A stretch of DNA of 64,000 nucleotides from a virus (lineage: Duplodnaviria > Caudoviricetes), in the IMG/VR virus record IMGVR_UViG_3300035698_011749, positions 497 to 64,496 of that record; one strand, 5' to 3'. The notes under the pieces are model-generated. The model was not told where the DNA came from and did not search any database. It saw only the letters and a list, made by a program, of their open reading frames with translations. The position numbers and the translations under genes were made by a program. How positions within the stretch are numbered: position 1 is the first letter of the stretch; the number at the start of each line of letters is the position of its first letter. Below are positions 1 through 64,000 of this stretch, piece by piece.

Positions 1-593
1 AATGGATCGAATTCAGTATTATTTAGAGTTTCTTTAATTTCTTCTGATAGCTCAGGTTTAGGTACAACTAAAGGTTCAGGTTCAGGGTCATAATCAGACC
101 GAGGAATTAATTCAATGCCTCCTTCTCCATCAGCTGTTTCCTTACTATCTGTTTCAGCAAGCCCGCCAAACTGTGTCTTGCTAATTGATCCTTGCAAAGC
201 AGTGATTTCAGCATCAATTTCTTCATCAGACTTAGTTTGAAAAACCATGTCGATGTTAAGTTTGTCTGGAGCTTTAAAACCAGACCTGTCAAGAACATCT
301 TTGGCAGCGTTAAGTTGAACAGATGCAGGAGCTTTCTGCTCGGGATCAAGCAATCGTCCGAGAGTTGTTAAAGCATTTTTGTTCATTGAAATAAGTTCTT
401 TTCTTACATCGATCGTAGCTTCTGTTATCTTGTCATTTAATCCATTCAAGTAAGCTTTGCCTAAAGGTGAATTTAAAACCTGAGAAATTGTTATTGTCGA
501 GACGCCAATACGTTCAGCTATCTCAGGCGCCTTGAATCCGTTAAAAGACATCTGGATTATGTTTCTGTGATGGGCTTTAAGTTCTTTAAGCAT
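1..593 (-). CDS. Terminase small subunit-like protein, 3' end outside the window; not in the ORF track
   Basis: Hand translation from ATG at 593 gives MLKELKAHHRNIIQMSFNGFKAPEIAERIGVSTITISQVLNS...VQLNAAKDVLDRSGFKAP..., open to the window edge. N-terminal HTH plus an AAKDVLDRxG segment typical of TerS; same strand as TerL at the other end. Confidence 0.7.
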   Translation of the reverse strand, partial: MLKELKAHHRNIIQMSFNGFKAPEIAERIGVSTITISQVLNSPLGKAYLNGLNDKITEATIDVRKELISMNKNALTTLGRLLDPEQKAPASVQLNAAKDVLDRSGFKAPDKLNIDMVFQTKSDEEIDAEITALQGSISKTQFGGLAETDSKETADGEGGIELIPRSDYDPEPEPLVVPKPELSEEIKETLNNTEFDP

Positions 594-628
594 GGCTTGC
601 CCTTATTCGCTATAAGTCTTCCTGTAAG

Positions 629-817
629 TTATTTAAGCGAGTCCTGTAATCGCTTATTTCGGTTTTTGATAGTCCTCGTGACAGATGAGCCAAGGTCACT
701 ATACGTTTGCTTCTTTTCTGGTGTTGGTGCTGGTGCTGGTTCTTGCGCTTTGATTTCTGGCCCAGCTTTTAATGCCTTCTGCATCTCTTGATGATATTTG
801 TTCATTATATCCTCCAA
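629..817 (-). CDS. Small hypothetical protein, first gene of the late arm (real start probably ATG at 805)
   Basis: ORF track; GGAGG RBS precedes MNKYHQ. Confidence 0.55.
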   Translation of the reverse strand: MEDIMNKYHQEMQKALKAGPEIKAQEPAPAPTPEKKQTYSDLGSSVTRTIKNRNKRLQDSLK

Positions 818-875
818 AGTGATTTATGGTTATTAATCTTTTCATTGCTTCTTCAGATAGTGATTATTTTGACCT

Positions 876-905
876 ATTGTACTATAGTCTAATGGGAGAT
901 GTCAA
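876..905 (-). promoter_or_regulatory. Sigma-70-type promoter for the leftward (late/packaging) arm
   Basis: Minus strand TTGACA-18 bp-TACAAT, with AT-rich upstream sequence. Confidence 0.65.
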
Positions 906-1079
906 GGGAAAAATTAGTATTTTTAATGTTTTTTTCACTGGAAAAAGTGCCTTTTGGAGTATTTAAAATCTCCCCTTGGCTATATATCCAGTAAAGTTGG
1001 CTAACCATTTAGCGTTGATAACCTGGTAAATGCTGCCAAAGTTAACGCAGCTAAAATCGTTCCCTGACTTCGTCAGTGT

Positions 1080-1093
1080 GTTCATTTATGAAC
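1080..1093. promoter_or_regulatory. Palindromic box GTTCATWWATGAAC, copy 1 of 5
   Basis: Other intergenic copies at 7106, 14723, 29183 and 55206. Confidence 0.75.
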
Positions 1094-1126
1094 AGCCAGC
1101 TTTGCCATTCTAACTCTTTGACTGCT

Positions 1127-1473
1127 TCAACTCGTTGCCTGTTTCAACTTGTTGGTTTTTTAACTTTTGGGTGTTGAGTCAAGTAGACGCTTAAAATTGC
1201 TGGGACTCGTAGAGATATATAGAAAGACTAATGCTCTATTTAAAATCGAGGCAACGACTTGCTTAAAGTTTCAATCAATCTAAAATTGTTCCCGTCAACA
1301 AGTTGACAGCTCAACAAGTTAATACCAATAGACTGGCATGATTATTGCAATTGGGAATTATACAGACTGGCATAGGTATTGCATGTGCAGTCTGGCACAA
1401 TGTTTGCATACCATTGAACTGGCATAGTTGTTGCATAGGTGACCTGGCATGGAAGTTGCATATCAACAAGTTG
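1127..1473 (+). repeat. Five TCAAC-N3-TTR motifs (IHF-core-like / CAAC-NN-GTTG quasi-palindromes)
   Basis: Copies at 1127, 1144, 1295, 1311 and 1463. TATCAACAAGTTG at 1461-1473 matches the IHF consensus WATCAANNNNTTR exactly. Confidence 0.55.
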
Positions 1474-1571
1474 GCATGGGTATTGCAATGGGTAGGTATG
1501 GCACGAGGTTTGCATATCAATATTTTTGAGCCTTTTAAACGATTAGCTGACCGTTTGGCACGCCTTTTGCA
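1334..1571 (+). promoter_or_regulatory. Tandem array of eight sigma-54 (RpoN) -24/-12 consensus elements
   Basis: TGGCA(C/T)-N5-TTGCA starts at 1334, 1368, 1393, 1420, 1445, 1472, 1499 and 1556; N5 spacers all differ. Confidence 0.9.
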
Positions 1572-1688
1572 ATTCCTTATTATATAGGGCGTTTTGGGTT
1601 TTGACAGCTCGACAAGATATAAAAACGTTTAAAAAGGATAGTGATTTTAATAGGTTATAAAATACTTTCAGAAAAGTGAAAAAAAGAC

Positions 1689-1717
1689 TTGACAAACCGG
1701 TTTGGGGTAATTATGAT
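1689..1717 (+). promoter_or_regulatory. Strong sigma-70-type early promoter
   Basis: TTGACA-17 bp-TATGAT with upstream A-tracts; lies before ORF 1792. Confidence 0.8.
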
Positions 1718-1791
1718 TAGAGCCAAATAAAACGGTGAACGGTTCTAACGGGCAGTAAGACCAAACTTTTTAAAATGAGAGGAGTAGCATC

Positions 1792-2271
1792 ATGGCAAAA
1801 TCGATTTATGACATCCTGGCGGACTTGGAAACAGAGACAAGTGTACCAGAACATGGAATGGTAGCGCATACCTTTCCACGTGACCTGTTGCCGACCGCGG
1901 AGGAGTTTGAAAACGGGGAGGAATTGCTCAATTGGGCCGAGGGTTTGGACGTTGTCCATGCCTGCCTGCAAAAAGGCGTGCAAAAATTCTTGATTGATCT
2001 GCGGGCAACTTTCAAAGCGGTCAAAAAAGATGAAACATGGACCTTTGAAAAAGGTCAGAAAGCGGTCGATGATGCGGTCTGGAACGTCACTAACCGGCCA
2101 TCAGTCAATGATAAGGAAGCTGTCAAAAAGAAAACGATTTTCGATGCAAACTTGGCAATAGCCAAAGCCATGACCGCGACAAAGGGAATCAGTGAGAAAA
2201 TGATCATTGATACTCTGACCACATCTTGCGGAGCTGAAATGGCGCAGGAAATTGTTGATTCAATCAAGTAA
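1792..2271 (+). CDS. Hypothetical early protein, 159 aa
   Basis: GAGGAG RBS, its own promoter and a downstream hairpin. Confidence 0.8.
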   Translation: MAKSIYDILADLETETSVPEHGMVAHTFPRDLLPTAEEFENGEELLNWAEGLDVVHACLQKGVQKFLIDLRATFKAVKKDETWTFEKGQKAVDDAVWNVTNRPSVNDKEAVKKKTIFDANLAIAKAMTATKGISEKMIIDTLTTSCGAEMAQEIVDSIK

Positions 2272-2287
2272 GTAACTTTTAACCATA

Positions 2288-2325
2288 GGTCCGGTTTGCT
2301 TGCATAGGAATCGGACCTTTCTTTT
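2288..2325 (+). terminator. Intrinsic terminator after ORF 1792
   Basis: AGGTCCG...CGGACCT stem followed by TTCTTTT. Confidence 0.6.
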
Positions 2326-2486
2326 GGATTTAATTCCTCTTGCCGGTTATGCCGGTCTACCGATCCTACCCGCCAAACCGTTTTAAGCCGCCAAACCGCC
2401 ACGACAAGCGACAATTCCTATCTACCCTAACCGACCTATGAACCAAACCGGGAAACAGCCTGTATGGCTGTGTTTTGGGGTGATTT

Positions 2487-2808
2487 AATGGTGATCGATG
2501 TAAACAGTATACAATAACCATAGTGCTGTTCGAAAGACAGACACCTAAAATTAGAGGGGAGGTTAATGGGTATAGGGATGTAATTGGTATAGGTATAGAG
2601 GGTAGGGTGGGGTGGGGGTCAGTCTTTCTTCTTAGAATTTTTTTTTTATGAATCCTCATTCATTTTTTGAACTGGGGAGGGCGCCACCCAATACCGGACC
2701 CCAACTCTCGATTACTAACTCACCCCAATTTGAACCCTTTGTAATATGAGCACAGACACCCCCCCAAAGAGGTGTGGTTATTGTATACTGTTTACATCGA
2801 TCACCATT
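2487..2808. repeat. Perfect 34-bp inverted repeat (2487-2520 / 2775-2808) around a G-rich then C-rich spacer
   Basis: AATGGTGATCGATGTAAACAGTATACAATAACCA and its exact reverse complement. Confidence 0.9.
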
Positions 2809-2858
2809 TTCTTGCCCACCAACCCATTGATAAATCAACCAACCAGCAGTTTGGGCTG

Positions 2859-3057
2859 GCAAGCCAGGTTGGTATTTCAACCAGTGGGTCAGCAAGCCGA
2901 TGTTAGGCTGGCAAGCCAGTCAGCCACACCAACCAGCTGGCATGTTCCAACTTTTGGCACATTTCAGCCAGCCAAGCCAGGCTCAAAAGTGGATCGGCAA
3001 GCCGATGTTAAAAGCTAAATCAGTTGGTACGAGCAAACCATTTTGCGTCAGCAAGCC
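2859..3057 (+). repeat. Cluster of GCAAGCC iteron-like repeats
   Basis: Exact copies at 2859, 2892, 2911, 2997 and 3051; variants at 2972 and 3033. Confidence 0.7.
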
Positions 3058-3099
3058 AGTAGGCATCAGCCAAACAGTTAGACAGGGCTGAAAAAGTTG

Positions 3100-3128
3100 T
3101 TGACAGTCACGGTTGGATGTGTTATTGT
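3100..3128 (+). promoter_or_regulatory. Sigma-70-type early promoter
   Basis: TTGACA-17 bp-TATTGT with an extended TG, upstream of the early gene cluster. Confidence 0.7.
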
Positions 3129-3158
3129 TTACACGTACACTAAATATTAACCCATTAC

Positions 3159-3851
3159 ATGAAAGGATCAGTTATGAAAAATTTTAATCTTGATGCAATG
3201 ACAGCAGTTTTTAAAGCGGCGATTGAGGAGATTAAAACAGTAGTTAAGAGCTTGCCGACAGAGGAAGCAAGAGAATATGTCGTTTTTATATTAATCCTTA
3301 TGGGCTGGAACCAGCAGGAAATGGGTTATATCATTCAAAAAGACGAAACGTTAAGATTGCTTTTTTCAGTTAATTTACAGTAAATTGGTTTAATGGTGAT
3401 TTTATTAATCAGTTAATTAAGGTTAAAGGTAAGAATGAAGCTAAAGTAATCTGTAAAAACCATTTGCTTCCTAATAGCTTTAAAATAGCTCTTAACTGGT
3501 TTAATAGATATGAGAGATATTCGAAAGAAACTTGGGAAAAAATCTTCAAATAAAAAGGCCAATATGAACCTCTTAACCATTATTTATTCCGAACAGATTG
3601 AATACTTGGAACCATTCAAAGCCAAAGCAACTCATTGGTTGCCAGAAATTTGGAAAGACCCACCAAAAGAATATCAACCTACCGATGTAATCTGCACTAC
3701 CAAGCAATCATACCTTGAGCTTGTAAAGACTCTCATTCAGGCAGGCAACATAAACCATTCAGAAGTCATTTATATTGTGAGCGATTCAACAGGGGCAGTT
3801 GCCTACACTTTTGATAAGGCAGGCAACTTTAATAACTTTTTCAAAATATGA
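3159..3851 (+). CDS. Two small hypothetical early proteins (3159/3174-3383; 3510/3564-3851)
   Basis: ORF track; co-oriented with the early operon. Confidence 0.55.
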
Positions 3852-3862
3852 AAGGAGCAACC

Positions 3863-4066
3863 ATGTATGTAGATCCAAATTTTAAAACCAAAAAGGCATT
3901 CAAAGAAGCAATATCAGCAGGTCAAAAAGTATCAGTATTCAGTCCTGGCATGTTTCCTGCCAAAACTGATGGTACTGAAACTATTGAAGGGCCACATTAT
4001 CCAAAACCACACACCTGGTATGCACAAGTACAAGTTAAAAATGGTTATGTGACTAAAGTTAGTTGA
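3863..4066 (+). CDS. Small phage protein (NFKTKK...EGPHYPKPHTWYA)
   Basis: AAGGAG RBS before ATG at 3863; motif recalled from other phage early proteins. Confidence 0.7.
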   Translation: MYVDPNFKTKKAFKEAISAGQKVSVFSPGMFPAKTDGTETIEGPHYPKPHTWYAQVQVKNGYVTKVS

Positions 4067-4159
4067 TTATTTACCCTGCCGATCATGGATCAGAGGAGTG
4101 AACAAACGTGCGCCCATTTAATTTGATTCACGGATTGATCGGCAGGCATGAGTAATCAA
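4063..4159 (+). ncRNA. Long intergenic hairpin (RNase III-site-like, or a small RNA)
   Basis: TTGATTATTTA/TGAGTAATCAA, CCTGCCGATCA/TGATCGGCAGG and GGATCAGA/TTTGATTC pair as nested stems. Confidence 0.55.
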
Positions 4160-4192
4160 CCGTTAACCTATAACAAAAAAGGAGTATGAGCC

Positions 4193-4639
4193 ATGAACAT
4201 TTTGAAGCAAGTATTACTTAATAAGGGATTTAAACAATCAGACAATTCAAAACTTAAAAATATTAATAGCTTTGCGCAATGCAACTGCGGGCGTATTCTT
4301 AATTCTAAAGGTTTGTGTCCATTTTGTCATAGCACTTTCATAGCAACAACTACCAAAAACTTTAAACTACGAAAGAAAGGAGCATAAATTATGATCGCTA
4401 AAAACATCTTTACAGAAGAAGTTATCAGAGATCTGGACCCGTCCGATAATGAAAGTATTTACTACTCGATGGACAAAAGAGACTGGGAATTTTATGAAAA
4501 GTTTAGTCCAGAAGATGGTTTTTCAACAAATCCGATTGCGATCCTCTTTATAGATCGGAAAAAAAGATACATTTTCAGTCTTGCTAATTTGATATATGTT
4601 TATGTCAGTACGGCTGGCCATCTGATTAGATCTTATTAA
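4193..4639 (+). CDS. Two small hypothetical proteins (4193-4387 with a CxC/CxxC Zn finger; 4391-4639)
   Basis: ORF track; AAGGAG RBS before each. Confidence 0.65.
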
Positions 4640-4651
4640 AAGGAATAAACC

Positions 4652-5203
4652 ATGACCATGCAAGAAATGCAAAATTGGATAGAACAAAAAACTGATCAAT
4701 ATATCGCAATTTGGAACAATCAGAGCGATGTAAAAGTCACCAATATTACAAGTCAATTCAATCTAAAAGGCTGTACGGCAGGCTATTTCTGCGCCAAGCC
4801 GGGCGGCAATTATTTTAGGTGGAACCTTTCATTGGCATTAGAAAACCAGTCCGAGTATCAACAAACTGTCGGCCATGAAGTGGCGCATTTAATTACCCGC
4901 ACTCTGGATAAAGTCAACAATCGAAAAAGCAATCCACATGGCTGGCTCTGGAAAAGTGTTATGCATTCACTTGGGCTGGCTTCAAAAAGGACACATAGTT
5001 ACAAAACAGAAAAGGCCAGAAAGGTCAAGCATCACATATCTTGGAATTGTCCATCTTGTGGAAGATCAGCCAAATTTACAATGACCAAATATCGAAACAT
5101 GCTCAAAAGTATGGTTTCATCTTCAGGCAGAACTACTTACCGATGTGATTGTGGCCAATATGTGAATGTTCTTAATGATTGTAAACCTGACATAGAGATA
5201 TAA
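4652..5203 (+). CDS. SprT-like zinc metalloprotease
   Basis: HEVAH, PHGWLWKSVM and C-terminal CPSC/CDC Zn ribbon. Confidence 0.85.
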   Translation: MTMQEMQNWIEQKTDQYIAIWNNQSDVKVTNITSQFNLKGCTAGYFCAKPGGNYFRWNLSLALENQSEYQQTVGHEVAHLITRTLDKVNNRKSNPHGWLWKSVMHSLGLASKRTHSYKTEKARKVKHHISWNCPSCGRSAKFTMTKYRNMLKSMVSSSGRTTYRCDCGQYVNVLNDCKPDIEI

Positions 5204-5217
5204 AGGCGGAGAATGAT

Positions 5218-5559
5218 ATGTTAAAAACTGATAAAGAACAGGAAATCTTGGAGCTTCAAGCAAAGAAAGAACTTTTAACTCCTGGACTCAAAGAAGCATT
5301 TGAAAACAAAACCAATGCATACAGAGCTTATATGGAATTAAACTTCAAATGGATGCGCCTAAGGGATGAGTTTGAAGCTTTTGATCGGGAAGAAAAACTA
5401 ATCTTTTTTAGCATTCCAAAGAATAAAACCAAGCCAACTAAGAAAATGCCTAAAGATTATGCTAAAGAAGCGCAAGAGAATGCAAAGAAAACTGCCATGA
5501 AAGCCTTGGAAAGTTTACCAGCCGAACTTCGGGAACAAATTTTAAAGCAATTTAAATAA
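5218..5559 (+). CDS. Hypothetical protein with C-terminal LESLPAELREQIL motif
   Basis: ORF track; RBS. Confidence 0.75.
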   Translation: MLKTDKEQEILELQAKKELLTPGLKEAFENKTNAYRAYMELNFKWMRLRDEFEAFDREEKLIFFSIPKNKTKPTKKMPKDYAKEAQENAKKTAMKALESLPAELREQILKQFK

Positions 5560-5574
5560 AGGAGAATTATAAAT

Positions 5575-5904
5575 ATGAAACGAGCTCTTTGCACTAATTG
5601 TAAATTTAAAACTACTGATAAATGTTGGCCAGGCCCAGTAATGCTTTGTGGACATCCTTATTTTAAAAAAGCTGTCACTTATGAAGATGCAATTATTAAA
5701 TGGATAACTATGGATAATGGCGATAAAGAGGCTGTTTCGGATAAGTGTCCATGGCCAGAAAGTGAATGTGTAAAAACTTCTAACAATTCGATTTCTTTGC
5801 CACCTATCCAAATAACAGAAAAGGCAAGTAAAATGTTATTAAAATCTTTAGAAAATTTGCCAGCCGAAGTTCGGCAACAGATATTGAATCAATGGAATGC
5901 ATGA
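5575..5904 (+). CDS. Cys-rich hypothetical protein with C-terminal LENLPAEVRQQIL motif
   Basis: ORF track; AAGGAG RBS. Confidence 0.75.
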   Translation: MKRALCTNCKFKTTDKCWPGPVMLCGHPYFKKAVTYEDAIIKWITMDNGDKEAVSDKCPWPESECVKTSNNSISLPPIQITEKASKMLLKSLENLPAEVRQQILNQWNA

Positions 5905-5945
5905 TTCTTTATATATTTATAAAAGATAAGGAAAGGAGGTAGAAA

Positions 5946-6897
5946 ATGAAAAAGATTAGAAAAAAGGATATTGAAAGATGGTTGAAGAGATCTAATGAAA
6001 AGGCAAAAATGGTTTGTCCAAGAGAAGCAGTTATACCTTGTGAGTTTTGCGAGCGACTGTTTCCAAAGATAGTAAAGACTTTTACGTGCCCTTGCGACAC
6101 ATACAAACTCTCTTACGTCCGTTCACGCGCCCAGAGATACCTTAATGGAAATCTTCAACACTTGTTTGACGGTAGAACATAGGGAAAGGAAAAGAGTTAT
6201 GCTTACTGGTAATTTAGACCTACCAAACACTGATGGAGTTGAAATTAAAGAAGGTATTATATTAATTGGGCAGCCTACTCCAAGACCTGATTTAGGACCT
6301 ACATCAATGATATGTTTAGCTAATATATTTGGTAATTTAGCATTAGTAGAATTAAAATTATCATTTAAATTAACAGATTAGCAGGAGGTGACATTATGAC
6401 AACTATACTCGGACATAATATTAGGCTCATCAGGCCAGTATTGCAACACCAATGTAAGGTTTATAAAAATGAAAAGCCAAAAATCAAATACAATTATCGC
6501 GCCAAGGTTATTAAAGCCAACACTGGCAAAGTCATTACTGTTTGTGTCAGGCTAATTAATGGTGGTATTCGGTCGATGGCAGTACCAGCCACTCATTTCC
6601 AGGTATGTGAGCAAATGGTTGGTGATATTAATAAGGTAGTTGCCGTAGGTTGGCAGCTTGATAATGGGAACTTTATTTGGAGATAATCATTTAAAAAAGG
6701 AGGCAACAATCATGATTAGCAAAAGAAAACTTATTAAATGGCGTAAAGAAGCATTGATAAATCAAAATGACCAAAAACAATTAAGTGAAGATTGTGGAAT
6801 GCCTGTAGTAAATTCAAGTCAAAATAGGTATGTTAAAATGGTACTTGAACTAACCCAGGAATTAATTGATCAGCAGCTTTTAAATGAAAAATCTTAA
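5946..6897 (+). CDS. Run of four small hypothetical early ORFs (5946-6182, ~6199-6381, 6396-6686, ~6712-6897)
   Basis: ORF track; closely packed, most with GGAGG-type RBS. Confidence 0.6.
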
Positions 6898-6913
6898 ATA
6901 AGGAGAAATAATT

Positions 6914-7093
6914 ATGCCGACAAATAAAGAAATATCAACCAGCTTTGAGTTCAGAGTCATGTGTAGAAAAGCAGACATCAAGCCCACCAAACGCCAAGCA
7001 TCGAAATTCAAAATGGGTAAAGGTTTTCTATATTTAACTAACGTAAAAAAGGTGAAAAATCTGTACTTGCCTAAAGAATGTAGATTTGCATAA
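6914..7093 (+). CDS. 59-aa basic protein (FRVMCRKADIKPTKRQASKFKMGKG); below the ORF-track cutoff
   Basis: AGGAG RBS, ATG at 6914, TAA ending 7093. Confidence 0.7.
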   Translation: MPTNKEISTSFEFRVMCRKADIKPTKRQASKFKMGKGFLYLTNVKKVKNLYLPKECRFA

Positions 7094-7156
7094 CCAAGTC
7101 TGGCCGTTCATAAATGAACAGCCTTAACAGGCAATTTGTCAATTAGAGGTAATATC

Positions 7157-7297
7157 ATGAGAAAAGTAATTCAACATTTTATGAATTCTCAACATATTTA
7201 TTGCCGACTAATTAATTTAGGCTTTTCAAAGAAACATGCAAGGAAACTTGCAATGGTTTATGAGCTTTGCTTGCACAAATTTATTTATCAATTTTAA
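7157..7297 (+). CDS. 46-aa protein MRKVIQHFMNSQHIYCRLINLG...; below the ORF-track cutoff
   Basis: GAGG RBS. The QHxxNxxHxYCRL pattern recalls small Desulfobacterota hypothetical proteins (from memory, not searched). Confidence 0.6.
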   Translation: MRKVIQHFMNSQHIYCRLINLGFSKKHARKLAMVYELCLHKFIYQF

Positions 7298-7309
7298 AGG
7301 AGGTATACA

Positions 7310-7648
7310 ATGAAAACTGATTATCCAGAACTTGAGGGAAAAGAAATTACTTTTGCTAATGGTTCTCATACAATAAAAGGAAAAGTTTCCGGTTGTAATT
7401 ATTATATAGGAATTTCCATTGAAAATAAAGATAAATATTTACTTTGTCATAATGGAAAATCATCACCATTATATAAGAAATTTAAAAACCCAATGCCACG
7501 ACATAAATATAGAAAAATATTCCATTTAATTGTCAAACAAATTCAAAAAGGCCATATAGATGCAATAGAATTAGTAAGTATTCTGGATCAAGCTGGCTTT
7601 TCAAGCAATAAAGGACCAACAGCAAATAATTGTCCTTTTGCACAATAA
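7310..7648 (+). CDS. Hypothetical protein
   Basis: AAGGAGG RBS. Confidence 0.7.
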   Translation: MKTDYPELEGKEITFANGSHTIKGKVSGCNYYIGISIENKDKYLLCHNGKSSPLYKKFKNPMPRHKYRKIFHLIVKQIQKGHIDAIELVSILDQAGFSSNKGPTANNCPFAQ

Positions 7649-7659
7649 GGAGACGCTCA

Positions 7660-7995
7660 ATGGGAAATCCAATAGTTAATTTCAGATTATCAAAATACCA
7701 ACTTGCTCGCGGACTACAAATTATTCGTAACCTGGAACCTGATTACCAACTTACGAGTATTAGTAAAATTGTGAAGGTTATTTACCTTGATTACCTGGCA
7801 AAAATGTCAATAAACAAACAGGATAATGTGCCACAATACTTTATTGATGAAATTGAAAGTTTGCTTTATAAGCCAAAAAAGGTTATCAATAACTTGAAAG
7901 AATTTCAACAAGAAATAATAATCAACCAGTCAGATGAAGAATCAATTAAAAGTAATGTAGAAGATTTCAGGCCACCAAAAGATTGGCGAGCCTAA
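7660..7995 (+). CDS. Putative ribbon-helix-helix-like DNA-binding protein
   Basis: N-terminal IVNFRLSKYQLARGL; similar to the 8685 ORF; AAGGAG RBS. Confidence 0.45.
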   Translation: MGNPIVNFRLSKYQLARGLQIIRNLEPDYQLTSISKIVKVIYLDYLAKMSINKQDNVPQYFIDEIESLLYKPKKVINNLKEFQQEIIINQSDEESIKSNVEDFRPPKDWRA

Positions 7996-8100
7996 AAATG
8001 TATTATCTTAGAATGTTTATTCGTATAATATTTTGGTTTCCAATAATGGCTTTATTAATACTATTCTTATTGTTAATGCAATTATTTAGGAAAAAACTTA

Positions 8101-8508
8101 TGTCCGGAATATGTTCAGCCTGTAAAAAACCCTGCGAAGTAATAATCACTGATAATGGCATAGGTCATTATGAATATTGGGGCGCACCAGGTGTAGATAC
8201 ACAACTTGAAGCTGTTTCAGCCTGCTGTAATGCTCCAGCTTATTATAAAGACCCTAAAAATTTTATAACCGTCAAAGATATAAAGGAAGAACAATATGAC
8301 AGATCTTGAGGATAAAAATGACTTGCAAAATGCTATTAATATGGTAGAAGATCTTGTTGTTGAACTTAAAAATGATATCTTAACTTTGGTAGGCCGCTTA
8401 TATGATGAAGATGAAAACACTTTTGCGCCAGAAACAAGAGAAGTAATGAATAAATGGAAACCTGTTTTTAAAAATAAATATCTAAAAAACTCAGCTGGAG
8501 GAAAATAA
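8101..8508 (+). CDS. Two small hypothetical ORFs (C-terminal Cys-rich part of 7983-8309; 8296-8508)
   Basis: ORF track; exact start of the first ORF is uncertain. Confidence 0.5.
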
Positions 8509-8684
8509 TATGAGGCATTTTCTTAATTTTTTTGTATTATTACCAATAAAACTTATATTAATTATGCCTATAGGTATAATATTACTTTTTTTATCGCTAC
8601 TTGGTTATGAAAAACTTGCGGATTGTTTAAATAGTTTTTTACTTGATTGGCATTTTTAATTTAAAAAAAGAAAGGGAAAATAAA

Positions 8685-8954
8685 ATGGCGACAACAATAA
8701 TATCTTTTCGAATTAAACCTGAAGAATTGGCTAAGGCTTTAGAAGGACTAATTGAAACTGGTGTTGATCCTACCAGTTTAACAACCATTTCAGGTATTGC
8801 AAGAACAACTTTTTATCATGGTATAATATCTTTATGCAAAAGCCCAGCTGAGCCTGCCAGCCAGAAAACAATGCAAACAATTAACCAGCTTCTTAATCAG
8901 GGAAATCGAACTAAAAATATTAGTATTAAAAACCTTTTGAAAGGAGCAAACTAA
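8685..8954 (+). CDS. Putative ribbon-helix-helix-like DNA-binding protein
   Basis: IISFRIKPEELAKAL...LTTISGIAR aligns with IVNFRLSKYQLARGL...LTSISKIVK of the 7660 ORF. Confidence 0.45.
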   Translation: MATTIISFRIKPEELAKALEGLIETGVDPTSLTTISGIARTTFYHGIISLCKSPAEPASQKTMQTINQLLNQGNRTKNISIKNLLKGAN

Positions 8955-9427
8955 TGACTATAAACAAGCCAGAAATGTTACGTGATGCATTTTATTATCT
9001 TAATAAAGATAGTGCAACTTCTTCAGAACAAGCTCGTGGAGTTTTAGTTGGTTTAGTTTCAGCTTTTATGTCTCAAGGAAAACATTTCAGTGAAGTAGTA
9101 AAATTATTTAAGTTATATTTACCAAAAGATGAAGATATTAATAAAGAAGCTATTCCCGAATCTTGGAAAGAATGTTTTTTAAAGAAAGGAGCTTAAATGG
9201 AAGAAATAGAAGCAGCAGAAATAGCCTTTCGTATTTTCGATAAGATTAAAAATTATTTTTGGGTAGTTGCATATCCTAATAAAGTAGCCTATGGTCCTGC
9301 TTGGGCATTTGGTCCTGACAGACCTCCAAAACCAGGACCAAATTCTCCTATATCTTGGAGACGACCAACTTTTGAAGATTTAATACAGAGAATATTACTT
9401 TTTGAAAATGATGAGGAGTCAACATGA
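8954..9427 (+). CDS. Two small hypothetical proteins (8954-9196; 9197-9427)
   Basis: Translationally coupled; AAGGAG RBS. Confidence 0.65.
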
Positions 9428-10908
9428 TCAAATACAAAGGAAAAACTCTGACCGCCGAACAAGAGGCGCATATCAATACCATAATAAATTCTGATAACGA
9501 TTATGCAGTCCAGGCACCTCCAGGAAGTGGTAAAACATTTCTACTCCTTGCCTTGGCAAGAAAAATGTCTGGATATGGTTTATCAATTTCATTTAACAAA
9601 GCTCTGGCAATTGAAGCCAGTAAAAAGTTTTGCAAAACAGTAACATGTAAAACTGGACATGCTCTCGCTTATGGAGCTGTTGGCTACAAATATCGAGAGC
9701 GCCTCCGCAAATTGACTGGTAAACATTTATCAGAAATTGAAGATATTGGTGACTGGCAACTTTATAACAGTCCATCAAACAAGGGCTATCTTATTCTAAA
9801 TACAATTCGTAAATACTGCTATTCATCAGACAGGAATATTACCAAGCACCATCTGCCAAAACTATCAATCTTGTATGAATCAGATATCGAAACCATGCAA
9901 GATGATTTGATCAATTATTCCAAACGGATTTTTAGAAAAATGGTTGACCTGGATAGCGATCTGCCTATCACTCATGATATATATCTTAAAATCTGGGCAT
10001 TAGCTAACCCAATAATTAAAAAAGACTTTATATTTTTTGATGAATATCAAGACAGTAATCCAGTTATTGCTCAAGTAATCAAAAATCAAACCTGCCAGAA
10101 GATTTTTGTTGGTGATCAATTCCAACAAATCTATAGTTGGCGCGGCGCAGTCAATGCGTTACAAGACGAAACTTTAAAAATGCTTCATATTACGAAATCT
10201 TTCCGCTTTGGTGATGCTATTGCTGATGTTGCTAACAAAATCATTACAAATTACTACCCTCATGGTTTTGATTACATTGATTTTCATGGAAATGAAGCTG
10301 TTGAATCTACAGTTTTATATGAGTCCAAAGAGCCTGACTGTATAATCTGTAGAACAAACAAAGGAGTTATTTCTGAAACCATTAGAATGCTGGATCAAGA
10401 TTATAGTATCCACATTCTTGGTGGAACACAACAAATCACTTATCTTATAAATGGTATTCAGCAATTAAAAACAAAAGGATATTCAAATCATCCAGAACTT
10501 TTCTTATTTAAGGGCTATAACGATCTTAAAGAATATGCTCAATCTCCAATGGGTGGCGATCTTAAGCCTATTTTGAAACTTATTGATACATATACCAGGG
10601 AAAAGTTACTTAACATTTTGGAATCAACATCTAATACGCCAGAAGAAGCTGATGTAACTATTACAACTACACATAAGGCCAAAGGATTAGAATGGCCAAC
10701 AGTCAGGCTTGCTAATGATTTTAAATATCCAAAAGATAATACTATTCCAACAACAGAAGAAACCAACATTCTTTATGTAGCTGCTTCACGAGCATTGCAT
10801 CATCTCGATTTATCTGATTGTAATGCATGCCAGCCCTCAATGATGCAGCGTGCGCATGATTTGAATAAGGAAAAGTTTTTGATTGATCAAACTTTAAAAA
10901 GTGTGTGA
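9424..10908 (+). CDS. UvrD/Rep-like SF1 helicase
   Basis: APPGSGKT, DEYQD, VGDQFQQIYSWRGA, SFRFG, THKAKGLEW and YVAASRA. Confidence 0.92.
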   Translation: MIKYKGKTLTAEQEAHINTIINSDNDYAVQAPPGSGKTFLLLALARKMSGYGLSISFNKALAIEASKKFCKTVTCKTGHALAYGAVGYKYRERLRKLTGKHLSEIEDIGDWQLYNSPSNKGYLILNTIRKYCYSSDRNITKHHLPKLSILYESDIETMQDDLINYSKRIFRKMVDLDSDLPITHDIYLKIWALANPIIKKDFIFFDEYQDSNPVIAQVIKNQTCQKIFVGDQFQQIYSWRGAVNALQDETLKMLHITKSFRFGDAIADVANKIITNYYPHGFDYIDFHGNEAVESTVLYESKEPDCIICRTNKGVISETIRMLDQDYSIHILGGTQQITYLINGIQQLKTKGYSNHPELFLFKGYNDLKEYAQSPMGGDLKPILKLIDTYTREKLLNILESTSNTPEEADVTITTTHKAKGLEWPTVRLANDFKYPKDNTIPTTEETNILYVAASRALHHLDLSDCNACQPSMMQRAHDLNKEKFLIDQTLKSV

Positions 10909-10947
10909 AAAAGATTGCCAAAAAAGGAAAAAAATGCGTTTTTTTGG

Positions 10948-10976
10948 TTGACAACCCGGATATTTTTTGGTAAAAT
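10948..10976 (+). promoter_or_regulatory. Sigma-70-type promoter for the recombination/replication operon
   Basis: TTGACA-17 bp-TAAAAT with an extended TG. Confidence 0.8.
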
Positions 10977-11049
10977 ATTTTTTTTACCGGATTGTGCCGG
11001 AAACTCAACGGGCATCTTGCCCATAACCTCTAACAAAGGAGAAAGAATT

Positions 11050-11409
11050 ATGCCAATGATCAAAGTAGTAAGCAATGCAGCATCACGAGAAGTTAGTGTA
11101 ACCGAACCTGATGTTCTCGGTCTCAGTGTGTTGGCCGAACTTGCAGAGGCCCAGGGCGAGGATTTGTGTGTAAACCAGATTCGGAATCAGAACAAAGTGT
11201 CTTTCAGGGCTGTCATTCGGCGGAAACTTGAAGAAAAAGATGACAATGATGATTTTGTCAATTCAGATGAAGCTATTTCAGAAGAAGATTATTCTGACTG
11301 GAAATCCACTCTTCGAGTAACCAAGACTCCCGAGGAAAAAGCCATGGAAGCACTTGGAAACTTGCCGCCGGAAGTTCGGGAAGCTGTCCTGGCCAATTTT
11401 CAAGCTTAA
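11050..11409 (+). CDS. Acidic hypothetical protein with C-terminal LGNLPPEVREAVL motif
   Basis: AAGGAG RBS before ATG at 11050; followed by a hairpin at about 11428-11461. Confidence 0.8.
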   Translation: MPMIKVVSNAASREVSVTEPDVLGLSVLAELAEAQGEDLCVNQIRNQNKVSFRAVIRRKLEEKDDNDDFVNSDEAISEEDYSDWKSTLRVTKTPEEKAMEALGNLPPEVREAVLANFQA

Positions 11410-11484
11410 TCTCGGTTCTTAAATATGAGGCAGGCAATATGATGCATGTGTTGCCTGCTTCATAAACATTGAAAGGATTTCTAA

Positions 11485-12456
11485 ATGGATTACAAGAAAA
11501 AGATTGATTATTCTTCATTATCAACCTACCTTGAATGTCCCAGAGAATTTTTATTCCAATATGTAATGCATCTTCGTCCAGCCGGGCAATCAATACATCT
11601 TGTTTTCGGTGCCTGCTGGCATTATGGTCTTGAGATTACTTATCTTCTTTTAATGGAAAATCCCAAAATGACTTCAGTAGATTGTACAGTAACCTCTATA
11701 AAAGCTTTCAATGCTTTATGGAAACTTGATGGTACTCCTTTCTGGAAAAATGAAGATTTAATTTTTCCTAAATCTCCCGGACATGCAGCAAACATGTATA
11801 AAGCCTATTGGGATCGCTTTCTCAAACTCGATACTCAACAACGTGAAATTATTGCGGTTGAAGCACCTTTTATTATTGATCTTAGTATTTATGAATCAAA
11901 CCTTCCAAACTATGTTGGCAGATTAGACCTAATCCTATCTGATAATACTGGCATTGAAATTATTGACCATAAGACAGCTAAATCCTTATATAAAACTACA
12001 CCACAATCTTATGAGATGTCATATCAAACTGATGGTTATCTAACTGCTGGCCGCATTTACTATGATAAAATTCCATCAATTACTTATCGTCTTGCTTTGT
12101 GTCAAAAATCCAAGATTGACTTTCCTCCTATTACAATTAACAAACGCTCGGCAGCAATTGATAATTTCTTATCTGACCTAATTCATTATAGCAAAGAAAT
12201 TCAACATAATATCGAATTATTAGATGCCGACAAAGTTGAATGTACCAAAAGAGTTGATATTCCTAAATCATTTATTAAAAGTCCAGGCTATGCCTGCACA
12301 ACTTTTAGTAGTACTTGTGCATATTATGATCTTTGTAGATTAAGAAATAATCCATTGCTTTGGTTACAAAAAGCCCCGCAGGGATTCCATTTTGATGAAT
12401 GGGACCCAGTAATGCATAATGAAAATATGAGAAAACGTCTAATGGAGGCAGCATAA
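11485..12456 (+). CDS. PD-(D/E)XK nuclease, RecB/Cas4-like recombination exonuclease
   Basis: YSSL..YLECPR, FG...H, GRLDLI, IIDHKT and C-terminal Cys cluster. Confidence 0.88.
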   Translation: MDYKKKIDYSSLSTYLECPREFLFQYVMHLRPAGQSIHLVFGACWHYGLEITYLLLMENPKMTSVDCTVTSIKAFNALWKLDGTPFWKNEDLIFPKSPGHAANMYKAYWDRFLKLDTQQREIIAVEAPFIIDLSIYESNLPNYVGRLDLILSDNTGIEIIDHKTAKSLYKTTPQSYEMSYQTDGYLTAGRIYYDKIPSITYRLALCQKSKIDFPPITINKRSAAIDNFLSDLIHYSKEIQHNIELLDADKVECTKRVDIPKSFIKSPGYACTTFSSTCAYYDLCRLRNNPLLWLQKAPQGFHFDEWDPVMHNENMRKRLMEAA

Positions 12457-13253
12457 TGACAACAACACCACCAGGAAATAAAACCAAACTCGCAGCCAGG
12501 AAGCGAAAGTTTGATCTTAAATTCTTGTTAACTGGCAATTCTGGAAGTGGTAAAACTCATTTTACAGGTACTTATATTGATGGTCCTATTCATTATTACA
12601 ACCTTGATAAAGGTGGAGAAAAAACAATCGAGAAGATTATGGGAAATCGAACTGACATAACAATCGATAATTTCTCTCCAAATGAAATACAGTTTTCTGA
12701 TTTTTGGAGACAATATCAAGAGGATGAAAAGAATGGATTGTTTGACTGGTTACTTGAAAATTCTGGCCTGCTTGTTTTAGACTCTTTAACTAATGCAAAC
12801 AAAAAAGCCATTACTGAAATTACTAAAAAATCAGGTGTAACTCCTTCTGGTATCGGCAAGAAGCTCGATATGAAACTTGGTATGGCTATTGCGCACTGGG
12901 GACAACTTCTTAATTGGATGACAACATTAACATCTTCCATGCAAGAATTACCTTGTGCAGTAGCTATTACAGTTCACCTTCATGTCCTGATGAACAAGGA
13001 GCAAGAAGTTGTTGCTCGCTATCCAGCTGTTAATGGTCAGTTCAGGCAGTTACTTGCTACTGATTTTGATGAAGCATATCTGCTAACCTCTAAAGGATCT
13101 AAGCGACGAATTTATTTTACAGAAAAATTATCTTTTGAAGCCAAGTCCAGGGTGTTTGATATGGATAAGATTGAAGACATAACTATGTCTGATCTTGCCA
13201 GAGCATATTTGGCTGGAAAGACTGTTATTAATCCAATTAAGAAAGGAGTCTAA
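12456..13253 (+). CDS. AAA_24/Sak4-like RecA-fold ATPase
   Basis: GNSGSGKT, LVLDSLT; sits between the nuclease and the SSB. Confidence 0.8.
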   Translation: MTTTPPGNKTKLAARKRKFDLKFLLTGNSGSGKTHFTGTYIDGPIHYYNLDKGGEKTIEKIMGNRTDITIDNFSPNEIQFSDFWRQYQEDEKNGLFDWLLENSGLLVLDSLTNANKKAITEITKKSGVTPSGIGKKLDMKLGMAIAHWGQLLNWMTTLTSSMQELPCAVAITVHLHVLMNKEQEVVARYPAVNGQFRQLLATDFDEAYLLTSKGSKRRIYFTEKLSFEAKSRVFDMDKIEDITMSDLARAYLAGKTVINPIKKGV

Positions 13254-13254
13254 T

Positions 13255-13998
13255 ATGACAACAAAACTCCAAATTCTTACTCGAAAAAGAAATTTTGCTA
13301 AAATGAGACTTAGAGGGATGATTGTTACAGCCAAAAAAATGTCAAAATCTCAAGAACTCACTGGTAATGAAGCTAATGAATTATTAAAAGTTATTAAAAT
13401 TCTTAGCAACATTGAAAAGAGTTGGGATGGTTCATGGAAATTCTTAAAAGCAATGGTTAAATCAAAAAGTTAGTTTAAGAAAGGATGTATTATTATGGGT
13501 GATGAGGAAATCATTTGGGTAGATAAAAAATTTGCATCAAGATGGAAAAAACTTATTACCGAAAAAGCAACAAGGGATAAGCATTCTGAAGTGTTTGATG
13601 ATTATATCAAAAAGCTTGATGTTGATATAAGAACTGATTTTCGATTAACGTTAGAAGGTTTAGAAGAAGATGCAGCTATGTTCACAGGATTAATGCTTAA
13701 AGTAAAACAAACATTTGAGAAAGCAAAGAATGCACATTTGGAATCTTCATATGATTTATGGGAAAATTTTGAGAAAGAAATACCAAATGTAGCTACTAAA
13801 GTTGAATCACTTATTAAGGTTTTAAAACCTCTTGAATCTCAATTATCTAAAATAGAGTCTTTAATGCTTAAGATAAATATCCGATCTATGGATCAGTTGT
13901 CTGAATCATTGGAAATATTATCTAATGCATATGGTAAGAATAAAGAAATGATTGAATTCTTGGTAAAACATTTCACTGTTGACGAACCAGTTTCTTAA
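13255..13998 (+). CDS. Two hypothetical proteins (13255-13473; 13495-13998, coiled-coil)
   Basis: ORF track; RBS. Confidence 0.6.
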
Positions 13999-14070
13999 TT
14001 AACTATATTAACCGGACAACAAACATCTTGTTGTTCATTTCATCAACCTCAAACAAAAGGAGAAAACATT

Positions 14071-14493
14071 ATGGGACTTATTCCAAACTTGTCAGACATT
14101 CCTGACAAAACACCCGTAGAATCTGGTGAGTATGATCTCAGGATCACAAAAGCCAAAGAAACAAAATCTAAAAACACTGGCAGATATGGCTGCCAAATCA
14201 TTGCTCAAATAGATGGTGAGGATAATGCATCTGATGTATTTCACACTCTCTGGTATGGAAATTTTAAAGATTTTCAGGGTGATGATGAGGAGAAGAATAA
14301 CCTCATGTGGCGTATGGTTAAAGATTTTCTGCGCGCTCTCGGTCTTGATCCTGATGGAGAGACTGATGAATCTGATCTGGTCGGTCTTGAATTTACCGCT
14401 GAACTCGGGTATAATGACGGTATGGATACTGATGATGATGGCAATCCGATTAAACTCGGCAACCCGAGAAATGAGATTCTCAGGGTAGTGTAA
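14071..14493 (+). CDS. Single-stranded DNA-binding protein (DUF669-like)
   Basis: PVESGEYDLRITKA..SKNTG; acidic; C-terminal RNEI; located in the recombination module. Confidence 0.75.
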   Translation: MGLIPNLSDIPDKTPVESGEYDLRITKAKETKSKNTGRYGCQIIAQIDGEDNASDVFHTLWYGNFKDFQGDDEEKNNLMWRMVKDFLRALGLDPDGETDESDLVGLEFTAELGYNDGMDTDDDGNPIKLGNPRNEILRVV

Positions 14494-14756
14494 TAAAAAA
14501 TGTTCATTTAGTCAAAGGAGGATCATATGCTTACATATTGTAGGCGCACCGTGATGGTGGCCGGTGTTAAAAAAGTTGTTTTACTAACCAGAATTATCTG
14601 GACTCACAGCAATATATTTATTGCTGAAAACCCTTATAAGGGGCTAAGAGGTACTGGCAACCCACCTCTATAAATAATGGGTTGCCTATATTAACAAACA
14701 ATTACAAACATAACTAATTGCCGTTCATAAATGAACACCAAGTAAAGGAATTTTAA

Positions 14757-15308
14757 ATGATTATATATCTTGATCTCGATGGAGTTATTATAAATTGGGT
14801 TGAAGGCGTATGTGATTGGTTCAACATTCCATATGAGCCTGAAAAAGTTACTTCATGGGATGCAATGCCAGAACTTACAAATACTAAATCTAAAGAATTC
14901 TGGGAAAGTCTTAAAACTCCTAATTTTTGGGAAAATTTAAAACCATACCCATATGCAGATTCTTTCATAAAACAACTTAAAGAACTTGGAACTGTTATTT
15001 TAATGAGCAGCCCTGCGTATGGTTGTGCTGGTTATCGACAGAATTGGATTCAAAGTTATATACCTGACTTCTTTTATGTAGGCCACTATATTTTAACTCC
15101 AGTCAAATGGGCATGTGCTCATGAAGATACAGTATTAATTGATGATAGTGATAAAAACTGTTTAGATTTTTCTGAATTTGGCAATACAATAATTTATCCA
15201 CAACCATGGAATTTAGATAGATATTTATTTTCAGATAATACCAAAATAAAAGAAAAGAATGATTATATAATTAATAAAGTAAAAAAGCTAATTAACTTGG
15301 CTGCTTAA
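14757..15308 (+). CDS. HAD-family 5'(3')-deoxyribonucleotidase (NT5C-like)
   Basis: DLDGV, LIDDS and YPQPWN. Confidence 0.85.
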   Translation: MIIYLDLDGVIINWVEGVCDWFNIPYEPEKVTSWDAMPELTNTKSKEFWESLKTPNFWENLKPYPYADSFIKQLKELGTVILMSSPAYGCAGYRQNWIQSYIPDFFYVGHYILTPVKWACAHEDTVLIDDSDKNCLDFSEFGNTIIYPQPWNLDRYLFSDNTKIKEKNDYIINKVKKLINLAA

Positions 15309-15467
15309 TCAAATGACAATAAAAGAATTCATAATATTTGCAATAGTATGCATCTTTTTTATTCTTGATATGTATTTAGCTGTAGAGCATCAATATTCAA
15401 TGATGGCTAATTTTATAGATTGGCTTGGAGATACATTTTACAATCCAAATTTAAGTAGGCTACCATA

Positions 15468-17345
15468 ATGACTAAAGAAAAACTAATTCAAGAAATTAGC
15501 GAAGCTAATGCTGCCTATGCAGCTGGCATACCATTCATAACTGATGTAGAATATGACCAGCTTTGGCAACAACTTCATTCTATTGATCCAACAAGTCCAA
15601 TTCTATACCATACAACACAAAACACCTATACAGGTGGTGATCTAATTAATCATAAATATCCCATCTATGGGACAAATAAAGCATTTAATATGGAGGATCT
15701 TAAACCATTTCTTATACGCTTTGGTAATCAAAATCTTGTAATTGAACCCAAATATGATGGTTGCGCTGCTGTAATAACTCAGAGCCAGACTGGAATAATT
15801 ATAACTCTTGAAGGTAATGGAAAGTCTGGTAGTGATATAACTCATTTAATACCATATATTGAATATCCATTTCCTTTAAGGCATTTTCAAGCAGTAGAAA
15901 TTTTAATTCCATATAAAGATTGGAATCCTGATTTTGGCAAGAATCCAAGAAACACTGTTGCAGGCTGGCTTGCTAGGAAATATGAAAAGCCACCTATTAA
16001 AATGACAGCCATACCACATAATTTTGGTAATCTAAGTATACCATATCAATATGATGGCGATCTTGAAAATTTTGGGGAACTTTTACTGGAAATATTTTCT
16101 AAATGGTTAAAGTTTTATCCAATGGATGGCCTCATGATTAAGGTTGCTAATGAAAAGTCACGATTAGTTGCCAGTAATAATGGTCAAGTTAATAATTGGT
16201 CAATAGCTTGGAAGCCGCCTATCCAGACTAAAGAAACAACTGTAACCAATATTGAATGGAATGTCAGCCGAAAAGGTAGAATTATTCCAACAGTTGTTTA
16301 TGAACCACTTGAGCTTTGCGGTACTACTAATAGCAGAGTTACAGGAAATAATGCTCAATGGATAAAGAATAAACAAATCACAATAGGCTCTAAAATCTTG
16401 GTTGGCAAGGCTGGAGAGATAATCCCTAAGATTTTAGAAGTAGAAAATAGCCATTTAAAAACAGACCAAAAACAGCCCGAAAAAACGTCAAATATGCCCC
16501 CTGACAGCCACGACACGGGCACAAAAAACGAAACAGGTACTGGCACACACCAAAAAGTAAAAAGCCCGTTACGGGCCGATTTTGACCCTATACTAACGAA
16601 TTGTCCAAAATGTAAAGCGCCTCTTACCTGGGAAGGTGTGCATTTAATTTGTACTGGTCCAAGATGCATAACACAACTTGCTAATGCTGTAACATATTTT
16701 TATTCCCATAAAGGAATTTTCATTGATGGTCTTGGTCCAGCTCTTTCAGAAAAACTTTTATACAATGAAAAACTTTTTGAAGTTCTTTCAAATAAACTTT
16801 GGGCTTTACTTGATATTAACATTTATAATATTTCTACAGAAGTATTTTCTGTTTTTGGTGAAAAGCTTTTTATGAATATAATGACACAACTTACCAAAAC
16901 AACTAACAAACACACAATGGCACATTTTATTGCTGGTCTTGGATTACCAGGATTAGGCTATAAAACTACTTTACGATTATGTCAATATATTAAGTCTGGC
17001 AAATTAACAGTGCCAGTATCAAAACAAGCAATGAAAAGCTTTTCTGCTGGCATTTTAACTTTTAATTTCGCTACCAAAGAAATGAAAAACTTTCAGTTTG
17101 CTCCAATTCCTGAAAGAGCAAAAGCAATATATTGTATTACAGGTACTTTATTACAATCAAGAGAAGAAATGATTAAATTCTTTTCTGAGTATCATTATGA
17201 ATTTTCTGATAACGTAACTCGAATAACTAATTATTTAATTGTTGGAGAAAATCCAGGCAAAGTAAAAATAAATTATGCCGAAAGATATAATATTCCACAA
17301 GTAACCGAAGAGCAATTCATTAAACTTTTAACTAAGGAGAATTAA
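15468..17345 (+). CDS. ligA: NAD-dependent DNA ligase
   Basis: ITDVEYDQL, EPKYDG, NPRN, DGLMIK, AWK, OB fold, Zn finger and C-terminal BRCT (ITGTL...LIVGENPG). Confidence 0.9.
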   Translation: MTKEKLIQEISEANAAYAAGIPFITDVEYDQLWQQLHSIDPTSPILYHTTQNTYTGGDLINHKYPIYGTNKAFNMEDLKPFLIRFGNQNLVIEPKYDGCAAVITQSQTGIIITLEGNGKSGSDITHLIPYIEYPFPLRHFQAVEILIPYKDWNPDFGKNPRNTVAGWLARKYEKPPIKMTAIPHNFGNLSIPYQYDGDLENFGELLLEIFSKWLKFYPMDGLMIKVANEKSRLVASNNGQVNNWSIAWKPPIQTKETTVTNIEWNVSRKGRIIPTVVYEPLELCGTTNSRVTGNNAQWIKNKQITIGSKILVGKAGEIIPKILEVENSHLKTDQKQPEKTSNMPPDSHDTGTKNETGTGTHQKVKSPLRADFDPILTNCPKCKAPLTWEGVHLICTGPRCITQLANAVTYFYSHKGIFIDGLGPALSEKLLYNEKLFEVLSNKLWALLDINIYNISTEVFSVFGEKLFMNIMTQLTKTTNKHTMAHFIAGLGLPGLGYKTTLRLCQYIKSGKLTVPVSKQAMKSFSAGILTFNFATKEMKNFQFAPIPERAKAIYCITGTLLQSREEMIKFFSEYHYEFSDNVTRITNYLIVGENPGKVKINYAERYNIPQVTEEQFIKLLTKEN

Positions 17346-17349
17346 TAAA

Positions 17350-17562
17350 ATGACAACTAATTGTGAGTCCAAAGTAACTGCGAATGTAGATTCTGATGTT
17401 TACATTACAGTATCAAATAATTTCCATTATGGCCAGCGAACAATTTTTTTTAGAAAACTTTTTGAAGCTCTAAAAGAATTAGTTGAAGCTGACAAATGGA
17501 ATGAAGTTACTGATTTTTTATATAAAGGATCTGATTTACTTCTTCCAGGACATAAAGACTAA
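17350..17562 (+). CDS. Hypothetical protein
   Basis: ORF track; AAGGAG RBS. Confidence 0.65.
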   Translation: MTTNCESKVTANVDSDVYITVSNNFHYGQRTIFFRKLFEALKELVEADKWNEVTDFLYKGSDLLLPGHKD

Positions 17563-17566
17563 AATT

Positions 17567-17654
17567 GCCCAAGTGGCGGAATAGGTAGACGCAAGGGACT
17601 TAAAATCCCTCGACCAAATTGGTTGTACGAGTTCGATTCTCGTCTTGGGCACCA
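17567..17654 (+). tRNA. tRNA-Leu (UAA)
   Basis: Acceptor stem GCCCAAG/CTTGGGC, D-loop GG, anticodon arm carrying TAA, long variable arm, GTTCGA T-loop and encoded CCA. Confidence 0.95.
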
Positions 17655-17668
17655 TTTAGGAGTTTATT

Positions 17669-17947
17669 ATGCCTTTAATGAATAGAATATATTGTCAATC
17701 ATTTCTGGAAATGTCTTACCCAGAGCAGGCAAAACTAATTGATAAGATCCGCTCAATTAGACTTGTATCTCTAAACGAAGTTAAAACAGCTTCTACAAGA
17801 GTTACAAAATCTGCCATGAAAAATATTGCTAAAAATAAAGGTAAGCGAAAAATGATGAAAGACCCAGCAAAAAAAGCTAAAGATGCTTTAGCAAAACTTT
17901 CACCAGAACAAATTGCTTTGATTGCTAAACAATTTAAAGGAGTCTAA
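17669..17947 (+). CDS. Basic hypothetical protein with C-terminal LAKLSPEQIALI motif
   Basis: AGGAG RBS; coupled to the next gene. Confidence 0.7.
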   Translation: MPLMNRIYCQSFLEMSYPEQAKLIDKIRSIRLVSLNEVKTASTRVTKSAMKNIAKNKGKRKMMKDPAKKAKDALAKLSPEQIALIAKQFKGV

Positions 17948-19362
17948 TGATGAAATTATTCCAAATCGAAGAAAGAGAAATAAAAGACATAATTATCAAA
18001 GATCGTACCAGAATCGACATTGGTGACATAGCCAGTTTAGCTGAAAACATCAGTATGGTAGGCCAACTTTCTCCAATTCTTATAGATTCAAATAACAACC
18101 TAATCGATGGTTTTCGTCGAATTCAAGCATTTAAAAAACTCAAAATAAATACAATTGAGATTAGAATTGTAGATGGCATTACAAAAGATGATCATTATTT
18201 AATAGAACTTCTTTCTAACATGGATGATAAAGAGTTTACTTGGTATGAAGATATTGAATTGAAATATAAGCTACATAACTATTGGAAAAATATTGCAAAA
18301 GAAAATAAAAAATCCTGGGGCTATCGTGAAACAGCTAAAAAACTTCATTGCAGTATCGGTGGCCTATCAACTGATCTTGCTTTTGCTGAAGCTTTAAAAA
18401 TTTTCCCTGAGTTGAAAGAACAATCTACCAAAGGACGTGCCAAGGAAGCATATAAAGCACTTGGAAATCAGGCTGATGCTATACAAAGAATGGAAAATTT
18501 TACTGATGAAGAAAAAGAAAGATTAGCAAAACTTCAATCAGGTACTTTAGAGACAATAACTAAAAATACTGTTGGCAAAGAAACATTAGAAGAAACTGAT
18601 AAAGCTCGTGAAAAAGTTGCTGATTTAGAGCCAGAAGAGTCTGATCAAACAAACAATTCAATTAAAGTAATTTATGTTGCAGAAAATTATAAAACATTTC
18701 TTGAAAAAATTCCAGATAATTCAGTTGGTGTAGTTGAACTTGATCCACCATATGCAATTGATTTTGAAAATACATACGGAAAGACTTCAAAAATTGAAAG
18801 TAAAGCTATAGATTGGACAGAAAAAGAACTTTATGAATTTTATTATAATTATCTTCCTTTAATTTATGAAAAAATGCTTGATGCAAGTTGGGTATTATGC
18901 TGGACTGGTAAAGAACACTTTAACCAAATCAACAAAATTGCAGTAGAGATTGGATTTGCTACTCAACTGCCTGGTTCTTGGTCTAAGCTTGGTGGAAGTA
19001 CAAATCAGCCAAAGAAAAATATGATTAGTAATTGGGAAATGTTTTTGTTATTTAGAAAAGGCAATGCACAATTTAATACTCCAAGTTTACCAGCTTCTTT
19101 TGATTGTGCTACAGTTACGTCAAGTCAAAGAATTCATCAATGGGAAAAACCTATTGAAGTTTATGATAAGTTTCTTAAAGCAATAGGTAGGCCAGGTACA
19201 ATATTTCTAAGTCCTTTTGCTGGAAGTGGAAACTGCTTAATTAGTGCTGCTAAAATAAAAATGTATCCAATTGGTTGTGATAAAATACAGAAATATATTC
19301 CTCAATTTTATCAAAATTTACAAAATTATTTTGGTGCAGGTACTAAGATAGATAAGGCATAA
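17947..19362 (+). CDS. ParB-like N-terminal domain + HTH fused to an N6A/N4C DNA methyltransferase
   Basis: GQLSPI...IDGFRRIQA (ParB), YRETAKKLHCSIG (HTH), DPPY, HQWEKP and PFAGSG. Confidence 0.85.
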   Translation: MMKLFQIEEREIKDIIIKDRTRIDIGDIASLAENISMVGQLSPILIDSNNNLIDGFRRIQAFKKLKINTIEIRIVDGITKDDHYLIELLSNMDDKEFTWYEDIELKYKLHNYWKNIAKENKKSWGYRETAKKLHCSIGGLSTDLAFAEALKIFPELKEQSTKGRAKEAYKALGNQADAIQRMENFTDEEKERLAKLQSGTLETITKNTVGKETLEETDKAREKVADLEPEESDQTNNSIKVIYVAENYKTFLEKIPDNSVGVVELDPPYAIDFENTYGKTSKIESKAIDWTEKELYEFYYNYLPLIYEKMLDASWVLCWTGKEHFNQINKIAVEIGFATQLPGSWSKLGGSTNQPKKNMISNWEMFLLFRKGNAQFNTPSLPASFDCATVTSSQRIHQWEKPIEVYDKFLKAIGRPGTIFLSPFAGSGNCLISAAKIKMYPIGCDKIQKYIPQFYQNLQNYFGAGTKIDKA

Positions 19363-19378
19363 TAATAAGAGAAAGGTT

Positions 19379-19577
19379 AGTGTGAGCAGTCTTAAGTTGC
19401 CAAAAGCGCCGACTGTTCACACTTCCAACCCTGAACTCAAGCGGATAGAGTAGGACTATACGTATGTAGATAAAAATTTATCCTACCGGGCGGGAGAAAG
19501 AAATGACTCGGACCGTCCCATGAAACACTTGAACGGACGAGATTATAGCCTCTCAGTGTTTGGGTTCAGAGTTGGGA
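19379..19577 (+). ncRNA. Candidate structured RNA or leader
   Basis: 13-bp hairpin 19379-19423; 20-bp closing stem 19423-19442/19558-19577 enclosing sub-stems. Confidence 0.5.
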
Positions 19578-19596
19578 ATGGAAAGGAGGTGATAAT

Positions 19597-19728
19597 ATGC
19601 CGAAGAAAGACGGAACTGGACCACCTAAAGGAAGTGGTGGACCAAAAGATGGAAGCGGAAAAGGAAAAGGCCAGGCTCCTGGTAAGGGAACAGGTACAAA
19701 AAAAGGCGGGAAGAAGGGAAGTTGTTGA
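19597..19728 (+). CDS. 43-aa Gly/Lys-rich peptide MPKKDGTGPPKGSGGPKDGSGKGKG... (N-terminus resembles DUF5320)
   Basis: Ideal AAGGAGGTGA RBS; lies in a different frame from the ORF-track call 19520-19741. Confidence 0.75.
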   Translation: MPKKDGTGPPKGSGGPKDGSGKGKGQAPGKGTGTKKGGKKGSC

Positions 19729-19781
19729 TTTAACTATTTAACAATGCTGCCGGGTAATACCGGCAGTATAAAGGAATTATC

Positions 19782-20285
19782 ATGACCAACTACGAAACGA
19801 TATCATCAGGCATTTGTCCGAAATGTCAAGAGGCTCTGCGTGGATCTGAGCATTCAGAGAACAATGGTTTTAATTATTACTGTGATAAATGCTTCCTGAG
19901 ATACATCTTTCAGGATGATATGGGGCCGGGGAGCTATACCACGAAGCCCATGACCGAGCAAACCGAGCAAGAGCGGCTTAACAGGCTGATGGCAGAGAAG
20001 GTGATGGGGTTTGTGGATGGTCCTGTAAAGGGGTGGTATTTCAAAAACCGCTATGATAGCGAGTTTATTAAGGCCTGGAACCCCTGGGGAGACATCGGGC
20101 AGGCGATGGAGTGCTTAATGGCCGCTAAGGGATATACAGGAGGTGTCTATCAAATTTCCGACGGAAGGTGGCTTGGATTCGTATCCCGGAGAAATGTTAT
20201 TGCCGATATCAAGGCTATAGCCACCGAACCATCAACCGCAATCGTCAAGGCGCTCGAAGCGGCGGTGAAAGGGGGAGGGGGATGA
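19782..20285 (+). CDS. Zn-ribbon + phage ABA-sandwich-like protein
   Basis: CPKC..CDKC; LNRLMAEKVMG...WNPWGDIGQAMECL...PSTAIVKA. Confidence 0.6.
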   Translation: MTNYETISSGICPKCQEALRGSEHSENNGFNYYCDKCFLRYIFQDDMGPGSYTTKPMTEQTEQERLNRLMAEKVMGFVDGPVKGWYFKNRYDSEFIKAWNPWGDIGQAMECLMAAKGYTGGVYQISDGRWLGFVSRRNVIADIKAIATEPSTAIVKALEAAVKGGGG

Positions 20286-20728
20286 AAACAATACTATTCA
20301 CACCTGATAAGGTTTGTGAGGAATTGGCTGTAATTATACAATTAATGTCAGAGCTTCCAGAGAATATGCCAAATAGTAATTGGGGCAAGGAGCATCTACT
20401 GTTGGACCTTCCCTACAAATGGAAGCTTTCTTTCGGTGTATATATTGGAGATGTCTTAAGGGGGCTTATATTTGCCTCTAATAAGTTGGGGAAATACCAT
20501 ATCCATTATATAACCGTGGATAAAGGCATGAGGGGCGGCGGGGCTGGAAAGGCCATGATCAGGGAGGCCGGAAAACTTGCTATGTTGTATGGGTTAAGTG
20601 GCATTACATTGAAGGTATTTAAATTGAATCAGCCCGCTATTGAATTTTACCGGAGGCAGGGATTCCAAGAAAAGAGCGCATCGGATGATTACCTGCTATT
20701 TGAAAAACTATCAGAGAGGATATCATAA
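20282..20728 (+). CDS. GNAT acetyltransferase
   Basis: VDKGMRGGGAGKAMI and NQPAIEFYRRQGF; start at ATG 20282. Confidence 0.85.
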   Translation: MKTILFTPDKVCEELAVIIQLMSELPENMPNSNWGKEHLLLDLPYKWKLSFGVYIGDVLRGLIFASNKLGKYHIHYITVDKGMRGGGAGKAMIREAGKLAMLYGLSGITLKVFKLNQPAIEFYRRQGFQEKSASDDYLLFEKLSERIS

Positions 20729-20770
20729 AAATAGGGGTTCAACTTTTTAAATGGTGAAAGGGGGAGGGGG

Positions 20771-22639
20771 ATGAAAATCAAAAACTGGGAGTGCCCACAC
20801 TGTAAAATGGATTCAGGGGCAATGATTGAAGATCACGACTGCTTTGACTGGCAAATGCACTCACCGAACACCATGAAGCAACTTTGGAGATGTGATAACT
20901 GTAATGGGTATTATTTCGTCTACTTTGAACTATCTTCAATAACGCCTCTCTGGGAGACAGAAAGAAAGGAGGCAAAATGAAAAAGCTATTACTCGCGGCA
21001 ATCGCGCTGGCCCTGTTCGCAGGACCGGCATGGGCAGAACCCCGAATCGAGAACCGGAATGACTGCGTCCGAGCATGGGCGCTGCATGAGTACAAAGCGG
21101 ATAACGATATTTTCACCCTGCCGCCCGGTTGCGAGAGACCGGAAGACCCGGAACCGGAGTGGGTATATCAGGCCGTCATAGACTACGTCCCAGCGGGATG
21201 TGAGTTTATCGAATGGCGGCAGATCGGCGGGAGGGCTGTGGCGATTGTGAAGTTTAGGCGGGAGGTGGAGTGATTATGGATATTACAAAATGCCCTGATT
21301 GCGGAGCAGAAATACAATATTACCACCATAAGAATCCTGCGGTTACAAGGTTAGTATGCAAAGAAAAATGCCAAGGGTGGAAAGTGTTGAAGGAGATTAA
21401 TCGCCCAATGGCACCCATTAAAAACGGTAATTATTGGAACTGTCCGATATGCGGAGACAGTTACAAATATAAGGGTGGGGCTAATGGGTGTTGTTCCCGC
21501 CATGTTGAGGAGACCAAGCCATGACCTACAAAGCGATGTGCGACGACGAGAGGATTCAGGGATTGTGGGTTCCGAAGGTGGGGGACAGGGTAAACATGGG
21601 GATTCTCTTAAAAATAGACGATGTAGACCCGGCAGCCCAAATACAATGGTATTATACTACGACCGGTAGATATCAACGAGCAGCCCTCACATGGCTCCCC
21701 TCGTTAGAGGATATCGGGGAGTGGTTGGAAGGCTTTAGGTGGCAGTATAAGCATGTTGATATGGCTTGCGGAGATGCTCACTGGACATATGATTGGACAA
21801 ACATAGAGGATGTTAAGTTATTTTCTGCCGACACCGAAGTCAAGGCCCGTCTTATGCTCTGGATGTGGGTTAAGCACGCCCTGACCTGGGCCGGGGAGTG
21901 GAAGCCTCATGGATTATTTTAGGAGGGAAAGAAATGGTAAAAAAATGGTTGTTTCAGGAAATCTGGATGAATAATCTAGCTCTTCTGCTTATTAAGGCCA
22001 TTTCCTTAATATTTGGTTTTATTTTAGGCTTTGCATTTAGCCTTTATCCCTAACCGCACTACCAGGCTTTTGCCGAAAGGAGAAAAATGATCACCAATAT
22101 ATACATCAGGGAAGAAGTAGGCGACCGACAGGAAATCACATCGTCTATGATTGCACGGGCATACAGAAAAGCCTTAACGGAATCATGGGACAGTGAAAAC
22201 AAACGGATGGCCCAAATACAGGGTCAGCTTGCTCAGGCGCGGGGTGTGGCTTATAGTAATTATGGCCTCTGCGCTAATAATATGCTTGGTTATCAACTTG
22301 GGAGCAGCTTGTTCGGCAGATGCCCATGCTGTGGCAAATAACCGCACTACCGGGCTTGCTGAAAGGAGAATGGAAATGCTTAATGATTTCAAATCAGGTC
22401 AAATAATGAACAATAAAAAAGAACCAATTCATTGTTGCCTACATAAAAATATTGTTCCTCTCGAATTTGGTTTTGCACGTAAGACTTGGCCTAATGGATA
22501 TAAAGCTGAACCGAATTATAATTTTGCTACAAATCTAATTGGTGCAGATACTGTTAGAGTTAGGCTTTACTTTTGTCTTGATTGTAAATGTGAAATTAAA
22601 GCACCAAATCCAGGACAGTCTAAAAGGGATAGACTTTAG
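20771..22639 (+). CDS. Cluster of small accessory ORFs (20771, 20977 with signal peptide, 21270, 21521, 22087, ~22376), several with Zn-ribbon motifs
   Basis: ORF track; overlapping start/stop codons; visibly higher GC up to about 22370. Confidence 0.65.
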
Positions 22640-22825
22640 AAAGGAGTCAATTAATGCAAGGTAAACATTTTTCAGAAGAAATAAAAATGAAAATTTATAA
22701 AATTCGTATAAATGATAAACTAACATACAAAAAAATTGCTGAAAGGTTTAGTATAAATATAAACTCTATTGGTCCGATAGTTAGATCAGTACAAAAGAAA
22801 CTTGAAAAATAAAGGATAGCTTATA

Positions 22826-23239
22826 ATGCGTATTATTATTATTATATTATTAATCGTTATAAGTATTTCTATAAATACTCTTAATGATACTATTCATAAA
22901 GATTTATCTGAAATAAAAATTATTTTAACTAAGCCAAAAAACAATCATCACTTATATACAATAACAGCATACACAGCTCATAAATCAGAAACAAATAACA
23001 ATTCTCAAAAAACAGCCATAATGGAAAAATCATTTCCTGGTCGGACATGTGCAGTCAGTAGAGATCTTATTCATTGGCTTGGTAAAAAAATCTATATTGA
23101 AAATATCGGAGTATTTAAAGTAAATGATTTAATGAATAAACGCTTTAAAAGACGAATTGATATTTGTGCTCCAACAAAGTCATTTGCAAAAATTTTTGGA
23201 AAACGAACTAATATTAATGTAGTATTGCTTGAAAAATGA
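22826..23239 (+). CDS. Membrane-anchored 3D-domain protein (MltA-like cell-wall enzyme)
   Basis: N-terminal hydrophobic helix; ITAYT, CAVSRD, V.D and RIDI. Confidence 0.7.
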   Translation: MRIIIIILLIVISISINTLNDTIHKDLSEIKIILTKPKNNHHLYTITAYTAHKSETNNNSQKTAIMEKSFPGRTCAVSRDLIHWLGKKIYIENIGVFKVNDLMNKRFKRRIDICAPTKSFAKIFGKRTNINVVLLEK

Positions 23240-23625
23240 AAGGAAAATTTATGAAAGCTGAAAGACCACAAACACTTAATGGATTTACACGAAAAATCAA
23301 AGCAGGTCTTGGTAATGTTTATATTACAATTAATGAGCTTGATAACATTCCATTCGAAGTTTTTGTTTCTACTGGAAAATGTGGTCAAAGTATTATGGCA
23401 AAAGCTGAAGTAGTTGGTAGACTTGTCAGTCTTGCCTTGAGAGCAAATGTTCCTATAAATGAAATTATTGCTCAACTTGAAGGTATTGCAGGAGAATATC
23501 CAATTCCATATAAAGACGGTGTTATACTTAGTATTCCAGATGCTGTTGGAAAAGTACTTAAAGAAAAATATGGAGAAAATAAAAATGAAAAAGCAATACA
23601 ACCGCAAAAAGAAAACAAACTTTAG
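23236..23625 (+). CDS. Stand-alone TSCPD-domain protein (class II RNR C-terminal / NrdJb-like)
   Basis: RPQTLNGFT, GNVYITIN, PFEVF, GRLVSLALR and SIPDAVG. Confidence 0.8.
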   Translation: MKGKFMKAERPQTLNGFTRKIKAGLGNVYITINELDNIPFEVFVSTGKCGQSIMAKAEVVGRLVSLALRANVPINEIIAQLEGIAGEYPIPYKDGVILSIPDAVGKVLKEKYGENKNEKAIQPQKENKL

Positions 23626-23851
23626 AAACCATACTAAAAACAGATTAAGTGAAAGATATAATGTTATTTTTACTAACCAAGATTTAATAAATATGGTAAA
23701 TTTAATTCAATCAAGAGAATCAAAAATAATCAAAGCTTTTTCAAATACCAGAACTTTACATAAAATTATTTATAAAGACATTGAAATGATTGTTATTTAT
23801 AACAAGTACTATAAAGAAATCGCAACAGTTTTTGAAAAGGATATATTATGA
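23585..23851 (+). CDS. Basic hypothetical protein
   Basis: Likely start at MKKQYN within ORF 23459-23851. Confidence 0.55.
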   Translation: MKKQYNRKKKTNFRNHTKNRLSERYNVIFTNQDLINMVNLIQSRESKIIKAFSNTRTLHKIIYKDIEMIVIYNKYYKEIATVFEKDIL

Positions 23852-26397
23852 TAATACCAAAAATTAGTTCTACAACTACCAAAAAAGAGCAGAAAAAAAC
23901 ATTTGACGCTCTTGTAATAGAATGTCCACCAACTGATAATATTAAAACTGCAAAAATTGCTATGGTAGGTGAAGCACCAAGCAATATTGAATTGTTAAAA
24001 GGCGAGCCTTTTATTGGTCCTGCTGGAGCACAACTTAATAGAGTTTGTGCTGCTATCAGATTAGCAAGATATCAAATTTATTTGACTAATGCCTGTAAAG
24101 CAAAATTACCAAATAATAATTCTGATAAACTTTGGACAATAAAAGGTTATCGACATCCTGATTGGAAAGAATTACAAACTCGCCTGATTGATGAACTTGC
24201 AGAATTTGATGGTAAAGTAATAATGTTGCTTGGTGTAACAGCAATGATGTTATTGATTGATACACCACGCTTTAATTCAATAGGCAAATATCGCGGAAGT
24301 TTTTATCCTGCCGAAGATTTCCCACATTTAAAAAACAAATTATCCGGAAAAGTAATTGGCTTATCTTATCATCCATCTTTTACAATGGATTACAAACAGC
24401 CAGTTCATTTCTATACAATGATTGCTGACTTTAGCAAGGCATTAAAAATTATTGACAAGCCTGAACTTTTGAATAATAATACAGATATCAAAATTCAATC
24501 ATCATTAGATGAAATTCTAAAATTCTATGCATTAGTAAAAACTAAAGAATATGTAGGATTTGATATTGAAGCTACACCGAAATTCATTACTTGTTTTAGT
24601 CTTGCAGTATATCATGAAGACAAAATAATTTCAATGTCAATTCCAATTATGAATAATCAAGGTAATATGTGGTCTGTTGAAGAAGAGATAAAAATTTGGA
24701 TTGGTTTGGCAGAAATATTAGAAGATCCAAATATCAAAATACTTTGCCAAAATGGAATGTTTGATGTAATGTTTACACTTCGTACAATGAATATTAAAAC
24801 AGATAATTTCTTCTTTGATACAATGTTAGCGCAGCATAGAGTATATACAGAACTTCCAAAAGGTCTTGATTATTTAACAGCTGCTTATACATATTATCCA
24901 TACTACAAAGATGAAGGAAAACAATCACATCTTAAAGTTATTAAAGACTGGAAACAGTATTGGAATTATAATGCTAAAGATGCTGCATATCTTTTACCAA
25001 TTACCGAAGCTTTAATTACAGAATTGGAAGAATTTGAATCTACAAAATCTATGGATTATATGATGAATCTCCATAAACCATTAATGGAAATGGAATTTAA
25101 TGGGATATTAACTGATAGAAAAGGAATTATAAAAGCTTGTAAAGAATATAACGAAAAAATAATTGTAATACAAAAAGATTTAAATGAATTAGTCAGTAAA
25201 CAAACTAACAAAAGACTTAAAGAAATTAATCCTAACTCTCCAAAACAAATGATTGCTTATTTTTATGGATTTTGTATGATTAAGCCTTACATTAGCCGAA
25301 TATCAGGTAATGCTACTTGCGATTCAGTTGCATTACATCGAATAGCCAAGAAAGGAAAGAAAGGAGCTGAAGAAGCTAAACTTGTAATTAAGATACGTAA
25401 ATATAAGAAATTAGTTTCAACTTATTTTGAAGTACCAATAGATAACGATAATCGTCTTCGATGTAACCATAAAATAACTGGAACCGTATCTGGTAGAATA
25501 GCTACTGAACGTACTTATTTTGGCACTGGAACAAATCTTCAAAATCAACCTTATCTCTTTAAATATTATCTTATTTCTGATCCAGATTGGATTTTATGCG
25601 AATGTGACCTTGCCAAGGCAGAAGCTCACGTAGTTGCGTATCTTACTCAAGATGCAAATATGATTCAATCATTTGAATCAGGAATTGATGTACATTCATT
25701 TAATGCGAGCAAAATATTTAACATACCTATTGAAGATGTTATTAAAGAAGCAAAAGAAAAGAAGATGGATCCAAAAAGTACAATGCGTTTCATGGGTAAA
25801 AAAGTTGTCCATGCGAGCAACTATTCAATGGGACCGCAAACCTTTTCAGATAACCTCGCTAAAGAAGAAGTTTTTATGTCACAGTCTGAATGTAAAATAC
25901 TTCTTCAAAATTATCAGGATCGTTTTCCTGGTCTAAAAAGATGGCATCGTTCAATTGAAGAAGAAGTTCAAAATTCAAGAGTTCTTTATAATTTATTTGG
26001 CAGTCCAAGAAGATTTCTTGGTGTTATGGGGCCAGCCTTATTTAGAAATGCTTACAGCTATAAGCCACAATCAACAGTTGCTGAACTTCTAAATCGTGGA
26101 ATGATTAAAATTGCTAATGATTCCAGGCTTGGCAAAGATGGTTTTGATATTAGATTATTAACAACTGTCCACGATTCAATTCTATTTCAATTCCATAAAA
26201 GTAAACTTCCCAACCTGCTTCAAATCTTACTAATAATTGAAGACCATATGACACATACATTTACTTACAAAGGTAGGAGCTTTACCATCGGCTTGGATGC
26301 AAAAATTGGTACTCAATGGGCTGGTAAGACAGCAGAAATTAATCCATTTACCCAAGAAGAAATTGATGCATCAATTGAAAAGATTGGATTAGATTAA
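23848..26397 (+). CDS. polA: Family A DNA polymerase with N-terminal uracil-DNA-glycosylase-like domain and 3'-5' exonuclease
   Basis: VGEAP..E...PFIGPAG, YHPS (UDG family 4-like); FDIE, QNGMFD, YNAKD (exonuclease); TVSGR, DLAKAE, R...K...H...Y and VHDS. Confidence 0.93.
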   Translation: MIIPKISSTTTKKEQKKTFDALVIECPPTDNIKTAKIAMVGEAPSNIELLKGEPFIGPAGAQLNRVCAAIRLARYQIYLTNACKAKLPNNNSDKLWTIKGYRHPDWKELQTRLIDELAEFDGKVIMLLGVTAMMLLIDTPRFNSIGKYRGSFYPAEDFPHLKNKLSGKVIGLSYHPSFTMDYKQPVHFYTMIADFSKALKIIDKPELLNNNTDIKIQSSLDEILKFYALVKTKEYVGFDIEATPKFITCFSLAVYHEDKIISMSIPIMNNQGNMWSVEEEIKIWIGLAEILEDPNIKILCQNGMFDVMFTLRTMNIKTDNFFFDTMLAQHRVYTELPKGLDYLTAAYTYYPYYKDEGKQSHLKVIKDWKQYWNYNAKDAAYLLPITEALITELEEFESTKSMDYMMNLHKPLMEMEFNGILTDRKGIIKACKEYNEKIIVIQKDLNELVSKQTNKRLKEINPNSPKQMIAYFYGFCMIKPYISRISGNATCDSVALHRIAKKGKKGAEEAKLVIKIRKYKKLVSTYFEVPIDNDNRLRCNHKITGTVSGRIATERTYFGTGTNLQNQPYLFKYYLISDPDWILCECDLAKAEAHVVAYLTQDANMIQSFESGIDVHSFNASKIFNIPIEDVIKEAKEKKMDPKSTMRFMGKKVVHASNYSMGPQTFSDNLAKEEVFMSQSECKILLQNYQDRFPGLKRWHRSIEEEVQNSRVLYNLFGSPRRFLGVMGPALFRNAYSYKPQSTVAELLNRGMIKIANDSRLGKDGFDIRLLTTVHDSILFQFHKSKLPNLLQILLIIEDHMTHTFTYKGRSFTIGLDAKIGTQWAGKTAEINPFTQEEIDASIEKIGLD

Positions 26398-26675
26398 GGA
26401 GACGGAATGTATGAATTTTATAATGGCATAATGGATTGGCTAGGGATGTATTTGTCTACCTTTTATATACAGCTAATTATTATAGTCGTGATTGAACTGT
26501 ATACATACATCATACTAAGCGGTACAGAGTGGGGAATGGGTAATGTTAAAAGAAAAGATATTATTGCTCCTTTGGACACATCTTAATAGTAAATATTCAC
26601 CTAAGAACAAACATTCCAAATAATAAATACTATTAATAACTCAGTTAAATCTCATACAAAATAAGGAAATATTAT

Positions 26676-27938
26676 ATGGCGCGACAACTCTCCGACTGGC
26701 TCGAATATTATATGAAATATACACAGCGTACAGAACCACCAGAATTATATCATTTATGGTCAGGATTAACAGCAATCAGCTCGGCATTACGTCGAAAATG
26801 TTTTTGTAATTGGGGCGCACTGAGAGGTCTAATTTATCCCAATGTTTTTGTATCTTTAGTTGGTCCGCCTGGAGGTAGAAAAGGAACTGCTATGAGAATA
26901 GCAAAAGATTTCGTACATAAACTTGATGCACCAATGGGGGCAGATTCTTTAGGCTCAACTCAGGCATTATATAGAGAATTAATGGAAAGTGAAGATTCAT
27001 ATGTAGACCCACAAGGAATCACTCGCAAACATAAAAGTCTTTCAGTATGGGCAGAAGAATTTCAAGTATTTTTATCTGATAGAGATCAAATGTTAATACC
27101 ATCATTAACTGATCTTTTTGATTGTGCTGATGTTTGGAAATATAAAACATTATCCAGAAAAACTGAAGATATATCAAATTGTTGGATTACAATCATTGGA
27201 GCAATTACGCCAGATTTATTGCAAGACAAATTAACTCGCATTGCTGTTGGTGGTGGTCTTATATCTCGAATTATTTTTATAGTTGGTTACGGTCCAAAAC
27301 AGCGAAAAGCACTACAATTTCTAACAGAAGAAGAAGAAGAAATACAACAAAAATTAAAAGATGATTTACAAGAAATTGCAAATTTATCGGGCCAATTTGT
27401 CCTATCTAAAGATTTTCTTCGATCTTATGTTCGCTGGTATGAACAAGAATATGATGAATCTGGAGTTCCATCAGATAAATTTCTTGGATATAATCACAGG
27501 CGGCCACTTCATATAAATAAAGTTTGTATGTTATTATCAGCATCTGAATCTAATGATATGATTCTTACAGATAAACACTTTGAGAAAGCTTTAGCAGTTA
27601 TGCAAATAACCGAGCAAGAAATGCCAAATGCATTTTATGGTCTTGGACTGGCAAGTCAAGCAAATGTATATGCAAAAATCTTATCTTTTATTGAAGCTAA
27701 AGATTCTTTTGATTGGTCTGAATTATTACGTAATTTTCATCTTGATGTAGAAAACATTACTCAACTTCGTGGATATATTGAAATGGCAGAACAGTCTGGA
27801 TTAATAACTTGTGAATCTTCTGCCACTACTTGTGTATATACAGCGATTAAAACACCAACTATTATTCATGATCCAACTTATATTGAAAAAACTATTTTTA
27901 GGTTGATGGATCGGAATGTGATTAAACAACTGGAATAA
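26676..27938 (+). CDS. DUF3987-type P-loop replicative helicase-like protein
   Basis: EPPELYHLW, YPNVFVSLVGPPGGRKGT, EEF and GGLISRIIF; follows PolA. Confidence 0.75.
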   Translation: MARQLSDWLEYYMKYTQRTEPPELYHLWSGLTAISSALRRKCFCNWGALRGLIYPNVFVSLVGPPGGRKGTAMRIAKDFVHKLDAPMGADSLGSTQALYRELMESEDSYVDPQGITRKHKSLSVWAEEFQVFLSDRDQMLIPSLTDLFDCADVWKYKTLSRKTEDISNCWITIIGAITPDLLQDKLTRIAVGGGLISRIIFIVGYGPKQRKALQFLTEEEEEIQQKLKDDLQEIANLSGQFVLSKDFLRSYVRWYEQEYDESGVPSDKFLGYNHRRPLHINKVCMLLSASESNDMILTDKHFEKALAVMQITEQEMPNAFYGLGLASQANVYAKILSFIEAKDSFDWSELLRNFHLDVENITQLRGYIEMAEQSGLITCESSATTCVYTAIKTPTIIHDPTYIEKTIFRLMDRNVIKQLE

Positions 27939-27949
27939 GGAGAAAATTT

Positions 27950-28252
27950 ATGGGTGTTGACTGTAATCTTAAAATAAATAATAAATATTTTCAACTTGAT
28001 AGATGGTATGTTTTTTATTCAATTTTTAAATCAACAAAAATATATACAAAAACTGAGGCATTACTAAAAATTAATAATTTACTAAAAAAAGAAAATCTTG
28101 GAAAAGAATATCTTGAAAAAGAAGATATTGAGTATTACTCTTATTGGCTATTAGTAGCAAAGAAAGCAATTGAAAAAGCTAATAAAGATGATAAGATAAT
28201 ATTTTATAATGAAAATGATTTACCAGATGATGGTATAATTAAATTACCATAA
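27950..28252 (+). CDS. AT-rich hypothetical protein inside a direct-repeat-flanked insert
   Basis: ORF track; repeats at 27910 and 28440. Confidence 0.65.
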   Translation: MGVDCNLKINNKYFQLDRWYVFYSIFKSTKIYTKTEALLKINNLLKKENLGKEYLEKEDIEYYSYWLLVAKKAIEKANKDDKIIFYNENDLPDDGIIKLP

Positions 28253-28508
28253 GAATCTTTAGTCCTCCAATTGATGCTATAAATTCATTAAATTGATAAT
28301 TCTTTATTATATTTTGAATCAATATATTATCGTCAAATGAATTATGGCTTAGACATAACTTTTATTAATGATTTTGTTATTAGAGTAAAAGAGTTTTATA
28401 ATCAAAATACAGCAGGTCATATATTTTTATAAAATTAAAATCGGAATGTGATTAAACAATTGAAAGGAAGAAAATAATATTAACCACAATTAATCAAAGG
28501 AGAAAAAA

Positions 28509-29177
28509 ATGACAGATCAAATTGAAAGAAATGATGAAAAAAGAAATGATGAAGAAAGTAAAAAGATTTTATTCTTCGATACTGAGACATCAGATTTCAT
28601 TAAAAAAGCATTATCAGCTAACGACCCAGAACAGGCATGGTGTGTTCAAATTGGCGCATTGCTTACAGATTTAGAAGGCAATGAAATTGATAAACTCAAC
28701 GTAATTATTAAAGCCAATGGTAGATCTATGAATCACTATGCTGAAGCAGTTCACGGCATTAGTGTCGAACATGCTGATGAATTTGGCATCGAGGAATTAG
28801 AAGCAGCTGAGCAGTTTGGCCTTTTATTGAGACAAGCCAACCTGGTTGTTGGTCATAATTTCGATTTTGATTGGAAATATGCCATGCATCTTCTTGAAAG
28901 AAATATGGATAAATTAAGTGACGAAGCCAGATCAGCTTTCTATCTTGATCTGCCAAATTATTGTACTATGAAAGACAAGATAGTTGTAAAATTTTGTGGA
29001 TTAAAAAATAAAGCCAACAGGCCGAAGTGGCCGAAATTAATTGAGCTTCATTCGATTTTGTTTGATGAAGAGTTTGACGGAGCTCACGATGCATTTGCTG
29101 ATATTGTAGCTACAGCAAGATGTTATTTTGGATTGATTAAACGAGGTGTTATTGAATCAAAGTTGAATAATAACTAA
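28509..29177 (+). CDS. DEDDh 3'-5' exonuclease (DnaQ-like)
   Basis: FDTET, VHGI, GHNFDFD, CTM and AHDAFAD. Confidence 0.9.
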   Translation: MTDQIERNDEKRNDEESKKILFFDTETSDFIKKALSANDPEQAWCVQIGALLTDLEGNEIDKLNVIIKANGRSMNHYAEAVHGISVEHADEFGIEELEAAEQFGLLLRQANLVVGHNFDFDWKYAMHLLERNMDKLSDEARSAFYLDLPNYCTMKDKIVVKFCGLKNKANRPKWPKLIELHSILFDEEFDGAHDAFADIVATARCYFGLIKRGVIESKLNNN

Positions 29178-29282
29178 TCGCTGTTCATAAATGAACACCA
29201 ATTAAAGGAAACTATTCCAGTTATTTTTGATGATATTAATAACTGATAACATAATTATTAACTCAAACAAAGGAGAGAAAAA

Positions 29283-29597
29283 ATGAATAATGAAGAATTT
29301 GATATTGAATTAGAAAAATCTATCCTTCGAAGTAAAAAACTTCTAATGAAGAAAAAGTCAGAATATTCAGAAGAATCTGAAAATCGTCTTAACCAGTTTT
29401 ATCGTGCCGGATCTGCACAAAACATTTATCCAACTGAAGCTCTAATAGGCATGGCTATGAAACATGTAACATCTATAGCTGATATGGTAAAAAATCCTTA
29501 TAAGTATAATACACGCAAATGGAATGCAAAAATTACAGATCTTCGCAACTATACTTTCCTTCTTGATGCATTAATTAGAGATATGCAAATTGAATAA
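29283..29597 (+). CDS. Helical protein resembling nucleotide-modification-associated domain 1 (DUF1599-like)
   Basis: KKKSEYS...NQF...MKH...DLRNY pattern. Confidence 0.5.
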   Translation: MNNEEFDIELEKSILRSKKLLMKKKSEYSEESENRLNQFYRAGSAQNIYPTEALIGMAMKHVTSIADMVKNPYKYNTRKWNAKITDLRNYTFLLDALIRDMQIE

Positions 29598-29609
29598 ATA
29601 TCCATAATT

Positions 29610-29650
29610 AAAAAAGGGCTATTCAAAATCAATCTGGATAGCCCTTTTTT
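29610..29650. terminator. Bidirectional intrinsic terminator between the convergent arms
   Basis: AAAAAAGGGCTATTCA...TGGATAGCCCTTTTTT. Confidence 0.85.
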
Positions 29651-29682
29651 ACTTTTTTATTACCAACCTATTGAAAAAAAGT

Positions 29683-30153
29683 TCACGGTGCGGTATAAAT
29701 CACTTTCCGATTCTTAGGACTCGCAGCAGAAGCACCACCAATTCTGATTCCACGGTATACCCACATCCTTCGCGGTTTCCACATCTTATCCTCTTTGCAG
29801 GTTTTAATAAGCTGCTTATCCCAAACAAGCCGCCATTCCTGCCCCATTTTTTCCATCCTCATCAATTCAAACCCGCCATCATGCTCAAGAGATCCCCGCA
29901 TAAATGACTTTAAGAAAGCCTTAAGCAATCTTTGGCCGATAAAGGGAATCCTATTGAAGAAAGCGGCAATGAACTTTGTCGGACCGCTCGGGCCGTCCCA
30001 CGCATACCCCCACTGAATTTTCAAAGTGCCGTCCGAAGTCAGCATTATAAAACGAGTACCGATAGTTTCCTTTGGATAGATGTCAACATGACCAACGTAT
30101 GTTTCAGCAAGAATATAGATCCCGCACTTTTTATAATATTTAATGGTTTTCAT
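29683..30153 (-). CDS. DUF1353-like protein
   Basis: GYAWDGPSGP, SLEHD and VYRGIRIGG; start at MKTIKY. Confidence 0.65.
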   Translation of the reverse strand: MKTIKYYKKCGIYILAETYVGHVDIYPKETIGTRFIMLTSDGTLKIQWGYAWDGPSGPTKFIAAFFNRIPFIGQRLLKAFLKSFMRGSLEHDGGFELMRMEKMGQEWRLVWDKQLIKTCKEDKMWKPRRMWVYRGIRIGGASAASPKNRKVIYTAP

Positions 30154-30310
30154 TATCAGCCTCCCTGATCTGCTTTTTAACTCCGAGGTCAAGTGCTAAG
30201 GCTTTCCTTAATGCGAGATTGTTTTTCTTGCGTAAAGCCAAGAATTTTATAATTTTCTTTTTAAGCCTAATGTGCTCCTTCTCCAGCCACTTCAAGTTTT
30301 CTATAGCCAT
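30140..30310 (-). CDS. 56-aa basic protein; below the ORF-track cutoff
   Basis: AAGGAGGT RBS; MAIENLKWLEKEH... Confidence 0.55.
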   Translation of the reverse strand: MAIENLKWLEKEHIRLKKKIIKFLALRKKNNLALRKALALDLGVKKQIREADNENH

Positions 30311-30333
30311 GGCGGACCTCCTTAACTAAATAC

Positions 30334-30765
30334 TTAATCAGGACAAATGTTAATAAGATTTGATCTAAATAAATCTAAATCAAAATTCCTTCCAGGGCAT
30401 GTTTTATTTGCAAACTCTTTGTGGCCTTTTACATTTAAATTAGAAATATTATATATTCTTTGTAACCAATTAACTAATCTAAGTCCAGCAGCCCACATAT
30501 CTTTAGGTACTTTATCTATATCATAATTTCCAATAAAACAAATTCCAATAGATTTCGAATTCATTCCTATTACATGAGCACCAACTCGATCAGATATTCT
30601 ACCTGCAATAATTTCATAATGCTTATTAACTAATTCAATTCCCCAATGATAACCTATCGCATTCCAGCCTAATGTTTTAGTATGATACTTGCGAATAGCA
30701 TCCCAGGAAACTGTTCCACTATCTTTTGTAAGCGAGTGATGAATTATGACATATTTAGGAATCAT
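30334..30765 (-). CDS. Endolysin, N-acetylmuramoyl-L-alanine amidase (T7 lysozyme-like)
   Basis: IIHHS, IGYH, GAHV, SIGICFIGNY and GHKE..KTCPG. Confidence 0.92.
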   Translation of the reverse strand: MIPKYVIIHHSLTKDSGTVSWDAIRKYHTKTLGWNAIGYHWGIELVNKHYEIIAGRISDRVGAHVIGMNSKSIGICFIGNYDIDKVPKDMWAAGLRLVNWLQRIYNISNLNVKGHKEFANKTCPGRNFDLDLFRSNLINICPD

Positions 30766-30768
30766 TAG

Positions 30769-31209
30769 TTACCTTCCAGCAATATCAAACCAAGCTTTAA
30801 CCCAAGCAAGTAGAACAGCCCCAGATAAACCTCTATTCCACCAAGTTTGCTTAGCTTTAAGATCATTTGATGTTGTTTCTATTTCACTTAATTTTTGTTT
30901 AAAGCCAGCTTTTCCTTGCGTGCCTATTAAACAATGTTCTATATCAGCTACAGTTCCAAATAAACCTTTACTATCTGGAACATCTTTTATACCACAAACA
31001 ATAGTTGTTAAATCAACAACATTACGAGTAATGCCACCAGTACCATCCAAACCAAATATAACTTTTTTTACTTCTTTTAAATTATTATCTATTTTATCAC
31101 TAACAATCTGAAAGTCTTTTTTAATTTCTTGTCTATGTTCTTTTATTTGAATATCAACTTTATTAGACATCTTTTCCATAGCAGTAAGAATTTCTCTTTT
31201 ATCTTCCAT
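30769..31209 (-). CDS. Coiled-coil protein with C-terminal hydrophobic helix, possible holin/lysis accessory
   Basis: Directly upstream of the endolysin. Confidence 0.45.
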   Translation of the reverse strand: MEDKREILTAMEKMSNKVDIQIKEHRQEIKKDFQIVSDKIDNNLKEVKKVIFGLDGTGGITRNVVDLTTIVCGIKDVPDSKGLFGTVADIEHCLIGTQGKAGFKQKLSEIETTSNDLKAKQTWWNRGLSGAVLLAWVKAWFDIAGR

Positions 31210-31225
31210 TGATATGTCTCCAAAG

Positions 31226-34200
31226 TTAATGGTTAACTAAAGCAAAGTAGCGTTTTCTTATTTGATTTTGGTGCTCAGTTAATTGACCAATTCTTTTACG
31301 AACATTTGTAGTTTGTTCTAGTTTTTTAAGTTTATTAATCAAAGTAGTTACATTATTTACTGATTTTTTAAAATTTTCATAAATTTTCATCTGCTTAAAA
31401 GTATCAGGATTGGTATTAAGAAAGAATCTTTTATCTTCTATTTCTTCAAAGTCTTTTTTAAACTTTCTAAATTCTTTTCCTGCTTTACTGAAATCCTGTT
31501 CCTCAATAGAAGGTCTATATTCAGTTCCTCGTCCAACACGCCAATATGCTAATTTTCCTATTAAAGGAATAGACTCTAAAAATCTTGATTCTTCTAAAGG
31601 ATTAACAAACATCTTTTTATTAGTAATATCTTTTCCAAAAGAATTTATAAACTTATATGGCGGAAGAACCATCTGTAAAGCAGCCGTACCAGCACCCTCT
31701 CTTCTTGCTTGCATTCTCACATATCTGTTAGCACCACCCATGGTCCAAAGATTTTCAATTACATTATCTGAAAATTTTGTTTCTTTTCCTGACATCCAAT
31801 CTTTAATCTCATCTGCTCCAGCATTAGCCAGCGCAAGAGCACTGCCAATTACAATTAAATTCCTCATTGCTTCTAACTTCTGATGTGCATCGCCATCTTT
31901 AAATTCTCTCCAAACTTCATTACGAAAGACATCAAACTGTTTAATTGTATATGTTTTAAGCATATATAATACTCGTAAATTACCACCTTTAAGATAATAC
32001 TCTGTCATTTCAGACAATGAAACAGGTTGAAAATCTAACAATCTGGAATATAACAACATTTTTATATTCGCAGAAGGTTTCATAGAAGAATCTTTTTTTA
32101 ATGCTAATAATTCATTAATAACACTATTAGATTTATTACCAAAAATTGGACGAATCTTTTTTAATAGTTTTTTTCTACCAATTTCTGTACTTGCCTGTCT
32201 TTTGTATGTATCAAAAGCATTATTAATAAGCAATTCTTTACCAATTGAATCAATTCTATCAAGCTGTACCAGTTTAAATACCTTAGAAACCAATTTGCTC
32301 ATAGAATCAAAATCAGAAAATTCTTGCGCAATTCTTTCAATACCTAAATCTTCTTTAGCGATATCAGATTGCTTAAATGCTGCTTTAATTAAGTTCTTAC
32401 CAATACCACCCCATCTCATAGGATTCCAAACTTCTCCAACATGCATAGCCCAGGCAAGGTCACCAATCTGAGTAATAGCTGAATATGGATTACCCATAAT
32501 AAGAATATAAGAAATATTCTTATATAATTGAGTTTTGCCAGTTGTACCATGCTCATGAAATCTGGCCTCTAAAATATCACGTAAAGCTTTTTCATCTTTT
32601 TTATGCAACTTTCCGTAAATAATTAAATCATTAATATAAGCTCCGATGTTTTCTTTATAGTCAGACTGATTTTTATATTTTTCAAGATCAATATCATAAT
32701 TTTCAACACGTTTTACTAAATCTTCTATTCTTTTTTCATGGGCTTCAACTAACTTTATTTTGTTATCATCAATCGCAGGTTCACTTTTTTCAAGTGCTAC
32801 TAATTGCTCAAGCTTAGTTAATTCTGTATTTGCTTTATTTCTTTTTGTTTTTATTTTAGCAATATTTTCTGGCATCTTACCAAAGAATTTTCTTGCTTCG
32901 ATTTTCTTTGATATATTATAAACATATTGCATTAATGCTGCATCAGCATCCAGATAAAATTCTGCAAACTCTTGAGGAATAGTCTCAAAAACACGCTTTT
33001 GAATATTACCTGAACCACCAATTCCAGATGGGTTGCCAATAATAAGATTGCTACTAATATCTGCCGCAGAATCAGGAAAAGCTTCAATAAATTCATTAAC
33101 ATTCATACCTAATTTATTAGCTTTTTCTTTAATAGCTTCTGTAAACACGGCACGATGATTACTTTTTTGGATTGCCTGTAAGAATCCTGCTTGATCTTTA
33201 ATAATACGTGGCCAATATTCTTCAATATAACCTACATTTAAACCAACAGCTATTGCGTCTTGCCTAATTTTATCTAACAATGTTCTGAGTTTAGTAAGAG
33301 ATTCTTCAAAATTATATTTTTTAGCAAGCCGTAATACTTTACCTGAATCACCATCTTTACGTGCACGATCCCAAGCAGTTCTATCCTCTTTAGACATTTT
33401 TCTTTGATTTGAAATTATTTTTGGATGTGCTAATTCCAATATCGGTTGTGCTGCCTTCAGTATGGGCATAATTCTTTGAGCAATATCAAAATCAAGCCAG
33501 CGCATTTTCATTGCTAAATCAGGTAATTCTAAATCTTTAAGCCGAGTAGATATTGGTGTTAACATTTTATTAAGCGTTAATGAAACATCTGTTGTATCCA
33601 TTCTTGCAGATTGTTTAATCTTTTGGATTAAACTTGCTTTTTCTTGATGCATTTTTGTATATTCTTCATCAGTATGAAGTTGTTCTGGAAGAGGTTCACG
33701 AGTTTCAAATTGAGGACTTAATCTATCTTCAGATACTGCTCGCTGTGCTTCTTTCAGCGTTTTGAAAACACCTATTTGTTTCATATTTTCATTATATAAA
33801 TGGTATCCTGCTTTATTTGAACGGCCTTTTTGAATAGCATACTTTCGCTGTGGTATACCCCATTCATCCATCTTTCCAAATACTTCCCATGTTTCCGTAT
33901 CTGTCTTTACCCATTGGAGTTCTTTCAGAAGTTCACGAGTTTCAAAAAGAGCATTTCCTATACCGCCTACAAAACCTTCCTCCTTTAACATTTTATCTAA
34001 AGTTTCCCATGGAGGAATACTTTTCTTTTCTTCAGCAGACATACTTAATCTTTTCTCAATAAGTCTGGCTTCCATTTCTCCTGGATTTCTGTAGTAATTA
34101 TTCTTAGCCTGAACTTTAACTGTTGGAAGTTCTACACTCATCAAATCACTTTGAGACAATTTAAATTTATCTTTAAATTGATTTACAAATGGAAGTATTT

Positions 34201-36652
34201 GTTTATTAAACCATTCTAAATCGCTACCTTGAATATTTCGAGAAAGTTCTTCATCAAGTTTTTGTCTTACTTCAGGATCAACTATTTTTTCACGTAAGAC
34301 TTCTAACCTTCTTCTAATTTCTAACCCGGACTCAGTTTTAAGAGACGTACCTAAAAAAGCATTAACTTTTGAGTTTATTGCGTGTTGAAGTTCGTGATAT
34401 AAACTTTCTTTATCTAAGTCTGCAATGAATAAAGTATCAGTATCAGGATCATAATAAGAATTTTTTTCATTAGTCGTTCTTGCTTTAATTTCTTTAGCTT
34501 CTGGCATAGCTTTATAAAGTTCAGGATAGTCTAAAACATCAGGAAGTTTTATAGCTCCTTTTTCAAATTGAGATTTAAAAGCAAGTTTGTAGTCATAGAA
34601 CTTAGCCTTGGATTCATCTATTTCATATCTCCACTTGCCATCTTTCCCAAGCCAGTAACCAGTCTTATCAAAAATTTCTTTATTGCGATAGAGCTTTTTA
34701 TACTTAAGTCCTCCACCCGATAAGAATGATTTAGTTTGACTGATAAGATCATTAATTACTTTTGGAATTTTATTCATAGGAATTACTGTGAGTTGCGGAT
34801 CAGTAGCTTCAACAACCCCATCACCAACCGTTCTCTCATAAAGCTTACCACTTTCAGCTTCTCTTGCTAAACCAGTAACATTCTGAAAATCTTGATTCCC
34901 ACTAACAGTTCTTTGTCCCATTACATAAAGTTGATTAAAAAAGTCAAGCACTTTCTGAATTATCTTGCCAAGTGGAGTATTGCGATATTTTTCTCGGGAT
35001 GTCATTAATTGAGCAAATGTATTCGCCCTGTTTTCTTTCATCCTCTTTATGGTATCTGGTTTACCTGTCTTATCATTTATTGCAGTACTAAGATCAAACT
35101 GAAGTTTATTTGCTTCACGAAGTTTGTTATATTCCTTATTAAGGGCTGCATCATCTTCTTTGGTAATAATTCCCAAGTTGTCAAGAACATGCTTATTTTC
35201 ATGCCATAAAGTTTTATTATCAGCAAAATCAGCGTCAAGTGTAATTTTAGTACCTATTGTAAGTCCAGGAATTATTCCTTTTTCAGACATCTGACCAGTT
35301 TGCATTGCATATTCAACAAAACCTTTACCAGCATCTTTAACATTTTCAATTGTAAAACCTTGCCCATTTTTTAGTCTTACAGATACTTGACCATCCTTAT
35401 TGATTGTAACATTTTGACCTGGAAATATTTTTTGAATATCAGCAAGCTGTAATCCCTGGCCAGGAGTTTGAGTTTCACGGATTTCAAAAGGTACTTCTAT
35501 GGAAAATGATGTTCCTGTCCCGTCCCTGACGATCCACTCTGACTTAGGTATGCCCTCCATGGTTCCGGGGGTGCCGGTAAAGCCTGCTCCGGCTTCGCGG
35601 GCGTAGATTTCGCCTGCCAAAGATTTATATTTATCTTGTGATGATACAGTTCCGCTAATTAACTCGTCTGCTTGCTCATCAAGTTCTTTCTCTAACCTTT
35701 TTATTTCTTTATTTATTGTTGACTTAGGAGCGGTGTCTTCGCCTGTGATAAGGATGCTCCCATTTCTCTCCCCATATTTTGCTAATATCTTCTTGTATTC
35801 ATCGAGTAATCCAGCCGTAGCATCAACGGCATTCTTTGTGATTGGCATAAAACTTTCAGGACTCCCGCCCCTCGCAAAGCCCTCTATCTCCTGAATGGCG
35901 TGGCTGATTTCATGGAGGATAACGCCCTTGAATGACTCCTTATTTGATGGGTCGCCAACCCGAATTAATCCGTTGCGATATGATGCTCCGGTCCCAAGAA
36001 GTGGATCGTACTGCACCTCAATATTCGTCAATTCTGGATATGCTTTATACAAATCAGGATGATCTATTAGCTCCCCAAGGGTTCTATTATACCTGTTAGT
36101 TTCATCAAACTCGGATTGCATGTCTGATCTGAACTTCTTGTATGCCGTAAACTCTTTTCCTGACATATCAGAGACGCCTGGCCCCCGCCGCCCATATTTT
36201 TCTTTTTCTTTCACATTGAAAAACTGCTCCCACGTTTTTGCAATAGGCGGCTTTAGCAGCTTCGCCCCTGAATCATCAATCCTCCAAGCCCACTTCCCTG
36301 ACGCCTCCCTGACCCACCCCGTTGCCTTGAAAACCTCGGCGTCGGTCTTGCTTTCGGAGTACATCGCTTCTGCTTTGGACAAGTTGCCTGTAGGCGCACC
36401 TATGGCATTCACTCCAACAATAGAAAAATTTGGAGTAATCTTTTCCGGAATAACAGCACCAGCTTCTTTAGCTTTAGTAAAAATATCACTCCGTTCAGCT
36501 TTTAAAAAATCAAGATGCCCATCCACAGCAAATACTTCTGCTTGATTTCCAGTATAACCATCATTTTTAAGATCAGTCAATAATGTTTTTATCGCTGCCT
36601 CATCGGCAGGGTCAAGCTTATGTATTTTCAAACAATTCGCAAGAGGCTTCAT
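31226..36652 (-). CDS. Large polyvalent/ejection protein with two LPD23-like + zincin modules and a third HExxH
   Basis: TGW...SGKWAWRIDD and TGYWLGKDGKWRYEIDE; HEISH, HENKH, HELQH; helical C-terminal region. Confidence 0.75.
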   Translation of the reverse strand: MKPLANCLKIHKLDPADEAAIKTLLTDLKNDGYTGNQAEVFAVDGHLDFLKAERSDIFTKAKEAGAVIPEKITPNFSIVGVNAIGAPTGNLSKAEAMYSESKTDAEVFKATGWVREASGKWAWRIDDSGAKLLKPPIAKTWEQFFNVKEKEKYGRRGPGVSDMSGKEFTAYKKFRSDMQSEFDETNRYNRTLGELIDHPDLYKAYPELTNIEVQYDPLLGTGASYRNGLIRVGDPSNKESFKGVILHEISHAIQEIEGFARGGSPESFMPITKNAVDATAGLLDEYKKILAKYGERNGSILITGEDTAPKSTINKEIKRLEKELDEQADELISGTVSSQDKYKSLAGEIYAREAGAGFTGTPGTMEGIPKSEWIVRDGTGTSFSIEVPFEIRETQTPGQGLQLADIQKIFPGQNVTINKDGQVSVRLKNGQGFTIENVKDAGKGFVEYAMQTGQMSEKGIIPGLTIGTKITLDADFADNKTLWHENKHVLDNLGIITKEDDAALNKEYNKLREANKLQFDLSTAINDKTGKPDTIKRMKENRANTFAQLMTSREKYRNTPLGKIIQKVLDFFNQLYVMGQRTVSGNQDFQNVTGLAREAESGKLYERTVGDGVVEATDPQLTVIPMNKIPKVINDLISQTKSFLSGGGLKYKKLYRNKEIFDKTGYWLGKDGKWRYEIDESKAKFYDYKLAFKSQFEKGAIKLPDVLDYPELYKAMPEAKEIKARTTNEKNSYYDPDTDTLFIADLDKESLYHELQHAINSKVNAFLGTSLKTESGLEIRRRLEVLREKIVDPEVRQKLDEELSRNIQGSDLEWFNKQILPFVNQFKDKFKLSQSDLMSVELPTVKVQAKNNYYRNPGEMEARLIEKRLSMSAEEKKSIPPWETLDKMLKEEGFVGGIGNALFETRELLKELQWVKTDTETWEVFGKMDEWGIPQRKYAIQKGRSNKAGYHLYNENMKQIGVFKTLKEAQRAVSEDRLSPQFETREPLPEQLHTDEEYTKMHQEKASLIQKIKQSARMDTTDVSLTLNKMLTPISTRLKDLELPDLAMKMRWLDFDIAQRIMPILKAAQPILELAHPKIISNQRKMSKEDRTAWDRARKDGDSGKVLRLAKKYNFEESLTKLRTLLDKIRQDAIAVGLNVGYIEEYWPRIIKDQAGFLQAIQKSNHRAVFTEAIKEKANKLGMNVNEFIEAFPDSAADISSNLIIGNPSGIGGSGNIQKRVFETIPQEFAEFYLDADAALMQYVYNISKKIEARKFFGKMPENIAKIKTKRNKANTELTKLEQLVALEKSEPAIDDNKIKLVEAHEKRIEDLVKRVENYDIDLEKYKNQSDYKENIGAYINDLIIYGKLHKKDEKALRDILEARFHEHGTTGKTQLYKNISYILIMGNPYSAITQIGDLAWAMHVGEVWNPMRWGGIGKNLIKAAFKQSDIAKEDLGIERIAQEFSDFDSMSKLVSKVFKLVQLDRIDSIGKELLINNAFDTYKRQASTEIGRKKLLKKIRPIFGNKSNSVINELLALKKDSSMKPSANIKMLLYSRLLDFQPVSLSEMTEYYLKGGNLRVLYMLKTYTIKQFDVFRNEVWREFKDGDAHQKLEAMRNLIVIGSALALANAGADEIKDWMSGKETKFSDNVIENLWTMGGANRYVRMQARREGAGTAALQMVLPPYKFINSFGKDITNKKMFVNPLEESRFLESIPLIGKLAYWRVGRGTEYRPSIEEQDFSKAGKEFRKFKKDFEEIEDKRFFLNTNPDTFKQMKIYENFKKSVNNVTTLINKLKKLEQTTNVRKRIGQLTEHQNQIRKRYFALVNH

Positions 36653-37681
36653 TATATAGTCCCCGAAAGTGTAAGTGCTTCTAAAATTTCAAGTATTTCT
36701 CGATCTTCTTGACTTATCAATTTAAGATATTTATACTTTTCTGGAAGTGGTTCATCCCACATACTCGAACCGAGATACTCACCACCACCTCCAGCAGAAC
36801 TACCACCTTGTTGTGCTGGTTGAGGTTTTTGTCCCCATGAGCCAGTTTTCCAAGCATCAGTTTTCCATGCTTTTAATGCCCATGCCCAAAATTGCATTAT
36901 ACTGGTCCCCAAGGATCAGCTTCTATGCCTACGCCTGTGACCGTTATTCCATTTACTTGCTTTACGTTGACATCTTTTACAGGTTCAATGCTTCCATAGG
37001 CATATCTTTCTTCTCCAGTAAGATCCGCACTGTCCCAAACTACATAATAGTCAACCGTACTGTCATGGGTAACAAAATTATATTTATAACCACCTTTGGC
37101 TATTTCGGTCGCCGCCACACCATTGATAATTACAGAATTATCCGAAGTGTCATAGATATAAATAACCACATTGGCAAGTCCGGTCTTTGGGGAACCGTTC
37201 TCCGTAAATGTAGTTTTCAGCATCTTAGCCATCTATTCAGTTCCCTTCGCTTCTTCGTTCTGGGGTCCGATTTCGGCTTGAATCTTATTGAACAATGCTG
37301 ACAAGGGGCTTTGTGTAATCCATTCCTTGTGTGGCCTGTCAGACAGATAATCAAAAACCGCCTCTAAAAGTCCCGCTGATACTACATAATATTTGGGCAT
37401 CACTTCTCCTCTTTCGTTAAAGTTACATCTGGGAGTTCCCCCACAAAGTCACCTTCAAGAACCTTCGGTATATCCTTGAAAGTATCCGGACTATCTGAGG
37501 CATCTGCCGCATTTAAATCGCCCACAACTTTGTTGAAGTCCACCTTGGCCTTTGTTATTGCGGCCTTTGCATGGCCAAGCCTTTTCACCAGATCATCCCC
37601 GGTACAGGTTTCCTCTACGTCTGGTTGTTCCTTTAACTGTACATACATCTCGCGTTCTGCGTCCCAAGTTAGATTTGTCAT
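36652..37681 (-). CDS. Four small tail-associated ORFs (36652-36912 with Trp repeats; 36897-37232; 37233-37400, not in track; 37400-37681)
   Basis: Tightly coupled ORFs downstream of the fibre genes. Confidence 0.6.
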
Positions 37682-37706
37682 GGTGCATCCTCCAAATATA
37701 TGTCAT

Positions 37707-38960
37707 TTAATCAGCGTCTGATAGAAATCCGTCGTCGCTCAACGGTTCCCAAGTGCAATGCCAATCTATCGATCCACTCGCAAGAGCCGCGCTTAATACG
37801 ACCCTTATGTAGGTAACCAGTCCGTTATCGGCAACAATGTCAATGGGGTTTTTAGGATCCTTAAACGAAGCGTTTTCAGTAACAGCGGGAACACCAGCGG
37901 GATTAGCTAAAGCAAGCGGATCACCAGCATGGCTATTGCGAACTAAAACCGCTCCAGAAACCACATTCTGTATTTGCAAGCCGGGGGAATCCGTTATGTC
38001 TACACCTGAGTCAGACCATAACTGAAGGTAAATAGTGCTTGACGTACCTGGTATTACAGTTTCCACCATTCCCCAGATATCACTTATTCTAACACCCCCA
38101 GTTACTTTAAATATGTTATATGTGGTATCTAACCCTGCAAAAGTAGTTGTATTGTGTTTGACATCATCATAATGGAAATCAGACCAGACATTTCCGTGGT
38201 CTTCGTCAACCCACCTTCCATCATCATGCCCTGTCGAGCAGTTGAGGAGTGTCCAGTTTTTGGAGCCTGTCAATATCGCATATCCAGCCCCTTCATGGCC
38301 TTCCGATGTGCAGTTTATTAAGGTTCCAGTATCAGCCCCACCGTTTATCTGATATCCTGTGGTTGCTGAGTTCCCAACCGTTTTACATTCATTGAGTCGG
38401 CCTTGTTGCCCCTGAATATCATAAGCTATCGAGATCGGATACCCAACCGCGTAATCATTAACCACTGTTCCTGAACCGGTCACGCAAAGCCCAACAATAC
38501 CGCCTATGATTTTCCCGTCTGAGATTCGGCATTCATCCCCTGAAACCACCATGCCCGTAGCTCCTGATGCGGGGGTCAGCTTGTGATCGCCTACAACTCT
38601 GCATGAGGCGCCTGATATGGTAAGTGCCGTGCCGGACGCAGGGTTAATAATGACTCCGATTTCAAACCATAGCTCGGCAGCATTGTTGGTTACATCGATC
38701 CCCGTCTCGGTATAGGTTCCCGCTTTGACATTAAGGGAATCCCCGTCAGACATAGCGGCTATTCCAGCCCCAATGGACGCAAAGGCAACGTCAGGGCGTT
38801 TGCCGCTATTGGCATCGGACCCATTGTTTTTGTCCACATACCAGATATCCCCACCGAACTTTGGGATATGGGAGGTCCGGTCAATGAAACTTGCCGAAAC
38901 AAAGACGGGGATGAGGATCAATAAGGCTGCAATTATTATTCTTTTTATCATATTTACCAC
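37707..38960 (-). CDS. Beta-helix tailspike/depolymerase-like protein with Sec signal peptide
   Basis: WYVD...GSDANSG...AFASI...GD...VKAGTY beta-helix cap; MIKRIIIAALLILIPVFVSA leader. Confidence 0.7.
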   Translation of the reverse strand: MVNMIKRIIIAALLILIPVFVSASFIDRTSHIPKFGGDIWYVDKNNGSDANSGKRPDVAFASIGAGIAAMSDGDSLNVKAGTYTETGIDVTNNAAELWFEIGVIINPASGTALTISGASCRVVGDHKLTPASGATGMVVSGDECRISDGKIIGGIVGLCVTGSGTVVNDYAVGYPISIAYDIQGQQGRLNECKTVGNSATTGYQINGGADTGTLINCTSEGHEGAGYAILTGSKNWTLLNCSTGHDDGRWVDEDHGNVWSDFHYDDVKHNTTTFAGLDTTYNIFKVTGGVRISDIWGMVETVIPGTSSTIYLQLWSDSGVDITDSPGLQIQNVVSGAVLVRNSHAGDPLALANPAGVPAVTENASFKDPKNPIDIVADNGLVTYIRVVLSAALASGSIDWHCTWEPLSDDGFLSDAD

Positions 38961-40303
38961 CAGAATTCTACGCTATCAAAATAAAGGTTAATGGTGTCAC
39001 CGTCTGTTAGAACAAGGTCAGATGCACCCCATATCGTTTCCGCGCCATTGGGAGTTAATGTGATATCGTTCCCAGATGATCCGCAATTAGATACTCTGTA
39101 ATTCGTTCCGTCAACTCCTGCCGGTAAATTCACAAGGTAAGCTCCGCCGTCTGAATCAGCTAAGACAATATGATGAGTGGCGTCAAGGGTAGTAACCCCT
39201 GTGATTCTGGTGGTATTCGCCACCCTGCCGCTTGTCGTGGTGAGTTTGGCGTGGGCCACATTGTCAGTCGTCAAAAGGCTCTGGTCAACCTGGATAACCG
39301 TGCCGTCAAAGAGTTGCCATGCAGGGCCAATATTCCCCCCGCCTAAATCCTTCGCCCAATGGCTGAATTGTCCTGCAATGTTACTTGTCGGGTCAACGCC
39401 CGTTGCCATGACAAGGCCCTTGGCTAAAGATGTAGGATTTACAGTCGCACCTATTAGGAGGTTTCCATCCAACAGACGCATGGTTTCAACAAAACCTGTC
39501 GTGTCATATAGCGCATTACCCCCAGGCCCAAAGCGTAATGCCTTGGCTTGCTTCCAATACAATGCAGGGCCGTAAGTATCAGACGCATAGAAGGATAAAA
39601 AATCTGTTGTACTGGCTACCCCAACCTGACCCGCTTCACTATCCCCACGAACATCAAAAGGCAGAAGCGGAGAATCTGTGTTAAGCCCGATATGTCCCCC
39701 ACCAGCTTTAATTGCAAATCTGGTTCCTTTATCTGTGCCATTGTAATATTCTTTGAGGTTAAAATCTCCAGTGTTATCCTCTTCCAGCGTGTAATAAAAA
39801 GTTGCACTATAACCAATTCTTAAATTGTTTGCCGTGGTTCTGACAATATGCACTGGTTGGGTATGGCTAACAGTACCATCACCTGCAATAGCGATAGCTC
39901 CAGGGGTGGTAACCGATCCAATGTTTCCAGCATCGGGGATTATTAGGTTTTGATTAAACGAAACCGGCCCAGTCGTATCAAAGGCAAACGCCCCGCCGTT
40001 CGAGTTTACTCTATCGAGTTCAAGGGTATGCCCATCGTGCCTATGGTCTGTGGCAGAAGCACCTATATCGCCTAATATCTGCGCCGCAGTTCGGGACACG
40101 ACAACACCAGCGTTGGATACCAGTATATTCCCGGCTACCCCTGCGGCGATATTGCCAAGGGTCACATTCCCGCTGGCATCTTCAAGGGTCTGGGAGTTCT
40201 GAGCAACTTGGCCCGTTATACCATCAAACCGAATAAAGGCATTAGCAGTCGAGGATGATGGACCACGGATGCCTCTTAGAATTTGCTTGGCAAGCTCACT
40301 CAT
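38954..40303 (-). CDS. Tail fibre protein
   Basis: GPSSSTANAFIRFDG.TG, GHIGLNTDSP, and C-terminal LPAG...TPNGAETI typical of fibres. Confidence 0.7.
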   Translation of the reverse strand: MSELAKQILRGIRGPSSSTANAFIRFDGITGQVAQNSQTLEDASGNVTLGNIAAGVAGNILVSNAGVVVSRTAAQILGDIGASATDHRHDGHTLELDRVNSNGGAFAFDTTGPVSFNQNLIIPDAGNIGSVTTPGAIAIAGDGTVSHTQPVHIVRTTANNLRIGYSATFYYTLEEDNTGDFNLKEYYNGTDKGTRFAIKAGGGHIGLNTDSPLLPFDVRGDSEAGQVGVASTTDFLSFYASDTYGPALYWKQAKALRFGPGGNALYDTTGFVETMRLLDGNLLIGATVNPTSLAKGLVMATGVDPTSNIAGQFSHWAKDLGGGNIGPAWQLFDGTVIQVDQSLLTTDNVAHAKLTTTSGRVANTTRITGVTTLDATHHIVLADSDGGAYLVNLPAGVDGTNYRVSNCGSSGNDITLTPNGAETIWGASDLVLTDGDTINLYFDSVEFWW

Positions 40304-40352
40304 TCAATTACCGCCTCAAAGATAAAAATAAAAATTGTTTTTAAATATTCCA

Positions 40353-40694
40353 TCACTTATCATCCCAATTAAAATCATATCTAATAGCAATACCATCATT
40401 ATTTCTAACTGGGATTACACTTTTGAGAGTTTTATTTTTAACAGGATCAACTTTTAAATTTTTATTCTCCATTGAAGATATTAAATTAGAAACCATTTTT
40501 AATGTTTCATCTGGAATGTTATTTGAAGATTCTACAGCTTTTTTAAGTGAAGTAACAGCATAGATTATACTTTTCATTAAATCTTCTATAGAAACAGTTT
40601 TCTTAGAAGGATCTATTTGTGCTTTCGTTTCTTTTATTTTAGCCAATTTAATTTCTTTGACTGACATAACATCTGTAAGTTTTCTTTGCTTCAT
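40353..40694 (-). CDS. Hypothetical protein
   Basis: ORF track. Confidence 0.6.
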   Translation of the reverse strand: MKQRKLTDVMSVKEIKLAKIKETKAQIDPSKKTVSIEDLMKSIIYAVTSLKKAVESSNNIPDETLKMVSNLISSMENKNLKVDPVKNKTLKSVIPVRNNDGIAIRYDFNWDDK

Positions 40695-40695
40695 T

Positions 40696-43419
40696 TTATT
40701 TCATCCCAGTTACGCAATTTAAAAGTTCTTCAATAGAACTTATTTGTCCATCATTTTCTATATAAGCATCATGTGCATCTATATCTACAGAATCATTTTC
40801 TGTCTTACCAGCCACAGATATAGGCATATTGATAGTAGTATTTTTAAGAGCTTCTATTTGTTCAGGCGAATATTCATCAATTTTTGGCACTTTCGGTGTT
40901 TCAGGAATAGCTATTCCACGCTTAACAAGCTCCCTGTCGGAGACACTACTCCCGTCCTCAAGCTCATAAATAGGAACAGGCTTGCCAGTCAAGGTGTCAA
41001 AGTACTTGAACGTAGCCTTCGGCGGAGCTTTGGCATTTTCACGGGTTTCAAACTGAACATCACCTATTTCTGCATCATAAGTAGCTTGTTGATCACGTTG
41101 CTGTTCTAATTGCTTTTCATTTTCTAATTGCTGTTCACTTTTGAACGTACTTGGTTCGCCTTCTGTCTTGGCGCGTTCTTCCGCAAGAACTTCTTGCCTA
41201 TAAGTTTCTTTATCAAAAATGACATTTGGCTCTACCTTACCGCCAAGTCTTTCAGTTGCTTTATCAATAAAAGTAGGGTCTTGTTGACCTAATATATGAG
41301 ATTCAGGAGTTTCAATTAATGTAGAACTAACTCCTTCATTAATAAGTTTTTCTCTATTAAGAAGTGTGCGCTGCTGAAAATCACGAATTAATTTATCAAT
41401 TTGAAATTTTTCTTCTGGTGTTTTTGCTAATGATTTAAGTTCTGCGATTTTTTGATTATGTCTTTCATCAAGTTCTTGTTCAGCAGGCCACCAAAGACTG
41501 TCAATTTGCTGCTGTCTTTCTTGCCCAGCTAAATCAATAGAATCAGGAATAAACTTTTGGGCTAAATGTAACTGATCTCTTTCATAAACTTTCCATTCTT
41601 CATCAATTGCTTGTTGAATTTCTTGAGAGCGTTTAATTTCTGAGGATTCTTTAATTTTCTTAATTCTTTTTTGTCGATTTATTTCTGCCTGTTTTTGATC
41701 TTTTATTGCCTGCTGTTCTCGATTCCAAACAAGTTCTTCTTTAGAATCTGCGGCTGGTATTTTAGTTTTTTTACGATCACCAAGCCAGTCTTTAAACATG
41801 GTTTGGTCCATTTTAGTAATATTGCCAAGACCTTTCCAACCTGGATCATAGTTGTTGAGATATAACTCTTTAGCAGCTTCTTCAGAATTAACTCCCATAA
41901 TTACTTTGTGTTCATCAAATTTACCAGTTTGTGGATCTATTTGGTCAACAATATAAACACGCGGACTTACTGTTGTGCCTGGCTTAATAAATACATCAAC
42001 TTGATCACCATCTTTTCCCTCAGTTCTGGCAAAATATCCATAATGACCAGCCATTTGAGTAGACCAGCTTTCTCCATCTTGATCTACTCCAGATCTAAAA
42101 GAGCCGGCAGGATTTTCAATTTTAATATCTAAATTATTTACTTTAATCGGAGCTTTTTTATAATTACCAGCTTCTTTTTGTTTGTCACTTGGATTAATAT
42201 TAACATCTTCTTTATTTATTTGATCATCAACATTTTCAAGACCAACTTCTTTCATTAGACGCTTTTGCAGCTTTGTTGACAAGTCAAGTTTTTTATTTAA
42301 ATTAGCAGTGACTTCTTCAACAGTTGTACCATAATCTTTAGTTCGACCAAGCACTGCTTGAGGATCATTTAACCAATTTTTAATAGCATCTACATCTTGA
42401 CCTATTTGAATAATTGATGCATTAATATTTTCTGACCCATTAGAAATGATGTTTTCAGCACGTTGATTTATTAACTTATCATCTTTTTGTGTCTGCTGCT
42501 TTTCAACTGCTTGAACAAAAGCATTTGCACCGCCACCCATTGCAACACCAGCCAACAATCCAGTTGCACCAGCCTTGCCTAAACCTTCATCTAATGGTTT
42601 GCCAAGCGCTGCATTAGACCAAACCTGCTCTTGAATAGATTGTGGTAATTCTTCTAAAACGCCTTCAGTAAAACCACCTTCAAGAATTCTTCGTGCAATA
42701 CCTTTATTGGATTTTTCAGCAAATTTACCTTTTGCAAGTAATGTATCAATATCACCGATCTTGTATTTTTGTGCAATTCTACCACTAATAGCTCCAATAA
42801 CACTGGTAATGGCACCAGAAGCAAGATTTTTAGCAATTTGTCCAGCAGTTAATGTACCAGTTTCAGTTTGTTGGCGTGTCTGTTCTGCTCCCATTCCAGC
42901 AGATACAGCACCTTCACCAATTGCACCAGCAATATATGGAGCAGCAACCATGCCAGTTTTTAACAAACCTTTTGCAATAGCAGTGCCACCAAACATAGAT
43001 GGAAGTGATTCAAGAACTGTATGTACAATTGTACTTGGATTTTCAATAGATGTAGCTAATGTATCTAAAAAGCCGTCAGCTTCGCTAACTTTTCTAAAAG
43101 CTTCTTTTTGCGGATCAGAATATAAACTACCAAGCATCCTATGTGTTTCTTTAGGATCATATCCAAGATATTCTAAACCTTTGCCAGCATAACCACCAGA
43201 AACAAGATCAGCTAAACCAACAGCAGTTTCACCAACACCAATAATGCTTTTAGCTGCAGTTACACCAACATCACCTACATAATCAGAAAAACTTCGATCA
43301 GTTGATCTTGGATCTATGCCAGGATTAACAATATTCAATCCTGAAGCTGATTGAGTAGTATCTTCATCCCATTTTATTCCAGCTTGCACTGGTTGTTCAT
43401 TATTCCAAGTAATAGGCAT
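40696..43419 (-). CDS. Ejection/polyvalent protein with inorganic-pyrophosphatase-like (InPase) domain
   Basis: QKEAGNYKK...IENPAGS.RSG...YGY....GKDGDQVDVF...DEHKV; Gly/Ala-rich N-terminal region. Confidence 0.75.
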   Translation of the reverse strand: MPITWNNEQPVQAGIKWDEDTTQSASGLNIVNPGIDPRSTDRSFSDYVGDVGVTAAKSIIGVGETAVGLADLVSGGYAGKGLEYLGYDPKETHRMLGSLYSDPQKEAFRKVSEADGFLDTLATSIENPSTIVHTVLESLPSMFGGTAIAKGLLKTGMVAAPYIAGAIGEGAVSAGMGAEQTRQQTETGTLTAGQIAKNLASGAITSVIGAISGRIAQKYKIGDIDTLLAKGKFAEKSNKGIARRILEGGFTEGVLEELPQSIQEQVWSNAALGKPLDEGLGKAGATGLLAGVAMGGGANAFVQAVEKQQTQKDDKLINQRAENIISNGSENINASIIQIGQDVDAIKNWLNDPQAVLGRTKDYGTTVEEVTANLNKKLDLSTKLQKRLMKEVGLENVDDQINKEDVNINPSDKQKEAGNYKKAPIKVNNLDIKIENPAGSFRSGVDQDGESWSTQMAGHYGYFARTEGKDGDQVDVFIKPGTTVSPRVYIVDQIDPQTGKFDEHKVIMGVNSEEAAKELYLNNYDPGWKGLGNITKMDQTMFKDWLGDRKKTKIPAADSKEELVWNREQQAIKDQKQAEINRQKRIKKIKESSEIKRSQEIQQAIDEEWKVYERDQLHLAQKFIPDSIDLAGQERQQQIDSLWWPAEQELDERHNQKIAELKSLAKTPEEKFQIDKLIRDFQQRTLLNREKLINEGVSSTLIETPESHILGQQDPTFIDKATERLGGKVEPNVIFDKETYRQEVLAEERAKTEGEPSTFKSEQQLENEKQLEQQRDQQATYDAEIGDVQFETRENAKAPPKATFKYFDTLTGKPVPIYELEDGSSVSDRELVKRGIAIPETPKVPKIDEYSPEQIEALKNTTINMPISVAGKTENDSVDIDAHDAYIENDGQISSIEELLNCVTGMK

Positions 43420-43421
43420 AT

Positions 43422-44786
43422 TTATTTACCATAAAAATACTGTCCAGTAGGTTGGCGTACATTATTTCGATTCCAATTATAGAGCAAATCTACATTTTCA
43501 GTTGGAGAAACATTAGATTGAATCATTCTTGGATCAAAAGCAGGTCCTTTATTAACAGGATTTTGATTAGTGAGTTGTGCTAATGGAGTTGGCACTGGAG
43601 CTGGCACTGGATTCTGCTTTGTTTGATTATTAATTATATTTCCATCTTCATCTCGCTCATTACCATCTTCATCAATAATCCTACCATCTTCTAAACGCTC
43701 TACTTTTTTTCCATCAGAAGCAGTTCCCAGAGTCTTTTTATTTGATGTAATTGACTGCCTTACTATTGAGGATACAGTATAATCATCTTCTTCACGAGTA
43801 AAATTAACATCTAAATTAAATGCCTTTGCATCTGCTTTAAGTTGTTGTGCTTTCTGTTCTGTTAAAGTTGGACCTGATATCATTCCTTGATATTCTATAA
43901 GCCCATGTTTTCCCAGTAAATTTTCTATATTTATTTGACTTTCTTCAGCTCGTTTGCGGTCTTCTGCAGCATTTTTTCTTAGCTCAAGACTTTCTTGTGC
44001 TATTCTTTCTTGATAAGTTGGTTGTCTTGTAGATGCTCTTACTTCTGCTCTATCTTCTGCGTCTATCTTATACTGATTCGCTATTAAGCCATCCAAATCC
44101 TTTTGAGCCTGGGCAATGCCTTGTTGAGCTTGCCTTAAAAATACAGGATTTTTTTCAAGATATGGCGCAGCTTGATTAAGTATTTTTCGTTTGTTCAGAA
44201 GTTCCCGTTTAGTCATGCCAATGGGATCATCTTTATATCTTTTAAGTTCAGCCTCATACGCCTTCATTTTACTTTCAGGCAATCCGCCTGCAGCTATTCT
44301 GTCCTCAAGTAGCCTACGAGGACTTGAATTCATTACAATAATCGACTGAAGAGCTTTCATGTGGGGAGCAACAATCTTATCAGATAGCATCTGTCCTGTG
44401 TCATTTCTTAATACGTTGCCCTTTATGGGATCAAAATGGACTCCATATCCAAGAGCCGAAGACAGCCCGTCATTACCTTCCATGATTCTCTTTGCCTGAA
44501 ATTCAGCTTCGGGAATGCTATTCGTTTTACCAATCCGCATAGTAAATGGAGCGTTCTCTTTAGTCTCACGGATACCCTTCACTCTTTCCATTTCATCAAT
44601 AATCGCAGTATCCTTAGTGTTTTGTAATTCTCGACTTTCTTGAGCAAATGCATCATTCCTGTCCAACATGTCAAGCCTACGATTCTGATAATCAATGTCC
44701 ATTCGCTTTTCAGCAAGGGAATTCAATCTGCCTCGATGCGATCCTATCTGTTCCGTGAGTCCCCTTAGTGCATTTGCTATTGGCAT
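43422..44786 (-). CDS. Putative internal virion/ejection protein
   Basis: Position and helical, charged composition. Confidence 0.5.
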   Translation of the reverse strand: MPIANALRGLTEQIGSHRGRLNSLAEKRMDIDYQNRRLDMLDRNDAFAQESRELQNTKDTAIIDEMERVKGIRETKENAPFTMRIGKTNSIPEAEFQAKRIMEGNDGLSSALGYGVHFDPIKGNVLRNDTGQMLSDKIVAPHMKALQSIIVMNSSPRRLLEDRIAAGGLPESKMKAYEAELKRYKDDPIGMTKRELLNKRKILNQAAPYLEKNPVFLRQAQQGIAQAQKDLDGLIANQYKIDAEDRAEVRASTRQPTYQERIAQESLELRKNAAEDRKRAEESQINIENLLGKHGLIEYQGMISGPTLTEQKAQQLKADAKAFNLDVNFTREEDDYTVSSIVRQSITSNKKTLGTASDGKKVERLEDGRIIDEDGNERDEDGNIINNQTKQNPVPAPVPTPLAQLTNQNPVNKGPAFDPRMIQSNVSPTENVDLLYNWNRNNVRQPTGQYFYGK

Positions 44787-44787
44787 T

Positions 44788-45186
44788 TTAATCTCCTAAA
44801 TCCATAATGATTCGTATATAAGGTTTTCCATTTGTATTTGTGAAATAACCGATAATCGTCCAACCTGTTTTTAAAGATGTTACAATCGCCCGTTTATTTT
44901 CTGTCTCTACCTGACCCAATAAGAATCGAATCCCACTATCTTTCATGTTTTTCCAAACTTGTTTAGCGAATTTGTATGAGAAATTCTTTTTGCTTTTTGC
45001 TGTCCTTTGAATATAGAAAGTCCGAGCGTCATGGAAATACCCTGAGATAAAGCCCTTGTATTCATCGCCATCATAAACCAGATAGACAATGGCCGGAACA
45101 TGGTACGGGTCTGGAGGAAAAGCCCTGTCATGGAGAATCCGATATTTCTCTCTGATATCGCTTATATTATATTTTTCGATTCTCAT
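44788..45186 (-). CDS. GNAT-fold protein in the virion module
   Basis: V..ENKRAI....KTGW motif B pattern. Confidence 0.55.
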   Translation of the reverse strand: MRIEKYNISDIREKYRILHDRAFPPDPYHVPAIVYLVYDGDEYKGFISGYFHDARTFYIQRTAKSKKNFSYKFAKQVWKNMKDSGIRFLLGQVETENKRAIVTSLKTGWTIIGYFTNTNGKPYIRIIMDLGD

Positions 45187-47252
45187 TTGCCGCCTGCGCC
45201 ACCAGCACCGCCATCTTGACCTGGGGCAGAATAACCGACACTTGGTCCTGCCTCAAAACTCATACCGCCACCATCTCCACTGCCGCCGCCCTCTCCCCAT
45301 GATGAATAATTATTGCCGGAGTTGCCATACCCTTCGGCCCCGATCTCGCCCACCGCGTTCCCGTCAGCATCAAAGCCTGGAGAACCGATTGCAAGATCCC
45401 ATCCGGGCGTCTGAGGTTCAGCATCAATGGAGCCCTTTGGAGCAGGTACTGGAGCCGGGGGAGTGTTATAGGCGTATAGGCCATTAACGCCTGGGCCTTC
45501 ATTATTTCCAAAATTAGCAGATTCTGCCGACGCCATTGCATCTGCATCGTAAGACGCTGTTATACCTTCGCCTTCGCCTATCTGTCCCAAAGAATGTCCC
45601 AGTCTTCCCAGTCCAAGACCAGTTGAAATTAAATTTGCAAGCCCAGAAGCAGGTCCCAACATCATTGGGCCTATCCCTTTCCCTACTGCAAGCATGGCTT
45701 CCGTGGGAGATAGGCCCTTTCCGCCTTGGTTGGTAGGTCCGGTAAGGCTGGAATCAGATCCTGAATAGGCATCTAACCCCGCCATGCCACCACCATCACC
45801 ATTATACATTTCAGGTGTACTTGCAGGCTTTAAAGAAGCAAGGCTCTGCGCTTGTTGTGGTTTCACGTTCAACGCTGCAATCTGTTTATCTAAATCGGCT
45901 AACTTGCTTGTTGTGTCAGATTCAAGCTGTGCCAATCGAGGGTCTGCACCAGGAATACTTGCAGGGTTTACAATATTATTCAAGCCAAGCCCTGCCTCTG
46001 CTACTCTACTGCGTAATCCTCTTATCTTGGGTATCTGATATGCTGTTCTTCCTGATAATGAAAACGGCATTTTTTATCCCCTATTTACTTACCATAAACC
46101 AATAATGTCATCAATTATACTTCCAGCAAAACTACCAGAAGTCAAAGCCTGTGTACCAAGTCCTGCAGCTAATGCACCACCATATTGAACCATTGGTTTT
46201 TGCTTTCTGAGAGCGTATGCAGTTCCTGCCCCCGCTAAAGCACCCGCCCCAAGAGATCCTGCAGAATATTGCCCTGCCCCTGGTCCTATTTTATTATAAT
46301 CCTTCAATAATCCCAGTCCCTGCATTCCAAGTCCTGCGGCACTTATTCCAGCTGATATGTTTCCCTGGGTTTCAGTAAGCTCCTGTCTTTTTCTTTCAAG
46401 CTCGGCCTGTTTTCCAGCAATCGCTTCATTAGACTTCAGAGACGCAGCTGACAATACCCTGTTCAATTCGTTTTCACTTGAGGATATTCTTTCGCTTGAT
46501 TCTCTATTAAGTTTGGCAAGGTCGGCTGTTTGTTCCAGTCCCCTGTTTTGAAGAGCTGCTTCTTCTGCAGCTTGCTTATTTGCGTTCTTTATGGCGTAAA
46601 GAGCCGGAAGTCGAGTAGCCGATTCTGAAATCAAATCACTCATATACAGAGACGGTTTTCTCTTGCCATATCTCAAAGCTGATTGTCCTAATAGTGACAT
46701 TGTGTTCTCCTATTATCTCGGTGGTGCAGCATAATTATTAATAGGTGCATTATAATCATTAATAGGTCTATATCTGAGTCTCTTTAATGATTCAAGTTCT
46801 TCCTTTTCCTTCATGTTTATGAGAGCCTGCAAAGGAACTCCAGCTCCTGATATTAATGCTGATGGAAGCACTTGAGATTTGTCATATTCAAACGCAGCTC
46901 TTTTCAAATCAAGCCTACCATCATCAATTCCTTGCCTTGATTCTATTCCTGCAAGGCCGGTTTCTCTGCGGGTCAAGTCTGATGCTTTCGACATGCTTTC
47001 TCGTGATGCAATATTGGCCTTACTCGTATCCCCTGTCAAGGCTAATCTCTTTTCTTCCCGAGCAAGAAGAGCATTTCCACGTTCTTTATCAGCGCCGTGT
47101 TTAGCCAAGGTAATGTATTTGTCCATCTGTAATCCAGCATCTTTAGTCAAAAGACTTGATACAAGATTTGCATAATTGTCACCCTCACCCATTATGCGCT
47201 GTATTTTCTTCTGTGTTCTTGAATCATTTGAATTAAAATTAAATGCTGTCAT
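45183..47252 (-). CDS. Three Gly/Ala-rich putative ejection proteins (45183-46070; 46089-46700; 46713-47252)
   Basis: Position after the nozzle gene; composition typical of podovirus internal proteins. Confidence 0.55.
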
Positions 47253-50011
47253 TTTCTATCCTCCCTCATATAGCCTTTGTTTTCTTGATAGCCCCATCCT
47301 AAAGGCTGAAATCCATTTGTCGTTTCGTCCGTGTCAATAGAAAACTTCAGTCTATGCCAATATCCTCTTAAATTCAGAGGATTAGTCTGTCGTCTGGAAA
47401 CATATGATCCGTCACTTATGTTGACAGCCATAATAGATGTTCCACTCTCAGATGTGTCCTTATAATGCGTTATTTGAACCGTAGCATCTTCTGTCGCAAC
47501 TCTGTTTGACAACCTAATCCTTCTCAATACAGTTTCGTTCCAGGCATTATTATCTAAGTAGAAATCTCCAGTTTCCACAGTCTGAGTAATGGCAGTTCCT
47601 ATCCAACTCGTACCACTTTCCAGCCTGACCATATACCCGGTATCTATTCCGCCATAAACATATTGATTTCCCTTCGTATCTATAACAGGAATCGCTATCT
47701 GGATATTTTCCGCATCACCTGTTGACTTGGTAAACCACTTTGCGAAAGAGAAATTATAAACGAACCATAAATCACCCACCCTAAGATTCCATTCAGTATA
47801 TATTGGATCATACCATGCAAAAGCATTTTCAATATTATCAGATCCAACATAATTAGAATCATTTTGATCAAAATATGAATTAATTCCACGTAATGGTTTA
47901 GGGAATGAACCATCAAAAATATAAGGCCCAGATGGAGATAACCATACCAGAATATTTCTTTCTGGCTGTCCTTCCGACATAACGAATCCTATTTCAATAG
48001 ATGTAAGGGTAAACGGCGCTGGACATCCTAAATCATCAGATATTTTATGCACCGTAAATCTACTGGAACTTTCAGGATCGGGATTAGTGCCCAATATAGT
48101 ATAAAGCTCAGACCTCTTGAATACTACAAGCTGACTGTAAATCTGACTGCCAAATCTATTAAAGACAGACTTTGCGGTAATTATTTCTTCAGCACCACCA
48201 ACAAATAGGGATTGCCTCATATTGTCACTTGAATCCCTGCCATTCCATACCTCTGGTGCATTCACGGAGGAAAAGTCAATCCTGTTTGGAGTATTGCCTT
48301 TTAAATAGCCAAATAGAAACACCCTATTTAAATGCAGAGCTGAAAACTTAAAATTATACAATTTGTATGGTGCTGTAATACCATAAATCCTATCTATTAT
48401 TACAGCGTCTTCTGAAGCGTCTGTTCCACCTAAAGTTCCACCATAACTTATCTTGTAAAAATACCCAAACTGCCCGAACTTGTACTGCGTGTATTCATCT
48501 TCATGCGCCGGAGGATGCCATGATAATGCACCAGATTGACCTAATGGCGTGACCCCTGTAATATCTGCCGTATTATCATACGTTACCCCTGAAGCAGTAT
48601 ATGATGTTCCGTCCCAGTACGCAATAGTAGTATTAGGTCCAAAAGCGTTAGTGTTTCCTGATAACATTTCAAAATATAAAGCCTGAAGCCTATCTTCAAA
48701 ACCGACTATTATATGATCTGTAGATTTTAGATTTCCAACTTCAGCACCTATTGGAAACAGGTCACTTGAACCTTCATTCACCTCAAGGGTAAAGTCCTTA
48801 TACTCCCCACTCCTACTTACCTGAAACGCTATAGAAGTTCTATTTACTTGATCCCATAAATCTACTAAATCCTGCCATGGAGTCGCTAATTTTACATTAT
48901 AAATAACTGCCGAACCAGCCGAAAGCTGGCCTACGTACCAATATAAAACCTGGCCCAAAAGGTATTTTGGTTTTGAAGTCTCTACCGTAGATGGAAAAGA
49001 TACCTGCCCGTCAGCGGAAAGTCCTGCCGTACCGTCCGTTTCCGCCAACTCAACCCAGGTGGTTCCGCTCGTCCCTCTCCACTCTGAGAATTTTACAAAG
49101 GCTCCAGCCGTAGCATTTACTGATTGATTATAGAAACTTACACCAGAAATGGGTCTTGTAGCTCCAACCAGAAAATAAGCGGTTCCTCCAGAAGCATCAA
49201 TCGTAACTCTTTCAAGGGATGTGTCGTATTCATTATTTACTTGTGCTGTAAAGTCTTTAGGGGATGTAATGTATTCTGTAATGCCAGAAGAGGACAGAAT
49301 GAACGTTCCAACTCTGGTTTCATTCCCGCCCCATATTTGAGATTCCACACCATTGGAGTAAATCACATGCCCCATTGGAGCATCAGAAAACCGTGCCCTT
49401 GGAGTGCTATATGTCAAAACTTGCGCTACTGAAATAGATCCAAATGTCGTTTTATGAGTCGTTCCAGTTGAAGATGCTACCGTGGCGAACTTAGTTTTGT
49501 GTGCAGTTCCAGTTGTGGAATTTATGCTTCCAAATTTTGTGTTATGACCATAAGTCCCTGTAAATATCCCAAATGATATATCTGAATGTATTTCAGTAGT
49601 GTCAAAATTCCCTTGATCCGGTATCGCTGTTTGATTGTCGTAAACTTTACTTTGCGTACCATCATAATTATAAAACTGCATTAAAACATGGGATTCACTC
49701 GGATAATCCTTATTGAAATGGAACCCGGCCCTCGGTAAGTAATTATTAATATTATTGATCGTAGTGTTTATATAGGAGTAACCATTTACACCCTCTAAGC
49801 CTTTTTCGATAGGTCTTAAATTCGTTTGGGTTTTATAACCATTAAGTCCTATCAGTTCAGACTTGACATCCGGCAACCACATCTTGTCGAACTGGAAATA
49901 TGAATTACTCAGAACTTCAGGTTGAACCCTTGTGGCCTGTTGTGCATTGACGGCAAGGAAGGCCCCCAAAACGAGCGTAATTATAATAATCGGTATCCAT
50001 CGGGTTTTCAC
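47249..50011 (-). CDS. Tail nozzle / stabilisation protein (P22 gp10 or T7 gp12-like beta-propeller) with Sec signal peptide
   Basis: HLNRVFLFG...RIDFS...PEVW, LVVFK...GC.AP; MKTRWIPIIIITLVLGAFLAVNA leader. Confidence 0.7.
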   Translation of the reverse strand: MKTRWIPIIIITLVLGAFLAVNAQQATRVQPEVLSNSYFQFDKMWLPDVKSELIGLNGYKTQTNLRPIEKGLEGVNGYSYINTTINNINNYLPRAGFHFNKDYPSESHVLMQFYNYDGTQSKVYDNQTAIPDQGNFDTTEIHSDISFGIFTGTYGHNTKFGSINSTTGTAHKTKFATVASSTGTTHKTTFGSISVAQVLTYSTPRARFSDAPMGHVIYSNGVESQIWGGNETRVGTFILSSSGITEYITSPKDFTAQVNNEYDTSLERVTIDASGGTAYFLVGATRPISGVSFYNQSVNATAGAFVKFSEWRGTSGTTWVELAETDGTAGLSADGQVSFPSTVETSKPKYLLGQVLYWYVGQLSAGSAVIYNVKLATPWQDLVDLWDQVNRTSIAFQVSRSGEYKDFTLEVNEGSSDLFPIGAEVGNLKSTDHIIVGFEDRLQALYFEMLSGNTNAFGPNTTIAYWDGTSYTASGVTYDNTADITGVTPLGQSGALSWHPPAHEDEYTQYKFGQFGYFYKISYGGTLGGTDASEDAVIIDRIYGITAPYKLYNFKFSALHLNRVFLFGYLKGNTPNRIDFSSVNAPEVWNGRDSSDNMRQSLFVGGAEEIITAKSVFNRFGSQIYSQLVVFKRSELYTILGTNPDPESSSRFTVHKISDDLGCPAPFTLTSIEIGFVMSEGQPERNILVWLSPSGPYIFDGSFPKPLRGINSYFDQNDSNYVGSDNIENAFAWYDPIYTEWNLRVGDLWFVYNFSFAKWFTKSTGDAENIQIAIPVIDTKGNQYVYGGIDTGYMVRLESGTSWIGTAITQTVETGDFYLDNNAWNETVLRRIRLSNRVATEDATVQITHYKDTSESGTSIMAVNISDGSYVSRRQTNPLNLRGYWHRLKFSIDTDETTNGFQPLGWGYQENKGYMREDRK

Positions 50012-50424
50012 TTAGTCACCCCGGATTCAACTTTTTCAATAATCCCGAATATTGTTTTTTTATCCTTTTTAGCTTCCAGGTCGGTCTTTAACTTCGGCCT
50101 AAACCCATCTTTTTCCGTCCTGATCTCTGACGGACTGGCTTGATATGTTACGCTACCGGTTTTTAACAGGGCATCAATGGCGGCTTGGTCCCCCTCGACC
50201 AATACAAGTAAATCAGTGCCTTTTTCAAATCGCTTCAAAACCTGCACTTTTGAGAAATCAGGCTTTACCCTACCATCCGATTTAAACGGATCAATACCGG
50301 GCCGGTTTCTCATGCCCGTTACAGAGGATAATGCGCGACCATTTCGAGGATCATAAAACCCCCTTGAAATCAATTTGAATTTAATCCAGGCTTCCATGGC
50401 TCTCCCTATGTAGTGATCGGACAA
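50008..50424 (-). CDS. Hypothetical protein in the tail module
   Basis: ORF track; coupled to its neighbours. Confidence 0.55.
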   Translation of the reverse strand: MSDHYIGRAMEAWIKFKLISRGFYDPRNGRALSSVTGMRNRPGIDPFKSDGRVKPDFSKVQVLKRFEKGTDLLVLVEGDQAAIDALLKTGSVTYQASPSEIRTEKDGFRPKLKTDLEAKKDKKTIFGIIEKVESGVTK

Positions 50425-51242
50425 GTATTAGACGCAGCAACAAAGTAAAGGTTCCCTGGTAAATAACGATTCGCAATTTGACCTATGGTCGGTGTTGTCC
50501 CACTTCCAAAATTGTCATAAAGAGTTGCAAACGTGAGCAACTTGCCCGCATCGAAATCCCCTATTGCAGTGGGTTTAGTGCCTACTGTCCACCCGGCATA
50601 GGTAGTGACTCCATCACAAAATAAGCAGGCATAAATAATGCTTCCGGTTGTGATATTGTCCGTAGATGCCTGTAGCTCAAACGCGTTTTCAACGTCCTCC
50701 AACTGGACATTGAACTTATCAGACCTTACATCTATTTGAACCGTGCAGTTTACACCACCGATTGTATAAGTAAACGTATCCCGATCATCATACCCGGCCC
50801 CGACATTGATCTTCATGCAAAAGAAATACTTCGTCTGGCCCTTAAAGATACTGTCAAACCAATTTGTAGTCATTGTCCCATAATCACTCGTTCCATCCAG
50901 CAACCTGGACGGCGGGGAGCCTGTGGCCCCTGGCATACCGGGGGCGTTTCCTGCAGTAGTACAGACCAAATCAACGCCCGAGACTATCCCCTGGCCTGCT
51001 TCGTCGCCTCCGTCCACTGCGTTTTCAAGGAGCATTATGAAGTGGTCCGTCACGTCTTCAGTCGTTTCATCCCAATCGGCCCAGGATGGTGAACTGACCC
51101 CTCCGCCACTGCTTACGACCGCTGGCAATATCCGCCACCCTCGGGCATCATTGACAGCCCCCATGCCGAGGCAGGCTATTCCGGCATATCCACCAATCTG
51201 GAAACAGGATTTCAAAAACTCTCTTCGGGTTTTATCGTTCAC
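50406..51242 (-). CDS. LamG/concanavalin-like beta-sandwich protein with Tat signal peptide
   Basis: TRREFLK twin-arginine motif followed by a hydrophobic h-region; LDGTSDY. Confidence 0.65.
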   Translation of the reverse strand: MNDKTRREFLKSCFQIGGYAGIACLGMGAVNDARGWRILPAVVSSGGGVSSPSWADWDETTEDVTDHFIMLLENAVDGGDEAGQGIVSGVDLVCTTAGNAPGMPGATGSPPSRLLDGTSDYGTMTTNWFDSIFKGQTKYFFCMKINVGAGYDDRDTFTYTIGGVNCTVQIDVRSDKFNVQLEDVENAFELQASTDNITTGSIIYACLFCDGVTTYAGWTVGTKPTAIGDFDAGKLLTFATLYDNFGSGTTPTIGQIANRYLPGNLYFVAASNTCPITT

Positions 51243-51262
51243 TTTATTGCATCCTTAAGAAT

Positions 51263-52033
51263 TTATTTTGACCCCACGGAAGGAGATCCACTTTCGTAAA
51301 CAATCCAAAATCCATCGGCTGGAGAAATAAGGCTTATCCCCTCCCCTGTTGTACCACTTGTGCTACTACTACTCAGGTAATAATAACTTGTTCCAGCACC
51401 CGTCCCCGCTGCGAAAGAAGAATAATTAAGTATTTTATCAGCGGCATTTATCTGAAACCATAAGGTGGAACCGCTTATCATATCGTTAACAAGATAAGCG
51501 ATTACGCTATCCCCTTTAGTCGCGGCGGCGGCTATGCAAGTGACTTCAGAAGAAGCATACATATTCGTAACAATACCGCCACGTTGGGACACTCCTGATA
51601 GAGTTACCGTACCCGTTCTAACGTCAGTCGGGGGTATTTTTCCTGAAAGATATCCCGTTACTGCCGCATTGCCTTCAATTTCGATTGCGTCAATGTATAT
51701 TTTGGCAAGTTCCCATGCCGTTACTCCAGCACCGATATCATCAGGTAGAATAATATCAGGTGGATCCTCGAGAGGGTCACTAAATACAGCCATATAAAAA
51801 TACAGTCTTGACGTACCTGACTCCGCAACAATGGCTGTATCTTTAGGTCCAATACTAACCCCACTTACCGCACCATCAAGGGAATTAGCACCACTTCCAG
51901 ATAATGATGTAGCATACCAAACAGTAGCTGAATCATCATCATCTCCGGCAAAAGATAGTGCGGAAAATAATAACAGACATATTAAAACCAACGTACCTAC
52001 ACCTATTCTTCCACCTATAGTCCAGATTTTCAT
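51263..52033 (-). CDS. Ser/Gly/Thr-rich virion-module protein with Sec signal peptide
   Basis: ...LVLICLLLFSALSFA|GDDD. Confidence 0.7.
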   Translation of the reverse strand: MKIWTIGGRIGVGTLVLICLLLFSALSFAGDDDDSATVWYATSLSGSGANSLDGAVSGVSIGPKDTAIVAESGTSRLYFYMAVFSDPLEDPPDIILPDDIGAGVTAWELAKIYIDAIEIEGNAAVTGYLSGKIPPTDVRTGTVTLSGVSQRGGIVTNMYASSEVTCIAAAATKGDSVIAYLVNDMISGSTLWFQINAADKILNYSSFAAGTGAGTSYYYLSSSSTSGTTGEGISLISPADGFWIVYESGSPSVGSK

Positions 52034-52055
52034 TACTAAAACCTCTTAATAAGAT

Positions 52056-52736
52056 TTATTTATTTTCTTTTATAATACTAGTTATAGCATTATTAATGCT
52101 TTCTAAATATTTATTATACATATTTGAAGACTCCATTTTATCCCTATCAAATGCTTTATATGTTACATAATAAATAAGTGCTTGATTATATTTAGCTGAT
52201 AATGGAATTTCTTCTGTAATAGCAATTGTAGTTGGCTTGGCTACATAGAAAACAATTACTTTAGGTCCTCCAGTAACACCAGATAAAGTTGGAAAAATAA
52301 TAAGATTACTACCAACATTGCTTTCATACCAAAAAGTTGGATACTCTTCCATTCCTTGTGTAAGATTCATAGAAGTTGCTTTTCTTAGACCAGTCCAAAG
52401 ATCATCAGAATTAACATAAACTACATCTATAGTCTCTAAATACGCAGTAGCTCCAGATATGTCATATTGATAAGTATCAGCAATAAGACTTATTTCGTAT
52501 GATCCTTGTAAACATTTACTGCGAGAAGCAATATCAAGAATTCCCTGATTAACCCAGTTAAGCATATCAGCGTCAGTATAAAAAGTATCACTAACTGCAT
52601 TAATGTCATATCTAATACGATCAATAATAGTCTGTGCAGTTGTTCCAGATGTATATTGTGACTCAGCAAGAGCATTAGAAGCAAATAAAAAGATAAAGAG
52701 AATAGATAAAAAATATTTCATTTTTATCGTTTTCAT
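52056..52736 (-). CDS. Head-tail adaptor-like protein with Sec signal peptide
   Basis: TAQTIIDRIRYDIN...YTDADMLNWVNQG...ALIYYVTYKAF..D adaptor pattern; MKYFLSILFIFLFASNALA leader. Confidence 0.7.
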   Translation of the reverse strand: MKTIKMKYFLSILFIFLFASNALAESQYTSGTTAQTIIDRIRYDINAVSDTFYTDADMLNWVNQGILDIASRSKCLQGSYEISLIADTYQYDISGATAYLETIDVVYVNSDDLWTGLRKATSMNLTQGMEEYPTFWYESNVGSNLIIFPTLSGVTGGPKVIVFYVAKPTTIAITEEIPLSAKYNQALIYYVTYKAFDRDKMESSNMYNKYLESINNAITSIIKENK

Positions 52737-53428
52737 TATGCATTCTCCGAAATAAGATTTATATTACGCTGATTGTAAGGAATATAAAGTTCTAATGCCT
52801 TCAAAGCAACAGAAAATAATTTTTGATGAATATCCATCATTCGATTACTTGTGCTTATAATAACTTCCCTATTTGTTTCGTGAATAATATCTTCTTTATT
52901 AATTAGCTTGCCAATATTCCAAACAGCATAATTACCTAAAAGACTTTCTTGTAAATGACTTGGAATTCCATTCGGAGTATTAGCATCATCACTCATATCA
53001 GTTGGCACTTTGTAATAGTGTATTGTAATTTCTGTAACAGTTGTAGGAATTCCTTGGTAATAAAAATTTCCACCAAACTCACAACATTCAACTACTGTAC
53101 CTGATTTATCCAATAATGGATATGTTTCAGCAAGAGACATAAATGTCTCAGCGATGTTAATTTCATTTCCTTCAGATAATGCTGCAAACTGAAGATTGCG
53201 TTGAAAATTGGTAGGCATTGCAACATAGGCTGCAGTAATGGAAGTATCAACCGTACCAATAGTAAACAAATCAGGCAATGGTGGTGTTAACCAATCACCT
53301 AAAGCAGATGGTATTCCACCAGCAATTTCAAGCTGACCCTGATTTAATAGACCACCAATCAAATGACTGTACTTATTATCCTGGACAATACTTTTTACAT
53401 ATGATTGAAGTTCTTTATATGTAGCCAT
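52736..53428 (-). CDS. Head-tail adaptor-like protein, no signal peptide
   Basis: MATYKELQSYV...LLNQGQLEIA...MPTNF...IHYYKVP...IP..L...L..YA. Confidence 0.65.
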   Translation of the reverse strand: MATYKELQSYVKSIVQDNKYSHLIGGLLNQGQLEIAGGIPSALGDWLTPPLPDLFTIGTVDTSITAAYVAMPTNFQRNLQFAALSEGNEINIAETFMSLAETYPLLDKSGTVVECCEFGGNFYYQGIPTTVTEITIHYYKVPTDMSDDANTPNGIPSHLQESLLGNYAVWNIGKLINKEDIIHETNREVIISTSNRMMDIHQKLFSVALKALELYIPYNQRNINLISENA

Positions 53429-53757
53429 TATAAATCATCCCCAGTAACATAAGTAGCAGGAGTTAAAAAGTATCCATCTGTTGTAGCAGTAGCTGTAGGA
53501 GTTACTTCAAAAGTTTCATCATCAACAGGTCCGCCAGCAGTAAGATCAATCATTCCATAAGAAGTTTCTTTTCGCAAGACTGGCACAGACTGCTTTTCAC
53601 CAAGCGGCTTAGGTGGTGAGAATTGTTCATGTTTAGGTTCCCAACAAGTGTCAGCACAAACAAACCAACCATCCCAAGTCATTCTGCATTCACTTGCAAG
53701 TCGTGCAAAACCACAACGGTCACAAATAACCTTATAATCACCAGGTTTATATGGCAT
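53428..53757 (-). CDS. Conserved Cys-rich virion-module protein
   Basis: ICDRCGF...W.G..VC...WEPKHEQ. Confidence 0.65.
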   Translation of the reverse strand: MPYKPGDYKVICDRCGFARLASECRMTWDGWFVCADTCWEPKHEQFSPPKPLGEKQSVPVLRKETSYGMIDLTAGGPVDDETFEVTPTATATTDGYFLTPATYVTGDDL

Positions 53758-53769
53758 AATTTATTCCTA

Positions 53770-54261
53770 TTAATATATTACAAGAGTTGCTTTGAGAGTA
53801 TTGAATTGAGTCATTCCAGAAACTACGCCAAGCTTTAAATATTTAGCAGTTTCTGGAGTAAATGCCTGAACAACAGGTGTTGCTCCTGATAAAGCAATAG
53901 GGCCACAAAATGCAGTAACTCCAGAACCAGCCCAAAGAGCATCATCGTCTTTGTTACTTACAGTGTAGACAAGATAATAAGTAGCTCCAGAACCATTGCC
54001 AGAAGTTATTGTTGTGTTATTTTGATCTGATAATGCAAGATCAACATCATATACTTGGACTGAAAATACTTTGTGTTCTGGCCTTACTGCTAAAACATCA
54101 ATAGTAGTTGAAAACCAAGATACTCCACTATATGAAACTGATTGATTTAATGCAGTAGTAGTACCAGAAATACTTAACGTACCAACATAATCTCCAGCCA
54201 TTACAGATGTTGTTATGATTAAAATACTTAAAATACAAAAAAGCTTAAATATGTATTTCAT
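53770..54261 (-). CDS. Putative head/virion accessory protein with Sec signal peptide
   Basis: Start MKYIFKLFCILSILIITTSVMA|GDY after an AGGAG RBS. Confidence 0.7.
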   Translation of the reverse strand: MKYIFKLFCILSILIITTSVMAGDYVGTLSISGTTTALNQSVSYSGVSWFSTTIDVLAVRPEHKVFSVQVYDVDLALSDQNNTTITSGNGSGATYYLVYTVSNKDDDALWAGSGVTAFCGPIALSGATPVVQAFTPETAKYLKLGVVSGMTQFNTLKATLVIY

Positions 54262-54372
54262 AATAAATCTCCTAAAAGAATCTATCAGGACCAGAGAAAA
54301 AGCACATCTTCCAACAAGACGTGAGAAAAACTCCGATCCTAATAGACACAACCACCATACATGGATTTAAGG

Positions 54373-55128
54373 TTAAGGAAGATCCCTATCAACCATCTGA
54401 GCGGATACCGCAGAATTATAAAACAATCTCCATGTACCCGTCTCGCCGTAGGCATCAATGCCTCTGCTGCCGGTAATTTTAGTCACCGTGACCACGCTTG
54501 AGCCGGAAGATACCATACCAGTCATGTTTTGCATTGGCGTAACTGCCGAACCGGGACCAATTATGGTAGTGCCTGTAAGAGGCGCAGGCCAAACATAAAC
54601 CGTTGATGACCCAGATCCACCTGCCAATGACCCCGTAGTGGACCACACTATCGTGACAGTCTGCATATCATTTGCAGCTGTAGCAAGTGGTAAATGAGCA
54701 GTAACTCCAGACCAGCCTTGAATTTGGGTTACACCAGTGCCGGTCGTCGATGCAGATTCATATATCTTCTGGCAGTCTACAAAGTATGTCTTGCCAGCTT
54801 CAGTCTGAAAATAAGAATCACCTGAAGCTGCGCCAGCAGCCCACGTTGATAGGTCAGAAATAGCGTCAATTACAACGATACTTCCAGGCCCGCCAGACAA
54901 AACAGGATTACCAGACGGTGCTTGAATCGTGTAAACATCACCTGTCTCAGACACTCTAAATTTTGTACTTTCATCCTTGTCAGTAAGCCTCAAAAGATCC
55001 CTGTCGGATGCAGCATCATCAGTTGTTGCCTTTACCTCCAAAGAACTATGTCGTGTATAATCTCCCGCAAAAGCAGGAGAACACAACATAAAAAGAGCTA
55101 AAATAATAAAAATAAGAAGTCGTTTCAT
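54373..55128 (-). CDS. Putative head fibre/decoration protein with Sec signal peptide
   Basis: MKRLLIFIILALFMLCSPAFA|GDY; immediately downstream of the capsid gene. Confidence 0.7.
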   Translation of the reverse strand: MKRLLIFIILALFMLCSPAFAGDYTRHSSLEVKATTDDAASDRDLLRLTDKDESTKFRVSETGDVYTIQAPSGNPVLSGGPGSIVVIDAISDLSTWAAGAASGDSYFQTEAGKTYFVDCQKIYESASTTGTGVTQIQGWSGVTAHLPLATAANDMQTVTIVWSTTGSLAGGSGSSTVYVWPAPLTGTTIIGPGSAVTPMQNMTGMVSSGSSVVTVTKITGSRGIDAYGETGTWRLFYNSAVSAQMVDRDLP

Positions 55129-55150
55129 TTTAGTTTACTCCTTTAACTGA

Positions 55151-55175
55151 TTGTCCCCGCATAACGAGAGGACAA
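55151..55175 (-). terminator. Hairpin downstream of the major capsid gene
   Basis: TTGTCC...GGACAA stem. Confidence 0.4.
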
Positions 55176-55225
55176 CCAATTTAAGTTAATGTAATTATAA
55201 TTGACGTTCATTTATGAACACCAAT

Positions 55226-56149
55226 TTATGCTGCCCCAGGAGATCCAAGAATAGTCCTTGGATCAGACCAACCAAAACTGCCCCGAAAAGTAGCTTTAAA
55301 TTTAGCGTTTTCAGTATCGAAATCCTGCTCTGTACCAAAAGAATCTGCCCGACGCTCCATATATTTTAAGCCATCAGGACAATTAGTTTTAATAAACCAA
55401 GCATCAGTGTCAGTAAGATAATGATTTACTGCAATGCCCTGCGGAAACTTCTTGGAAGCTCGAAGCGCATTAACATCATTATTTGCAGTACCAGACTGGC
55501 CAATAGATTCCAAAATACGAAAAGCGTCAAACTCCAAATCCGGTGGAAGAATCAATTTCTGCGGCATAATTGCAATTGTAAGACCACGATCAGTTGTAAA
55601 TCCAGCAATGTCGATACATGCCTGCTCCAAAGCAGCCTCACTAATATCGGCAGCAGTCTCAAGTTCATTACGCCAAGTACCGCCAGATTTATTCGGATGA
55701 TCATCAGCACATAATTCAATACCATCAGAATTAGCGCCCATCGTATAAGAGCTATTAAAAGCTCTATTGAGAATATTAGCACCAAGAATTTCTTTAGTCT
55801 GCCGGACCGAAAAAGCAAGTGCATTAGCCCTACGAAGTGCAATAGTAACAGCAATACCATCCTCATACATTTCACGAGTAATAATAAAGCCAAGTCCGTA
55901 AGTAACATGCACATACCTGTTAACAAAACCCTGCTCTTGAGAGTCATAAGCGATGCCACCACCCTCAGTCTTAATAGCAGCAAGACCAAAGCCAGTAACA
56001 CCAACCTCCTCTTCAAAAGCCCGACCCGATTTCATAATTTCAAAGATATCCTTGTATTCCATTGGATACTCTTTGTACTTCTGACCAAACCAGGTCTTTA
56101 CACCTGGCACCAAATCTTTTGCAAAATTACTGGTTGGGATAACGCCCAT
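55226..56149 (-). CDS. Major capsid protein (HK97 fold, Mu gpT-like family)
   Basis: FEEE...GFG, YGLGF.ITREM.ED, P..LI.PP.L, NHYLTD.DAWF and FGWSDPR...GSPG. Confidence 0.9.
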   Translation of the reverse strand: MGVIPTSNFAKDLVPGVKTWFGQKYKEYPMEYKDIFEIMKSGRAFEEEVGVTGFGLAAIKTEGGGIAYDSQEQGFVNRYVHVTYGLGFIITREMYEDGIAVTIALRRANALAFSVRQTKEILGANILNRAFNSSYTMGANSDGIELCADDHPNKSGGTWRNELETAADISEAALEQACIDIAGFTTDRGLTIAIMPQKLILPPDLEFDAFRILESIGQSGTANNDVNALRASKKFPQGIAVNHYLTDTDAWFIKTNCPDGLKYMERRADSFGTEQDFDTENAKFKATFRGSFGWSDPRTILGSPGAA

Positions 56150-56189
56150 TAGATATCCTCCATAATCGGTTTGCCGATTTTAATTAAAA

Positions 56190-56780
56190 TTAAACACCAA
56201 CAACAGTCACCTGCTCACGATATACATGCTCTGCCAGCAACACTTCCCATTTACAATGCGTTCCAAGAGCATTATCAGGCCGATTAACTGCACGAAGAAT
56301 TCTAAGGTTTCCATCAGAGCCAGTATCACTAGAATCAAGTTCCATAGCACTTAAACCAGTTGTAGTAGATCCAGAACCAACAACAAAATTCGCAGCCAGC
56401 CCAACCATGTCGGCATCAATATTATTATCGTCACTATCTTCCTGGACTTCAAAAATCACAAACGGATCATCAACAACTGCTACATACATCGCAACATTAG
56501 CGAGCCTATATTTCATGCTAAGATTGTCTGGATTAAACATAGCCTCCGGCTGAAGTCCAAAACCAATAACTACACCGATATTATCAGTATCTCCAGCAGC
56601 GGCCTGAGTTACAGTAGGATACATTCCAAGTGTATCAGCAGATCCAGCAAGATTAACTACATCACCAATAAAAAGTGCAGTACCATCACTAACATAATAA
56701 ATATTAAATTTCCCATTCCAGGGACCGCTAAACAAATGCTTAACAGGTTTTAATCCCGAAGGACGATCAAGATTTGCCAT
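56190..56780 (-). CDS. Minor capsid/decoration protein
   Basis: MAN.D.P.GL.PV, IGDVV and DDP..IFEVQ; precedes the capsid gene. Confidence 0.65.
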   Translation of the reverse strand: MANLDRPSGLKPVKHLFSGPWNGKFNIYYVSDGTALFIGDVVNLAGSADTLGMYPTVTQAAAGDTDNIGVVIGFGLQPEAMFNPDNLSMKYRLANVAMYVAVVDDPFVIFEVQEDSDDNNIDADMVGLAANFVVGSGSTTTGLSAMELDSSDTGSDGNLRILRAVNRPDNALGTHCKWEVLLAEHVYREQVTVVGV

Positions 56781-56811
56781 AATTTTTTACCTCACTAAAA
56801 TAAAAAGATTA

Positions 56812-57544
56812 TTAAAATTGCACTGCTCCATGAAGACCATCTTTTCCAGGCTCTCCAGAATTTCTTCTAATCTCATTTTCGACAGCAGTAATTTTATCCT
56901 GAGCTACTTTTTTATCTGCAATGTGATATTTCTCAGGAAGCTCCATTAGAACTGCTCGAGTACCACCACCAACAGAAGTTTCTACAATGCTGCCGAGTTT
57001 ATCAGATTTTCCGATTTTAGGATCACCTACTTGGATGTCTCCTTCGACGATTGAATAGCCAGCCTCTTTAAAACGCTGAACTCTATCGCCAATATCATTA
57101 ACAAATCGGCGCACGAATCCGGGCCTTTTCGGTGCAGTTAAGATGTTCCGTGTGCCTAACGGGATTCGCTTCCTTGATTGTTCACTGTTGTTATTCTCTG
57201 TAACTTTTTTATCCTCAGTCATTTTGTAGCTCCCTTAAGTTGTATTGCTAAAATTATTTTAAGAATTTTTATTTAATTGGTTTTTTAGACATCTTTTTTT
57301 CAGTAATCTTTTCAAGTTTCTTTTCAGGCACCTTTTCAGGCTTTTTAATAGGTTTTCTCATAATAACTGTACGTTGATTTATTCCAGTTCTAACTTCTTG
57401 TTCAACAACTGAAAAACCAGCTTTCTTAAGTTTATTAATACGAATAAGTGTTTTTTCTGTCTGTTTGTTTGAATACAAATCAACTACATTATTAATAATT
57501 CGATAGTCATAACCAGGGTCTTTATTAAAATTTCGTATAGGCAT
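56812..57544 (-). CDS. Two related head-module proteins (56812-57222; 57269-57544)
   Basis: Both have PG(F/Y)..R..N...R....K.AG(Y/F)S.VE. Confidence 0.6.
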
Positions 57545-57548
57545 ATTA

Positions 57549-58496
57549 TTACTCCTGCAGTTTTGCGATATCTTTAATATAAGCTTCTTCCGACATTATT
57601 CCAGATTTTACAAATTGATTCATAATTGATAACTGATCTGAAGTAAGCTCAGCTTTTGTAAATGTTGATTTATTATTGCCTGAATTTGTAGGCGATTCAA
57701 CTGGGCTTTTAGGGCCAATTGGTTTAGTAGTCGTTTCTTCGGTTGTAGTTTTCGATGTATTAGCTTCAAATTTTTCAGGAAAAACTTCAGCCACTTTATT
57801 TCTAACTATTTTATAAAGTCGATCTAAAGGAGCACCCTGATATTGTTGCGCTATCGTTTCAGCGTATTGTGCCATTTCTTGATCATTCAAATACCATTGA
57901 TTGTCTTTAATCCATTCACCATAAACTGGATTTTCTGAAGGTTCAGATTTTGTATTCTCTTTAGGCGCAACAAGACTTTTTGTAATATTTTCAATCTGTT
58001 TTTCAATTGCATCGACTTTTTCAACATCGGCTGATTCAACAGCAGTGCGTTTCTCCTTTGTAAGTGTTTCTATTTCGGCCTGCATACGTTGCACATCAGC
58101 TTTATAAACTCTCTCATTATGATCTTTTAAAGATTCAACAGTTCCCTGCATATTTGAAAGCTGGCCTTTGAGTTCTTTATTATGATCTCGCATTGTTTCT
58201 TGAATTTCACGAGATTTCAAAATATACGTGGAAGCATCAACTTTATCAGCACCTTCATAATCTGGATTCCAACCAATTTGAGTTGCCAGATCTGTGATAG
58301 ATACTTCTGGTTTTAAAGCAGGCTCAGTCGGTGTTTCCTTAACAGCTGGTGTTTCCTTAACAACTGGTGATTCTTCCTTAAGTGTTTCTTTAGCCTGATC
58401 TGATACTTCAGAAAGATTAGTTTCAAGTTCCTCAGCAGTTTGTTTTTCTGCTGGAATAGTCTCAGCCAAGATATCATCTACAAATTCCTCAGTCAT
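57549..58496 (-). CDS. Scaffolding-like protein
   Basis: Acidic N-terminus, GW.P, coiled coil and W...N.W; lies between portal and capsid. Confidence 0.65.
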   Translation of the reverse strand: MTEEFVDDILAETIPAEKQTAEELETNLSEVSDQAKETLKEESPVVKETPAVKETPTEPALKPEVSITDLATQIGWNPDYEGADKVDASTYILKSREIQETMRDHNKELKGQLSNMQGTVESLKDHNERVYKADVQRMQAEIETLTKEKRTAVESADVEKVDAIEKQIENITKSLVAPKENTKSEPSENPVYGEWIKDNQWYLNDQEMAQYAETIAQQYQGAPLDRLYKIVRNKVAEVFPEKFEANTSKTTTEETTTKPIGPKSPVESPTNSGNNKSTFTKAELTSDQLSIMNQFVKSGIMSEEAYIKDIAKLQE

Positions 58497-58507
58497 AATA
58501 GCTCCTT

Positions 58508-58828
58508 TTAAGAAAGTAATATAGCTAAAAGATCGTTATCGTTAAGTAGTATATAAGCAACATCATCTTTACCAGTTAAAGTAACACCAGCATAGCGAGC
58601 ATAACTTACATGATCACCGATCATGGCCCAAGGAGATCCATCATCAATATCTTTCCATGCTGATGGACCAATATCAATAAGAATTCCTAAAGTTGCTGCT
58701 GCCTGATCTTGGTCCCTGGTTGTTTCTGGTAAAATAATTCCACCAGATGTCTTTTCTTCGACTTTATCTGGAAGAACTAAGATGTGTCCACCTGTTGGTT
58801 CTATACCACTTTTATTAATCTCTTGCAT
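58508..58828 (-). CDS. groES: Co-chaperonin GroES
   Basis: IEPTGGHILV...EEKTSGGIILP...IGP...GDHV.YARYAG...LLNDNDLLA. Confidence 0.88.
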   Translation of the reverse strand: MQEINKSGIEPTGGHILVLPDKVEEKTSGGIILPETTRDQDQAAATLGILIDIGPSAWKDIDDGSPWAMIGDHVSYARYAGVTLTGKDDVAYILLNDNDLLAILLS

Positions 58829-58851
58829 GATTACCTCCTTAAATAAAGTTA

Positions 58852-59112
58852 TTATATGCCAGTACTCTGACCCTGCTCTTCAGTAGTATCCTCATCCTCG
58901 TCCTCATAAGCAATGTTTAATAATTGGTCAAGACCTTCAATTTGACCATACAACTTATTTGTAAGGCCATGCGTAATATCTGCTGATTCTCCAATTGTTA
59001 AACCCTTTGAAAAATTATCCAACAAATCTTTTTTAGCTATTTCTATTTCTGCAAAAACTTCTCTTGTTACTGGATGTGTTTTCCATTCGAGAAACATTTC
59101 TTTTGTAATCAT
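58852..59112 (-). CDS. Conserved small protein downstream of the portal
   Basis: F.EWKTHPVT motif. Confidence 0.6.
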   Translation of the reverse strand: MITKEMFLEWKTHPVTREVFAEIEIAKKDLLDNFSKGLTIGESADITHGLTNKLYGQIEGLDQLLNIAYEDEDEDTTEEQGQSTGI

Positions 59113-59118
59113 GATTAA

Positions 59119-61242
59119 TTATTCCCCTTGATTATTAGTCTCTAAACCATACTCTCTTTTCATCGTACTTTCTGTTACTCCATCTGGAGCTTTACCAATA
59201 CTTTGTTGAGTTCTACCAAGTTGAATTTGATTCAAAGCTGTTGCGCCGTCAATTGCAAGCTTTCTTTCGTCATTAACTATACCAGCACCAGTTTTTTGTT
59301 GACCAGAATACTCACTTTCAATTTTGGCATAATTAAGAGCAGTTTCTGATTGCATTTTTTCTATCTTTGCCTTAAGTTCTTCAAGCTCGATTTGAATTTT
59401 TTCTAATCCAAGCTGTTCTGCTGGATTTTCTTGATTTTCGTCAGGTATTATTTTTTCAATATCAGTAACATCTAATGCAAGTAAGTAACGCCTATTAATT
59501 TCTTGATCATTCAAACCTTGGCCACGTAATTCAAGCATGGCTTTTGCTTTCATTAGACGTTGCATCATAGTTGTACTATTTGGATTTGCAACAGGAATAA
59601 CATCAAAATCATTTGTTGCAAAGTCTGCCTGAATATCAGCTGCATCATCATCTAATACAAGACTATAAGTCATCTGATCAAGATACAAAGCATTCAATCT
59701 ACGCAGTTTAGAGAATTCTTTGTATTGAGAACGATATAATCTTTTATGGATAGCAGAATAAACTTGCATACCTTGTTCAATTAAGGCAAGAACACTTTCA
59801 GCAGGAACATTTGCACCAGGTGAAACTCCAGCTAAGATTTCTGTCAAGCCAGCAAGCTCTTTTCCTGCATCAATTAAAAGTCCTAACAAAGCAAATAATG
59901 TCTGGGAAGGCTCACGAATAGGCATTGGAAAAACATTTTTCTTTAAATCATCACCAGTAACATCAACATGTTTCCATTCACCAGCCTTGAGCTGAATTGA
60001 TTTGCCTCTACCAAGACGAAGACCTCTACCAAGAAAGCCACTTTGCCTATTTGAAAGTGTGCCTGCATCAAGGAGTTGATTTATGATTGTGTTTATAGAA
60101 GAATTGGTACTCATTAACAATGAGCCAAAACCCATACCATAAAAACCACCATCAATTGACGGCATAAAAACATATTTAGTAAAATAATGTTCAGGAATTA
60201 TTTTGATTATTTGCCCATCTGGATTGGCAGAACCATCTTCATTTGGTTTTCGAATAATTCCATCTGTTGCAAATCTAGGCGCAATTCTAACAAGTTTTTG
60301 AGATTCTTCATGGACAGTAACAATATAAGGCTCTTGATACCCATCATTATCAAGATCATACCAGCGATGCTGCTCTAAAAATAAGTGTGGTGTTTCTTCA
60401 TCAGTATCGCTGGTTTTATCTGAAGTAGCTTCACCAAGTTCTGCAATATCAAACTCGGAAAATACTCCAGAATTGATACGCTCTATAATTTCATTATGAT
60501 ATAAATTTATACGATGAGTAGCTCTTGGAGCTCTTTCTAAAGATTCAGCAAAATAATTTACAACCAAATCATCAGCGAAAACTATTTCAGATTTGTTACG
60601 CCTGTCAATACTGTCAAAATAACTCTTTTTGAAAACACATCCGATAGCAGGTAATGTAAAAAGAAGTTGATCAACACCTTCTTCCCAATCAGGCATTTCA
60701 TTGAGTACTTGAAATGACATAAAATCGCAAATGCGATTGGCTCTGGCAAGTTTAGTTCCTTCTGAATCTTTGCCAACCACCTTGCTTTTAACAACTTGAT
60801 CGTTTTTAATTAATTCTGGATATGCTCTGGCAGCGAATTGAATGCATGCATTAATGATTAAAGGAAATTTAACATTTGCAACAATTTCGCCAGCATAAGT
60901 TTTCTTCTGGACTAATAATTTTGCAAGATCAATGATTTGTTTATTGAGGTCTTCCCAATCTTTTCGACTTGCCAGATCGATTTTATAACCTTCGAGGACT
61001 TTTGTTGTCAAAGTGGCAATAGTATTCTGATCTTGTTTTGGCGCTATGTTGGCAACCAGAACTGCTGCTTCAGCTCGCAATACTTCTTTCTCAACAGCTT
61101 GAAGAAATCCATCATCTGGCGCAGCCTGTTCAGTTAGAATATCATCAACAGGCTCTTCCATTGCGAATACTGGACGCTGCCCTTCATTAGGCTCGTTCAA
61201 AATGCTTTCTTCATCTAATCCTGTTGTTGGATCTATTGGCAT
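59119..61242 (-). CDS. Portal protein
   Basis: D..SR.DWE, PLI..ACIQFAARAY.EL, G..FKK, DLDNDGYQEPYIVT and LLDAGTLSN. Confidence 0.88.
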   Translation of the reverse strand: MPIDPTTGLDEESILNEPNEGQRPVFAMEEPVDDILTEQAAPDDGFLQAVEKEVLRAEAAVLVANIAPKQDQNTIATLTTKVLEGYKIDLASRKDWEDLNKQIIDLAKLLVQKKTYAGEIVANVKFPLIINACIQFAARAYPELIKNDQVVKSKVVGKDSEGTKLARANRICDFMSFQVLNEMPDWEEGVDQLLFTLPAIGCVFKKSYFDSIDRRNKSEIVFADDLVVNYFAESLERAPRATHRINLYHNEIIERINSGVFSEFDIAELGEATSDKTSDTDEETPHLFLEQHRWYDLDNDGYQEPYIVTVHEESQKLVRIAPRFATDGIIRKPNEDGSANPDGQIIKIIPEHYFTKYVFMPSIDGGFYGMGFGSLLMSTNSSINTIINQLLDAGTLSNRQSGFLGRGLRLGRGKSIQLKAGEWKHVDVTGDDLKKNVFPMPIREPSQTLFALLGLLIDAGKELAGLTEILAGVSPGANVPAESVLALIEQGMQVYSAIHKRLYRSQYKEFSKLRRLNALYLDQMTYSLVLDDDAADIQADFATNDFDVIPVANPNSTTMMQRLMKAKAMLELRGQGLNDQEINRRYLLALDVTDIEKIIPDENQENPAEQLGLEKIQIELEELKAKIEKMQSETALNYAKIESEYSGQQKTGAGIVNDERKLAIDGATALNQIQLGRTQQSIGKAPDGVTESTMKREYGLETNNQGE

Positions 61243-61250
61243 TTAATCCC

Positions 61251-62210
61251 TTATTTAGCTTTATTAAAAATATTATATAAATATATTGGATACCATTCTT
61301 TAAATTTATCTAATGATAATTTTCTTAAATAAATTTTAAATAATTCTTCAGTAATGGAATTAAAATAATCTAAATTAAATATTTTTTCAAGAGTACAAAT
61401 AACATAACAATTAGTAACAGCAATTATTATATGATTATCAGTCTTTTCACCATTAAGAAATTCTTCTTTATATTGAAATACATCGCCAAAAAACATAATT
61501 AATACCTCATAAGTAGCGCACTTTGTGTATTGGATCTATTGGCATCTGCCATCCTCGATCATTTCACGTGTCGCAATAAGTTGTTGCTTACCAAAAGCTC
61601 TTATACATGAACTAATATCATAAATTACTCTTCTAACCCCTGTAGGAAATTTATACCACTTTCTAATTCTAAAATAAAAACAGAGATTTTTTATTCTTTT
61701 ACCAGTTTGATATCTATCAGTTTCAAAGTCATAATAAAATGAATAACGAAATATCCAAATAGGAATTATTAAAGAAAAACATATAAATGAATTTTCATTT
61801 TCCTTCCAATTTAAACCTAAATAATTAGGTTCACCTTCTTTTACTTTACGTATAAACATCTAATCTTCCTTTGAAACATTCCAATATTGCTTATAATTTT
61901 TACTAAACCAGGCAGCATCTTCAGGCGTATCAAAACGAATAAAATTATTGTTTTTCTTTGCATTATCAATAGCGTTTTTAGAATCTAATCGTTTCATTTT
62001 ATTACTTTGTTTATCATAAATAACTGTTGGATAAACATAATCCCCGTCATCAAAATTAGACCAAGCCATTGAATGAGTAGAAAAAGTACCGTCTTTATTA
62101 TTTAATACTGGATATTTATCTTTTTCTAATATTCGTTTTACAAAAGGCTTTTGCCTATTTTCAAGTAATATAGGAACCAATTTATTAAAATCTTCATTTA
62201 CTTTTGGCAT
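61251..62210 (-). CDS. Three AT-rich inserted ORFs between TerL and the portal (61251-61496; 61536-61859; 61860-62210)
   Basis: ORF track; bracketed by short direct repeats. Confidence 0.65.
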
Positions 62211-62262
62211 CTAATCTTCCTTTGAAGCATTCTAATATTTTTATATCTTACTAAACCTATCA

Positions 62263-62448
62263 CTAAATAAACCATGGAACAATTATAATAACATCCCAAA
62301 TGACACCATCAACAAACTCTTCAGCCTCCTGCTCTGTCATTGCACGAGGACCATTCATGTCCACCGGTAAATTCCACACAGCACAGGAGTTTAGTAAAAA
62401 CATCATAGACAAAATCAATATTATGTGTTTTATTTTTGGTTTTGGCAT
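62263..62448 (-). CDS. Small putative lipoprotein
   Basis: Basic N-terminus, h-region and lipobox-like LNSC; hydrophobic C-terminus. Confidence 0.5.
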   Translation of the reverse strand: MPKPKIKHIILILSMMFLLNSCAVWNLPVDMNGPRAMTEQEAEEFVDGVIWDVIIIVPWFI

Positions 62449-62509
62449 AGTTTTAAGTTAAATTACATTAAATTAAATTACAGTAAAGGTAGCGCACTTC
62501 GTGCGAATG

Positions 62510-64000
62510 TTAATATCCAGTAATTAAATTAGCTTCATGATGTAAATAAGATTCAGATTCTTCCCAAGCCAGATGCTCCCAAAAAGGTTTAGCAATTGCA
62601 CGATCCAAACCAGACATAATCATATACCTGGTATCGTCCATCAAATGATCGTTTTCTTTCACAATTTTGCCATTTTCATCTCTGCGATATAGACGAAACT
62701 CAGCAAGCCAATTTACCAAGCTGCCGAATACTTTTAGTTTGTTTGTGCTTAACATTTGCCAGACTTTATATATACCAGCCTCAACAGATTTATTAGCATT
62801 TGCAATATCAAGACCACAATCGAGATAAATATTAAAAAGCTGTTTGCCATCTTCTTGAGAACGGCCATGCGCAGCAGAATCAATCACACCAGGAATCCAT
62901 ACGCCCCTGGCTTTAATTCCTTCAGCATGAATTACTGGTTCAGCTTGACCTTGATAATATTCCGAATAAAGAAAAGTAATTTGAGATGTTGGATCAGTAG
63001 CGCTCCACAAACAGGCAGTCTTTTTCCATCCTACATCAAGCGCGTAGCAGCGTAGCCAATGATCTGGAATAGGAAAATCAGTTACAATAATATTAGACTC
63101 TTGGATTGGGAAAATAGCGCCAGAACCGAGCTGAGGAATTCCTTTAGATCTGGCATCACGTTGATGTGGAGGTAAGGCCGCAAATAATCTATCTTTCTGC
63201 GGCTTGGTTAAGTGTGGAGCATCATCCCATGTCGCCATGATTAGGACTTTGCTGCCAGCATGATTTTCTTTAATTTGCCCGCCAGGCAGAAATTGCATAA
63301 CGGTATCAGTAAGTCCTTCAAGCGGCGTGAATGTAAGTAGGATCAAACCATTTGTTGTCATTGTTCTGGTTATACATTCTGTATATATAGACAGGGGGCA
63401 CTCCTCGTCCAGCCAGATCAGATCTTGCTCTGTACCTTCGAATGATTTTCGTCCTTCTGCATAGGACTTTATTTTAATTCGAGAAATGCCCCCTGATATG
63501 TGGCGAACCAAAATGGTATCAACTGCGTTTGGTACACCGCCCGCCTTTGGAGTAGTTTTTAATATATACTTTTCCGGAATCAGGCCAGTACCAGCAGCTT
63601 CAGGAGGCCCAATAAGTTTTAATTGTACAATATCTCTGGCAGTTGTGCTTGTTGTGCCTGCTGCCCAGGTTGATACTGGTCTATCAAATTTATATCCAGG
63701 CCACCAGTCTGGATATCTTCCAGTTGCATGCAATACAGTTTCGTAAGCACCAATACCTTCAGAATTATGTGTGACAATACCATTTTCAATAATAAAAGTA
63801 TGTTCTGGATGACTGACTTCAATACAAGTACATTCATCCCAATCAAATTGTTCGATAGAATAAATTGGACGGCCCAAAGAATTTTTAGGTATCTTATATC
63901 GTTTTGCTTTTCTAACTAATCTAAAAGGACAAAAATTAAGTCTTACTGTAATTTATAAGCTAATTTTCCTTTTATTTTAATTCCTTGCTCATTTTTATAA
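62510..64000 (-). CDS. terL: Terminase large subunit (P22-like), 5' part outside the window
   Basis: TGRYPDWW, IWLDEE, LTFTPLEG, WDDAPHL, ALDVGW and DHLMDDTRY. Confidence 0.92.
63764..64000 (-). mobile_element. Intein in TerL (C-terminal part)
   Basis: CTCIEVSHPEHTFIIENGIVTHN|S splice junction; upstream PFRLVRKA segment resembles the end of a LAGLIDADG intein endonuclease. Confidence 0.88.

What the first reader, a model, noticed from the sequence alone, without database searches (positions are those of the whole stretch)
1334..1571. Eight tandem sigma-54 promoter elements: a possible RpoN-holoenzyme decoy or loading array
Seen: TGGCA(C/T)-N5-TTGCA occurs eight times on one strand (1334, 1368, 1393, 1420, 1445, 1472, 1499, 1556), with start-to-start spacings of 34, 25, 27, 25, 27, 27 and 57 bp. 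Only the -24 and -12 boxes and their spacing are conserved; the N5 spacers all differ. This argues for selection on the motif rather than recent tandem duplication. Established: this is the sigma-54 consensus, and sigma-54 holoenzyme forms stable closed complexes that need an AAA+ enhancer-binding protein to fire. No such activator is visible in the window, and the downstream gene has its own sigma-70 promoter at 1689. Inference: the array may titrate host sigma-54 RNAP and silence sigma-54 regulons such as Psp, motility or nitrogen as the genome replicates. Alternatively it may load RNAP for DNA entry or tie infection to host state. A 25-27 bp period is about 2.5 helical turns, which would put neighbouring sites on alternating faces. 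I know of no described phage with such an array.
Basis: partly seen in the sequence, partly recalled or inferred. Interest (0 to 1): 0.92.

Follow-up and report, generated by a model that had tools for sequence, protein, structure and literature searches.

The report
Tandem sigma-54 promoter array in phage
A 64-kb phage carries eight back-to-back copies of the DNA signal read by the bacterial sigma-54 RNA polymerase just ahead of its early genes, and similar arrays occur in over a hundred other uncultured phage genomes, which points to an undescribed way for phages to engage this host enzyme.

Summary
TGGCAY-N5-TTGCA occurs eight times on the + strand at 1334-1571, against 0.09 expected per window. 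The ten core bases are identical in all eight units. The other positions have drifted almost to random: 0.32 pairwise identity against 0.26 expected.

The array lies in the divergent region between the terS/late arm and the early/replication arm of a 64.5-kb phage. It points into the early genes.

It is not unique. Doublets of the motif occur in at least 119 IMG/VR contigs; a reversed control pattern gave 1. Arrays there hold 2-8 sites at a 25-30 bp period. The N5 spacing and half-site order are strict, and the unconstrained flanking positions match the sigma-54 consensus.

Relatives of this phage carry 0, 1, 4 or 8 sites. Site 8 is the conserved one and overlaps a sigma-70-like promoter.

No phage activator was found. 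Five named relatives have no site, and six literature searches found no description.

Best reading: genuine host sigma-54 holoenzyme sites acting as an activator-gated tandem early promoter. A decoy role is not excluded. Host and transcription starts are unknown.

The parts
1334..1349 (+). sigma-54-type site 1, TGGCATGATTATTGCA
   Evidence: PWM 21.4 bits. The identical 16-mer is the first site of relative L090.
1368..1383 (+). sigma-54-type site 2
   Evidence: PWM 24.4 bits.
1393..1408 (+). sigma-54-type site 3
   Evidence: PWM 20.3 bits.
1420..1435 (+). sigma-54-type site 4
   Evidence: PWM 26.6 bits.
1445..1460 (+). sigma-54-type site 5
   Evidence: PWM 24.3 bits.
1472..1487 (+). sigma-54-type site 6
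   Evidence: PWM 28.0 bits.
1499..1514 (+). sigma-54-type site 7 (TGGCACG form)
   Evidence: PWM 19.6 bits.
1556..1571 (+). sigma-54-type site 8 (TGGCACG form), the site conserved in relatives
   Evidence: PWM 20.0 bits. Homologous site with TTGCW and a downstream aTCCTTATTATATAG in L090, L009, L010, L199 and L200.
1555..1583 (+). sigma-70-like promoter overlapping site 8 (TTGGCA-17-TATTAT)
   Evidence: 10 of 12. The -10-like TATTAT/TATATA is conserved in relatives.
1689..1717 (+). near-consensus sigma-70-type early promoter (TTGACA-17-TATGAT)
   Evidence: 11 of 12. A TTGACAA box lies 93-170 bp after the last site in all six relatives.
1792..2271 (+). first early gene (159 aa, no family) downstream of the array
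   Evidence: no Pfam or PHROG family. 72% and 67% identical homologues in L009 and L010.
876..905 (-). sigma-70-type promoter for the divergent terS/late arm (TTGACA-18-TACAAT)
   Evidence: 11 of 12.
3..593 (-). terminase small subunit gene (runs off the window start), first large gene of the divergent arm
   Evidence: phrog_2538, E 2.4e-14; weak sigma-70 region-4-like HTH.
1296..1320 (+). two direct CAACAAGTT repeats just upstream of site 1; further exact copies at 1146-1154 (-) and 1464-1472 (+). Candidate operator or enhancer.
   Evidence: all 4 exact copies in the 64-kb window lie between 1146 and 1472. D7, I2.
1183..1293 (.). conserved DNA element of about 100 nt between terS and the array, present in seven relatives including ones without sigma-54 sites
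   Evidence: 31 invariant columns. No consensus RNA structure.
42973..42988 (-). isolated ninth sigma-54-type site inside the 907-aa ORF, with a weaker one starting at 42955
   Evidence: PWM 17.6 and 11.1 bits. Belonging to the system is uncertain.

Best explanation
The eight elements are genuine binding sites for the host's sigma-54 RNA polymerase holoenzyme. They form a tandem -24/-12 promoter array at the head of the rightward early operon. The array grew from one ancestral promoter, site 8, which overlaps a sigma-70-type promoter and is kept in relatives. Each site can hold a closed complex. Because the phage encodes no AAA+ activator, firing depends on an active host enhancer-binding protein, acting from solution or from an unidentified enhancer. 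Transcripts then run rightwards through the sigma-70 promoter at 1689 into the early genes. Multiplying the sites raises the chance that scarce sigma-54 holoenzyme is captured. It would tie extra early transcription to the host's physiological state. Shown: the motif, its selection, its orientation, its conservation and its recurrence in many phages. Inferred: binding by sigma-54, dependence on a host activator, and productive transcription. My odds are about 0.7 that sigma-54 holoenzyme binds these sites and about 0.45-0.5 that their main role is productive, activator-gated transcription.
For: (1) Motif quality. Eight exact TGGCAY-N5-TTGCA sites against 0.09 expected. The core is invariant while non-core positions sit at 0.32 identity against 0.26 random.
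(3) In 467 distinct sites from those contigs the positions I did not constrain follow the sigma-54 consensus. T 69% or C 15% precedes TGG. G 68% follows TGGCAY. The next position is a purine in 80%. The consensus mrNrYTGGCACGrNNNTTGCWNNw is recalled from Barrios et al. 1999. 'TGGCACN5-7TTGCT' was read in passages of PMC12316311.
(4) Rigid bipartite geometry. 430 sites have N5; 0 have N2-4 or N6-8 (2 have N9). 430 of 454 TGGCAY occurrences in the array regions are paired. The order TGGCA..TTGCA occurs 376 times, the reverse order 0 times.
(5) The motif is the same beside different terminase small subunits: phrog_2538 here, phrog_1482 in L013, no PHROG family in the large clade. It occurs in 34 unlinked groups of loci. 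That fits a conserved host factor better than a phage protein.
(6) Orientation. All eight sites point into the early arm. In the 119 loci the next ORF downstream (80 aa or more, within 1.5 kb) is co-oriented in 73, opposed in 16 and absent in 30. Among the 33 unlinked loci the counts are 17, 7 and 9.
(7) Site 8 is conserved in six relatives together with TTGCW in what would be a sigma-70 spacer. It lies 93-170 bp ahead of the TTGACAA early promoter.
(8) Window site 1 and L090 site 1 are the identical 16-mer, although the TerS proteins are only 64% identical.
(9) The array is not coding and not an RNA structure. Unit lengths of 25 and 27 shift the reading frame, and the spanning ORF has no peptide repeat. 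RNA folding is no better than shuffles, z +2.16 and +0.93.
(10) No phage RNA polymerase was seen among the 28 proteins scanned, so host polymerase must transcribe the genome.
(11) A cultured Vibrio phage, VPT02, has 3 such sites, all within the first 3.4 kb of 120.5 kb.
Against: No activator was found. PF00158 is absent from this record and from 0 of 50 other array-bearing viral records, 19 of them at least 90% complete. No enhancer has been identified.
The host is unknown, so the presence of rpoN cannot be checked.
The early operon already has a near-consensus sigma-70 promoter (1689) and a second sigma-70-like one over site 8. Sigma-54 transcription is therefore not needed for early expression.
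Sites 25-27 bp apart are closer than the roughly 30-bp closed-complex footprint (recalled), so not all eight can be used at once as promoters.
Three relatives (L202, L203, L204) have no site, three have one, and L201 is truncated. The array is therefore dispensable.
In other phages 28 sites lie on the opposite strand within arrays and 16 arrays face an opposed ORF.
Across 85 arrays the last site is no closer to consensus than the others.
Confidence: 0.5

Rival explanations
1. Sigma-54 sponge or decoy. The sites bind sigma-54 or its holoenzyme but are mostly non-productive. As the genome replicates, hundreds to thousands of high-affinity sites trap the scarce sigma factor in closed complexes. 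That would shut down host sigma-54 regulons such as stress, motility, nitrogen or RNA repair.
For: The motif and selection evidence is the same as for the best explanation. There is no activator in this phage or in 0 of 50 others. Early genes have their own sigma-70 promoters. Sites are packed at 25-30 bp, the commonest spacing (188 intervals), which suits dense binding better than independent promoters. Some arrays mix both orientations (28 opposite-strand sites). The last site is not privileged across 85 arrays.
Against: Orientation is strongly biased towards the downstream genes (73 against 16 overall, 17 against 7 in unlinked loci), and a pure decoy does not need that. The ancestral state in this family is a single conserved site in a promoter position, and one site is useless as a sponge. 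Relatives with 0 or 1 site exist. No literature precedent for a DNA decoy of a sigma factor turned up.
Confidence: 0.2
2. The repeats are binding sites for another DNA-binding protein and resemble the sigma-54 consensus only by coincidence. Candidates are a TerS recognition (pac) array, iterons of the replication origin, or operators of a phage regulator.
For: The array lies next to terS here and in several other lineages. Cumulative GC skew is lowest at the window start. Relatives L009 and L204 carry different short-repeat arrays at the same place. In 9 of 119 loci exact DnaA boxes lie within 300 bp of the array: 18 boxes in 80 kb against 3 in 852 kb elsewhere. So in some phages the region may be an origin.
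Against: The same 16-bp bipartite motif, including flanking preferences that equal the sigma-54 consensus, occurs beside three different TerS types and in 34 unlinked locus groups. Half-site order is strictly asymmetric, 376 to 0. No DnaA box lies near the window array. The window has a separate origin-like non-coding region at 2272-3158 with its own iterons and a 34-bp perfect inverted repeat. Gene-strand bias alone can produce the GC skew.
Confidence: 0.15
3. Sigma-70 recruitment. The (T)TGGCA boxes act as -35-like hexamers (5 of 6 to TTGACA) that concentrate the housekeeping holoenzyme near the early promoters.
For: T precedes TGGCA in 69% of sites. Site 8 has a properly spaced -10-like TATTAT that is conserved in relatives. 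Site 1 keeps an AATTAT remnant (D4).
Against: This does not explain the invariant TTGCA at exactly N5 in 430 of 430 sites. It does not explain the G/R preference after TGGCAY. Sites 2-7 have no -10-like hexamer at 16-18 bp: one search lists none there.
Confidence: 0.05
4. A functionless by-product of tandem duplication of one promoter.
For: Other arrays contain near-identical neighbouring units, for example L034 and L011. So duplication is the mode of growth.
Against: In the window the units have diverged to near-random outside the core, yet 80 of 80 core bases are intact. Partly orthologous sites persist between the window and L090 at 64% TerS identity. Arrays recur in many lineages.
Confidence: 0.05

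Closest known systems
Bacterial sigma-54 (-24/-12) promoters such as glnAp2, nifH and pspA
   Same: GG and GC elements 10 bp apart and the extended YTGGCACGr-N3-TTGCW preferences. Placement upstream of an operon and co-oriented with it.
   Different: Eight copies in tandem at 25-27 bp. No cognate activator gene or recognisable enhancer. Located in a lytic-type phage genome. Bacterial genomes gave mostly doublets for the same search. One example is a three-site locus before an Hsp20-like gene in Poribacteria.
Overlapping sigma-54/sigma-70 promoters of the small RNA gene glmY (Reichenbach et al. 2009, recalled, not read here)
   Same: Site 8 combines a sigma-54 motif with a sigma-70-like -35/-10 pair on the same stretch, and both parts are conserved in relatives.
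   Different: The predicted starts are a few bases apart rather than identical. Seven further sigma-54-only sites lie upstream. No experimental data exist.
Tandem early promoters at the leading end of phage genomes: T7 A1/A2/A3 for host RNA polymerase, N4 P1-P3 for virion RNA polymerase (recalled)
   Same: Several co-oriented promoters stacked at the start of the early region. The genome has early and late arms converging in the middle.
   Different: Those promoters are activator-independent. Sigma-54 closed complexes need ATP-driven remodelling. Whether the array lies near a physical genome end is unknown, since the record is 'linear' with no end repeats.
Non-productive or intragenic sigma-54 binding sites mapped in E. 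coli and Salmonella (Bonocora et al. 2015, recalled; PMC3844500 seen only as a search listing and abstract start)
   Same: Holoenzyme binding sites that need not drive a gene. This is the precedent for binding without an obvious activator.
   Different: Those sites are scattered single sites, not dense arrays under evident selection.
Titration devices: 6S RNA for sigma-70 holoenzyme, the datA locus for DnaA (recalled)
   Same: The concept of a nucleic-acid sink for a host factor, which is the decoy reading.
   Different: This is a DNA promoter array for sigma-54. No such sink is known for any sigma factor; the search found none.
Vibrio phage VPT02 (Vipunavirus, T5-like)
   Same: Three exact sigma-54-type sites, all in the repeat-rich first 3.4 kb of the genome. 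One lies in a non-coding region that also holds DnaA-box-like repeats.
   Different: Single dispersed sites on both strands, not a tandem array. An unrelated phage family.

Membership tests
sigma-54-dependent (-24/-12) promoter | GG and GC dinucleotides 10 bp apart within TGGCAC-N5-TTGCW | tested here: met
   8 of 8 sites are exact. In other phages 430 sites have N5 and 0 have N2-4 or N6-8.
sigma-54-dependent (-24/-12) promoter | Extended consensus at flanking, weakly conserved positions | tested here: met
   Y before TGG in 84%, G after TGGCAY in 68%, then a purine in 80% of 467 sites. The window units show the same trends. The consensus itself is recalled, plus passages of PMC12316311.
sigma-54-dependent (-24/-12) promoter | Upstream of, and co-oriented with, a transcription unit | tested here: met
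   All 8 sites point to the gene at 1792. 73 co-oriented against 16 opposed in other loci.
sigma-54-dependent (-24/-12) promoter | A cognate AAA+ enhancer-binding protein (PF00158) and an upstream enhancer | tested here: not met
   No PF00158 in the record or in 0 of 50 other array-bearing records. The CAACAAGTT repeats are only a candidate enhancer. A host activator remains possible.
sigma-54-dependent (-24/-12) promoter | Host encodes rpoN | not testable with these tools
   The host is unknown. Shine-Dalgarno use in 29 of 44 genes and TTGACA-type promoters only argue against a Bacteroidota-type host for this phage.
sigma-54-dependent (-24/-12) promoter | Transcription start about 12 nt downstream of the GC; holoenzyme binding | not testable with these tools
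No binding data exist.
Iteron-type replication origin | Direct repeats conserved over their whole length, next to an initiator gene, with DnaA boxes or an AT-rich unwinding element | tested here: not met
   Only a bipartite 5+5 core is conserved. No DnaA box enrichment in the window. A separate iteron-rich non-coding region lies at 2272-3158. In 9 of 119 other loci DnaA boxes do lie beside the arrays.
Terminase small-subunit recognition (pac/cosB) array | Repeats near terS whose sequence co-varies with the TerS family | tested here: not met
   Adjacency is met. The motif is identical beside phrog_2538, phrog_1482 and unclassified TerS-position proteins.
Structured RNA or repeat peptide | Conserved fold or reading frame | tested here: not met
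   z +2.16 and +0.93 against shuffles. No Rfam match at E of 1 or below except one weak snoRNA hit elsewhere. The frame shifts between units.

The most novel reading that the evidence does not exclude
Dense arrays of sigma-54 holoenzyme sites are a widespread, undescribed phage device. They are present in at least 119 viral contigs from many lineages. They trap the host's sigma-54 polymerase in closed complexes on the incoming and replicating genome. They would act as a sink that silences host sigma-54 regulons, or as a pre-loaded train of polymerases released by a host stress or nutrient activator or by an unrecognised phage activator that is not an AAA+ protein.
Probability: 0.25. Interest if true: 0.9.

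Novelty: new variant of a known kind. Interest (0 to 1): 0.78.

Why it matters
Sigma-54 transcription differs from all other bacterial transcription: the polymerase binds tightly but stays locked until an ATPase opens it. Phage use of this system is essentially unexplored. A class of phages that stack up to eight such sites at the head of their early genes, with no activator of their own, raises three possibilities. Infection may be gated by the host's nutrient or stress state. A new kind of activator may exist. Or these arrays may be the first DNA sink for a sigma factor. The arrays are frequent in uncultured, apparently abundant podovirus-like phages. They could therefore bear on how environmental phages sense host physiology. 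They also give a simple sequence signature for finding such phages, and possibly for narrowing hosts to lineages that have rpoN.

Tried and rejected
RNA element: the Rfam scan of 800-3600 gave only a sub-threshold snoRNA hit at 2979-3057. Folding of the array on either strand is no better than shuffles. Rejected.

Coding repeat: the ORF at 1345-1587 spans the array but has no repeated peptide. Rejected.

Phage-encoded sigma-54 or activator: PF00158 and PF04552 are absent. Pfam and PHROG scans of 28 window proteins show no RNA polymerase, sigma factor or AAA+ activator. Small early ORFs without a family remain unexamined.

Named relatives: BLAST of 900-2300 and of the array against 50,697 phage records gave no meaningful match. 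0 of 5 named TerL or PolA relatives has a site: EBPR podovirus 1, Chlorobiaceae phage CV-1-33, Stenotrophomonas StenR_269, Xanthomonas DES1 and Pelagibacter HTVC103P. The 128-aa neighbour protein of the large clade has no match in named phages.

Host inference: only weak pointers. One contig binned with a Sphingobacteriales MAG is a phage 87-88% identical in protein to L023/L068. One Epsilonproteobacteria-binned contig shares proteins with L014/L120. Large MAG contigs with 5-6 sites (L150, L133) carry only ORFans plus one DUF7227 protein. No host is assigned.

'Anchor site' idea: across 85 arrays the last site is not closer to consensus than the others. It holds only within the window's own family.

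DnaA boxes: none near the window array.

Literature: six searches ran and found no description of tandem sigma-54 sites in phage genomes. I read passages only of PMC7693777 (a putative sigma-54-like protein in Pectobacterium phage Q19), of bioRxiv 10.64898/2026.10.06.757011 (Htm, a phage protein resembling enhancer-binding proteins but lacking GAFTGA) and of PMC12316311 (consensus). Supplementary tables of PMC12316311 with class-specific matrices might help place the host.
Full report
WHAT IS THERE. The pattern TGGCAY-N5-TTGCA occurs at 1334, 1368, 1393, 1420, 1445, 1472, 1499 and 1556 on the + strand. It occurs once more at 42973-42988 on the - strand. The chance expectation is 0.09 per window, and 0 of 100 shuffles reached 9. 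Aligned on the motif, the ten core bases are identical in all eight units. The 21 other positions compared have 0.32 pairwise identity against 0.26 expected from composition. Faint traces of duplication remain (D1, D4, D10). The units are therefore old copies in which only the bipartite core has been kept.

The stretch is not a gene. Unit lengths of 25 and 27 shift the frame, and the spanning ORF has no repeated peptide. It is not a structured RNA either: z is +2.16 and +0.93 against shuffles, and Rfam gave nothing.

CONTEXT. The window is bases 497-64496 of a 64,496-base virus record, rated 97% complete. Genes from 1.8 to 30 kb run rightwards. They encode a UvrD-type helicase, a PD-(D/E)XK nuclease, an AAA_24 ATPase, an NAD ligase, a methylase, a UDG-PolA fusion and a DUF3987 protein. 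Genes from 64 kb down to 31 kb run leftwards. They encode TerL, portal, head and tail proteins. The leftward arm continues across the window start with a terminase small subunit at 3-593, phrog_2538.

The array lies in the 970-bp divergent region between the two arms and points into the early arm. That region also holds three sigma-70-type promoters:
- one for the late arm at 905-876, 11 of 12;
- one for the early arm at 1689-1717, 11 of 12;
- a third at 1555-1583, TTGGCA-17-TATTAT, 10 of 12, which overlaps site 8.

No RNA polymerase, sigma-54 activator domain or sigma-54 DNA-binding domain is encoded.

RELATIVES OF THIS PHAGE. Searches with the first early protein and with TerS found relatives at 59-72% protein identity; L090 came from the doublet scan of viral contigs. 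Their counts of sites at the homologous place are:
- window: 8;
- L090: 4, plus one copy spoiled by a deletion;
- L200: 4;
- L009, L010 and L199: 1 each;
- L202, L203 and L204: 0;
- L201: truncated.

The single site in the one-site relatives is the homologue of site 8. In six genomes it reads tTGGCAC-N5-TTGCW followed by aTCCTTATTATATAG. It lies 93-170 bp before the TTGACAA early promoter. TTGCW is kept in what would be a sigma-70 spacer, so the sigma-54 element itself is under selection. The conserved TATTAT/TATATA fits a -10 box. Site 8 therefore looks like an overlapping sigma-54/sigma-70 promoter.

Window site 1 and L090 site 1 are the same 16-mer, although the two TerS proteins are 64% identical. 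Part of the array is therefore old. L009 and L204 carry other short-repeat arrays at this place.

THE ARRAY IS ONE OF A CLASS. The same pattern read backwards gave 1. In 596 Gb of prokaryote genomes it gave 62 stretches. Most of those are doublets. One is a coding repeat (L158), one is a three-site locus shared by several Poribacteria, and several are short contigs that look like phage.

In the 119 viral loci the largest array per locus has 2 sites in 29, 3 in 34, 4 in 26, 5 in 17, 6 in 11, 7 in 1 and 8 in 1. Spacing peaks at 25-30 bp (188 intervals). A second peak at 46-47 bp often has a site on the other strand in between.

Three measures that my search did not impose point to sigma-54:
- In 467 distinct sites the flanking positions follow the extended consensus. 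T 69% or C 15% precedes TGG, G 68% follows TGGCAY, and the next position is a purine in 80%. The consensus is recalled from Barrios et al. 1999; TGGCACN5-7TTGCT was read in PMC12316311.
- The spacer is N5 in 430 sites and never N2-4 or N6-8, and 430 of 454 TGGCAY are paired.
- The order TGGCA..TTGCA occurs 376 times and the reverse order never.

Linked by shared proteins, the loci fall into one large group of 86 and 33 unlinked loci. The large group has a 128-aa protein in the TerS position, an M15 peptidase, TerL, an SU10-type portal, a T7-type primase-helicase and PolA. Its PolA is about 50% identical to that of pelagiphage HTVC103P.

The proteins in the TerS position belong to different families: phrog_2538, phrog_1482, or none. 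One identical motif beside unrelated phage proteins is best explained by a conserved host protein.

Orientation: the next ORF downstream is co-oriented in 73 loci, opposed in 16 and absent in 30. Among unlinked loci the counts are 17, 7 and 9.

None of the 50 array-bearing records examined (47 of the 119 doublet-scan loci plus 3 TerS relatives) encodes PF00158. None of five named relatives has a single site. One cultured Vibrio phage, VPT02, has three sites, all in its first 3.4 kb.

HOW IT MOST LIKELY WORKS. I take the sites to be sigma-54 holoenzyme binding sites, with odds of about 0.7. Orientation, the conserved promoter position of site 8 and the lack of a phage polymerase favour a promoter array that feeds the early operon. 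Firing would depend on a host enhancer-binding protein, because the phage has none. Several sites would raise capture of a scarce holoenzyme and make activation from solution more likely. These last steps are inference.

The facts that sit badly with a simple promoter are these:
- Two sigma-70 promoters already serve the operon.
- The 25-27 bp packing is tighter than a closed-complex footprint (recalled).
- Some other phages have arrays in mixed orientation.
- Some relatives have no site.

A phage or other protein that happens to share the motif (pac site, origin, operator) gets about 0.15. The reasons are the position next to terS and the DnaA boxes beside arrays in 9 of 119 loci. None lies near this array, and the window has a separate origin-like region at 2272-3158.

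KNOWN OR NEW. Sigma-54 promoters, overlapping sigma-54/sigma-70 promoters (glmY, recalled) and stacked early promoters in phages (T7, N4, recalled) are all known. Dense sigma-54 arrays in phage genomes were not found in six full-text searches. The nearest items were a putative sigma-54-like protein in a Pectobacterium phage (PMC7693777, passages) and a phage protein resembling enhancer-binding proteins (bioRxiv 10.64898/2026.10.06.757011, passages). I file the finding as a new variant of a known kind. If the decoy or pre-loading reading proves right it would be new in kind.

LIMITS. The host is unknown. Shine-Dalgarno use in 29 of 44 genes and TTGACA-type promoters argue only against a Bacteroidota-type host for this phage. 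There are no binding or transcript data.

Noticed in passing
window 2272-3158: An 890-bp stretch without a convincing gene. It has a 34-bp perfect inverted repeat (2487-2520 / 2775-2808) enclosing 254 bp. It also has four CTGGCAAGCCAG-type repeats (2847-3059) and CCAAACCG-type repeats. It may be the replication origin or an invertible or mobile segment.
   Followed up: partly
window 2600-2618: The only G-quadruplex-type motif in the 64-kb window (GGGTAGGGTGGGGTGGGGG) lies inside that inverted-repeat-flanked segment, in a genome of about 35% GC.
   Followed up: partly
viral loci L011-L129, within 150 bp upstream of the arrays: C-rich tracts (C4 or more, then again C4 or more) precede the arrays in 45 of 109 usable loci. 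Only 4 of the 30 unlinked loci have one. Background is 0.03 per kb. Function unknown.
   Followed up: partly
viral loci, e.g. L021, L033, L084: Pairs of exact DnaA boxes lie within 300 bp of the sigma-54 arrays in 9 of 119 loci: 18 boxes in 80 kb against 3 in 852 kb elsewhere. In those phages the region may double as an origin or gather several host-factor sites.
   Followed up: partly
window 42955-42988 (- strand): A ninth exact sigma-54-type site (17.6 bits) and a weaker one 33 bp downstream (11.1 bits) lie inside the 907-aa ORF 40696-43419. That ORF matches endolysin, virion-protein and DarB-like PHROGs. This may be an internal promoter or chance.
   Followed up: partly
window 1183-1293: A conserved DNA element of about 100 nt (blocks AAAATTGCT, TATATAGAAAGACTAAT, AAATCGAGGCATCG, AATTGTTCCC) is present in seven relatives, including those without sigma-54 sites. 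It has no consensus RNA structure. It may be a protein-binding site such as a pac or IHF-type site.
   Followed up: partly
window 1080-1093: The palindrome GTTCATTTATGAAC is conserved, with variants, in L090, L199, L200 and L202 at the same relative place. It looks like an operator.
   Followed up: no
window 1146-1472: All four exact copies of CAACAAGTT in the window lie here: two inverted copies upstream (one with 1 mismatch), two direct copies just before site 1, and one between sites 5 and 6.
   Followed up: partly
window 20000-22000 and 36000-40000: Islands of 44-47% GC in a genome of about 33% GC. The first holds a GNAT acetyltransferase at 20168-20728. These may be recent acquisitions.
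   Followed up: no
window 23848-26397 and 17567-17654: DNA polymerase A fused to an N-terminal uracil-DNA glycosylase domain, and a tRNA-Leu(TAA) gene.
   Followed up: no
L206 (Vibrio phage VPT02, record 573-5623): The non-coding 1.3 kb after gene 007 holds a sigma-54-type site, DnaA-box-like TGTGGATAA repeats and several other repeat families (AGGTGCAAAT, TCTGGATGGCTA). It is a dense landing region at the left end of a T5-like genome.
   Followed up: partly
L131 and ten other Poribacteria loci (genome contigs): A conserved three-site sigma-54 locus (spacings 62-65 and 23) lies upstream of an Hsp20-like gene. It is an example of tandem sigma-54 promoters in bacteria.
   Followed up: no
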